This document shows positions 1-40,505 of a stretch of DNA of 40,505 nt, in pieces; the first letter of the stretch is position 1; every line of letters begins with the position of its first letter. Position numbers and translations under genes: made by a program. The stretch comes from Rickettsiales bacterium. Lineage in GTDB: Bacteria > Pseudomonadota > Alphaproteobacteria > Rickettsiales > UBA1997. The stretch lies in NCBI GenBank assembly GCA_016778745.1, contig JADHOZ010000003.1:1-40505 (forward strand), read 5' to 3'. The notes under the pieces are model-generated. The model ran no database searches. It had not been told where the DNA came from and was given only the letters and a program-made list of their open reading frames with translations.

Positions 1-1470
1 GATTTAAAAGCTATTTTTGAAAGATTTAAGCAGGTTGATAGTTCAACTACGAGAGAATTTCAGGGAACTGGACTTGGTTTGGCTCTGGTTAAAGAATTAA
101 CGCAAGAACAAGGTGGAAATATATCAGTTGATAGTGTTTTTAAGGAAGGAACAACTTTTTCTTTAAGTTTTGATATTGATGACTCCAAAGATAGGAAAAT
201 GAAAAAGGCTAAGATCGGATCATCTAATGATGATTTATCATGGATAAATAAGAGTTATTATAATTCTGTTGGTGTTGCAAGTGAATTTCAAAGTGGTGAA
301 TTAGTAGAGGTAGAAAATATGGATAGGGATATAAAAATATTAGTTGTTGATGATGAACCTGACATGTTGAGTTTTATCACGAAAACTCTTAGTAAGAATG
401 GTTATGGAGTTGCTTCAGTAAAAGATGGTAAGGAAGCTATTAAGGTAGCAAAGAAAGGGGATTTTGATGTTATTTTACTTGATCTAATGTTGCCAAACAT
501 TGATGGTTTCGAGGTTTGTAAGATTTTACGAGAAGATAAAAAATTAGAGTTTGTAAAAATAATATTATTAACTGCTAAAGCTGATGAAAATTCTAAAATT
601 ATGGCTTTAAAGAATGGTGTTGATGATTTTATGGTAAAACCTTTTAGTAAAGATGAATTATTGTTGAGGATAGATAATCTGTCTAAGGTTAAAAAATTAC
701 AAACTATTTTGCGGGAAGATCTAGTAATAAGTAAGGATGAGTTGAGAAAGTCTTTGGAAGATTTACGAGATTTCCAACAAAAATTAATACAAAGTGAGAA
801 ATTAAATTCTATAGGTTCATTGTCTGCTAGCGTAATACACGAAGTTAATAATCTACTAAACTATGCTTTGATGGCAATTAGCTTTTTAAGGAATAACGAT
901 TTGGTAGAAAAGAATGAGGATTTGAAAGATATTGCTAATGATATTGAAATTGGTGTAGGTAGAATTAATGAAATAGTAAAAGAATTTAGAAATTTTGCTC
1001 GTATTGATGGTAGTGATAAGCAATCTAGTTTTGTGCTTTATGATGCTATTAATAGCGCTTTGAAATTTACAATGTATGATTTTGAGGGGATAGAGGTAAT
1101 TAATAACATTGATTCCGAAATAAGAGTGATAGGATCAGCGAGTCATATTACACAAGTGTTGATTAATTTAATCTCAAATTCTTGTAAGGCGATTAAACAA
1201 TCTGGTAAGCAGAATGGATTAATTGTCTTTAAGGTTGAATTATGCGATAAGAGGGTGAAAGTCACTATTAAAGATAATGGTGTTGGTGTTAGTAAGGAAA
1301 AATTGGGTAAGATTTTTGATGTATTTTATACAACAAATGAAGTTGGTAAAGGTACTGGATTAGGGTTAAATATTTGTAGTAGGATAATTAAAAGTCATGG
1401 CGGCGATCTTAAAGCAACAAGTGAAGTTGGAAAGGGTAGTGAGTTTAGTTTTGATTTGGAGATAGGTTAG
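1..1470 (+). CDS. Hybrid sensor histidine kinase (HATPase-REC-HisKA-HATPase), 5'-truncated by the window edge
   Basis: Frame is open from base 1: DLKAIFERFKQVD...GTGLGLALVKE (F and G2 boxes). Then REC (VVDDE, LLDLMLP, LLTAK, KPF), H-box (VIHEVNNLL), N-box (QVLINLISNS), G1 (DNGVG) and G2 (GTGLGL). The ORF-track start at 79 is an edge artefact. Confidence 0.93.
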   Translation, partial: DLKAIFERFKQVDSSTTREFQGTGLGLALVKELTQEQGGNISVDSVFKEGTTFSLSFDIDDSKDRKMKKAKIGSSNDDLSWINKSYYNSVGVASEFQSGELVEVENMDRDIKILVVDDEPDMLSFITKTLSKNGYGVASVKDGKEAIKVAKKGDFDVILLDLMLPNIDGFEVCKILREDKKLEFVKIILLTAKADENSKIMALKNGVDDFMVKPFSKDELLLRIDNLSKVKKLQTILREDLVISKDELRKSLEDLRDFQQKLIQSEKLNSIGSLSASVIHEVNNLLNYALMAISFLRNNDLVEKNEDLKDIANDIEIGVGRINEIVKEFRNFARIDGSDKQSSFVLYDAINSALKFTMYDFEGIEVINNIDSEIRVIGSASHITQVLINLISNSCKAIKQSGKQNGLIVFKVELCDKRVKVTIKDNGVGVSKEKLGKIFDVFYTTNEVGKGTGLGLNICSRIIKSHGGDLKATSEVGKGSEFSFDLEIG

Positions 1471-1545
1471 TGTTAATCATGCCTATTATGATTGAGTATA
1501 AAACCTTACAAGATCTATTAGATATTTGGTGTCATTACCTTTTAG

Positions 1546-2020
1546 GGGAGTGTCCATAACTCCGTGTCAAATTTCATTTTAGGCTAGATCTAATTTTAAC
1601 CTGTTTTCAAAAAATATATATATTTGTCCAATTATTAAGCTCTAATTCGGGATTGGCTGATTCCACTTTTTGCTAATATTTTTTATGGCTAGATATATCA
1701 ATTTCTCTAGTGCGCTTTGACTGGTAAAAGAACCTTTAGTTTTGGTAACTTTTCTAATCTGACGATGTAGTCCCTCAACAGCATTAGTAGTATAAATCAT
1801 CGTTCTAATTTGCTCTGGATACCTGAAATAACCAGATAAATTGTGTCAATTATTATTCCAAGATTTAAGAACTAATGGATATTTTTTATCCCATTTTTCA
1901 TCAAGATTTAATAAATTGATTCTGCTAAATCCTTATTGGAAGCCTTATAAACTTCCTTTAAATCAGCCATAAACTCTTTTTGATTCTTGCTTGCTACATA
2001 TTTCAAACTATTCCTAATTT
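1546..2020 (-). mobile_element. IS256-family transposase remnant (3' part plus one terminal inverted repeat)
   Basis: Minus-strand translation: IRNSLKYVASKNQKEFMADLKEVY.../..EKWDKKYP...W..N*HNLSGYFRYPEQIRTMIYTTNAVEGLHRQIRKVTKTKGSF...W...PN*SL...LDLA* (stop 1579-1581). It has one frameshift and two premature stops. IR-like end GGGAGTGTCCATAACTCCGTGTCAA at about 1546-1570. Confidence 0.9.
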
Positions 2021-2157
2021 TATTTTCTTTATTTGTTGGTCATAATGGTTTTGAAATTACTGCTTTTGACAGTCGTGGATTTGCATTGGAATATGTTGGT
2101 GATAGAGAGTTTGATGATGAAGAGTTGGATAATGTGATTTTATCGGCGATGTTGTAG
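2020..2157 (+). pseudogene. Orphan 3' gene fragment abutting the IS break, weakly like a REC domain
   Basis: Open frame LFSLFVGHNGFEITAFDSRGFALEYVGDREFDDEELDNVILSAML* with no convincing start or RBS, followed by a + strand terminator. Confidence 0.35.
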
Positions 2158-2206
2158 TGTTGTATTGGTTTGTGCGTTTCTAATTTTGTAGAGGTATGAA
2201 GATGTT

Positions 2207-2235
2207 GACGGGGCTTAAAGCCCCGTCCATTTTTT
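2207..2235 (+). terminator. Intrinsic terminator
   Basis: GACGGGGCT-taa-AGCCCCGTC stem followed by a T-run; also lies just past the convergent Hsp20 stop. Confidence 0.8.
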
Positions 2236-2252
2236 GAAGAACGACCTTATGG

Positions 2253-2858
2253 TCACTTTTCTATTTTGACTACTATTTTATCATCTGTTCTGGTAATCTG
2301 AGGTTTAATTTTGGGGTTATATTGTGGTAGGTAGAATGAATAATAGAAATTTGAATTGATTGTGTTGTTTTCACTCTTAGCAGATAATGTTAGTGTTTTA
2401 TCTTGTATTGATATTTGAATATTTTCTTTTTTGTAGCCGCTAAAATGTAGCTCATAAATATACTGTTCTTTTGTTTCTTTTTGATTAATGGTTGCCGAGT
2501 GTGCATTTGAGGATTCGTGAAAAAGACGGTCCATCGTAGCGCGATGTCTAGAAAATTGAGCATCCATCTCGCGGCGCATTTGCTCTATTTCACGAAAGAG
2601 TGAATGGCCAAAGAAGTCATCTTCGAAATAGTGATGGTAATATGGTAAGCGAGGAGAGTGATATACTCTGTCTTGTTGAGGTGATGTTAGGTAGTATTGT
2701 TTTTGTGCATCATCTTTTTTGGCTATATTTTGTGCTAATACTGTGCCACCAATGCCAATAAGTGCTGATGTAATAGCAATGAATGTTTTGGATGGTTTGA
2801 AGTTTTTTACTTTCTTTTTAAGTGTTTCCCTAATTTTCTTTAGATTGTGATTTTTCAT
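2253..2858 (-). CDS. Hsp20/alpha-crystallin family small heat-shock protein with an N-terminal signal or anchor segment
   Basis: C-terminal ACD pattern ETKEQYIYELHFSGYKKENIQISIQDKTLTLSA...FYYSFYLP. Basic N-terminus followed by hydrophobic FIAITSALIGIGGTVLA. RpoH-like promoter upstream. Confidence 0.8.
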   Translation of the reverse strand: MKNHNLKKIRETLKKKVKNFKPSKTFIAITSALIGIGGTVLAQNIAKKDDAQKQYYLTSPQQDRVYHSPRLPYYHHYFEDDFFGHSLFREIEQMRREMDAQFSRHRATMDRLFHESSNAHSATINQKETKEQYIYELHFSGYKKENIQISIQDKTLTLSAKSENNTINSNFYYSFYLPQYNPKIKPQITRTDDKIVVKIEK

Positions 2859-2900
2859 GATTTATCTAAGTTTAAGTTAATAAAAGTTAGACAATAATTT

Positions 2901-2928
2901 AGATAAGTTTTTTGTTTATATTTTCAAG
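2901..2928 (-). promoter_or_regulatory. RpoH (sigma32) promoter of the Hsp20 gene
   Basis: Minus strand CTTG-N17-CTTATCT fits the alphaproteobacterial RpoH consensus CTTG-N17/18-CYTATNT and lies about 42 bp upstream of the ATG. Confidence 0.7.
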
Positions 2929-3014
2929 TGTGCAATTAGTGTGATAGATGCGATGTGATATTTATACCAATTCCCATTTTGATTTGATATTATTTTTAAT
3001 TAAAAGGTTCTTAT

Positions 3015-4277
3015 ATGTCTAAAAAGAAAGTTGTTCAGTTTGTAATGCTTGACCAGCCTGGTAATTCTCCTGGTGATTATGTTGCGAACGTGATGGATGA
3101 TGATAATATTCGTGAAAATATTATGCGCAATGTTAGAGGGGCGGCTGATATTGATGGTAGGGTTAGGTTGATATTTTCATCGCGTCAATCTCGTGAAGTG
3201 TTTTTAGGAAGGCTTAGACAGATTGATCCAGATAATTACGATAATAATAGATCGGTCATTGAGATTGTTAGTGCTGATAAATTGACTAAGAAATTCTTGC
3301 AAGATGGTTTAGGCTTATCACATTTTCAAGAGCAAAAAGATGAATATCAGAGATCTTATGATATGTTGATGCAAAGAAAAGGATCTTTCACGGTAGGGGA
3401 GTTTATGAATTATGTTGATGTAATTAAACTATTAGGAATATATTATTGCGAGCCAGGTCAATTGGTTGAAAGTGCTGATCTGGATCAGCAAATTGATATT
3501 ACTAAAGCGCCTAATTTAGGAGATAAGGTAAAGAAGGTTGGTTTATATACGTCGATGCATCTTGGAAAATATCCGGGAGATGAATCGTATAGAAGACATG
3601 ATATGAGTAAGAAGAAGTTGCTAGCATATCATGAGGAACATAAAACTGACCATGAAAATAGGCCTTATACGAATGAAAGATCTTATATTATCGGGTTTGG
3701 AGGTGATAAAGCATTGTTAGATGTGGTTAAAAATTTTGTTAATGTGAACCAACATTTATTTACTTTATATGATAATTATGAAGCTGTTGCCAGCACTGGT
3801 TTAGGTCAAGGGATATATGTAAACCCAATGTTTGCTGGTAGTGTTAATATTATAGGTAAGGGTGGAGGAAAATTGAAAGATCCAAAGGCTGATGCGGATA
3901 TTAAACCAAAGGATAGGCAAGAATTAATTAGAAAACATCATCTTGGTATTAATAGCCTAAGTCTTTTACCGGGTGAGCGGTCTCAAGGTAGGGATGTTGC
4001 TTTTGAGAGTTTTAGACAAGAAAAAAGAGATGAGTTAAGAAGGTTATCAACTGTTGATGATAATTCTGTCAATTATGGTTTGGATCTTAATTGGCCAACT
4101 TTAGATAGTAGAGCGATTGATCCTTCTCAAAGACAAATAACGGGAAATAACGATAGTGTGACAAGTTGGTCACCGGTTGATAGTAATAGTCAGTATCTTG
4201 TTCCTTTAATGGCATTGGGACTGGTAGTGACGAAGTTCTTACTTAGAAATCCTTCTAATAGTGTTGAAAAGGCTTGA
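3015..4277 (+). CDS. Hypothetical protein, possible GT-A (DxD) glycosyltransferase-like effector with a C-terminal hydrophobic tail
   Basis: 420 aa ORF. KKVVQFVML near the N-terminus; YVDVIKLLGIY...SADLD resembles the D-x-x-R/K-L...DxD signature. C-terminal hydrophobic stretch YLVPLMALGLVVTKFLL. Confidence 0.5.
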   Translation: MSKKKVVQFVMLDQPGNSPGDYVANVMDDDNIRENIMRNVRGAADIDGRVRLIFSSRQSREVFLGRLRQIDPDNYDNNRSVIEIVSADKLTKKFLQDGLGLSHFQEQKDEYQRSYDMLMQRKGSFTVGEFMNYVDVIKLLGIYYCEPGQLVESADLDQQIDITKAPNLGDKVKKVGLYTSMHLGKYPGDESYRRHDMSKKKLLAYHEEHKTDHENRPYTNERSYIIGFGGDKALLDVVKNFVNVNQHLFTLYDNYEAVASTGLGQGIYVNPMFAGSVNIIGKGGGKLKDPKADADIKPKDRQELIRKHHLGINSLSLLPGERSQGRDVAFESFRQEKRDELRRLSTVDDNSVNYGLDLNWPTLDSRAIDPSQRQITGNNDSVTSWSPVDSNSQYLVPLMALGLVVTKFLLRNPSNSVEKA

Positions 4278-4350
4278 GTCTAATAGGGAGGGTCTTGAAA
4301 AAGATAACGAAGATGAGAAGGTGTTTGATCGTGTCTAAAAGATATTTTAT

Positions 4351-4387
4351 ATTTAGCACTTTGGGGCTTGACCCCAAAGTGCTAAAT
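4351..4387. terminator. Bidirectional terminator hairpin between convergent genes
   Basis: 16-bp perfect stem ATTTAGCACTTTGGGG-cttga-CCCCAAAGTGCTAAAT. Confidence 0.8.
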
Positions 4388-4394
4388 TATTTAC

Positions 4395-4850
4395 TTATTC
4401 TTGGTATGAGCCAATATCGCCGGCTTTTCTAAGCATTTTATCTACTTCGCCAAGGTGTAGTTCTTCTTCAGCGATTAGTCTCATTGCATATTCTTCAAGG
4501 AGAATAGAATTATCTTTAGCTAGTTTGAGAAGTTTTTTGTAAAGTTCTAGACTGTTAGACTCGTGTGCTAGAGACTCTTTTAAAATGGCGTCTATATTGT
4601 GATTTTCTGTTTCAAGAAGTTGGCCGATGCCAAGAGAAGGGTGGCCACCAAAATGGGTGATCATTTCTCCCGCCTCTTCGGCATGTGTTAAGGATTCTTT
4701 AGCTTGCTGCCTTAACCAAGAAACGATGGGTATACGGTTGTAACCAAAAACCATGAATGAATAGTGAGTATATCTAACTACGCCGGCTAATTCTACTTCC
4801 AATATCTTGTTTAAGATTTCTAGAATATCTTTTTTAAATGAATCTGACAT
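4395..4850 (-). CDS. bfr: Bacterioferritin / ferritin-like protein (151 aa)
   Basis: Ferroxidase ligands LEVELAG..RY, ESLTHA, AHE..SLELY and EEELH. The likely start is ATG 4850 (MSDSFKK); the ORF-track extension to 4970 overlaps the receptor gene. Confidence 0.85.
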   Translation of the reverse strand: MSDSFKKDILEILNKILEVELAGVVRYTHYSFMVFGYNRIPIVSWLRQQAKESLTHAEEAGEMITHFGGHPSLGIGQLLETENHNIDAILKESLAHESNSLELYKKLLKLAKDNSILLEEYAMRLIAEEELHLGEVDKMLRKAGDIGSYQE

Positions 4851-4860
4851 AAGCTTAATG

Positions 4861-7104
4861 TTAAAATTTATATTTAAGACCAGCTCTAAAGGTTTGCGGT
4901 TTTCCTGGTCTGTATCCGGCTGGTCTTGTTGCCACAAGGTAAGTTCTATTAAAAATATTTTCAGCCGCAAGTATTAATGTGAGATTTTTTGAATAATTAT
5001 AAAATACTGCGCTATCAACTAAGAAATGTGAAGGAATTTTATTTTCTTTGGATATTGTGCCTTGCGATGCTGTGGCACGCATTGCGTCTACATATTTTGT
5101 TGAGATATTAAGCTCTAATTTGTTTGATTTTACGCCACCAGATAAACTGAATTGATGAGGTGATATATAAGGTAATTTATCGCCCTTTTCTACATTTCCC
5201 CATTCATCAATTGTGTCGGAGGCATTAAAATTAGATCTAAATTCGGAGTTGTTGTAGCTGTAAGTGAATTTAATTGGGAAGGTGATATCTTGTTGGAATT
5301 TATTACTTAGGGAGTCTGAGATAATTTCGTATGAGCTAGATAATTCTATTCCATAAGATCTAACTTTGCCGCTATTAATTTGTGATTCAGTTCCATCTGA
5401 ACTGGTTCCTACTAAGTTAGAGTAATTATTTAGGTAGAATACTCCTTCTAATAATAATTCATTGTTGGTTTTATATTTTGTTCCTAATTCATAATTTACT
5501 GACTCTTCGGAGTTAGCCTCACTTCCTGGGGACGGAGGACCAAAGCCTTTATGGACATTAGCAAATATTGACCAATTATCTTTTAATAAATAATTAGCTC
5601 CTATACCTGGAATAAATACATCTTCTGTGTTTTTAACGGTTTCAGCTTCGTCGTTTCTATCTGAATTATCATTGCCATAATTTTTTCTTTTGATATCTAG
5701 ATGTTCAAATCTAAGGCCTGCAGTAATAGTTAATTTATTGAATTTTGCTTCATCTTCTATGAAAGCTGAGTAGGCTCTAACTGTTGAGAATCTGTTATTG
5801 CTTCCTGTAGCGCCATCTATTCCTTTATTTACTAAATATAGATTACCATGTTCGTTTAGTTTATAATCGTCTATTCTTTGGAATCTATTTTCGTAATCAT
5901 CATGAGCTCTGAAGCCATAAGTTAGAGTGTGATCGGCATCTAAGGCTTTGAATTTGTTGGTTAAAAATGATTGAATACCTTGGGAAACAAAGAATCTATT
6001 ATTAGCGTTTATTTCTAAATTGTGATTTGGGTTATTGCTGATATCTCCCTTTATTATGTTTAAATGTGAAGTTAAATTGTTATTGAAAATATCTTTTACA
6101 TTTTCTGAAGTTGCGCCATCAGAAACTTTGTTAAGTCTAGTCCATATTCTGTCAAACTTGTTGTAGTAGGCGGTGGTTTTAATTGAGAATTTGTCATTAA
6201 ATTCTGCTGTATGGGTTAGATTAACTTGATATTGTTTTGCTAACATTCCACCTAAAGAACTAGAATTGTATCTTTTGTATGGGTCGCTCACAAAGTCGCC
6301 AAAATCTAGACCTATGTAGCTTTCATTTGAGTCTTCATTGGTGTGAGCTAATTTGATTTCGAATTCATGATAAATATCTGATGATTTATCATTATTAAAG
6401 CGGAATTTAGTTAGAAAATCATCAATTTTGAATCCAACGTCGGAACCATTATCTATTTCTTTGAAGCCATCAGAAGATTTGTGATCAACGTTAAATATGT
6501 AGCCAAAATGGTCAAAAGAGTTACCAATAGTTAGGGTAGCGTTTTGTTCGTTAAAGCTGCCATATGAGGTAGATATTTTCGCTAAATGTTTATCTGGAAT
6601 AGGGACTGTATTAATATTTAGGGCACCTGAGGTAGTGCGAGGTCCAAATTTTATTGAAGATAGTCCTTTATATATTTCTATATTATTTGTTCTACCAATT
6701 GCTGGAAAATAATATGCTGATGGAGCGGAGTAGGGGGCTGGTGCTATTGGGACGTAGTCTTCCATAATTACGATATCGGCACTTCTATCGTTCCTGCTGC
6801 CACGAATTCCAATATTAGGCCTAATACCGTAGCCATCTTCCTCTTGTAAGTTAAGACTTGGGACGTCTCGTAATATTCTATTAATGTCGTTACTTTGTTT
6901 TTTATAGATTTCTTGATTGTCTATGATTTCTATGGCGCCGGTGTCTTGGATATGGCTTTTGAAATAGTCATCCTCTGTATTTGTGGCTGTCACGGTTATT
7001 GATGGTAAAGTTTGGGGACTATTTTTGGCAAGTGATATTGATGAATATAGTATAATTATTGGTAGTAGAGAAATTAATAGTATGATTCTGATTATTTTTT
7101 TCAT
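4861..7104 (-). CDS. TonB-dependent outer-membrane receptor, FecA-like iron receptor family
   Basis: Signal peptide, TonB-box-like SITVTA, plug motif EEDGYGIRPNIGIRG, C-terminal ENIFNRTY...GLKYKF ending in Phe. Likely start ATG 7104 (MKKII). Confidence 0.93.
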   Translation of the reverse strand: MKKIIRIILLISLLPIIILYSSISLAKNSPQTLPSITVTATNTEDDYFKSHIQDTGAIEIIDNQEIYKKQSNDINRILRDVPSLNLQEEDGYGIRPNIGIRGSRNDRSADIVIMEDYVPIAPAPYSAPSAYYFPAIGRTNNIEIYKGLSSIKFGPRTTSGALNINTVPIPDKHLAKISTSYGSFNEQNATLTIGNSFDHFGYIFNVDHKSSDGFKEIDNGSDVGFKIDDFLTKFRFNNDKSSDIYHEFEIKLAHTNEDSNESYIGLDFGDFVSDPYKRYNSSSLGGMLAKQYQVNLTHTAEFNDKFSIKTTAYYNKFDRIWTRLNKVSDGATSENVKDIFNNNLTSHLNIIKGDISNNPNHNLEINANNRFFVSQGIQSFLTNKFKALDADHTLTYGFRAHDDYENRFQRIDDYKLNEHGNLYLVNKGIDGATGSNNRFSTVRAYSAFIEDEAKFNKLTITAGLRFEHLDIKRKNYGNDNSDRNDEAETVKNTEDVFIPGIGANYLLKDNWSIFANVHKGFGPPSPGSEANSEESVNYELGTKYKTNNELLLEGVFYLNNYSNLVGTSSDGTESQINSGKVRSYGIELSSSYEIISDSLSNKFQQDITFPIKFTYSYNNSEFRSNFNASDTIDEWGNVEKGDKLPYISPHQFSLSGGVKSNKLELNISTKYVDAMRATASQGTISKENKIPSHFLVDSAVFYNYSKNLTLILAAENIFNRTYLVATRPAGYRPGKPQTFRAGLKYKF

Positions 7105-7120
7105 AATTTTTGTTCTTGAC

Positions 7121-7145
7121 ACTAATGATTATCATTATCATTATT
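7121..7145 (-). promoter_or_regulatory. Fur box (overlapping array) upstream of the TonB receptor
   Basis: Reverse complement of 7121-7139 is GATAATGATAATCATTAGT, 17/19 to GATAATGATAATCATTATC. A second copy offset by 6 bp matches 16/19. It abuts a possible TTTACA-N17-AATAAT promoter. Confidence 0.85.
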
Positions 7146-7175
7146 ATTTATATCATTTTAGATGTAAAGGTTTTC

Positions 7176-7192
7176 TTGATAGGAATTATCAA
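7176..7192. promoter_or_regulatory. Second Fur-like 7-1-7 site upstream of the flavinylation operon
   Basis: TTGATAGGAATTATCAA, i.e. TGATAGG-A-ATTATCA versus consensus TGATAAT-N-ATTATCA. Confidence 0.5.
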
Positions 7193-7248
7193 AAAATTTT
7201 CTTCTTAATGTCCTTAATCAATAAATTAGTAATTTAATAAATATAAAA

Positions 7249-8238
7249 ATGGCAAAAAACAAAAAAGGCAGCAATTTTCGTAGGTTGGTATTTAGTACCA
7301 TGGCTGCAGCTACTCTTTCTTCTCCTGTGGCAGAGGCTGAAGAAGTTTTATGGGTCTATACTAGGGGGACTGATACTAGGCCCAAAGGTAGTTTCGAGGT
7401 TCAATTATCTGACGTGATGATGAAAGGTAAAAGTTCTGGTAAATATGTTAGGCATGAAATTAGACCTGGTGTTGAGATTGGTATTACCGACAGATATACT
7501 CTAGGTGCTAGAGCTATCATTTTTAAACATAAATATTCCGTTCATAATGAAGATCTGGATCCAATGTTTTCAACTCAAGGTGGGGAAGGTGGAAAATATA
7601 ACCATACTACTTTAGGCGGATATCAAATTGCTAATAAATATAATATTTTGAGTCCTTATAAGGATGCTATTGGTTTATCGGTTGGTTTGAACTTTGAAGA
7701 GCGCGATAGATATAGACTTGATGGCGCTAATATTAATCAAAAATCTTATGTAGGTAGATTATTCTTACAGAAAAATTGGTTGGATGATAAATTGGTATTG
7801 GCTGTTAACGGTATTACTGAACTTGAAAGAAGAAAGGCTACAGGTGAAAGTGGAGAAGGCGATGTTTTGGAAGAAGAAATTGCTTTTGAAGTCATGGCTG
7901 GTATTTCTTATCGCGTTGCTCCAAAGCATTTCCTTGGTTTTGAGTGGAGACATCAAAGAGATCACTTAACTCCAACTGAAAGAGGTGAGTCGTTAAATCC
8001 TGGTCATCAGCAATCTAATTGGGATCCTGCCGATATAAGTGTTGGTGCGAATCATCAATATGCTAACTATGTTGGGCCAAGCTATCACTATGCTCAAAAA
8101 GATTGGTGGTTTACTGTAGGCGCTCTATGGCAAATCTCTGGCGGTGGTAAAGTTGGAAGAGGTGTTAATGGGGATGGAAAAAACTGGGATGAACATGAAA
8201 GAGTTCATGTTGGTTTATTAACTGGTTTTGAATTCTAA
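7249..8238 (+). CDS. DUF6662-like outer-membrane beta-barrel protein
   Basis: Signal peptide ending AEA, mature EEVLWVYTRGTDT.PKG..EV, amphipathic beta strands, C-terminal GFEF. Context next to FMN-binding and ApbE genes. Confidence 0.75.
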   Translation: MAKNKKGSNFRRLVFSTMAAATLSSPVAEAEEVLWVYTRGTDTRPKGSFEVQLSDVMMKGKSSGKYVRHEIRPGVEIGITDRYTLGARAIIFKHKYSVHNEDLDPMFSTQGGEGGKYNHTTLGGYQIANKYNILSPYKDAIGLSVGLNFEERDRYRLDGANINQKSYVGRLFLQKNWLDDKLVLAVNGITELERRKATGESGEGDVLEEEIAFEVMAGISYRVAPKHFLGFEWRHQRDHLTPTERGESLNPGHQQSNWDPADISVGANHQYANYVGPSYHYAQKDWWFTVGALWQISGGGKVGRGVNGDGKNWDEHERVHVGLLTGFEF

Positions 8239-8246
8239 TTATTTAA

Positions 8247-8274
8247 GGGGTTAGATTTTTAAAAATCTAACCCC
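8247..8274. terminator. Intra-operon palindrome or hairpin
   Basis: Perfect 28-bp palindrome GGGGTTAGATTTTT/AAAAATCTAACCCC followed by a T-rich tract. Confidence 0.65.
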
Positions 8275-8289
8275 AATTATTTTTTAGTT

Positions 8290-8826
8290 ATGAAAGTTAA
8301 TAGTTTATTTAAAGCTTATATCGTTGCTGGATTATTTTTTATCGCTCCTAAGGTTACTTTAGCTGAGGAGTTTTTAACGGTAGATGAGGCAAAAAAGGTT
8401 TTATGGAACTCAATGTCTATGAAGCCAGTTAAAGTTGAGTTAACTAAGGAGCAAATGAAGTTAATTAAAAAGGTTTCTAATGTTAGAGTTAGAAATTCTA
8501 CGATGAATGTTTGGAAGACTGCAGATGGTGGATGGTTTATTGTAGATCAAGTTATTGGTAAACATGAAAATATGGATGTTGCTTTTGCTTTAACAAATCA
8601 AGGTAGGGTCAAAGGTGTTGAGATTTTGAATTATTATGAGACTTATGGTTGGGAAGTGAAAAATCCAAAATGGCTTAAGCAGTTTATTGGCAAGGGTCAT
8701 GAAGAACATTTGCAATTAGATAAGCAAATAAAAAATATTTCTGGGGCTACCTTGTCTTGTCGTCATATTACCGATGCTGTAAATAGAATCACTCATAGTT
8801 GGAATCAAATTTTGCGTTATTTATAG
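8290..8826 (+). CDS. Exported FMN-binding (flavinylation substrate) protein
   Basis: Signal peptide; IGKH, Y.ETYG.EV..W..QF.GK and flavinylation motif ISGATLS. Confidence 0.9.
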   Translation: MKVNSLFKAYIVAGLFFIAPKVTLAEEFLTVDEAKKVLWNSMSMKPVKVELTKEQMKLIKKVSNVRVRNSTMNVWKTADGGWFIVDQVIGKHENMDVAFALTNQGRVKGVEILNYYETYGWEVKNPKWLKQFIGKGHEEHLQLDKQIKNISGATLSCRHITDAVNRITHSWNQILRYL

Positions 8827-8828
8827 TT

Positions 8829-9665
8829 ATGAATAAAATAAGAAGATGCAAACCAATTTTGGGAACTTTTGTTGAGGTTCGGCTAAAGTCTGATAAATCA
8901 AAGGATGAATTGCTTGGAATTTCTCAGAAAATCTTTGATGAAATTCTTAGAATTGAAAAGATGATGAGTTATTTTGATAAGGAAAGTGAAGTTTTTAGAT
9001 TAAATAAACGAGCTTATTTTGTTCCGCAAAGAGTGAGTGATGAATTATTGGAAGTTTTGGAGTATTCTTTGGCCATATCTAAATTATCTAATGGTGTTTT
9101 TGATATTACTATTGCTAATTCTTTGGTGTGTAACGCTTTGCTTCCAGATTATGATATAAAATGTGACGAGAGTGCAACATATCGAGATGTGAAGATTATT
9201 GATAATATGGTGAAATTTGATAAAAGATTGGCTATTGATCTTGGTGGTATTGCTAAAGGATATGCTATTGATAAAGCAATATCATTATTTGAAGAATGTG
9301 ATGTAGAAATTATAATTAATGCTGGTGGTGATGTCAGAATGAGTCATTGGAAGGGTAAGAAAATTGATATCAGGATTCCACAAATTAAAGATTTATCGAC
9401 TACTATTGAAGTGGATATGCAAAATTGTGCTATTGCGACAAGTGCTAATTATTTTACTGATGAAGGTAAGTCCAAAATGGTTAATTTGACTGATAATGAG
9501 ATAGTTAAGAGGTCATTTAGTATATCTGTTTTTGCTAAGAAATGTTGGATAAGTGATGCGCTAACGAAGATTTGTTTCTTAAGTGATGATTATCAGAATA
9601 TGTTAAAATATTTTGAGGCTTCAGCCTTTAAATTATATAAATCAGGTAAAATTGAATATTTATAA
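8829..9665 (+). CDS. apbE: FAD:protein FMN transferase (ApbE family)
   Basis: LGTFVEV, MSYF..SE, G.FDIT, IDLGGIAKGYAID, INAGGDVR, ATS and SDALTK motifs. Likely start ATG 8829. Confidence 0.92.
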   Translation: MNKIRRCKPILGTFVEVRLKSDKSKDELLGISQKIFDEILRIEKMMSYFDKESEVFRLNKRAYFVPQRVSDELLEVLEYSLAISKLSNGVFDITIANSLVCNALLPDYDIKCDESATYRDVKIIDNMVKFDKRLAIDLGGIAKGYAIDKAISLFEECDVEIIINAGGDVRMSHWKGKKIDIRIPQIKDLSTTIEVDMQNCAIATSANYFTDEGKSKMVNLTDNEIVKRSFSISVFAKKCWISDALTKICFLSDDYQNMLKYFEASAFKLYKSGKIEYL

Positions 9666-10108
9666 TGTCGGTTAAGATTTCTAAGAGATATAAAAATTGG
9701 TTGTATTTAGTGTTATCAGTTTCGTGGGTTAGTGGTGTGGTGTTTTTTATTTTAAATAATTTTTATGTTATCGAAGGTGAATTTGGTGTTGAGAAGCATC
9801 CGGCTCAGTTTTTGTTTTTGAAGATTCATGGTGCGGCAGCTTTTTTGATGATGATTACTTATGGTTTTTTTTTTGGATCTCATGTCAAACTTTCATGGAG
9901 AGTGAAGCCAGTTAGAAAATTTGGTATTATATTAATGTCTATTCCAGCTTTGTTGGCTTTAAGCGCTTATATTCTTTATTACGTTTCTAGTGATTGGCTG
10001 CACGGTATGGTGGCGTATTTTCATTTGAGTCTAGGTATTCCTTTTCCAATTATTTTGGTTATTCATATTCTTTTGGGTAGGAATAAGAGGTTAGTAAATA
10101 ATTATTAA
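9665..10108 (+). CDS. Four-TM membrane protein with intramembrane His residues (cytochrome b / DUF4405-like)
   Basis: Four hydrophobic segments with IHGAAAF, SHV, FHLSLG and IHIL. TAATG overlap with apbE. Confidence 0.7.
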   Translation: MSVKISKRYKNWLYLVLSVSWVSGVVFFILNNFYVIEGEFGVEKHPAQFLFLKIHGAAAFLMMITYGFFFGSHVKLSWRVKPVRKFGIILMSIPALLALSAYILYYVSSDWLHGMVAYFHLSLGIPFPIILVIHILLGRNKRLVNNY

Positions 10109-10157
10109 TATTTATTTGCTATTGAGTCAATTATTGTAATTTTTAAGAGGTTTTAAT

Positions 10158-12137
10158 ATGAGTAAAAATGGTCAGAGAATTGTTCCAACTAATGACATAG
10201 AAAATGGTGTTGCAAATACTCATGTTGGGACTCAACAAAGCAGATTTTTAGATCATATTGGGCCTGTTAATCATGATCATAGTCATGGTCATTCTCACGA
10301 TCATTCTCACGATCATCATCATGAAAATGAATATGGAGAAGTTAGTGATCTTCCTTCGCATGATCATGATCACCGACATGAGCATCATAACACCTTGTCA
10401 AAAATTGCTGAAAAAATTAAATCGGTTGATGGCATTGATGAAACGGCAAATTTGTTAGGACAGATACTTCCGGGTATTGCGGCTCCTATTGCAACAGCAA
10501 CTATATTGGCGGTGGCTACACCTTTTGTGTGGCTTGGGGTTTTAGGAATGAGGGAGGAATATGAAGAAGCTAGACAGCAATTAGTGCGAATTTTACAAAA
10601 TTCCGATCGTGTAGGCAATAGGTTTAAGCAATTAATTCAATATGCTTGTCGATATCAAGCTGTTTTGCGTGATGAGTTTAATATTAATAATATCGATTCT
10701 GATACTATGATTCCTCAAGAAGAGGTGAATGATGAAAATTATATGTCTTTTGTTGAGGCGATTGTTGATCAATTGTCATTGAATAATAAAAGAATTATTG
10801 CTGAATTGGGAAGTAAATATGGTTGGACTGGTATTGTAGGAATGTCGGGAATGTTTTTAGGAATGTTGCCTGCCACTGTTTCATCGATATTGGAGTTGGT
10901 TGATGAAATACAACAGAATGCGCTATTACATTCAACGGCACATATTATGCATTTAGTTGCTGGGGCGTGTTTTTTGCCTGGTCAGGCTGCAATGGGGTTT
11001 TATGCTTATAATAGGAAAAAACAAGGGGTGATAGCTCAAGATGTATTATTGAAAATTAAAGATACTTTTTTAAATGCAAGTAAGGATCTTCTAGCTGATG
11101 AGCAAAGATCAAATGTTGAGCAAATTATGGATAGGATGATATCTTACAATAAGGCACATAGTATTGACTATGGTAATTTAACGGTCATAGGACAAGCTTT
11201 TATGATTGCTGGTACAATATCTTCAATTGCTGGTGCTGGTTTGGAAGCGATTATCCCTTTATTTTCTGTTGGAGCACCGGCGACGATTTATGCGGCGATT
11301 GATCGTATTTTGCAGCATGGTAAAGAGCAGAGTTTTAAAGGTGAAAAAGTGGAATTAGATTTCTTATCAACTTTTATGCAAGACGTATTGCACAGAATAG
11401 ACCCTTTGCGAGTGTGTACCGATAATTTTGGTAATGATGCCGCCGCATTTTTATCGTTAGGAGACATTTTGTCGGAGGTTAGCAATAAGCTTGCTGAAGC
11501 TAAGTTATGTTCTTTATTGTCTAAGTTGGTTAAAAGTAATAAGACAGATAAAATGCAGTTTCTTGATAATTTATTTTTTAATGACGGTTCAGCAAGTCAT
11601 AATTTAAGAATCCAAGGTAGTGAATTAGAAGATGTGGTGGTTAAAAAGGTAAGAGACATTATTGCTAGAGATCATAGTGATATTGAAATTTTATTGGGTC
11701 AAGGTTTGAATGGTTTAAAAGCTAGAATAGTTGATAAGTTTGAGGTGCTAGATATTAATGATTTTAATAATGATGATATTGAAGAGATGCTGCGTGACAC
11801 GAAGAAAGCGTTGAAATTTTTACGTTTTGCTGTTGTTGATTCAATAGTCAAGGTGAGTCATATGGTTGAGGCAAGTAAAGTATTGTCCGTTAACAATTCA
11901 ATAGAAGAGCAGAGGGTAAATGAGGAAGAAAATGGAAGTCTAGAAACTAGTGATATTGGAGTTGAATTAAATGTTGGAGAAGGAGAAAAGCAGAGAGTAA
12001 ATGAGGACAGAAATGGAGGACATCTTGACATTGATGATAAGGTTGGGATATCTAGAAAACCAAGGGGTCGATATAATCAATCAGGTTCTGCCGAACAAGT
12101 TTTTACACGGCCGAAGTCGATAGGTTCACAAGTTTAA
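10158..12137 (+). CDS. Hypothetical membrane protein with a His-rich N-terminus
   Basis: 659 aa; HDHSHGHSHDHSHDHHH...HDHDHRHEHH; several Gly/Ala-rich hydrophobic segments; acidic low-complexity tail; RBS AAGAGG. Confidence 0.8.
   Translation: MSKNGQRIVPTNDIENGVANTHVGTQQSRFLDHIGPVNHDHSHGHSHDHSHDHHHENEYGEVSDLPSHDHDHRHEHHNTLSKIAEKIKSVDGIDETANLLGQILPGIAAPIATATILAVATPFVWLGVLGMREEYEEARQQLVRILQNSDRVGNRFKQLIQYACRYQAVLRDEFNINNIDSDTMIPQEEVNDENYMSFVEAIVDQLSLNNKRIIAELGSKYGWTGIVGMSGMFLGMLPATVSSILELVDEIQQNALLHSTAHIMHLVAGACFLPGQAAMGFYAYNRKKQGVIAQDVLLKIKDTFLNASKDLLADEQRSNVEQIMDRMISYNKAHSIDYGNLTVIGQAFMIAGTISSIAGAGLEAIIPLFSVGAPATIYAAIDRILQHGKEQSFKGEKVELDFLSTFMQDVLHRIDPLRVCTDNFGNDAAAFLSLGDILSEVSNKLAEAKLCSLLSKLVKSNKTDKMQFLDNLFFNDGSASHNLRIQGSELEDVVVKKVRDIIARDHSDIEILLGQGLNGLKARIVDKFEVLDINDFNNDDIEEMLRDTKKALKFLRFAVVDSIVKVSHMVEASKVLSVNNSIEEQRVNEEENGSLETSDIGVELNVGEGEKQRVNEDRNGGHLDIDDKVGISRKPRGRYNQSGSAEQVFTRPKSIGSQV
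11903..12050 (+). repeat. Degenerate 81-bp (27-aa) tandem duplication inside the CDS
   Basis: AGAAGAGCAGAGGGTAAATGAGGA (11903) and AGAAAAGCAGAGAGTAAATGAGGA (11984), encoding EQRVNEEENG and KQRVNEDRNG. Confidence 0.65.
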
Positions 12138-12138
12138 G

Positions 12139-13011
12139 TTAGTAAGGATCGCTATGTATGATGATTTCGGAATTTTGATATGTTTTTAGTAATTTACGTT
12201 CTAATTGGTCAGTTATTTTGTGAGCTTCTTTAAACGTTAGGTTTTGATCTATTTCTACATGAGTTTGGACGAATATCCTATTGCCGGATCTTCTGGTTTT
12301 TAGTTTGTGATAGCCTTTTATTCCTTGGTGATTATTGATGATTTCTCTTATTTGTGTTTGCTCTTCTTCATCTAATTCTTTGTCCATTAAATTATCAAAA
12401 CATCTTTTTCCTATTTCGTAGGCGCTAAATATTATGTAAGAGGAAATGAGGAGTGCTAATATTGGGTCTACTAATTTTAAGTTGGGATGAGTTGTAATTA
12501 TGAGTGAGATGATAATTGTTATGTTGGTTAGAATGTCGCTAGTATAATGGAGGTTATCGGATTTTACGATTGTGGAATTGGTTTTTGAGATCACGAATCT
12601 TTGGTAAATGATTACCCCTAATAGAGCAATTGTGGAGATGGACATTATTATTATGCCGTCAATATTGTTTTGGATATGTTGTGTCGTTTGGATGTTAAAT
12701 ATTGCTTTATATATGATAAGAAGAGCAGAAGTTGCGATGAAGGTTGCTTGTATGATGCCAACGATATCTTCAATTGCGTTATGGCCGAATTTATGATCTT
12801 CATCTGCTGGTTTAGCCGCATATATTATGGCGACCATATTGATTATGGATATCGTGACATCCATAATTGAGTCTAATAGTGAAGCGAAGATACTTACGGA
12901 GTTGGTTTGGTTAAAGCCATATGTTTTTAATATTATCAATAATATGGAGATGGTGATGGGTAGTAGGATAGCTTTTTTATTTAGTTGGATGTTATTGTTT
13001 TCAATCAGCAT
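12139..13011 (-). CDS. fieF: Cation diffusion facilitator (FieF/YiiP-like) metal exporter
   Basis: SLLDSIMD (DxxxD), PADEDHKFGH, DNLHYTSD (HxxxD), KTRRSG, EAH and IIIHSDP. Confidence 0.9.
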   Translation of the reverse strand: MLIENNNIQLNKKAILLPITISILLIILKTYGFNQTNSVSIFASLLDSIMDVTISIINMVAIIYAAKPADEDHKFGHNAIEDIVGIIQATFIATSALLIIYKAIFNIQTTQHIQNNIDGIIIMSISTIALLGVIIYQRFVISKTNSTIVKSDNLHYTSDILTNITIIISLIITTHPNLKLVDPILALLISSYIIFSAYEIGKRCFDNLMDKELDEEEQTQIREIINNHQGIKGYHKLKTRRSGNRIFVQTHVEIDQNLTFKEAHKITDQLERKLLKTYQNSEIIIHSDPY

Positions 13012-13555
13012 TTTCTATTAAAATTTGGGCAGTTTTTTTGCAATCATCGTAATATTTTTTATCACCTCCAATTTGACTCATTACTAGTGCTCCTTGGGTG
13101 AGGGCGGTTAATACTCTGGCTTTATGTTGGTGATTTTTGATTTTCAATTTTTTTAATTGTTTTTCAAGGAAATTCTGGGTGGATAATTTATGTTGAAATG
13201 CTGCTTTGTGGGCTGGATGGTCTAAGTTTGGAAATTCTGCTGACGCATTAATAAAAATGCATCTAACGTTTTGAGTCTTTTTTGCTGTTGTGGTAAGCAT
13301 GTTAAATAATTCTATTATTTTAGTTTTTGGGTTTGTTTTCTTTTTTTCGATGACATCTAAGAAATTTGTGATGAATTCTTGGTGGATCTTATCTAGGCAA
13401 GCTATGATTAGGTCGTCTTTTGTTTTAAAATGTTTGTATAATGTCATTTTAGAAATTGCTGACTTTTCTAAGATTTCATTGATGCCAGTTGCTTTGAATC
13501 CGTTTTGAAGGAATAAAGATATTGCTGTGTTAATTAGGTTTTCTTTTTTTGACAT
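13001..13555 (-). CDS. TetR/AcrR family transcriptional regulator
   Basis: HTH LFLQNGFKATGINEILEKSAISKMTLYKHFKTKDDLI and CIFINASAEF. Likely start ATG 13555. Overlaps fieF by 11 bp. Confidence 0.93.
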   Translation of the reverse strand: MSKKENLINTAISLFLQNGFKATGINEILEKSAISKMTLYKHFKTKDDLIIACLDKIHQEFITNFLDVIEKKKTNPKTKIIELFNMLTTTAKKTQNVRCIFINASAEFPNLDHPAHKAAFQHKLSTQNFLEKQLKKLKIKNHQHKARVLTALTQGALVMSQIGGDKKYYDDCKKTAQILIENAD

Positions 13556-13562
13556 AATGTGC

Positions 13563-13624
13563 TTGACAAGATAATTTTTACTAGACAGACTGTTCTGTAT
13601 AGTTGTTCTTTTTGAAAAAGTCAA
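13563..13624. promoter_or_regulatory. Overlapping opposite-strand promoters with a TetR-type operator
   Basis: Inverted repeat ACTAGACAGA-ctgt-TCTGTATAGT (13580-13603, 9/10). It covers the -10 of TTGACT-N17-TATACA on the - strand and of TTGACA-N17-CAGACT on the + strand. Confidence 0.65.
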
Positions 13625-13706
13625 CTTTATTAGTGACTAATTGTTTTTAGTAATTAGAAATCAAGATTGGAGAAGGTACCTAATCTTAACTTTATAAGGA
13701 GAAATT

Positions 13707-13967
13707 ATGAATAAAAAAGAGAAATTTTTAAAAGCCGCTACTATTGCAATTACTGGCGCAGCAATCGTTGGTGCAACTTCTGCTCCAGCTTATGCAAAGA
13801 AAATGGAGAAATGTTATGGTGTTGTCAAGGCTGGTAAAAATGACTGTAGTTCAAAAGATGGTTCTCATTCTTGTGCTGGTGGCGCTAAAAAAGACGGTGA
13901 CACAAATGAGTGGATTTTAGTCAAAAAAGGTACTTGTGAGAGACTAGTAAATGGTAGTTTAAATTAA
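13707..13967 (+). CDS. bufA1: Bufferin precursor peptide (DUF2282)
   Basis: Sec signal ending AYA; EKCYGVVKAGKNDC...HSCAG...EW..V.KGTCERL.NGS with 4 Cys; RBS AAGGAG. Confidence 0.92.
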   Translation: MNKKEKFLKAATIAITGAAIVGATSAPAYAKKMEKCYGVVKAGKNDCSSKDGSHSCAGGAKKDGDTNEWILVKKGTCERLVNGSLN

Positions 13968-13976
13968 TTTATGACG

Positions 13977-14005
13977 CCAGGTACTTATTTAGTACCTGGT
14001 TTTTT
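13977..14005 (+). terminator. Hairpin or terminator between the precursor and maturase genes
   Basis: CCAGGTACT-tattt-AGTACCTGG followed by a T-run. Confidence 0.75.
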
Positions 14006-14007
14006 AT

Positions 14008-14826
14008 ATGTTTGGTTTGGGTTTAAGAGATTTACATCATAAATATGTGTTAACCAATAATCCTAAGGTGGATTTTTTTGAGGTGCATACAGAGAATTTT
14101 ATTGCTGATGGTGGTGCGAGTTTAGATTTTCTATCTAAAATTAATGAAAGATATGATCTTAGTTTTCACTGTGTTGGGTTGTCTATTGGATCTTTTGATG
14201 GAATTGATAAGAAGCATTTAAGGGATATTAAAAATCTGCTTGATAGGTTTAATCCTATTTTATTTTCTGATCATTTATCGTGGAGTGGCTCGAAGAAAAT
14301 TGGTCATTCTAATGATTTATTACCACTTCCTTTAACCCAAGAGGCTTTTGAGGTTTTTAAGAATAATGTTGATGAGATTCAGCAATATTGTGGGCGTAAA
14401 ATTTTAATTGAGAATCCTTCGGCTTATTTAGAATTTCAAAATAAAGAGTTGGGTGAGGTTGAGTTTTTAAATAAGTTAGTTGATGAGACTCACTGTGGTC
14501 TTTTGTTGGATATTAATAATATTTATGTTGGGGCAAAGAATTTCAATTTTGATGCGAAGCAATATATTGATGATATTAATTTTCCAGCAATTGGCGAGAT
14601 ACATTTAGCGGGTCATAGTGTTTATGAATTTAAAGGACAAGAAATTAGGATTGATACTCATTCTACTAATATTTGTAAGGACGTTTTTGATTTATATCGA
14701 TATTTTTTAAAAGAAAGCCAAATGAAGTTGCCAACTTTAGTTGAGTGGGATGAGGATATTCCTGAGTTTAGTGCATTATTTGACGAGCTTGTAAAGGTGA
14801 AGGAGGTAGTAAGTGAAATTGGCTAA
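14008..14826 (+). CDS. bufB: DUF692 multinuclear non-heme iron oxidative enzyme (MNIO), bufferin maturase
   Basis: GLGLR..H, FEVHTEN, H.VGLSIG, SDHLSW, IENPSAY, LLDINNIYV, EIHLAGH, IDTH and LVEWD. Confidence 0.95.
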   Translation: MFGLGLRDLHHKYVLTNNPKVDFFEVHTENFIADGGASLDFLSKINERYDLSFHCVGLSIGSFDGIDKKHLRDIKNLLDRFNPILFSDHLSWSGSKKIGHSNDLLPLPLTQEAFEVFKNNVDEIQQYCGRKILIENPSAYLEFQNKELGEVEFLNKLVDETHCGLLLDINNIYVGAKNFNFDAKQYIDDINFPAIGEIHLAGHSVYEFKGQEIRIDTHSTNICKDVFDLYRYFLKESQMKLPTLVEWDEDIPEFSALFDELVKVKEVVSEIG

Positions 14827-15532
14827 GCTACAAGAGCAATTCATTACTGCTATTTATGATAAACCAAGTGACGAAATTCTTGATGAGATTATATTAAGTA
14901 ATGTGCCAAAAGAGGAATTGCTTGGGATTTATCGCAATAATTTAGAGTGTCATTTGGTTAATGCATTAAAGCTGACTTTTGCTGGTGTATTTAATATTTT
15001 GAAGGAGGAAGAATTTTTGGAGTTGGCAAGTGAATTTGTTTTTAACAATCCCTCTAAAAGTAATAATTTAGACGATTATGGAGAAGGATTTGCCGAATTT
15101 TTAAGACAGAAGAAAGATAATTTTATTGCTGATTTGGCTAGGTTAGATTGGTTTAAACAAAAATCATATTTAGCTAAAAATAATGATGAGTTTAATCTGG
15201 AAAAGCTTCAAAAGGTTAGTCCTAAAGAATTATTTGATTTACGATTTGTGCTTGGTGATTCGGTATTTTTGTTGGAATCGGATTTTAATTTGTTGGCCAA
15301 TAGATACCAGAAAAGTAAAATGATTAGAAAATGTTATTTTTTGGTATTTAGGCATAAAATGTCTGGTGTTTTTGACGTTGAGTCTTTAAGAATTGCGCCA
15401 CAGGAATATAAGTTCCTAAAAGGGATTGAAGAAAAACTGACCTTATACGAAATATATGAAAAATATGAGGTTGATATTCAAAATATTTTGCAAAAATTCT
15501 TGTCCAATGGAGTTATTGCAGCGTTCTATTAA
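14813..15532 (+). CDS. bufC: DUF2063 / BufC MNIO partner protein
   Basis: LQEQF...IYRNN...AL..TF...YGEGFAEFL...DLARLDW; overlaps bufB. Confidence 0.88.
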   Translation: MKLAKLQEQFITAIYDKPSDEILDEIILSNVPKEELLGIYRNNLECHLVNALKLTFAGVFNILKEEEFLELASEFVFNNPSKSNNLDDYGEGFAEFLRQKKDNFIADLARLDWFKQKSYLAKNNDEFNLEKLQKVSPKELFDLRFVLGDSVFLLESDFNLLANRYQKSKMIRKCYFLVFRHKMSGVFDVESLRIAPQEYKFLKGIEEKLTLYEIYEKYEVDIQNILQKFLSNGVIAAFY

Positions 15533-15557
15533 TAAAAAGATAATAAAAGGAGAAGAA

Positions 15558-16031
15558 ATGAAATTTTCAATTGCTAATGCTCATAAATCCTGTGAAGATT
15601 TAAAAAAATTTTATGGTGTTTATGCCGATTTTCTAACGAAATATGCATCACATTTATTATTATTATTACTTAGAATTTCTGTTGGTTTGGTTTTTTTAAA
15701 AAGTGGCTTAACTAAGATTGCTAACGTCGATAATACTATTATTTTATTTGAATATGAATATGAGTTGCCTTTAATTTCACCAATTGTTGGGGCTTACTCT
15801 TCCATTTTTGCTGAGTTGGTTTTTGGAAGCGCGGTTATTGCTGGTTTTGTCACTAGATTATCGGTTGTTCCTTTGATTATTATGACGTTAATTATTCAGC
15901 TATTGGTAGTGCAAAATCCTGAACATTTTACGTGGCTATTTCAACTTTGTACTTTAGCAATTTATGGTGGGGGTATTTTATCTGTTGACGGTGTGTTGTG
16001 TAAATTTCTTTGTAAAAATAAGAAGAAATAG
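15558..16031 (+). CDS. bufD: DoxX family membrane protein
   Basis: LLRI...VFLKSGLTK, LFEYEY.LP, AEL, G..TR and GGG.LSVD. Likely start ATG 15558 with RBS AAGGAG. Confidence 0.9.
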   Translation: MKFSIANAHKSCEDLKKFYGVYADFLTKYASHLLLLLLRISVGLVFLKSGLTKIANVDNTIILFEYEYELPLISPIVGAYSSIFAELVFGSAVIAGFVTRLSVVPLIIMTLIIQLLVVQNPEHFTWLFQLCTLAIYGGGILSVDGVLCKFLCKNKKK

Positions 16032-16376
16032 TTGCGGTAATATTTTTTAACTTTGTTGGGTGTTGATTGAGTGTCAGTATCCGATTTTCTTTTGCTATGC
16101 CAATTCTTATCTTTTTCTCATCTTCATTTGGTTCAACTCATAAGTTGTAAAAAAAGGTTTTTTTATAGGAAAAATGTTGAAAATTTCGTAAAAAACTATA
16201 ATTTTGTTGATGTTCTAGTCGTTTTTGTTTCAAATTTGGAAAATTTTGATAAAAAATAGGGTTTTTCCTTGAGAGAAGTTCTTTTTGTACGCTATAAGTG
16301 CCTCCTTATTGGCTTTGTTTGAGGAAAAAAATTGTTAAGTCGCGTAAATGCTGCTTTGATTGAAAGTTTTTAGTTA

Positions 16377-17525
16377 ATGAGTTTTGTGAAAAGGTTTGTG
16401 AAAAAGATATTAAGATTTTTGAAGAGAAATCCATTTAAGATTTTATTTGCCATTTTCTTCTGTTCTTTGAGTAGTTATGTTGTTATGGGTACTTTGATGG
16501 ATGATTCTACTAGAGCGCAAGAAAAGGTGTTTGATCCAAATATTAAAGGAGACAAACCGCTGGCGGTGGATGTTGATGTGGTTTTAGTCAAGAAGCAAGA
16601 AGTGCAAACTACAAAAGAGTTGCCTGGTAGGGTTGTGGCACTGAATAGTTCAGAAGTGCGTTCTCAGGTTGATGGTGTTATTACTAACGTATTGTTTGAA
16701 GAGGGTTCTTATGTTGAGAAAGGACAGCAATTATATCAAATTGATCCAGATCTTTATCAAGCTAGATTTTCAAAAGTTAAGGCAAATTATCATTTTTTAA
16801 GGAAAAAGAAATATCGTTATAGTAAATTATTGAAAATTGGAGCCGTTAGTAGGCAGGAATTTGAAGAAGTTAATTCGGCCTATGTTGGCGCTAGGGAGGA
16901 TTTAAGACAGGCTGAAATTGATTTAGAATATAGTAAGGTTTATGCGCCAATTTCTGGTCATATTGGGGTTTCATATTTCACAAAGGGAGCCTTAACTAAG
17001 AAAGATGAGAATGCGGTTTTGGCGATAATTAATCAAATTGATTCGGTATTTGTTGATGTCAGATATCCTGCGAGTGAGTTTGGTATTATTAGGCAGCATT
17101 TGAATTGTAACGTATCAATTGAGACAAGTGACGGTAAGGTTTTAGAGGGTGGTGTTATTGATTCATTTGAAAGGGAAATTGATCAATCTTCGGATTCTTT
17201 CTTAGTGAGAGTTAGAATTGATAATAAGGACTTAGAATTGGCTCCAGGTATGTATGTGGGGGTTAGTTTTTCGTTAGAATCGACGCAAGGCATTACTGTT
17301 CCGATCAAAACAACTTATAGGGACGTTGATGGCAGTTTGTTTGTGTGGCATGTCAATGCGCAACATATTGTGAGTAAGAGAAATATTGTTGCCAATAGTA
17401 TATTTCAAAATAGTTGGGTCGTTGAGTCTGGATTAAAGGAAAATGAGACGATAGTTTATGAGGGTGTGCAAAAAATTTATGAAGGTGCGCTAATAAACCC
17501 TAATATAGCTCAGGGGGTGAAGTAG
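16377..17525 (+). CDS. acrA: RND efflux periplasmic adaptor (AcrA-like)
   Basis: N-terminal TM; EVRSQVDGVI...FEEGS.V.KGQQLYQIDP, APISGHIG and PGMYV. Confidence 0.9.
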   Translation: MSFVKRFVKKILRFLKRNPFKILFAIFFCSLSSYVVMGTLMDDSTRAQEKVFDPNIKGDKPLAVDVDVVLVKKQEVQTTKELPGRVVALNSSEVRSQVDGVITNVLFEEGSYVEKGQQLYQIDPDLYQARFSKVKANYHFLRKKKYRYSKLLKIGAVSRQEFEEVNSAYVGAREDLRQAEIDLEYSKVYAPISGHIGVSYFTKGALTKKDENAVLAIINQIDSVFVDVRYPASEFGIIRQHLNCNVSIETSDGKVLEGGVIDSFEREIDQSSDSFLVRVRIDNKDLELAPGMYVGVSFSLESTQGITVPIKTTYRDVDGSLFVWHVNAQHIVSKRNIVANSIFQNSWVVESGLKENETIVYEGVQKIYEGALINPNIAQGVK

Positions 17526-20500
17526 TGGAAATATCAAAGTTCTTTATTAAACGCCCGATTTTTTCTTGGGTTCTGGCAATTATTGTGATGCTGGCCGGTT
17601 TGCTATCTATTTTTTCTATGCCTGTTGAGCAATATCCAAATATTGCTCCTCCTACTGTTTCTATTTCCACTTCTCTTCCTGGAGCTTCTGCGAAAGTTTT
17701 AGAAGATAGTGTGACGCAAATTATTGAGCAAAATCTATCGGGAATTGATTATTTACGTTATTTTGAATCAAGCAGCGATTCGGACGGTAATGTGAAAGTC
17801 GTTTTGACATTTGAACCAGAGGCAGATGTCAATATTGCGCAAGTGCAGGTACAAAATAAGTTGCAGGCAGCAATGCCATTACTTCCTATTGAGGTGCAAC
17901 AACAGGGTGTGAGGATTAATAAAGCAAATAATAATTTTTTGTTGGTTGTCGCTCTTTATTCAAAAGATGATAGATTTAATCAGGCAGATCTGGGTGATAT
18001 TTTATTAAGTGATTTAAAAGATTCTATTGCCAGGATTGATGGTGTAGGAAATGTTATTGTTTTTGGTAATCCAAAGGCGATGAGAATTTGGGTGGATCCG
18101 ATAAAATTATTTACTTATTCACTAAATATTTCTGAGGTTGTTAGTGCGATAAGAGAGCAAAATATTGATGTGAGTACGGGTCAATTGGGTGGGCTGCCTG
18201 CTGTTGATGGGCAACAAATTAATGCTGTTATTAATTCTAAGTCGAAATTACATGATGTTGCTGCATTTAATAATATTATTATTAGGGCTAAAGAGGATGG
18301 TTCAATTATTACGTTAGGTGATGTTGCAACGGTTGAGCTTGGTTCGGATAAATATAGTACTGTTGCTAGATATAAGCGGCACCCGGCGTCAGGTATGGCG
18401 GTTGTGTTGGCAAGTGGCGCTAATGCGTTGGAAACAGCAGATTTAATTAAAAAAAGAGTGTCGGAAATCGAGAAATTTTTGCCGAAAGGAGTTGGGGTTG
18501 TGTATCCTTATGATTCAACACCTTTCATTAAATTGTCAATTAAAGGTGTGGTTAAGACTTTATTTGAAGCGGTTTGTTTGGTGTTTTTGGTGATGTTGTT
18601 GTTTTTACAAAATTTTAGAGCAACTTTGGTGCCAACAATTGCTATTCCCGTTGTTTTGCTTGGGACGTTTGCGGTTTTAAATGCTTTTGGTTTTACGATT
18701 AATACGTTAACAATGTTTGCAGTTGTATTAGTAATTGGGTTGTTGGTGGATGATGCAATTGTGGTGGTAGAAAATGTTGAGAGGGTAATTCATGAAGAAA
18801 ATATGGATCCGAGACAGGCAACTAAATTGTCGATGAAACAAATTACGTCGGCTTTGATTGGGATTGCTTTGGTGTTATCTGCTGTGTTTGTGCCAATGGC
18901 GTTTTTTGGAGGGTTGACGGGTAAGATTTATCAGCAATTTTCAGTGACGATTGTTGTGGCGATGGCTTTGTCGGTTTTGGTGGCATTGATTCTATCTCCC
19001 TCTTTATGTGCAACTATTTTGCAAAATAAGGAAGAGCATGAAAAGGGGGTTAAATTTAAGGTTTTACAGATTTTTAATCAGAAATTAGAAAAATTTCGGG
19101 AAGTCTATGTTACCTATTGTCAGCATATTATTGATAATAAGAAAAAGGGCTTCGTGATATATGGTGTGGTGATTATTTTGTTGGTGTTGGTATTTAGAAT
19201 TTTGCCAACGGCGTTTTTGCCAAGTGAAGATCAAGGGACCATGTATCTCATGACTAAATCTCCTGCTGGCGCGACTATTGATAGAAGTTTGGACAGCTTG
19301 AAGAAAGTTGAGGATTATTTTTTGGATGTTGAGAAAGATAATGTGGATCATTTATTTACGGTAGCTGGTTTTAGTTTTGCAGGTAGAGCGCAAAATGTTG
19401 GATTTGGTTTTGTTGGCTTGAAAGAATGGGAAAAAAGGAAGGGATCAGAAAATTCTGTCGAAGCAATATCAAATAGAGCTTTTACTAGTTTGCAAGAGGT
19501 TAAAGATGCGTTGGTATTTACATTTTCTCCACCACCAATAAGGGAACTTGGTACTACTTCTGGATTTGATTTGCAGCTTTTGGATCGATCTGGTAAGGGG
19601 CATAACTTTTTGATGGAAGCTCGAAACCAGCTTCTTGAAAAAGCAAGTTTAAGTGAAATATTGGCTGGGGTTAGGCCAGAGGGACTTGAAGATGTAGCAG
19701 AATATCAAATTGATATTGATGATAAGAAAGCGATGAGTTTGGGAGTGAGTGTTAGCGATGTTAATGACGTATTGCAAGTAGGTTGGGGTTCACTTTATGT
19801 GAATGATTTTATTGATAAGGGCAGGGTGAAAAAGGTTTATTTGCAAGGGTTAGATAAATATCGAATGATGCCGGATGATTTATCAAAATGGTATATTAAA
19901 AATAAAGATTCACAAATGGTGCAATTGACTAATTTTGCTAAGGGTAAATGGAGTTATGGTTCGCCAAAGTTGGAAAGATTTGCTGGGTTTTCATCTGCCA
20001 GTATTAAGGGATCTGGTGCCGATGGTGTTAGCTCTGGAGAAGCAATTGCTAAAATGGAGGCGTTGATTAGTGAATTACCAGATGGAGTTGATCATTTTTG
20101 GAGTGGTATTTCTTATGAAGAAAAGAGACTGGGGTCTAGGACATTGATATTATATGCGATCTCTATTTTAGTGGTGTTTTTGTCTTTGGCGGCTTTGTAT
20201 GAGAGTTGGACAATTCCTTTTTCGGTGATTATGGTAGTGCCTTTTGGAGTATTAGGATCTGTGGTAATGGCTAAGTTATGTGGTATGAATAATGATGTTT
20301 ATTTTCAAATTGGGCTGTTAACTACTATTGGTTTGTCTGCTAAAAATGCTATTTTGATTGTTGAATTTGCCCGTGATTTAACGAAGCAAGGTGTTGAGTT
20401 GGTGGATGCGGTGTTAAGAGCGGCAACATTAAGATTTAGACCTATTTTAATGACTTCAATGGCGTTTTTACTTGGTATCATACCATTGGCAACATCTACC

Positions 20501-20632
20501 GGTGCTGGATCAGCTAGTCAGAAGGCGATTAGTATTGGTATTATTGGTGGAATGTTGATGGCGACATTTGTGGCTACTTTATTTGTGCCAATGTTTTTTG
20601 TGGTGATGCAGAAATTGGGAGGTAAAAAGTGA
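17525..20632 (+). CDS. acrB: RND efflux permease, HAE1 (AcrB-like)
   Basis: FFIKRPIF, QYP.IAPP; proton-relay motifs VDDAIVV, AKNAIL and RFRPILMT; 1035 aa. Confidence 0.95.
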   Translation: MEISKFFIKRPIFSWVLAIIVMLAGLLSIFSMPVEQYPNIAPPTVSISTSLPGASAKVLEDSVTQIIEQNLSGIDYLRYFESSSDSDGNVKVVLTFEPEADVNIAQVQVQNKLQAAMPLLPIEVQQQGVRINKANNNFLLVVALYSKDDRFNQADLGDILLSDLKDSIARIDGVGNVIVFGNPKAMRIWVDPIKLFTYSLNISEVVSAIREQNIDVSTGQLGGLPAVDGQQINAVINSKSKLHDVAAFNNIIIRAKEDGSIITLGDVATVELGSDKYSTVARYKRHPASGMAVVLASGANALETADLIKKRVSEIEKFLPKGVGVVYPYDSTPFIKLSIKGVVKTLFEAVCLVFLVMLLFLQNFRATLVPTIAIPVVLLGTFAVLNAFGFTINTLTMFAVVLVIGLLVDDAIVVVENVERVIHEENMDPRQATKLSMKQITSALIGIALVLSAVFVPMAFFGGLTGKIYQQFSVTIVVAMALSVLVALILSPSLCATILQNKEEHEKGVKFKVLQIFNQKLEKFREVYVTYCQHIIDNKKKGFVIYGVVIILLVLVFRILPTAFLPSEDQGTMYLMTKSPAGATIDRSLDSLKKVEDYFLDVEKDNVDHLFTVAGFSFAGRAQNVGFGFVGLKEWEKRKGSENSVEAISNRAFTSLQEVKDALVFTFSPPPIRELGTTSGFDLQLLDRSGKGHNFLMEARNQLLEKASLSEILAGVRPEGLEDVAEYQIDIDDKKAMSLGVSVSDVNDVLQVGWGSLYVNDFIDKGRVKKVYLQGLDKYRMMPDDLSKWYIKNKDSQMVQLTNFAKGKWSYGSPKLERFAGFSSASIKGSGADGVSSGEAIAKMEALISELPDGVDHFWSGISYEEKRLGSRTLILYAISILVVFLSLAALYESWTIPFSVIMVVPFGVLGSVVMAKLCGMNNDVYFQIGLLTTIGLSAKNAILIVEFARDLTKQGVELVDAVLRAATLRFRPILMTSMAFLLGIIPLATSTGAGSASQKAISIGIIGGMLMATFVATLFVPMFFVVMQKLGGKK

Positions 20633-21993
20633 GAATATTAGCAATTGGATTATTATTGTTTGTTTTGTCTTGTAGTCTTGAACCAAAATATGAGGCGCCA
20701 CAGGTTGATGTTAATTTGAAAGAATTTGAGAAAGGTAGTGTTAGGGTGAGTGAGGTTTCGTGGCAGGAATTTTTCGGTAGTTATGATTTGAAGAGGGTGA
20801 TTGATATTGTTTTAAAGAATAATCGTGATTTAAAAATTGGGGATTTAAATATCGGTGTTGCGAAGAAAAATCATGCAATCAGGATATCTGATTTATTGCC
20901 TAATATTAATGCTGGGGCATCATACACTAGAAGAAAATTGCCGGGAAGCTTTAGTCGCTTTGCTGCTTCTAGGCAATATAATGTAAATTTGGCGTCACTT
21001 TCTTATGAGTTGGACTTTTTTGGTCGACTGCGAAGTTTGAAGTCATCAGCTTTGGAAGATTATTTAGCGAGTCAAGAAGCAAGAAAATCAATACAGCTTT
21101 CTTTGATATCAGAGGCGGTGGACAGTTATTTAAATTTGATTTTGGATAGGGAGCTTTTGCTTATGTTGAAATCTAGTGTTGCGTTGCAGGAATTGCGATA
21201 TGATTTGATTCGTAAGAGATATAATAATGGTGTGTCAAAGGTGACAGAAGAAATTGCCGCGAGAATTGAGCTTGAGAATGTTAAAATTAATTATGAAGAT
21301 TATAAAAATCGAGTTTTGGAAGATGAGAATCAGTTGCTTAATTTGATGGCCTCTTATGATAGGGATTTATTACCGGATGAAAATATTAGGATTTTGCGAG
21401 TGAAGGCGAGAGAAGAATTGTTAGAATTTGTAGTGTCAAAAACGCTATTACAAAGGCCAGATATTCAACAAGCAGAGCATAATTTAAGATCGGCTAATGC
21501 TTTGATTGGAGCATCTAGGGCTGCGTTTTTTCCGTCAATTACTTTGAGTGGGGATTATGGTTATACATCGGTGGAGTTTGAAAATTTATTTGACTCAAGT
21601 ACTTGGAATTTTATGCCACAAATTAATGTGCCAATTTTTAATGCTGGTAGAAATCAGGCAACATTAGATATTGCAAAATTAAGAAAAAATGTCGAAGTTG
21701 TGAAATATGAGCAGGTGATTCAAAATGCTTTTGAAGAGACACTAAATGCTTTGCAACTTAGAAAAACATTGGCTTTTCAGACGAAATCATATGGTAATAT
21801 TCTAAAATCTAAGGAGAGATTACTTAATATTACTAAAAAGAATAAACAATATGGTTTGGCAAGTAAAATTGATGTTTTGGAAGCTAGATTAGGGTATTTA
21901 GAGGCCAAAAGAGCGTATTTACAGTCAGAAAAGGATTATTTTGTGAGTTTGGTTAATATTTATAAGGCTCTTGGCGGAGGCAGTGCCATTTAA
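20629..21993 (+). CDS. Outer-membrane efflux lipoprotein (NodT/OprM family)
   Basis: Lipobox VLSC, W..FF, N.DL, ELDFFGR, RPDI..AE, AFFPSITL and YKALGGG; GTGA overlap. Confidence 0.93.
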   Translation: MRILAIGLLLFVLSCSLEPKYEAPQVDVNLKEFEKGSVRVSEVSWQEFFGSYDLKRVIDIVLKNNRDLKIGDLNIGVAKKNHAIRISDLLPNINAGASYTRRKLPGSFSRFAASRQYNVNLASLSYELDFFGRLRSLKSSALEDYLASQEARKSIQLSLISEAVDSYLNLILDRELLLMLKSSVALQELRYDLIRKRYNNGVSKVTEEIAARIELENVKINYEDYKNRVLEDENQLLNLMASYDRDLLPDENIRILRVKAREELLEFVVSKTLLQRPDIQQAEHNLRSANALIGASRAAFFPSITLSGDYGYTSVEFENLFDSSTWNFMPQINVPIFNAGRNQATLDIAKLRKNVEVVKYEQVIQNAFEETLNALQLRKTLAFQTKSYGNILKSKERLLNITKKNKQYGLASKIDVLEARLGYLEAKRAYLQSEKDYFVSLVNIYKALGGGSAI

Positions 21994-22006
21994 TTTGGAG
22001 AATGTC

Positions 22007-22510
22007 ATGTTGGAAAGGAATCATTTGGTTAACAGTATTGGTGATGTTTTTGATCAATATAAAAAGATGATTCTTGCTATTGGGGTCGATGTTTTTTGTA
22101 AAGATTGTCATCATTCTTCTTCGTTGGGGGCTCATGTTAGACATGTTTTGGATAGAGCTAATTGCGTTGTTGAGGGGTTTGAGTTTGGGGAGATTGATTA
22201 CGATAATAGAAGAAGGCAATCAGCGTTAGAAACGAATCCAGAATTATGTGTGCAAGAATTTGACAGGATATTTTGGTTGATAAAAGAGTTTGATGGTGAT
22301 GTGAAAAATGAGGTTGAGGTTAGTGAAACGGCGAATGAAGATGGTATGAAGGTTAGGTTAAAATCTAGTTTTGAACGGGAATTTTGGGATATTGTTTTAC
22401 ACGGCGTTCATCATTTGGCGACGATTAAGTTTATCTTAGAAAAAAATGGGGTTGTGGTCGATAAGGATTTTGGCAAGAATATGTCGACTGTTATTTATGA
22501 AAGAGGATAG
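22007..22510 (+). CDS. DinB/YfiT-like four-helix metalloprotein
   Basis: SLGAHVRHVLD, IDYD.R.R, SSFERE...HGVHHLA and FG...ST. Start ATG 22007 with a GGAG RBS. Confidence 0.85.
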   Translation: MLERNHLVNSIGDVFDQYKKMILAIGVDVFCKDCHHSSSLGAHVRHVLDRANCVVEGFEFGEIDYDNRRRQSALETNPELCVQEFDRIFWLIKEFDGDVKNEVEVSETANEDGMKVRLKSSFEREFWDIVLHGVHHLATIKFILEKNGVVVDKDFGKNMSTVIYERG

Positions 22511-22518
22511 TTGTTTTT

Positions 22519-23202
22519 ATGTGTACGTTATTGATTTTAAAACAAGATGATAACGCTATTGCGGTGATGAATCGTGATGATGCTAAGGTGCGTTTTGAGG
22601 AAGCTCCTAGGGAGTTTGAAGGTGGGGTTTCGTCTCCGGTGGATGTGCGATCTGGTGGTACTTGGATTGGTGTTAATAAAAATAATGTGTCTGGGTTTTT
22701 GTTAAATCGTTATGATGAGTGTGAGGTTGATAACAAGAAAAGTAGGGGTGAGATTGTTTTGAAGGTTTTGGCTGAGGGGAGATTTGAGAGCTGCGTTTCT
22801 TGCGTTGGTAAAATGGATTTGGGGTGCTTTATGCCCTTTTCTTTGGTGTTGTTTGATGGTGTTAGAATTTGTCGATTTGATTGGAATGGTTCTATTTTGT
22901 CGAAAGAAGATTTGGTGTTGGAGGACTATTTTGTTTTGACATCTTCATCTCTTAAAACGAAAGAAATTCAACAATGGCGTTATGAAAGGTTTAATGATTG
23001 GAATAAGGGTGGTAGGAAATTTGTTGGAGATCTTCCTTTATTTAATGTGTTGCAAGTTAAGGGTTGTGAGGATTATTCTGTGATGGTTGAAAGACCTAGC
23101 GTATGTACTTTGAGTATTACTAAGCTTTGTTTTAATAGTGAAAGGGTGGATATTGAGTATTTACCGCGTGAAGAAATAATAGAGTTAATTGTAAATGACT
23201 AA
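22519..23202 (+). CDS. NRDE/TANGO2 family protein (Ntn-hydrolase-like fold)
   Basis: N-terminal MCT, NRDD, D..SGGTWIGVN, LLN, SRG.IV, PFSL, SSS and TLS. Confidence 0.88.
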   Translation: MCTLLILKQDDNAIAVMNRDDAKVRFEEAPREFEGGVSSPVDVRSGGTWIGVNKNNVSGFLLNRYDECEVDNKKSRGEIVLKVLAEGRFESCVSCVGKMDLGCFMPFSLVLFDGVRICRFDWNGSILSKEDLVLEDYFVLTSSSLKTKEIQQWRYERFNDWNKGGRKFVGDLPLFNVLQVKGCEDYSVMVERPSVCTLSITKLCFNSERVDIEYLPREEIIELIVND

Positions 23203-26200
23203 TATTTATCCGCTAACCCGACAACAGCAAGGTCTTTGGGTTGAATGGAAAAGAAACGCCAACGATATTTCCTACAATACTTGCGTGCAAGTTGAGATGG
23301 AAGGGGAGTTGGATGTTGAGAGATTTAAGCAGGCTGCCAATAATGCAGTTGAGCATTTTGATATGTTGAGAGCTTATTTAGTTGAAGAAGATTTAAAGCC
23401 TTATTTGGCTTTTGGTGATGAAAAATATGAGCTGCCATTTACTGATTTTTCCGAAGGTGATATTGAAAGTGATTTATTAAGAAAAAAAGCCATTAAGTTT
23501 CTTGATGATATTAGGCTGAAGCCGATTCCTTTGGATGAATATCCGTTGGTGAATGCGCATTTGGTTAAAACGGCTAAAAATAAATTTTATTTTATTGGCG
23601 TCGTGCCGCATTTGATCTCGGATGGTGTGTCGGCGGTGATGTTTTTACAAAGTTTGTCGGCTTGTTACAATCATGGCAAAGCATATTTAAAAGAAAATTT
23701 TTCTTATGAAGGTGTTTCGTGGGTTGATTATTTAAAGCTTTGCGATGAAAAATTTCCGCAAGAAAAATATGATGAGGCTTATGAATATTGGGCGAGTAGT
23801 TTGGCAAATGTGACGCATAAGGTTGATATTGGGAATAAACCTTGTCATAGGCAGTCAAATTTGGGATCGAGGTTTAAATTTGATGCGAGTGTTGAAGTGT
23901 TTGCGCGTTTAAAAAAGATTGCTAGGGCGAATAAGACAGGGTTTTTTTCGGTGATTTCGGCTAGTTTAGCGGCCTTTATTTCGAGATATTATGCACCTGA
24001 GGATATGGTGATTGGATATCCAGTGAATTTAAGGCCGGCTGGTTATCGTAATGCTTTTGGGTTTTATGTTAATGTTTTGCCTTTGAAGATTGGGTTTGAT
24101 AAGGGAGATAGTTTTAATGATTTGGTTAGGAAGTCTCACGAGCAAAGGAAGTTGGATAAGGAATTTCAATATTTGCCATCTATTGATATTATTAGAAGCA
24201 AGAGGCGCAGTGATACTAGTTTTGATGGTCAGATGTTTAATGTTTCGATGGCTCAGACCGTGTCTAGATTGCAAAATTTAGAATTGGAAAATATTAAATC
24301 AACGTCGCTGGATAATGAAACTATTGAGATTAAAGATGATTTGTCGTTGATTTATGAGGTGAGAGAAGATGGGATTTCATTTTGGTTTGAATATTTAAAA
24401 GAGATATTTGATGAGAGTCAAATAGCCGATATGGCGCAAAATTTTGTGACTCTTTTGGAAGGGATGGTGGATGATCCGGATAGATCGATTGGTGATATTG
24501 ATTTGGTTTTAGAAAATGTTAGTGAAGGGTTGAGAGAAAAGTTTGTCGGTCTTGATATTATTAGTGAATTTAAGAAAGCGGTTGCAAATAACTATGATGT
24601 TGATGCGTTGATATTTAACGATCAAAGGATTTCTTACCGAGAGCTTGATAAAAGATCGGATTCATTGGCAAAATATTTAGCGCAGAATGTTGTGCAAAGT
24701 GAGAGATTTATTGCCTTGGCTTTACCTTACTCGGTAGAGAGGATAGTGGCGATATTGGCGGTTTTAAAGGCTGGATTTGCTTACATTCCAATTGGGGAGG
24801 AAACGCCAATTGAGAGGATTAACACTATTATTGAAGATAGTGGGGTTTTGACTTTAGTTTCTTTGCAAAGGATTGCTGTGGGTGTAGCAAATATTGTTCT
24901 TGGTGATTTAAATTTAAGTGACGATGCATTTGAGGTAAGGAAAAGTGAATTGGCTTATGTTATTTACACTTCTGGCTCTACCGGAAAGCCAAAGGGTGTG
25001 TTGGTTGAGCAAGATAAGGTGGTGGCGCGTATTAATTGGTTGAAGAAGGAATTTCCACTTCGTGCTAAAGATAAGGTGTTGCAAAGTACTAGCTATTCTT
25101 TTGATGTGAGTGTGGCGGAGATATTTTGGCCACTTTTAAGTGGTGCAACATTGGTGATTTTAGATGAAGAAAAACGCAAAGATTTTCGTTACCAGGCAGA
25201 TTTGATTGAAGAACATCAGATAAAGGCTGCTTGTATGGTTCCTTCAGCTATTTTGGCGTTGTTAAAGGCGGTTGAGAGGGATTTGCCATTTAGATATTTG
25301 TTGAGTGCGGGTGAGGCGATGAGTCGGGAATTGGTTGAGCAATATTACAAATATGGTGCGCAAGGTAGTTTGTATAATGTTTATGGACCGACCGAGGCTG
25401 TTATTTATGCGTCTGTTAAGAAGGTTTTAAAGGGTGATAAAATTACGATTGGTAAGGCAATTGATAATAGTCGATTGTATGTTTTAAATGACAAATTAAA
25501 GATGCAGCCCAAAAATGCGGTTGGCGAGCTGTGTATTGGTGGTGATGCGTTGGCGCTTGGTTATTTACATCAAGATCAGTTGACGAAGGATCGGTTTGTG
25601 GATAGTCCTTACGGGAAAGGCAAATTATATCGCACAGGGGATTTGGTGAGTTTTAGCGATAATTTGGAGGTTCAATATTATGGGCGCATTGATTCGCAGG
25701 TGAAAATTAGAGGTTATCGTATTGAGATTGGTGAAATTGAGTCAATATTGTTAGATATTTTGGAAATAGAAGAGGTGGTTGTTTTTGTAAATGAAAATAG
25801 TCAACTTGTTGCGGCTGTTGTTGTAAGTGGTGATGTGAGTGATGAGGATATTAAGAAGTATTTGTCAAAATTTTTGCCATCTTACATGGTGGTGCAATTT
25901 TTGGTTAGATTTGATGAATTGCCAAAATTGGATAGTGGTAAGATTAATAAGAAATTGGTGCAAAATATTGCTAAAGATAAAATTTTAGATGTGGTGGTAA
26001 GTAGGGAGATTATTAAGGCGAAAACTGATAAAGAAAAAATGATGGCCAAGATTTGGTCGGATGTTTTGCGAGTTGATTTGGATGTGGTTGGCATTAATAG
26101 TAATTTTTTTGAGCTTGGCGGGGATTCGTTGATGATTATTGAGCTTGAATGTCTGGCTGAGAGACAAGGGATTTATTTGGATAGTAGGGTGATGTTTAAA

Positions 26201-27493
26201 AACCCGACAATAGCTGCTTTATTAGAAAATGCTTCTGACAAGCCAATCAATAAATTTAATCAGGAAATGGTTGAAGGACAAATTGGGCTTTTGCCACGCC
26301 AGATTAAGTTTTTTGAGGATGGTTTTGCAAAGCCAGATCAGTGGAGTAGGTGCGTGGTGGTCGAATCGAAAAGAGAGATTGATGTTGCTAAATTTAGAGA
26401 GTCTTTAAAAGAGGTGATGGATCATCATGATTCACTTCGTGTGTCGTTTGAAAAAATTAATGGTAAGTGGGTTGGTAATAATCATGGCTCAATTGATGCG
26501 GTTGTGAATGTCCATGATTTAGGTGATAAGAATTTGGATGATGAGTTAACCAGAGAAATTTTAAATAAGGAATTAGCGAGTTTTGATCTTGGCAAAGCGC
26601 CTTTGATTAAGGCTGTGTATTTGAAGTTTAAAAAACATGCAAGGATTGCGTTGATGGTGCATCATTTGTTGCTTGACATGAGGTCAATGAGGATCATTTT
26701 GGAAGATTTGATGATGAATTTTATGGCGAAAATGCAAGGTCAGACGTTTGAATTTAGTTACAAGACGTCTTCGGTGAGTGATTATTTGGCGGCTTTGAAT
26801 AGGCATCTTGAAGGTGATTTTGACAGTGAAATTGATTATTGGGTTGGTGAGTTGGGGCCGAGTCAAGATGAGATTGATGTGAAGGAAAGCGACATGGATT
26901 TTAGAAATGTGAGTTTGGATAAGAAACGTACAAAAGAACTGATTCAGTTGGCGGCGCAACATGATGTGTCGCTGCACGAGGTTTTGTTGGCTAAATTTGC
27001 TAATCGCTATTTTGAAATATTTGGTCAGGATTTGGTGCTTAATACTTGTTTTCATGGGCGAGATCAGTTTTTGGACGGCGTTAAGATTAGTAAAACGGTT
27101 GGGTGGTTTAATACGGTTTTTCCGGTTCGCATCAAACAAAATCAAGGTGATCTTTTTGGTTATTTGAAGGATAAATTAAAAAATATTCCAAGCAGGTCAC
27201 TTAATTATTTGCCGCTTCGCTTTTTGAAAAAAGAGGAGAGATTGGTTGGTTTGGCTGAGCCGAAAATATTTTTTAATTATGTGAGTAAAATTGATCGGGA
27301 ATTGCCGAAAGAATTTAGTGCAAAATTGCCGTTAAAAATTATTAATGTTGATGGTCTTGAGGTGATTGATAAGAGTGAAAAATCTTGCTACGAACTTTAT
27401 GTTGAAGCAGCAATTATTGATGAAAAATTGCAGGCAAAAATTGGGTATTTGAGGGGGAAATATGATGAAAGATGGGTGGAGAGTTTATTTTAG
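23195..27493 (+). CDS. Monomodular non-ribosomal peptide synthetase: C-A-PCP-epimerase-like
   Basis: C: PHLISDG, FGFYVNVLPL. A: YTSGSTGKPKG, SFDVS, YGPTE, YRTGD, VKIRGYRIE, SGK. PCP: FFELGGDSL. E-like: HHLLLD, HGRD, TVGWF, FNY. Confidence 0.93.
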   Translation: MTNIYPLTRQQQGLWVEWKRNANDISYNTCVQVEMEGELDVERFKQAANNAVEHFDMLRAYLVEEDLKPYLAFGDEKYELPFTDFSEGDIESDLLRKKAIKFLDDIRLKPIPLDEYPLVNAHLVKTAKNKFYFIGVVPHLISDGVSAVMFLQSLSACYNHGKAYLKENFSYEGVSWVDYLKLCDEKFPQEKYDEAYEYWASSLANVTHKVDIGNKPCHRQSNLGSRFKFDASVEVFARLKKIARANKTGFFSVISASLAAFISRYYAPEDMVIGYPVNLRPAGYRNAFGFYVNVLPLKIGFDKGDSFNDLVRKSHEQRKLDKEFQYLPSIDIIRSKRRSDTSFDGQMFNVSMAQTVSRLQNLELENIKSTSLDNETIEIKDDLSLIYEVREDGISFWFEYLKEIFDESQIADMAQNFVTLLEGMVDDPDRSIGDIDLVLENVSEGLREKFVGLDIISEFKKAVANNYDVDALIFNDQRISYRELDKRSDSLAKYLAQNVVQSERFIALALPYSVERIVAILAVLKAGFAYIPIGEETPIERINTIIEDSGVLTLVSLQRIAVGVANIVLGDLNLSDDAFEVRKSELAYVIYTSGSTGKPKGVLVEQDKVVARINWLKKEFPLRAKDKVLQSTSYSFDVSVAEIFWPLLSGATLVILDEEKRKDFRYQADLIEEHQIKAACMVPSAILALLKAVERDLPFRYLLSAGEAMSRELVEQYYKYGAQGSLYNVYGPTEAVIYASVKKVLKGDKITIGKAIDNSRLYVLNDKLKMQPKNAVGELCIGGDALALGYLHQDQLTKDRFVDSPYGKGKLYRTGDLVSFSDNLEVQYYGRIDSQVKIRGYRIEIGEIESILLDILEIEEVVVFVNENSQLVAAVVVSGDVSDEDIKKYLSKFLPSYMVVQFLVRFDELPKLDSGKINKKLVQNIAKDKILDVVVSREIIKAKTDKEKMMAKIWSDVLRVDLDVVGINSNFFELGGDSLMIIELECLAERQGIYLDSRVMFKNPTIAALLENASDKPINKFNQEMVEGQIGLLPRQIKFFEDGFAKPDQWSRCVVVESKREIDVAKFRESLKEVMDHHDSLRVSFEKINGKWVGNNHGSIDAVVNVHDLGDKNLDDELTREILNKELASFDLGKAPLIKAVYLKFKKHARIALMVHHLLLDMRSMRIILEDLMMNFMAKMQGQTFEFSYKTSSVSDYLAALNRHLEGDFDSEIDYWVGELGPSQDEIDVKESDMDFRNVSLDKKRTKELIQLAAQHDVSLHEVLLAKFANRYFEIFGQDLVLNTCFHGRDQFLDGVKISKTVGWFNTVFPVRIKQNQGDLFGYLKDKLKNIPSRSLNYLPLRFLKKEERLVGLAEPKIFFNYVSKIDRELPKEFSAKLPLKIINVDGLEVIDKSEKSCYELYVEAAIIDEKLQAKIGYLRGKYDERWVESLF

Positions 27494-27540
27494 TCTATCT
27501 TTAAGAGTAGATGCTTTGGAGCCTTTATTTTAGATGCCTA

Positions 27541-27566
27541 ATTTCTTGCAGGTACCTGCAAGAAAT
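27541..27566. terminator. Perfect palindrome after the NRPS operon
   Basis: ATTTCTTGCAGGT/ACCTGCAAGAAAT, a 26-bp perfect inverted repeat about 48 bp after the stop. Confidence 0.6.
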
Positions 27567-27713
27567 GTCAAAAATCGTGTTATTTTTATGGTGTAGTTGG
27601 GTGATATTTGGCTCATAAAATAATCTGATCATTTTAGTGGATTTATTTTATTGTCGTTGTAAGATTTTTTAGCGTTTATTTAGTTATTGAAAATTTTATT
27701 TATGTTGTCCTAA

Positions 27714-30700
27714 GTGCCTGGAGAAAGTCAATTAAAAAACAAGATAGAAGAATATAAAAATGGCGGCTCCAGGGCGCGTATGTTACGCGAGATGGCGGTA
27801 CTTGATATTGGCGCATTGGCAACGACTGATCTGAATCAAATAGAATTTGAATTTGATACAAAAAATCCTCGTAAGCTAAAAAGTAAGCAGTCAGGAAAAT
27901 ATTATGAGTATTATCGAGATCCTTCCATGATGGTTGCGATCTATCAATGCTTGTTTAGAAGTTTAAATAAAGATGTTAAAGAGTTTTTGCAGACTTTAGA
28001 TGAAAAATTGAAAATATTTGATGCGAATGGTGTTTTGGACGAGGTGGCAAGTCGATATCACAAGTCGTTGGTGTTTACGGATTTTATTAAACGAAAAAGA
28101 GCAGATGCAGATATTAGGATTGAACAAGAAGATTTGGATCATATTTTTCAATTTATTGTTGCCAATAAGTTATCTATCGAGGAAGCGCGAGGAATTTTAG
28201 GGAATACTTTTGCTGACGCGGAGATTGGTGACGATGTGAAAGCAAAAATCAAGGGATTCTTTTGTGATTATTTACAAAGTAATTTGCAAGAAATTGGTTG
28301 GTTTAATGCGGGATCCGAGGATGTTAAGCACGAGGCAGGAGATGTAGTTACTGAAAATATAGGTGTGGTTCGTTCTTTTGAAACAATAAAAAGCGGGTTT
28401 GATGGAGAACTGGTTAATGCTTGTAATATTGATGAGGTTTTTAACCATTGTCAGGCAGAATATGATAGGGTTTTTAAAGAGCAATATAATGCCAAGATGT
28501 TGTATTTTCTTTTTATTATTATGGATGAAAGGCATGAATATAGGTCAAGACAATATGGAGCGGATTGGGGTGAGTATCATAAATGTGTTGCAGAAATAAA
28601 TGATCTTTTGGCGGATCCCAATTTTGATGTTAAGGATTATTTTAAGCAATATGGCGTTAATATTCATGACTTTGATTTTCTTGAAAAAATTGATTTATCT
28701 GACTCGAAGATCGTATATTCGATAAAAACGGAATTGAAGGGCGCTTCAAAACGTGTTAACTATGGTGATGATCTGAGATTTTTAGGTTCCCCGATACATC
28801 AATATATTTTAGAATATGATTTAAAAAGATTCAGTTCCTATGATATTGTGGATAGGGAAAATAGACGGGATAGAAGTGAGGTTGAGAGAAAATTTAAGAG
28901 TTATTATAGAGATTTTTATGATAGTTTTACGAATCGAGACGAGTTTGGCTTTGCGCTATTAAAAACACAAATAGCGAGTATCAATAAAAAAGAAAAAAGA
29001 GGGATTTTACGAAATTCACAAAAGGTCATGGGTGATCGGAGTGCTGATATTTATGTTAATTTGAGCGATAATGTGCGTGTTTCAAAATTCTACGAGCTTC
29101 CGCTAAGTAGTGATGATAGAGAATCTGTAATTGGAAAAGTAGTTTTATTTGATGTGGTTTTAGAGGAAGAATCCATCGCGGCCATTAATGATGATGACGA
29201 ATTGCGAGGTCTTGTTACGGGTCGACAAGAATACGAATATCAAGGAATTAGATATGTTGAGATTGGCTTTAATTCTTTGAATGAAAGCCAGCAAAATAAA
29301 TTGTTAGATATTATCAATCGTTTTCCTAGGGTTGATATTAGATATATTGATTATCTTGATGATGATCATTTTGATTATGATTCTCGTGATGCGCAAAAAA
29401 ATATAAAAACGCGATCATTTATTAATATCAATAAAGCGGCAGAAGCTGAGTTAATCTCGATCATTCAAAACCCCGATTATACGGAGAAATTTGCAAAATA
29501 TTGTCGGAATCCAAAATATAAATCGCTAGCTGCTTCGATTCTTTCTCTGAGGGCAAAAAATCAGGAGGTTGACGATATTGATGTGATTTATAAAAAGCTA
29601 TTAGAGCATGCTTATGAAAAATCTCTATTAAAAGATGAGCGTGACATTTACATCACACCAAATCTTGATCTTGGTTGGGGTGAGGGTGATGATTATTTGG
29701 ATGCAAGTGCCATCGTTCCTATCTTTGAAGAAATTATTGCCTCGGGAAAAAACATCAGTGCTAATTCACTGCACTTATCTCTAGCTGATGGTAGTGATTT
29801 TCGATGGGCGCTTGATGAATTAAAACGAAGAATTTCCGATAAAGATGATTATTTAGATTTAAAAGGTCGCCCTTTTCCAATTGCTCAGCTTGTGATAAAT
29901 TGTAATGATTTCTTAATGGATGGTGTTAGTGACATTGCTGAATTTCAAAAGAGGTTATCCGAGACTCTTGCTGGTTTCGATGCTCTTGGTGTTAGAAAGT
30001 TGCGTATCAATTCTGGTTTTGGTAAGTTAAACCAAATAGGCATCGATGCAAAGATTTTTGGAGAAATTTTAGATGCGGCATTACTCGATGTAGGGGTAGA
30101 GGTTTCCTTTGAATATTGTTATCAAAGTGACGAGTCTGTCGTTACTAAAGAAAAAGCAAGAGTGAGTGCAGTTAAACAGCGACGAATTCAGGCTAAATTA
30201 ACAGATCCAGATGATTTAAATATTTATCGAAAGATTGAACCGGAAGGCGAAGATCCAGATGAAAAACATTATTCAAAAGGACATCAATTTTTATTTGGCT
30301 CGGCTTCTTACTCAGAAGAAGCCGAGGTTCATGAAGATCAGGAGCAAGAGCAAGAGATGGAAGTCTATGTTGATCAAAATGAGATTGAAGATTATAGTGA
30401 TAAGGTTGAAGAAGGAGTAAGTTTTGAAGATGAAGATTTGGTATCTAAAGAAAATATTGCCTTGAGAATGGCCCTTTCTTCAAAAGATAGAGCTTATTTT
30501 GCTGTGCCTAAAACAATTTCTCAATTACCAAAAGAATCAATACAAGATATTTGGGACGAAATCACTGGTGGTAGTGCCGCTTTTAATGATCAAAGTAAAA
30601 AACTATCAAATGATGATTTTAGAATTGACAAGATGACAAAAAAGGCTGCGTTAATGTTATTAAAACATAAAGTGGATGGTAGGTTTGCTGGTGGTTTAAA

Positions 30701-33700
30701 CTTAAGGCGTTTGCCACAAGGTTTTTATATGGCAAGAAATCTGTTAGATAATAAAATAATTTTGGATTTTGATATTACTAGAAGAACGAAAGATAGTGCC
30801 TTTATAATGGATTTTGCTGATATTGATTCTGTTTTATGTGATGAACCAGGTGCTGCATATAAAAAAGAGATTAATGACCTAGTTAATGAGATTGTTGCAG
30901 ATATTTCTTTGAGAAATGAAGGGAGTGATGAATTTGCGGAGCTTTTACACACAAATTTATTTCGAGATTTAGCAGAGGAAGAAATTGATATTGTTCCTGA
31001 ATCTAAGTTTTTAGAAGTCTTAAACAAGGTAAAAAATATTTCGCAAAGTGAATTTAATCTATTGCTTCATCTATTAAAAAATAATCTTGAGGTTGCTCCG
31101 CGTGCTAATGCTATTTTATTGGTAGAATCATTTTTAACATTAAAAGATAAGCTACATGGTCACGGCGTGGTAATTCAAGATGATATTGTGCCAGCAATTA
31201 AACAAAAAGAAGATCTTAGAGCTCTAAGTTACAGAATATTAGAGATATTGAAATATGTAGATAAGGAAGGAGTGTGTGAGGTAGCAAGAGAAAGTCCACA
31301 GGGTTTAAAACAAAGGATCTTTAATGAGATGCTACAAGGTAAGATATCCTTGGCCGAACATGGTATGTATCACGCTCTTTATTGTGACGGATTGATTAAT
31401 TTTGATGCTGCTTTAGCAATTGACGGCAGTGAAGTTGGCATTGGTGAATATGACGACAAAATATCATATTTGGTTTCAGAGAAATCTTTGTTTCGATTCT
31501 TAGCTAATAATTTGGCTAAACACGATGTGGAAGACAAAGACCTTCAAAAAGCAACAATATTATTTTTGCGATATGTAGTGACCCCAGTGCAAGACAGAGT
31601 CAATGAATTTAAAGTGAGCTATGAAAATGCCAAGGCTTTTATTGGTGATTTTGGAGTTGGTTTGGATCCTAAAAAAGGTCTTAGGATTATAAAACTATTT
31701 CTTGACTTTAAGGTAAAGCATTATGAGCAAGGGTTAAATCTGGTAAGTAATTTAAACGGCGTAGAGGATTTGGATGTATTTTGTGATATTGTTAACCAAT
31801 TAAAGAGCCTCAGACCTTCATTTACTGATATTGCTAGACTGGCAAAATTATATGCGCCATTAGACCCTGAGCAAAAGGCGGACTTTGCTAAAAATATCTC
31901 TGATATTGTTTCTATTCAGCCGGATTGGCGTTATTTCTCGCGTATTATTGAAAATTTAGTAACACATACTGCCGGTCGCAATTATAGTTTTAGCGAGATT
32001 TGTAGTGCTATTCAATTGCCTCCTTTAGATGATAGATTTGAAAGAGATGATTATCATAAAAAATTCTTAGCCGCGACGTTATTGAAAAAAAGTGAAGAGG
32101 ATCACCAAAATATAACGGATGTACCCTGGAGTGAAATTGTTGGAGGTTTGGTTCATCCTGAGGGGGATTTAGTTCATCCAAAGCTGAAAACGCCAGATTC
32201 ATTAATTCCTTTCGATGACTTTAAAACTTTAAATTATAATAATTTAGGTTCATATCCATATATTGAATCTAGTGAATTAGTAGGATTTAATTATGATTAT
32301 TTCTCGCTTGATCATATTAAGTTGCAATTTCAAGAAGGGGAAGATTTACGCGTTATTGATGCATATTACAAACGAAAGACTAACGATTGGTCATTTACGT
32401 TAGAGCTGAAGAATGAAAGCGGTGCTCGTTCAAGAATGGGAGCAAAATATCTGAATTTCTTAAATGAGTTTGATACGGCATTTAGAATTGATTTTTTAAG
32501 GGTTTTTATTGGTGATAAAAAAGTAAAACTGAAAGAAGAGAGATTATTGAGAGATGTTGAAAAAAATATCGATGGTTTTTTTAAGAAGTTTTTGGCTTTT
32601 GATTACCGTGACGATAGAGATGGAGTGATTAAAAAATATAATGTTTCAGTATCATCAAGGCAACAAATATATGCTACGTCTTTCAAAGTGCTTGCCAAAT
32701 TATATCATAAATTTCCTAGTGATGCGCCAGTATTAATTGGTGCCTTTTATGGTGGTAGATTTGATCAATATCAAAAGGGTGATGACAAAATTAAGTTTTT
32801 ACACTACCTCGGTGAGTTTTTAGATGTGTGTTCGCGAGATTTTTCTCTTAACTTGTTCGAAAAATATGCATCGCTACGTTTTAATCAAAAGATTACAGAT
32901 AAACTTGTCGGTGATGAAGCTGTTAAAAAATTCCTACTTAATATTGTTGATAATGAGTTTGTCAGTGATGATGTTAAAACAGGTATGCTAGATTTATTGG
33001 CTGTTGACTCCCATAAGCCCAATATGGTTGCTTTTACTGGAACACATTCTTCTTCTGGTTTAGGATTGATTGTCGATGTTAATCAAAATCTGATTGATAA
33101 AATTTCAAGTAAAAAACATGTTAATCAATATAATATCAAAGCGAGACCTTTAAAAGAAGGAGAAGAAAATAAAATCAGATTCGCTTATGAAGTTGGATCA
33201 CGTAAATTTAAAAGATGGTCTAAGCAAAAATTGCTAAATAATGATGTATTGTTAGTCAGTTTAAAATTGCCAATTACGTCATCAAAGGAAGTATCGCAGA
33301 TAGTTTATGATATTGATGATTTTGGCACTCATATCAGTATAGATGTTTTAAAGGAAGTTGATAGTGATGATGTGATAGGATTTTTTGTATCTGGTCATCA
33401 ACATTATGTTAGATGCGCTGATCTGAGGAAATATTGTGAGAGGTTGGGCGAGATGACAATCATAGATTTTAAAAACAATATTGCTAACGCCATAAAACAT
33501 AAGGATGCGGTTATTATTTATAAATTTAATAATAAAAAGAGAGCCTTGCCAATCTCTGAATTATCAGATGATATTACTATTCGCAAAAAACAAATAAGTG
33601 ATCTTGTGGCGATTAATTCTGGCAGGTTTTTAGATGTTGATAAAGAATTCTTATCATCCGTACACAAAAAGATATTGGCGCATAATAAAGGATTTAAATA

Positions 33701-36700
33701 TAAAGATTTTTTAAAAAGTTTCAAAGAGGTGATATCTGTTATTGATGCAATAGACGATCAACTCTACGTGGCAAGTGAAGATGAAAATCTAGTAAAGAAA
33801 TTTCCGGGTTTAGATGATGCAATAGTAGGGCATAAAATTAGAAATTATGCTAATTTTTATAAGAGACGATTTTATGATTTATTGAATCAACTTTTGGAAT
33901 ATGACGATGATGTTGCGCTGGAATGTGTGAAGAAGATTGAAGAAATATTTAAAAGTTCTCACATTAGAAGCCTTCCTGGCAATGTTTATATTAAGGATAT
34001 CAAAGATTTATTTACGCAAAATTTAGAAACTTTTTGGAATTCAAATGGCGATGTTGAAATATTATTCTTAAGAGCAAAAAAAGTAATTGATAATTGCAAA
34101 GGAAAGGAATTAGAAGTCTTGGATCGCTATGTTTCCGACGATGAGACAGTTAAACACATCATGCATTATGATGTAAAAGTGGATGCGATATATTTAAAAA
34201 TTAAGAATGCTATTCAAAATAGTTCAGGACTTGGTAATTATAAAGATAGAGTTTTAACATTTGTGAATGGTATTTTTTATCAAAATGTCAATATTTCTAA
34301 CAGAGTATTATTTAAGCGTTTAGTTGTTGAAAAGTTAGGCGATAAGGTCATAAATTTGATAGATTCCTTATCAGACGAGCTACGCAGTGCTTCCGTAGAA
34401 CAAGCCTTAACATTAGTTAAACAATTTGAGAATAATCAGATATTTGTTGATCTTGATAGAGATCCAAATTTGAATATTGATTTTATAGAGCTTGAACAAT
34501 TTGACGACTCTAAGACAGACTTAGCCAATTATATCGATACATTAATAGGCAATCCGGAAATATCGCAAAGTATCAAAGAGCATTTATCGGTTGTCGATGC
34601 TAAAAAATATCAGTATTTTGTGCTTGGTAAATCAGATTTGATGGTGCGAATTCAAGATAATGTTAATAAGCTAAAATCAGAGCAAATAAGTAAAAAAGAA
34701 TCTATTGCTTGTAAGTTGGATATGTTAGCACTTCTTCGTGAATCTTATCGAAGAGTGCATGGAAAATATCCATATACGACACAATTATTGCCACTGATTT
34801 ATTTTGTGACGGCACAAGATAGTCAAGCTGCGAATGAGAATTTTTCTAAAATAATGGCAGAAATTAGTACGGGGCAGGGGAAAAGTTTGTTGTCGTCAAT
34901 TTATGTATCTTTCCAAGCACTTAATGGCAAAGCATCTCACGTAACGTCGTCTACAGACGTGTTGTCAAAACGAGATTTCAGAGAAAATCAGAACTTCTAC
35001 AGCTATTTAGGCTTAAAATCTCATTATATTGATAATAAAGGCGTCAATCCAAATGGCGATGAAGAAGATGTTAAATATGAAAAAGGTAGAATTTACCACT
35101 CTACTGCGAGTAATTTTTACTTTTTTCTTAGTAAAAATAGACTGTCCGGCGAAGAGCTAGATGTTGATATAGGTGATAGATCCTGGCTTTCTGATGAAAC
35201 AGATACACTACTAGATAATAAAACATTGTGGCGTTTATCTGTTAACGGTAGTGGGGGTGATGACTTAAGGGAATTTTATTATTTTGTAAATGATTTTTAT
35301 GATAACAATGCAGAGCGTATTGACAGAATTTTATCTGGAGGAGAGCCAAATAGTAGAATAGTCTCGGAGTTTAAGGAAAAGTTGGAGCGAGAATATGAAG
35401 ATTTATTTAGTTACTTTAAATTTAATATTTGCGTTGGCAGTGATAAAATAGTCGATGACAAAATAGCTTTACTACTTTCTTCGGCTAAAAAAGCGGCGCA
35501 TTATACTGAGGATAATGACTTTACGATTCAGCAAATTTTATTAGATGGCGTGACATATAATTGTGCCAGAATATTGAAAAAACCATCCAACGAACCAGAT
35601 CTTTCTTCGACGTGGGGAGATGGGGTTCATCCTTTATTGCATGCCAGGTTAGAAAGAAGTAAAAATATTGGCCGATTTATCCTGGACAAAGAAAATGTTG
35701 CCATCACTAGCGGTACACCAAAGCAGTTGGTTGAATATTGCGGTAATTTTGTGGGTATTACAGGTACTATGGGAAGGAAAGAAGATTTAGAGCTAATTTC
35801 CAATCAATTTGGTATCAGCCACGCTGTTAAAGTGCAGCCACATCAACTGCTGAAACGAAAAGATATGGGATCTGTTCTAATTGATGGCGGCTTAGAGACA
35901 GATGAAACGCTACCTTTTAATGATAAACAATTCACTAAATTACGCAAAATATTAAGTGGCCAAGATAAATTTAAGTCATCCAACCCTCATGGTATTAATC
36001 ACAATCGCGTCAATAATCAGCCGGTTCTCATTATTTGTGAAAATGTAGCAGAAGCAAAACTTCTATACCAAGAACTTGGTAAAAATGCCATCGAAGATAT
36101 TGAGTTGCAAATCATTGATGGATCAGAGAGTGATATTGAAATGGAAAAAAAGATCAAAAAAGCTGGTCGTAAAAATGTCGTAACTATTTCGACCCCAATA
36201 TCGGGTCGAGGAACTGATATTAGAGTAAGTGCGGATGCAAAAAAAGAAGGTCTCTACACTATTTTAATGTCAGTCTTTAATGAAAGAGAAACAGCGCAAG
36301 CCGAAGGTAGAAGTGGTAGAAATGGTGATGAAGGTAAAACAATTTCGTTAATCAATGCCAATAAGAAAAATATTAAGGAGGCTTTACAAAAGGTTGATTT
36401 TGATGAAGAAGGTCAAAGAAAATATTTAGATTCGCAAGAAAGGATTCACCAATTACGGGAGGTATTATTTGCTAAGCACAGAGAGAATTTAAAAAAGCAA
36501 GTTGCAGAATCGGTGTTGATTGAGGAAAAATATCGCGAATTTTGTTTTTATCGATCTGAATTCTTAAAACAAGCTAAGTTAGCGCAAATGACAGACGTTA
36601 CTTCCTTGACGCGGGAAATGGAAAATCTATTTGCGAATTTCCTAAATAATGATATGTCGGTTTGTTTGAAGAAATATAAGATGGAAGACGGGAAGTTTGA

Positions 36701-39700
36701 TAATGATCAATTTGCTGAAAATGTTACTAATTTGGTAGAGCAGAGGTTTGAATTATTTTTGCAGTTAAGATTATTTCCTTTAATGAAGGTTAAATGCGAA
36801 AAAATAGAAGAATTGCCAGCTATTAGTCAGGAATTTAAAAAGCACGTTCAAGGGCGAGTTCAAAATAAAATGTTGGCTTTGCAACAAAAAATTGATACTT
36901 ATAAACCACTTGCTCCAAGTCAACCAAATGAAAAAAGAGAAAAATATAGTAGCGATGATGAGCTTTATGGCATCACAGGGTTATATTTAAGACAGCGCGA
37001 TCCTGCGCCTGCGGATGATCTTATAAAAGATATTTATATTCAAGCCGAAGGTGAGGTACAACATTATCAGTACAAACCTTTAAGCTTCGATGGATATTAT
37101 AGTCATGTGCAACAGCATATGATTCACTTCGCCGATTTGGCATCAGCAGGATTTAGAAAAGTTTATTTAGGAACGCAAGATGATAGTGTTGCGCAAGGTG
37201 ATATTAGCCGAGAGCGTGATTCCTCTGGATGTTATATTAGTAAGGTTGATGAAGTTGATGAAGTTGATGAAATGGTACATAATAATATTTTGGCTATTTA
37301 TGGTGTTAATGATGCGGTGTTAATGAAAAATCCTCATGGCGCACAGATTGTGTTATTGCCAATGTGCGAGGATATTGAAAAATCTAAAAAGATAATCAGA
37401 GTTTTTTTTGGAAGATATGACTTAACGTCTAATATTGAATGTATTGCTCCTTTGCATGATGGTAGCGTTGCAATTATTAATTCCTCTACCCTTGGAATAA
37501 AAAAACGTCATGGCAGCCCAGTTATACCGGGGGGTGCATCGGGTAGTGATAACAGAAGGGGAAATTCCAACATATTTGATCGAGGAGCACGTGTTGACAT
37601 AATAGATGATAGTGCTTCGTTTCAGTCTTGGAACACATTCCAAACTAAGATTGCTCAATATTGTCACGACACACTTCTAGATCATGAAAGATTATCAGAG
37701 TTTCAAACACAAAATCTGTTTATCCGCTCATATATTGCTGGTGGTTTGGATAAGGTTGATGTTAGTGGTGACATTACATCTGATTTTAGAAACAAGCAGT
37801 TAATTGCTGATAATAAAGCTTATGGCAGAGCCATCTCTCACATCGCTAGAATAAATGACGGAACGTTTGGTGTTGCAAATGTTAGTATAGCTAGTTTAGA
37901 TGATGTGAGTGTTCTAAGCGCCTTTGATAATTCTTGGTTGGCGCAATATGTTGTTGAAATTCAAACTATATTGCAGAAATTGCATCATAGCATCAAATTT
38001 TCTCATTTAAGAGGTGATGAGTTTGAAATTTCTTGTGATAGTGCAGGTAATAGATTAATTGAAACAATAGCATATACATTTGGTGGGGATGTCAACAAAA
38101 CCCCTGACAATAGATATCGAATCTCTTTAAAAGGAATAAATGAGAGAAATAAATTCCTTAATAATATATTACGATCTACTCAATTATTGCCACCTGGCTT
38201 TAATGATGATGATAGCGATAATTTATCGCGAAGTTACAAAGATATTATTTTTAATACAGTAATAGAAAAAGCTCAGATTTCTTATAGAGAGAAAGTTGGA
38301 AGAGTTCAAAGAGGTGATGATGGTAAGATTACGGAAGAATTTAAAGCAAATATCAAAGCGCGTTTTGATGCCGCAAGGGGTGATGAAGATAGAAAGAGTT
38401 CAATGTCTTTGCGACATCTAGAATTATTTTTAGAAATTAATAAAAGAATAATTGAACGTTCTTCTGCTGCCGTTAGCGAATTAGATAGAGTTACTTTAGA
38501 TGATAAATATACTTTATATTGCAATATTGATAATGGTGTTACTGTAAATGATGATCAAACACTAGGGGAGTTGGTGAAAAAAACTTCGGTAGCAGACTAT
38601 GCCGCTACCATTACTGCAGAAGCAAAGATGGCGAGTGATTATGATCGCAACGTTAAGGCTGTCGCCGATTCTTCATTGCAAAATAGGGAGTCTAGAGAAA
38701 ATGAAAAGAAGAAAATCAAGGAACGCTACAAAACTCTAAGTGTGAATAATGCAAAAAATTCCAATCCAGGACATAGCATTGTTGATACTATTGTGAAAGA
38801 TTTTAAGGAATATGCTAAAGGCAAGGTTGGGGAATTTAGATCATTGGGCATTGATGTTGAGGGAGACTTGCTAAAAAATATTGATAAAGACAACATTGTT
38901 GCGAAAGATCAAATAATCCAGAAATATAATCGTGTTGCAAAACTCATTGTTGATATTAATGCGATATTAAGGAAATTTGACTGTAATAATGTCAATTATC
39001 AAAAAGGTGAACAATATTTAAGGCGTTTACGATCAAAATTACGGGTTGATGAAGATAGTATTACCAAGCTTGATGAGAGTACAAAAGAAGCTATTGATAA
39101 GGAAGATAGTTTGTCAGAAGTAGCTGGAAAATATAGATTTAATAGCTTTGAAACATTGCGAGAGACGATAAAAGATGAAATAAATTCAAAGCTAGAGGAG
39201 GCTAATAAAGCCAATATTATTTCTTCAAATCATTCTACTATTAATGTTGATTTTGCCGGTCATAAAAAGACGTTAGAATTATATAATTCCAGAGTTGGCG
39301 TAAGGGATATATTAGTAAAATTTTATGAAAAAATAAATGCTATTGATTCTCTTAACTCAAATAGTGAGGAGTTAACGCAAGAAATAGTCGATTTGTTTAG
39401 CGATAACGGTGTGATTAATGTTGCCAATTTTACTCCTAATATAATTTCTAAGTTAGGCGAGGGGATTGGCAAAGATGAGTTGCAACAATTTATCAATGAT
39501 TTTAAAGGTAATCCAGATATTGCAGATATTTTAAATGATGAAGTTATTAAAACATTAGTAAAAGATATTGGGACTAGACTTAGTGGGAAGAGGGCGGCAT
39601 TACAAGGTAATGAAACAAGAGTTCAAAATGATTTGGATAAGATAGTTCAAATTATTAATGATTTAAATTCCGGCTCTGTATTTTCTTATGAAGTTGAACA

Positions 39701-40505
39701 ATATCAAGGTGTCATTACTGCTACAGATGGTTTTAATTTTGCTTCTTTAAACAATATTGCCATAACAGATCAAGTCGAATCCTTACATACTGCATTTCAG
39801 GAGTTGCAAGCCTTAAATAATAAACATACAAAAGCCTTTGAAGTTCCTGATAGTAAGAGCATTATAACTAATGTAAGAGACGAAGTTCTAGAACGTAAGA
39901 TTACAGAATTATCTGATTTAGAGCATGAAGTTTTCAAGCAATTGACAAATTACTTAGATGCTATCGTATTATTGGGCGCTAAAAGTAAAAAAGCGGTTAG
40001 TTCGGGTCATTATAATAGTGTTCAAATTAATTCTTTACTTGAACAGTGGCAAGGTATTATAGATTCTGGTGTAAAGGGTGATGAAGAATTAGAAAAAATA
40101 TTTCGACAATGGCAACAGAAACAAAGTAAGAATAGCTCGGATTTGGTAAATGAAGGATTGGCTCAATTTACGGCATTGAAGGATTTTGTTGGGAATTATG
40201 GTAGATTACTAACCCTAAAGCGTATGCCAGTTGGTAAGGTTCAGCCGGAAGGAACCGTTTATACTCGTATTGGCAATGTGAGGGATTATCTTATCACGCA
40301 AAAACAGGATGCTGTCAAAAAGGAAACATTCATAAGAGATTCTTTGAGAAATTTCCGAAAAAAGATTGCGGAGTTAGACCTTTCTGTGGAGAGTGGTGCC
40401 TTATGTTTCGACCAGCTTCATGAGTTATTTACAAACGCTGGTAGTTTAACAAAAGATAACTTTGCAAATAGCGCCATAAGAAATAATTTCTTAGATGAGA
40501 GTGGT
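27714..40505 (+). CDS. Giant protein (at least 4,260 aa, 3'-truncated by the window) with an internal SecA-like ATPase domain and a possible kinase-like domain
   Basis: Frame opens after TAA 27711-27713 (GTG 27714, or ATG 27780 MLREMAVLDIG). No stop was found in any stretch I translated, including the last line (...NNFLDESG). The ORF track lists nothing in this frame, consistent with no stop before the edge. Confidence 0.9.
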   Translation, partial: MPGESQLKNKIEEYKNGGSRARMLREMAVLDIGALATTDLNQIEFEFDTKNPRKLKSKQSGKYYEYYRDPSMMVAIYQCLFRSLNKDVKEFLQTLDEKLKIFDANGVLDEVASRYHKSLVFTDFIKRKRADADIRIEQEDLDHIFQFIVANKLSIEEARGILGNTFADAEIGDDVKAKIKGFFCDYLQSNLQEIGWFNAGSEDVKHEAGDVVTENIGVVRSFETIKSGFDGELVNACNIDEVFNHCQAEYDRVFKEQYNAKMLYFLFIIMDERHEYRSRQYGADWGEYHKCVAEINDLLADPNFDVKDYFKQYGVNIHDFDFLEKIDLSDSKIVYSIKTELKGASKRVNYGDDLRFLGSPIHQYILEYDLKRFSSYDIVDRENRRDRSEVERKFKSYYRDFYDSFTNRDEFGFALLKTQIASINKKEKRGILRNSQKVMGDRSADIYVNLSDNVRVSKFYELPLSSDDRESVIGKVVLFDVVLEEESIAAINDDDELRGLVTGRQEYEYQGIRYVEIGFNSLNESQQNKLLDIINRFPRVDIRYIDYLDDDHFDYDSRDAQKNIKTRSFININKAAEAELISIIQNPDYTEKFAKYCRNPKYKSLAASILSLRAKNQEVDDIDVIYKKLLEHAYEKSLLKDERDIYITPNLDLGWGEGDDYLDASAIVPIFEEIIASGKNISANSLHLSLADGSDFRWALDELKRRISDKDDYLDLKGRPFPIAQLVINCNDFLMDGVSDIAEFQKRLSETLAGFDALGVRKLRINSGFGKLNQIGIDAKIFGEILDAALLDVGVEVSFEYCYQSDESVVTKEKARVSAVKQRRIQAKLTDPDDLNIYRKIEPEGEDPDEKHYSKGHQFLFGSASYSEEAEVHEDQEQEQEMEVYVDQNEIEDYSDKVEEGVSFEDEDLVSKENIALRMALSSKDRAYFAVPKTISQLPKESIQDIWDEITGGSAAFNDQSKKLSNDDFRIDKMTKKAALMLLKHKVDGRFAGGLNLRRLPQGFYMARNLLDNKIILDFDITRRTKDSAFIMDFADIDSVLCDEPGAAYKKEINDLVNEIVADISLRNEGSDEFAELLHTNLFRDLAEEEIDIVPESKFLEVLNKVKNISQSEFNLLLHLLKNNLEVAPRANAILLVESFLTLKDKLHGHGVVIQDDIVPAIKQKEDLRALSYRILEILKYVDKEGVCEVARESPQGLKQRIFNEMLQGKISLAEHGMYHALYCDGLINFDAALAIDGSEVGIGEYDDKISYLVSEKSLFRFLANNLAKHDVEDKDLQKATILFLRYVVTPVQDRVNEFKVSYENAKAFIGDFGVGLDPKKGLRIIKLFLDFKVKHYEQGLNLVSNLNGVEDLDVFCDIVNQLKSLRPSFTDIARLAKLYAPLDPEQKADFAKNISDIVSIQPDWRYFSRIIENLVTHTAGRNYSFSEICSAIQLPPLDDRFERDDYHKKFLAATLLKKSEEDHQNITDVPWSEIVGGLVHPEGDLVHPKLKTPDSLIPFDDFKTLNYNNLGSYPYIESSELVGFNYDYFSLDHIKLQFQEGEDLRVIDAYYKRKTNDWSFTLELKNESGARSRMGAKYLNFLNEFDTAFRIDFLRVFIGDKKVKLKEERLLRDVEKNIDGFFKKFLAFDYRDDRDGVIKKYNVSVSSRQQIYATSFKVLAKLYHKFPSDAPVLIGAFYGGRFDQYQKGDDKIKFLHYLGEFLDVCSRDFSLNLFEKYASLRFNQKITDKLVGDEAVKKFLLNIVDNEFVSDDVKTGMLDLLAVDSHKPNMVAFTGTHSSSGLGLIVDVNQNLIDKISSKKHVNQYNIKARPLKEGEENKIRFAYEVGSRKFKRWSKQKLLNNDVLLVSLKLPITSSKEVSQIVYDIDDFGTHISIDVLKEVDSDDVIGFFVSGHQHYVRCADLRKYCERLGEMTIIDFKNNIANAIKHKDAVIIYKFNNKKRALPISELSDDITIRKKQISDLVAINSGRFLDVDKEFLSSVHKKILAHNKGFKYKDFLKSFKEVISVIDAIDDQLYVASEDENLVKKFPGLDDAIVGHKIRNYANFYKRRFYDLLNQLLEYDDDVALECVKKIEEIFKSSHIRSLPGNVYIKDIKDLFTQNLETFWNSNGDVEILFLRAKKVIDNCKGKELEVLDRYVSDDETVKHIMHYDVKVDAIYLKIKNAIQNSSGLGNYKDRVLTFVNGIFYQNVNISNRVLFKRLVVEKLGDKVINLIDSLSDELRSASVEQALTLVKQFENNQIFVDLDRDPNLNIDFIELEQFDDSKTDLANYIDTLIGNPEISQSIKEHLSVVDAKKYQYFVLGKSDLMVRIQDNVNKLKSEQISKKESIACKLDMLALLRESYRRVHGKYPYTTQLLPLIYFVTAQDSQAANENFSKIMAEISTGQGKSLLSSIYVSFQALNGKASHVTSSTDVLSKRDFRENQNFYSYLGLKSHYIDNKGVNPNGDEEDVKYEKGRIYHSTASNFYFFLSKNRLSGEELDVDIGDRSWLSDETDTLLDNKTLWRLSVNGSGGDDLREFYYFVNDFYDNNAERIDRILSGGEPNSRIVSEFKEKLEREYEDLFSYFKFNICVGSDKIVDDKIALLLSSAKKAAHYTEDNDFTIQQILLDGVTYNCARILKKPSNEPDLSSTWGDGVHPLLHARLERSKNIGRFILDKENVAITSGTPKQLVEYCGNFVGITGTMGRKEDLELISNQFGISHAVKVQPHQLLKRKDMGSVLIDGGLETDETLPFNDKQFTKLRKILSGQDKFKSSNPHGINHNRVNNQPVLIICENVAEAKLLYQELGKNAIEDIELQIIDGSESDIEMEKKIKKAGRKNVVTISTPISGRGTDIRVSADAKKEGLYTILMSVFNERETAQAEGRSGRNGDEGKTISLINANKKNIKEALQKVDFDEEGQRKYLDSQERIHQLREVLFAKHRENLKKQVAESVLIEEKYREFCFYRSEFLKQAKLAQMTDVTSLTREMENLFANFLNNDMSVCLKKYKMEDGKFDNDQFAENVTNLVEQRFELFLQLRLFPLMKVKCEKIEELPAISQEFKKHVQGRVQNKMLALQQKIDTYKPLAPSQPNEKREKYSSDDELYGITGLYLRQRDPAPADDLIKDIYIQAEGEVQHYQYKPLSFDGYYSHVQQHMIHFADLASAGFRKVYLGTQDDSVAQGDISRERDSSGCYISKVDEVDEVDEMVHNNILAIYGVNDAVLMKNPHGAQIVLLPMCEDIEKSKKIIRVFFGRYDLTSNIECIAPLHDGSVAIINSSTLGIKKRHGSPVIPGGASGSDNRRGNSNIFDRGARVDIIDDSASFQSWNTFQTKIAQYCHDTLLDHERLSEFQTQNLFIRSYIAGGLDKVDVSGDITSDFRNKQLIADNKAYGRAISHIARINDGTFGVANVSIASLDDVSVLSAFDNSWLAQYVVEIQTILQKLHHSIKFSHLRGDEFEISCDSAGNRLIETIAYTFGGDVNKTPDNRYRISLKGINERNKFLNNILRSTQLLPPGFNDDDSDNLSRSYKDIIFNTVIEKAQISYREKVGRVQRGDDGKITEEFKANIKARFDAARGDEDRKSSMSLRHLELFLEINKRIIERSSAAVSELDRVTLDDKYTLYCNIDNGVTVNDDQTLGELVKKTSVADYAATITAEAKMASDYDRNVKAVADSSLQNRESRENEKKKIKERYKTLSVNNAKNSNPGHSIVDTIVKDFKEYAKGKVGEFRSLGIDVEGDLLKNIDKDNIVAKDQIIQKYNRVAKLIVDINAILRKFDCNNVNYQKGEQYLRRLRSKLRVDEDSITKLDESTKEAIDKEDSLSEVAGKYRFNSFETLRETIKDEINSKLEEANKANIISSNHSTINVDFAGHKKTLELYNSRVGVRDILVKFYEKINAIDSLNSNSEELTQEIVDLFSDNGVINVANFTPNIISKLGEGIGKDELQQFINDFKGNPDIADILNDEVIKTLVKDIGTRLSGKRAALQGNETRVQNDLDKIVQIINDLNSGSVFSYEVEQYQGVITATDGFNFASLNNIAITDQVESLHTAFQELQALNNKHTKAFEVPDSKSIITNVRDEVLERKITELSDLEHEVFKQLTNYLDAIVLLGAKSKKAVSSGHYNSVQINSLLEQWQGIIDSGVKGDEELEKIFRQWQQKQSKNSSDLVNEGLAQFTALKDFVGNYGRLLTLKRMPVGKVQPEGTVYTRIGNVRDYLITQKQDAVKKETFIRDSLRNFRKKIAELDLSVESGALCFDQLHELFTNAGSLTKDNFANSAIRNNFLDESG
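34720..36350 (+). other. SecA-type SF2 ATPase motor domain inside the giant ORF
   Basis: LRESYRRVHGKYPYTTQL (Q), AEISTGQGKS (I, 34857-34886), HVTSSTDVLSKRD (Ia), DETD (II, 35193), WGDGVH, VGITGT (III), QPVLII (IV), ISGRGTDI (V, GRGTDI at 36204) and QAEGRSGRNG (VI, 36297). Confidence 0.92.
37245..37271 (+). repeat. In-frame 9-bp tandem repeat x3 (VDE)3
   Basis: GTTGATGAA repeated three times exactly. Confidence 0.8.

Follow-up and report, generated by a model that had tools for sequence, protein, structure and literature searches.

A conserved DinB-like, NRDE/TANGO2 and stand-alone NRPS gene trio behind an RND pump operon of a Rickettsiales bacterium: a possible acyl-glycyl pathway

We analyzed a window of 40,505 nucleotides (i.e., the whole stretch of DNA, contig JADHOZ010000003.1 of a Rickettsiales bacterium), in which an initial annotation had grouped six genes into one coupled small-molecule system. 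The conserved unit consists of three genes, not six, i.e., a DinB-like gene, an NRDE/TANGO2 gene and an NRPS gene are inherited together. Our preferred reading, to which we give somewhat less than an even chance, is that the stand-alone NRPS (domain order C-A-T-E*), the DinB-fold protein and the Cys Ntn-type NRDE protein form an acyl-glycyl pathway that was placed behind an older AcrAB-TolC-like pump. A literature search returned no published description of this system, and the context of the trio suggests a small-molecule or lipid pathway that has so far gone undescribed.

Layout of the locus and its gene products

The six ORFs lie tightly packed at 16377..27493, all on the + strand (MFP, RND permease, OMF, ORF4, NRDE, NRPS). 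The features are as follows.

16055..16085, + strand: terminator-like hairpin with T run, 3' of a DoxX gene (terminator scan: 13-pair stem, T-rich tail)
16377..17525, + strand: RND periplasmic adaptor (membrane-fusion protein, MFP; Pfam HlyD_D23 and HlyD_3; TIGR01730 205.7 bits vs. a cut-off of 94.9)
17525..20632, + strand: RND permease, AcrB/HAE1 type (PF00873 1171 bits; TIGR00915 1488 vs. 940; NF000282 1427 vs. 1250)
20629..21993, + strand: outer-membrane efflux factor (OMF), NodT/OprM type (PF02321; TIGR01845 276.1 bits vs. 210)
22007..22510, + strand: ORF4, DinB-fold protein of 167 aa (predicted fold and homologues)
22519..23202, + strand: NRDE/TANGO2-family protein of 227 aa (PF05742 46.7 bits vs. 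a cut-off of 22.6)
23195..27493, + strand: stand-alone NRPS of 1432 aa, order C-A-T-E* (Pfam, NCBIfam and PDB matches)
23201..24517, + strand: N-terminal condensation (C) domain of the NRPS, residues 3-441 (PF00668; motif V-P-H139-x-x-S-D-G)
24569..25942, + strand: adenylation (A) domain (PF00501; TIGR01733 377.8 bits vs. 317.4)
26048..26227, + strand: carrier (T) domain, GGDS978L (PF00550; Ser978 kept in 45/45 orthologues)
26273..27490, + strand: epimerization-type domain (E*) of about 415 aa (best PDB matches are E domains)
27541..27566, no strand: perfect 26-nt palindrome, 47 nt past the NRPS stop

Read from the sequence, the junctions are a 1-nt overlap (MFP/RND), a 4-nt overlap (RND/OMF), gaps of 13 nt (OMF/ORF4) and 8 nt (ORF4/NRDE), and an 8-nt overlap of the NRDE and NRPS reading frames. 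Coordinates and junctions thus agree with the initial description of six same-strand genes with overlaps or gaps of at most 13 bp and a closing palindrome. The hairpin at 16055..16085 is separated from the MFP start by 345 nt and probably serves as the 5' boundary that sets the pump genes apart from a bufferin-like operon upstream. This operon is copper-related and lies just upstream of the pump genes, as do a CDF transporter and a TetR gene. On the other side, the palindrome folds as an 11-bp hairpin that is not an intrinsic terminator in the sense of a G+C-rich hairpin directly before a U tract; no U tract lies behind it, and it is absent from the terminator-like sites listed by the window scan. 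The next ORF, 220 nt downstream, is a giant one (more than 4264 aa) but not an NRPS.

The three pump genes form a tripartite RND (HAE1) pump, i.e., all parts score above their family cut-offs and the genes overlap. None of the named equivalog cut-offs in NCBIfam (AcrB, MexA, others) is passed by any of the three.

ORF4 starts at an ATG behind GGAG at 22007, with an alternative earlier TTG at 21971. Neither Pfam (even at E<=10) nor NCBIfam matches ORF4 itself, such that the label DinB given initially holds only via its predicted fold and its homologues. Its AF2 model (pLDDT 88.8) shows the four-helix-bundle DinB fold, the ten best-ranked Foldseek matches in the PDB all belong to the DinB/YfiT superfamily, and the nearest ESM Atlas clusters are named 'DinB family'. 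Among the homologues, that of genome G032 passes Pfam DinB (28.6 vs. 23) and DinB_2 (26.6 vs. 24.8), while that of locus L055 stays below the cut-off. In the alignment of the DinB-like proteins, His46, His132, His135 and His136 are invariant and His43 is nearly so, which makes them candidates for a metal-binding His triad; R45, Y65, R68, R70, R124 and E125 are invariant in the subfamily as well.

For the NRDE protein, the initial assignment to NRDE/TANGO2 with an Ntn-like fold and an N-terminal Cys is confirmed by the PF05742 score, the Met-Cys N-terminus and the fold matches. It carries the motif N18-R19-D20, and the alignment shows no variation at R19 and D20 and almost none at C2. The AF2 model (pLDDT 96.2) has the alpha-beta-beta-alpha arrangement, and Foldseek matches it to human TANGO2, acyl-CoA:isopenicillin N acyltransferase, acid ceramidase, BSH and NAAA; a Cys N-terminal-nucleophile fold is thus predicted.

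The NRPS holds a full module with C, A and T domains above their cut-offs and with core residues present. In the C-domain motif, Pro replaces the first His while the catalytic His139 is retained, and the motif is kept in 45/45 orthologues. Among solved structures, the A domain is closest to the glycine-specific LgrA module 2 (PDB search, 293.9 bits). Its pocket, with positions presumably given by the GrsA numbering and residues read from the alignment, is DVASLAVIYK, compared to DIASLCIIYK in LgrA A2. This code is nearly fixed across the 45 orthologues, two of which read DIASLCLIYK. From the pocket and this one solved match, glycine, or else some other very small amino acid, is the probable substrate of the A domain.

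The fourth domain is named Condensation by Pfam. Its best PDB matches are the E domains of BacC, PvdL, GrsA, TycA and TycB (E-values from 5e-50 to 3e-32), compared to 4e-10 for the best ordinary C domain. It shows HHxxxD and the E-type signature, i.e., His1156-His1157 are retained and the His-His and Asp of HHxxxD are found in 45/45 orthologues; TIGR01720 remains below its cut-off (39.8 vs. 74.2). The Glu of the E-G-H-G-R motif is missing, since the window reads C-F-H-G-R with Cys1285 (nt 27047-27049). This Cys is present in 44/45 orthologues, while Glu occupies the position in 339/344 E-type domains of a set comprising 149 other NRPSs and the window. We take this Glu to be Glu882 of TycA and Glu892 of GrsA. 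Acid/base roles of these residues in E domains have been described (PMC8905534). The term 'monomodular NRPS' of the initial annotation thus holds with regard to the single stand-alone module, but the module is not bare. This E-type domain, a further candidate for product release, had been overlooked.

Profile searches also bear out the claim that the window is free of a thioesterase, a second NRPS module, MbtH and a PPTase. The NRPS itself shows no TE, R or terminal C domain and no downstream module. At the scale of the host genome (G000, 90% complete, 83 contigs), both Condensation matches fall within the NRPS ORF, neither MbtH nor a PF00975 thioesterase was found, and the PF00550 search returned PP-binding only in the NRPS ORF, with no AcpP or other carrier found. 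The only PPTase found there is of AcpS size (a 148-aa frame), with no Sfp-type enzyme among the matches. The host is an aquatic bacterium with a small genome.

With a C domain at the N-terminus and no upstream carrier, the NRPS has the layout of a lipoinitiation module. Its C domain matches the solved starter C domains RzmA (7c1h) and CDA (4jn3) with E-values of about 1e-10 to 1e-11, and the elongation-type domain 5u89 more strongly (1e-28). It therefore resembles the solved starter domains no more than the elongation ones, and acyl donation is put forward as a hypothesis.

Conservation of the trio and its linkage to the pump

We searched 400 genomes of the order for the NRPS at E<=1e-50, and 21 match. 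Five of them (G000, G144, G088, G261, G032) carry a full-length single-module orthologue with 36-43% identity, and in 5/5 a DinB-like and an NRDE gene are adjacent to it, across four families. Two gene orders occur, namely DinB-NRDE-NRPS and NRPS-YHS-DinB-NRDE. The metagenome locus L083, a close relative, keeps all six genes on one strand with 62-84% identity; there, an additional gene for an ArsP-type permease separates OMF from ORF4, and a gap of 236 nt precedes NRDE. The initial proposal depended on such synteny of DinB, NRDE and NRPS and on the NRPS having no partner modules elsewhere. The synteny is found in all five genomes plus L083, and G032, G088, G144 and G261 have a single NRPS match each. 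NRDE was found in 0/24 other genomes of the family, all of which likewise lack an NRPS orthologue; the trio genes therefore come and go together. The NRDE and DinB-like trees do not resolve whether the NRPS-linked pairs arose only once. Genes for a Cu/Zn SOD and an FAD disulfide reductase lie close to the trio in G032.

The NRPS gene is well preserved. Across 45 full-length orthologues (33-78% identity), the His of C, the Ser of T and the His-His of E* are kept in every case, and genomes of 1.2-2.4 Mb maintain this 4.3-kb gene, with no frameshifts or stops seen.

The pump behaves differently from the trio. The pump operon occurs without the trio in 10/40 other genomes of the family, and no trio gene follows it in the four of these ten with about 6-10 kb of downstream sequence. 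Conversely, the four other orthologous trios (G144, G088, G261, G032) have no pump within the fetched 16-20 kb, i.e., the linkage is restricted to the window and L083. From this distribution the pump looks like an ancestral, family-level operon and thus an older neighbour rather than a fixed component of the trio. Of the initially proposed coupled system, the DinB-like/NRDE/NRPS unit is hence conserved, but the pump is not tied to it beyond these two loci. In both of them, the pump is packed as tightly against the trio as the trio genes are among themselves. The pump may therefore export the product in this lineage.

The DinB-like and NRDE genes also form a widespread cassette that mostly occurs without any NRPS. 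NRDE lies directly downstream of the DinB-like gene in 43/134 loci with enough sequence. Among the 29 pair loci of at least 8 kb, we find VTT/DedA in 21, DoxX-like in 11, YHS in 9 and OlsF-like genes in 9; the latter also lie beside DinB-like genes in 7/75 DinB-only loci of at least 8 kb. These OlsF-like neighbours remain below the OlsF cut-off (398 bits vs. 620). Other recurring neighbours are a YHS (seleno)protein, a peroxiredoxin-YHS fusion, ECF sigma factors and a Rieske/ferric-reductase protein. Given that the pair is so common without an NRPS, DinB-like and NRDE, to which the initial annotation gave release or tailoring of the product, are not dedicated NRPS tailoring enzymes, and their adjacency to the NRPS may reflect shared regulation instead of shared chemistry.

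Proposed pathway and its alternatives

Under the acyl-glycyl reading, the trio would have been placed directly behind the older pump operon in this lineage. The A domain would load glycine or a very small amino acid onto the carrier, where the N-terminal C domain could acylate it using a donor in trans (acyl-CoA or acyl-ACP). The acyl-glycyl thioester might then be off-loaded either by E*, via the family-specific Cys beside the catalytic His, or by NRDE. The latter role is drawn from the nearest folds of NRDE, whose members act on fatty-acyl amides, by cleavage or transfer, and use acyl-CoA. As a putative metalloprotein, the DinB-fold protein would modify the product or use it together with a metal. 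The product is likely a small acyl-glycyl compound, and the initially suggested N-acyl amino acid is plausible. Since the pair acts without an NRPS beside DedA/VTT, YHS, DoxX-like and OlsF-like aminolipid genes, the chemistry of the trio probably concerns N-acyl-amino-acid-type membrane lipids or envelope redox stress.

The tight packing of all six genes (no gap or overlap beyond 13 nt), the terminator-like site upstream of the MFP and the hairpin past the NRPS would also suit one dedicated biosynthesis-export operon, with a pump that specifically exports what the NRPS makes. L083 agrees with this in keeping pump and trio tightly packed on one strand, but it also shows the ArsP-type insertion and the 236-nt gap before NRDE. 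Together with the four trios that have no pump nearby, the pumps that have no trio behind them and the scoring of the pump as a general multidrug HAE1 type, this renders such an operon unlikely. We are about as doubtful of a stress-cassette model, in which DinB-like and NRDE respond to envelope redox, metal or lipid stress, their chemistry has nothing to do with that of the NRPS, and adjacency arises from shared stress induction. The abundance of the pair without an NRPS and its YHS, DoxX-like, DedA/VTT, peroxiredoxin-YHS, ECF sigma factor and Rieske/ferric-reductase neighbours argue for it, as do the bufferin-like operon, the CDF transporter and the TetR gene upstream in the window and the Cu/Zn SOD and FAD disulfide reductase beside the G032 trio. 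Against it stand the adjacency in all five genomes from four families, which survives gene-order rearrangement, the 8-nt overlap of the NRDE and NRPS frames, and the joint lack of NRDE and NRPS in the 24 other family genomes.

Two further explanations concern the NRPS product itself. A thiol-conjugate detoxification route like that of mycothiol or bacillithiol, with a DinB-fold S-transferase, NRDE as conjugate amidase, the pump expelling conjugates and the NRPS building a low-molecular-weight thiol, would account for the presence of mycothiol S-transferase (8fx9, 8f5v), a mycothiol-dependent isomerase (2nsf) and the bacillithiol transferase BstA (5wk0) in the Foldseek list of ORF4. An FAD disulfide reductase (a relative of glutathione, mycothione and mercuric reductases) is encoded in the G032 and G088 clusters, but it is absent from the window, L083 and G144. 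Furthermore, the thiol transferases rank behind other fold matches of ORF4, the pocket code is closest to a Gly domain and unlike the Cys codes known to us, and a single module is insufficient to build a thiol cofactor alone, which makes this route improbable. Least probable is an NRPS that makes nothing, left over as an orphan from a longer assembly line and comparable to LgrA module 2, whose E domain is inactive. In favour of this are the C-A-T-E order, which is that of an internal module, the searches that turned up neither a release domain nor a Sfp-type PPTase, and the missing E-domain Glu. But every core motif is kept in the 45 orthologues, the Glu-to-Cys change is itself fixed in 44 of them, and the gene is intact and retained in small genomes.

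We also consider a broader idea, which we regard as unlikely. NRDE/TANGO2 proteins might be acyl-transfer or hydrolysis enzymes for N-acyl-amino-acid or acyl-thioester substrates, paired with a DinB-fold metalloprotein and here serving a thioesterase-less NRPS whose E domain was rebuilt as a Cys-His catalyst, i.e., a minimal new route to an acyl-glycine-type lipid or signal. If true, genetics would for the first time define a substrate context for the TANGO2 family.

The biochemical function of TANGO2, a human disease protein, is disputed among haem trafficking, acyl-CoA binding and a Cys Ntn hydrolase, and the context of the pair names testable candidate substrates, namely N-acyl amino acids and acyl-glycyl thioesters bound to a carrier or to CoA. 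Two things set the NRPS family apart, i.e., its form as a stand-alone C-A-T-E enzyme in 1.2-2.4 Mb genomes and the fixed Cys in its E-type domain, which may be a new way to release or isomerise a carrier-bound intermediate.

Comparison with known systems

As in AcrAB-TolC and MexAB-OprM, the three pump genes pass NCBIfam subfamily cut-offs; unlike these, they reach no named equivalog cut-off. ORF4 shares the four-helix-bundle fold (TM 0.5-0.75) and conserved His residues with the DinB/YfiT superfamily (YfiT, BstA, mycothiol S-transferase, ClbS), but belongs to a separate subfamily that is often found upstream of NRDE.

Family PF05742, the fold, the conserved Cys2 and the N-R-D motif are common to the NRDE protein, HtpA and human TANGO2. 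Acyl-CoA:isopenicillin N acyltransferase (IAT) is a top-ranking fold match of the NRDE protein (2x1c, 2x1d, 2x1e) with a sequence identity of only about 10-11%. The likeness lies in a Cys Ntn enzyme that acts after an NRPS on an acyl thioester, as IAT completes the ACV-synthetase pathway. IAT is made as a self-cleaving precursor, while the NRDE protein has its Cys directly after the start Met, and we know of no NRDE/TANGO2 protein with acyltransferase activity. From the TANGO2 crystal structure, a Cys Ntn hydrolase acting on fatty-acid derivatives has been argued for, with IAT given among the top fold matches of the human protein (PMC13044924). TANGO2 has further been reported to bind acyl-CoA (PMC11867700). 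HtpA, the bacterial homologue of Shewanella oneidensis, is reported to act in haem trafficking for cytochrome c maturation, in a paper whose main text contains neither the term DinB nor NRDE (PMC10470608); the haem role is disputed (PMC12782551).

OlsF and GlsB/GlsA make N-acyl amino acids (ornithine or glycine lipids), a class of product that the NRPS of the window could give as well. They are unrelated enzymes, i.e., GNAT plus PlsC-type acyltransferases that, unlike the NRPS, need no carrier protein.

The domain order of the NRPS is that of module 2 of the linear gramicidin synthetase LgrA, in which an E-type domain follows a probable glycine module as well. A review describes this module as C-A-PCP-inactive E using glycine (PMC10510592). 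Of the ten pocket positions of the two A domains, seven are identical and three differ conservatively. LgrA module 2 receives its substrate from an upstream module and passes its product on to LgrB, whereas the NRPS of the window stands alone in its genome, with a C domain that begins at residue 3 and an E-type domain in which a conserved Cys takes the place of Glu.

Gene layout of the window and its flanks

The window stems from an aquatic metagenome; the sequencing runs found for it are DNA runs of one study, with no RNA run among them. Its genome (G000) comprises 1.22 Mb in 83 contigs, is 90% complete and has a 16S rRNA gene with 77% identity to that of E. coli. G+C within the window is about 30-39%. 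Each 1-kb bin of positions 1-40505 has a positive GC skew (0.06 to 0.54), i.e., strand asymmetry is very strong, and the + strand carries nearly all long genes.

Six ORFs, all on the + strand, occupy 16377-27493: the pump genes (MFP, RND permease, OMF), ORF4, ORF5 (NRDE) and the NRPS. The description in the initial annotation, i.e., six same-strand genes with gaps or overlaps of at most 13 nt closed by a palindrome, is borne out by the ORF coordinates and by direct reading of the junctions.

Junctions and flanking signals of the six-gene cluster (feature; coordinates or spacing; strand; remark)
MFP/RND junction; 1-nt overlap; +; direct sequence reading
RND/OMF junction; 4-nt overlap; +; direct sequence reading
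OMF/ORF4 junction; 13-nt gap; +; direct reading, counted from the ATG at 22007 behind GGAG
ORF4/NRDE junction; 8-nt gap; +; direct sequence reading
NRDE/NRPS junction; 8-nt overlap; +; direct sequence reading
Perfect palindrome of 26 nt; 27541-27566; none; 11-bp hairpin without U tract, not called terminator-like
Terminator-like hairpin; 16055-16085; +; divides the cluster from the upstream operon

The ATG at 22007 is the start of a 167-aa protein (P0001) that was matched at 100% identity. A sigma-70 promoter scan gave 56 sites compared to 53.1 +/- 8.1 in shuffled sequences, i.e., no excess, and is thus uninformative on operon structure.

Directly upstream of the pump lies a DUF2282 - MbnB/MNIO (PF05114) - DUF2063 - DoxX operon (13707-16031, +), whose layout we take to be that of a bufferin-type copper-binding RiPP operon; it is flanked by a TetR gene (13001-13624, -) and a CDF transporter gene (12139-13011, -). 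Further upstream, 4395-9665 holds a ferritin-like gene and a TonB-dependent receptor (-), followed by DUF6662 (an outer-membrane beta-barrel), an FMN-binding protein and ApbE (+), and is possibly a metal or flavin uptake block. Downstream of the NRPS, 27714-40505 (+) is taken up by a giant ORF (more than 4264 aa) that continues past the end of the window; Pfam recognises in it only a SecA DEAD-like motor and a P-loop domain of SecA, at residues 2312-2843.

Conservation of the trio and of the pump

Among 400 genomes of the order, 21 gave NRPS matches, and five of these (G000, G144, G088, G261 and G032, from four families) encode a full-length single-module orthologue. In all five, the DinB-like and NRDE genes adjoin the NRPS gene. 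Gene order in G144 is that of the window (DinB-NRDE-NRPS), while G088, G261 and G032 show NRPS-YHS-DinB-NRDE. Adjacency also holds for L083, a close metagenome relative with proteins 62-84% identical to those of the window, such that the proposed synteny of DinB, NRDE and NRPS is supported; the trio genes are inherited together. NRDE itself was detected in two of 41 relatives, namely G000 and G032, while 24 further genomes of the family gave no match.

In L083, pump and trio are retained along with the TetR gene, the CDF gene and the bufferin-like operon; the giant ORF is absent 3' of its NRPS. Here, an ArsP_1-type permease gene (8864-9997) is placed between the OMF and DinB-like genes, overlapping the OMF stop and ending 3 nt before ORF4, and a 236-nt gap precedes NRDE. 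In G032 and G088, genes for DUF547, a VTT/DedA protein and an FAD disulfide reductase are also nearby. Their loci (L163, i.e., contig C12 of G032 at 10004-19681, and L197 in G088) show a larger version of the cluster, ordered DUF547 - VTT/DedA - FAD disulfide reductase - 160-aa unknown - NRPS - YHS (seleno)protein - DinB - NRDE and followed by a Cu/Zn superoxide dismutase. The reductase is near MerA, Lpd and glutathione reductase, and the 160-aa ORF 5' of the G032 NRPS has no ESM Atlas hit of at least 0.9.

The pump does not share this linkage. It was absent from the 16-20 kb fetched around the trios of G144, G088, G261 and G032, where only G032 has a weak adaptor match near the trio, on the opposite strand. 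Ten of 40 other family genomes have an MFP-RND-OMF operon with an RND permease 58-68% identical, and the four of these loci with about 6-10 kb of downstream sequence carry neither a trio gene nor any other window gene 3' of the OMF. The pump is older than the trio, and its proposed role as a coupled part of the system is not sustained. The three pump genes pass NCBIfam subfamily cut-offs (RND adaptor, HAE1 permease, NodT-type outer-membrane factor), and none of them reaches a named equivalog.

The DinB-like/NRDE pair also occurs without an NRPS. Pattern scans gave 109 ORF4 relatives in species-representative genomes and 335 in metagenomes, and the 80 best of either set were retained. At least 700 nt of downstream sequence is available for 134 of these best 160 loci: NRDE immediately follows the DinB-like gene on the same strand in 43, lies elsewhere in the locus in 6 and was not found in 85. 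When shorter loci are included, adjacency is observed in 55 of the best 160 (envelope gaps, -3 to 240 nt). Hosts include Planctomycetota, Verrucomicrobiota and several families of Gammaproteobacteria; an NRPS match was found only in the L083 and G032 loci. An apparent DinB-like/NRDE fusion was traced to overlapping stop-to-stop frames and dismissed as an artefact. Pair loci and loci with a DinB-like gene only have different partner genes.

Neighbours in loci of at least 8 kb (neighbour; pair loci, n=29; DinB-only loci, n=75)
VTT/DedA; 21; 6
DoxX-like; 11; 2
YHS (NF041384 '(seleno)protein' match); 9; 0
OlsF-like (398 bits, under the 620 cut-off); 9; 7

The DinB-only loci are mainly two groups. 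In Pseudohongiella and SAR86-type genomes (L003-L033, L084-L105), the DinB-like gene immediately precedes iscR-iscS-iscU-iscA-hscB-hscA-fdx, and a PHP-domain gene lies divergently on its opposite flank. In Halomonas, Chromohalobacter and Modicisalibacter (L037, L041-L073), it lies 3' of a TTL/ATP-grasp-PqqD fusion (798 aa) and of one to three short ORFs (about 119 aa) without family, with a DUF302 gene next; this layout looks like a RiPP-type locus. Our literature search on DinB with YHS and DoxX found nothing relevant.

In the NRDE and DinB-like trees, the NRPS-linked pairs form two to three lineages of an unresolved polytomy, compatible with one origin or with several. The NRDE tree was inferred by careful and the DinB-like tree by quick, unfinished search, and NRPS linkage was confirmed for part of the window-near rows.

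Domain composition of the NRPS and its partner proteins

In G000, both Condensation matches and the sole PP-binding match fall inside the NRPS ORF. Neither MbtH nor a PF00975 thioesterase was found in this 90% complete genome; two other AMP-binding enzymes are present. The lack of thioesterase, second module and MbtH noted initially for the window thus extends to the assembled genome. The NRPS is intact, without partner modules and without thioesterase. Likewise, a single NRPS match each was observed in G032, G088, G144 and G261 (100, 99, 95 and 83% complete; E<=1e-50, two candidates per genome scored). As regards PF00550, G000 shows no carrier besides the NRPS T domain, hence no AcpP was detected at 90% completeness.

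The reading as a monomodular NRPS is correct for the number of modules, but the protein is not a bare module. Its second Pfam Condensation stretch, at the C-terminus, matches solved E domains (BacC, PvdL, GrsA, TycA, TycB) with E-values of 5e-50 to 3e-32, while the best ordinary C domain reaches only 4e-10. The domain order is therefore C-A-T-E*, neither C-A-T nor C-A-T-C. In alignments, the E-G-H-G-R-E motif of BacC and PvdL reads C-F-H-G-R-D in the window; its first Glu presumably corresponds to the acid/base residues Glu882 (TycA) and Glu892 (GrsA), whose roles are described in PMC8905534. The codon of the replacing Cys1285 is 27047-27049, and a catalytic Cys-His pair is possible.

We compared this position in 45 full-length orthologues (1400-1620 aa, among P0079-P0124, 33-78% identity) and in 344 E-type (x-x-H-G-R) domains from 149 representative NRPSs plus the window; the underlying search of representative proteins returned mostly giant multi-E NRPSs and was used for the motif table only. 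Cys is found in 44 of the orthologues (Thr in the remaining one), while Glu is found in 339 of the 344 domains, among which only the window and one fragmentary orthologue have Cys. The Glu-to-Cys exchange is thus a fixed family trait rather than decay. The E* His-His and Asp, the T-domain GGDSL and the V-P-H-x-x-S-D-G of the N-terminal C domain are each present in 45/45 orthologues.

Against solved structures, the A domain scores highest with the second A domain of LgrA (293.9 bits). With pocket positions taken from GrsA numbering and mapped onto the alignment of both A domains, the codes are DVASLAVIYK (window) and DIASLCIIYK (LgrA). DVASLA[V/I/F/L]IYK is found in 37 of the 45 orthologues and DIASLCLIYK in two. 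LgrA module 2 is given in a review as C-A-PCP plus inactive E with substrate glycine (PMC10510592). Our best guess for the substrate of the window's A domain would be glycine or another very small amino acid.

ORF4 was initially named DinB, and it has no Pfam or NCBIfam match of its own (Pfam even at E<=10); a profile search with alignment A1 returned no significant PDB match (best E 0.065). The assignment is supported by fold and homologues: the ten best-ranked structure matches of its AF2 model (pLDDT 88.8) are DinB/YfiT only, a 27% identical G032 homologue passes Pfam DinB and DinB_2, ORF4 falls among 'DinB family' clusters of the ESM Atlas, and His46, His132, His135 and His136 are invariant in 36 sequences. 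On these four lines, ORF4 is assigned to the DinB superfamily.

For ORF5, the annotation as NRDE/TANGO2 with N-terminal Cys stands: PF05742 scores 46.7 bits (cut-off 22.6), the protein starts with Met-Cys and N18-R19-D20 are present. The first structure match of its AF2 model (pLDDT 96.2) is human TANGO2, followed by acyl-CoA:isopenicillin N acyltransferase, acid ceramidase, bile-salt hydrolases and NAAA. A role in haem trafficking is ascribed to the bacterial homologue HtpA in a paper whose main text lacks the terms DinB and NRDE (PMC10470608). No link of NRDE/TANGO2 to DinB or NRPS was found in the literature covered, which excludes subscription journals and bioRxiv supplements. Complex prediction for the DinB-like protein (A2) and NRDE (A3) scored 0.00, which speaks neither for nor against a complex.

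Possible pathway and comparison with known systems

The finding is an NRPS gene cluster whose partners are unusual and conserved and whose E domain is altered. The initial observation is confirmed, while its interpretation is supported in part, i.e., for the trio as a unit but not for the pump.

A possible route would start with the A domain loading glycine onto the T domain. The N-terminal C domain, which has no upstream carrier, would join the glycine to an acyl donor in trans. The acyl-glycyl group might then leave the carrier via the E-derived domain (His plus fixed Cys) or via the NRDE enzyme, and the product may be acted on by the DinB-fold protein. Where the cassette occurs without an NRPS, its lipid and envelope neighbours agree with chemistry of the N-acyl-amino-acid type. 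Two observations speak against the acyl route: the NRPS C domain has closer relatives than the solved starter C domains, and an Sfp-type PPTase was not found, the one PPTase of G000 being an AcpS-size frame (148 aa) on contig C46. Alternatively, the DinB-like/NRDE pair may simply be co-regulated with the NRPS.

For the acyl-glycine route, release by NRDE has a precedent in the ACV-synthetase pathway, which is finished by a Cys Ntn enzyme. Together with the TANGO2 crystal paper, which favours a Cys Ntn hydrolase using fatty-acid derivatives (PMC13044924), this likeness supports the proposed release step.
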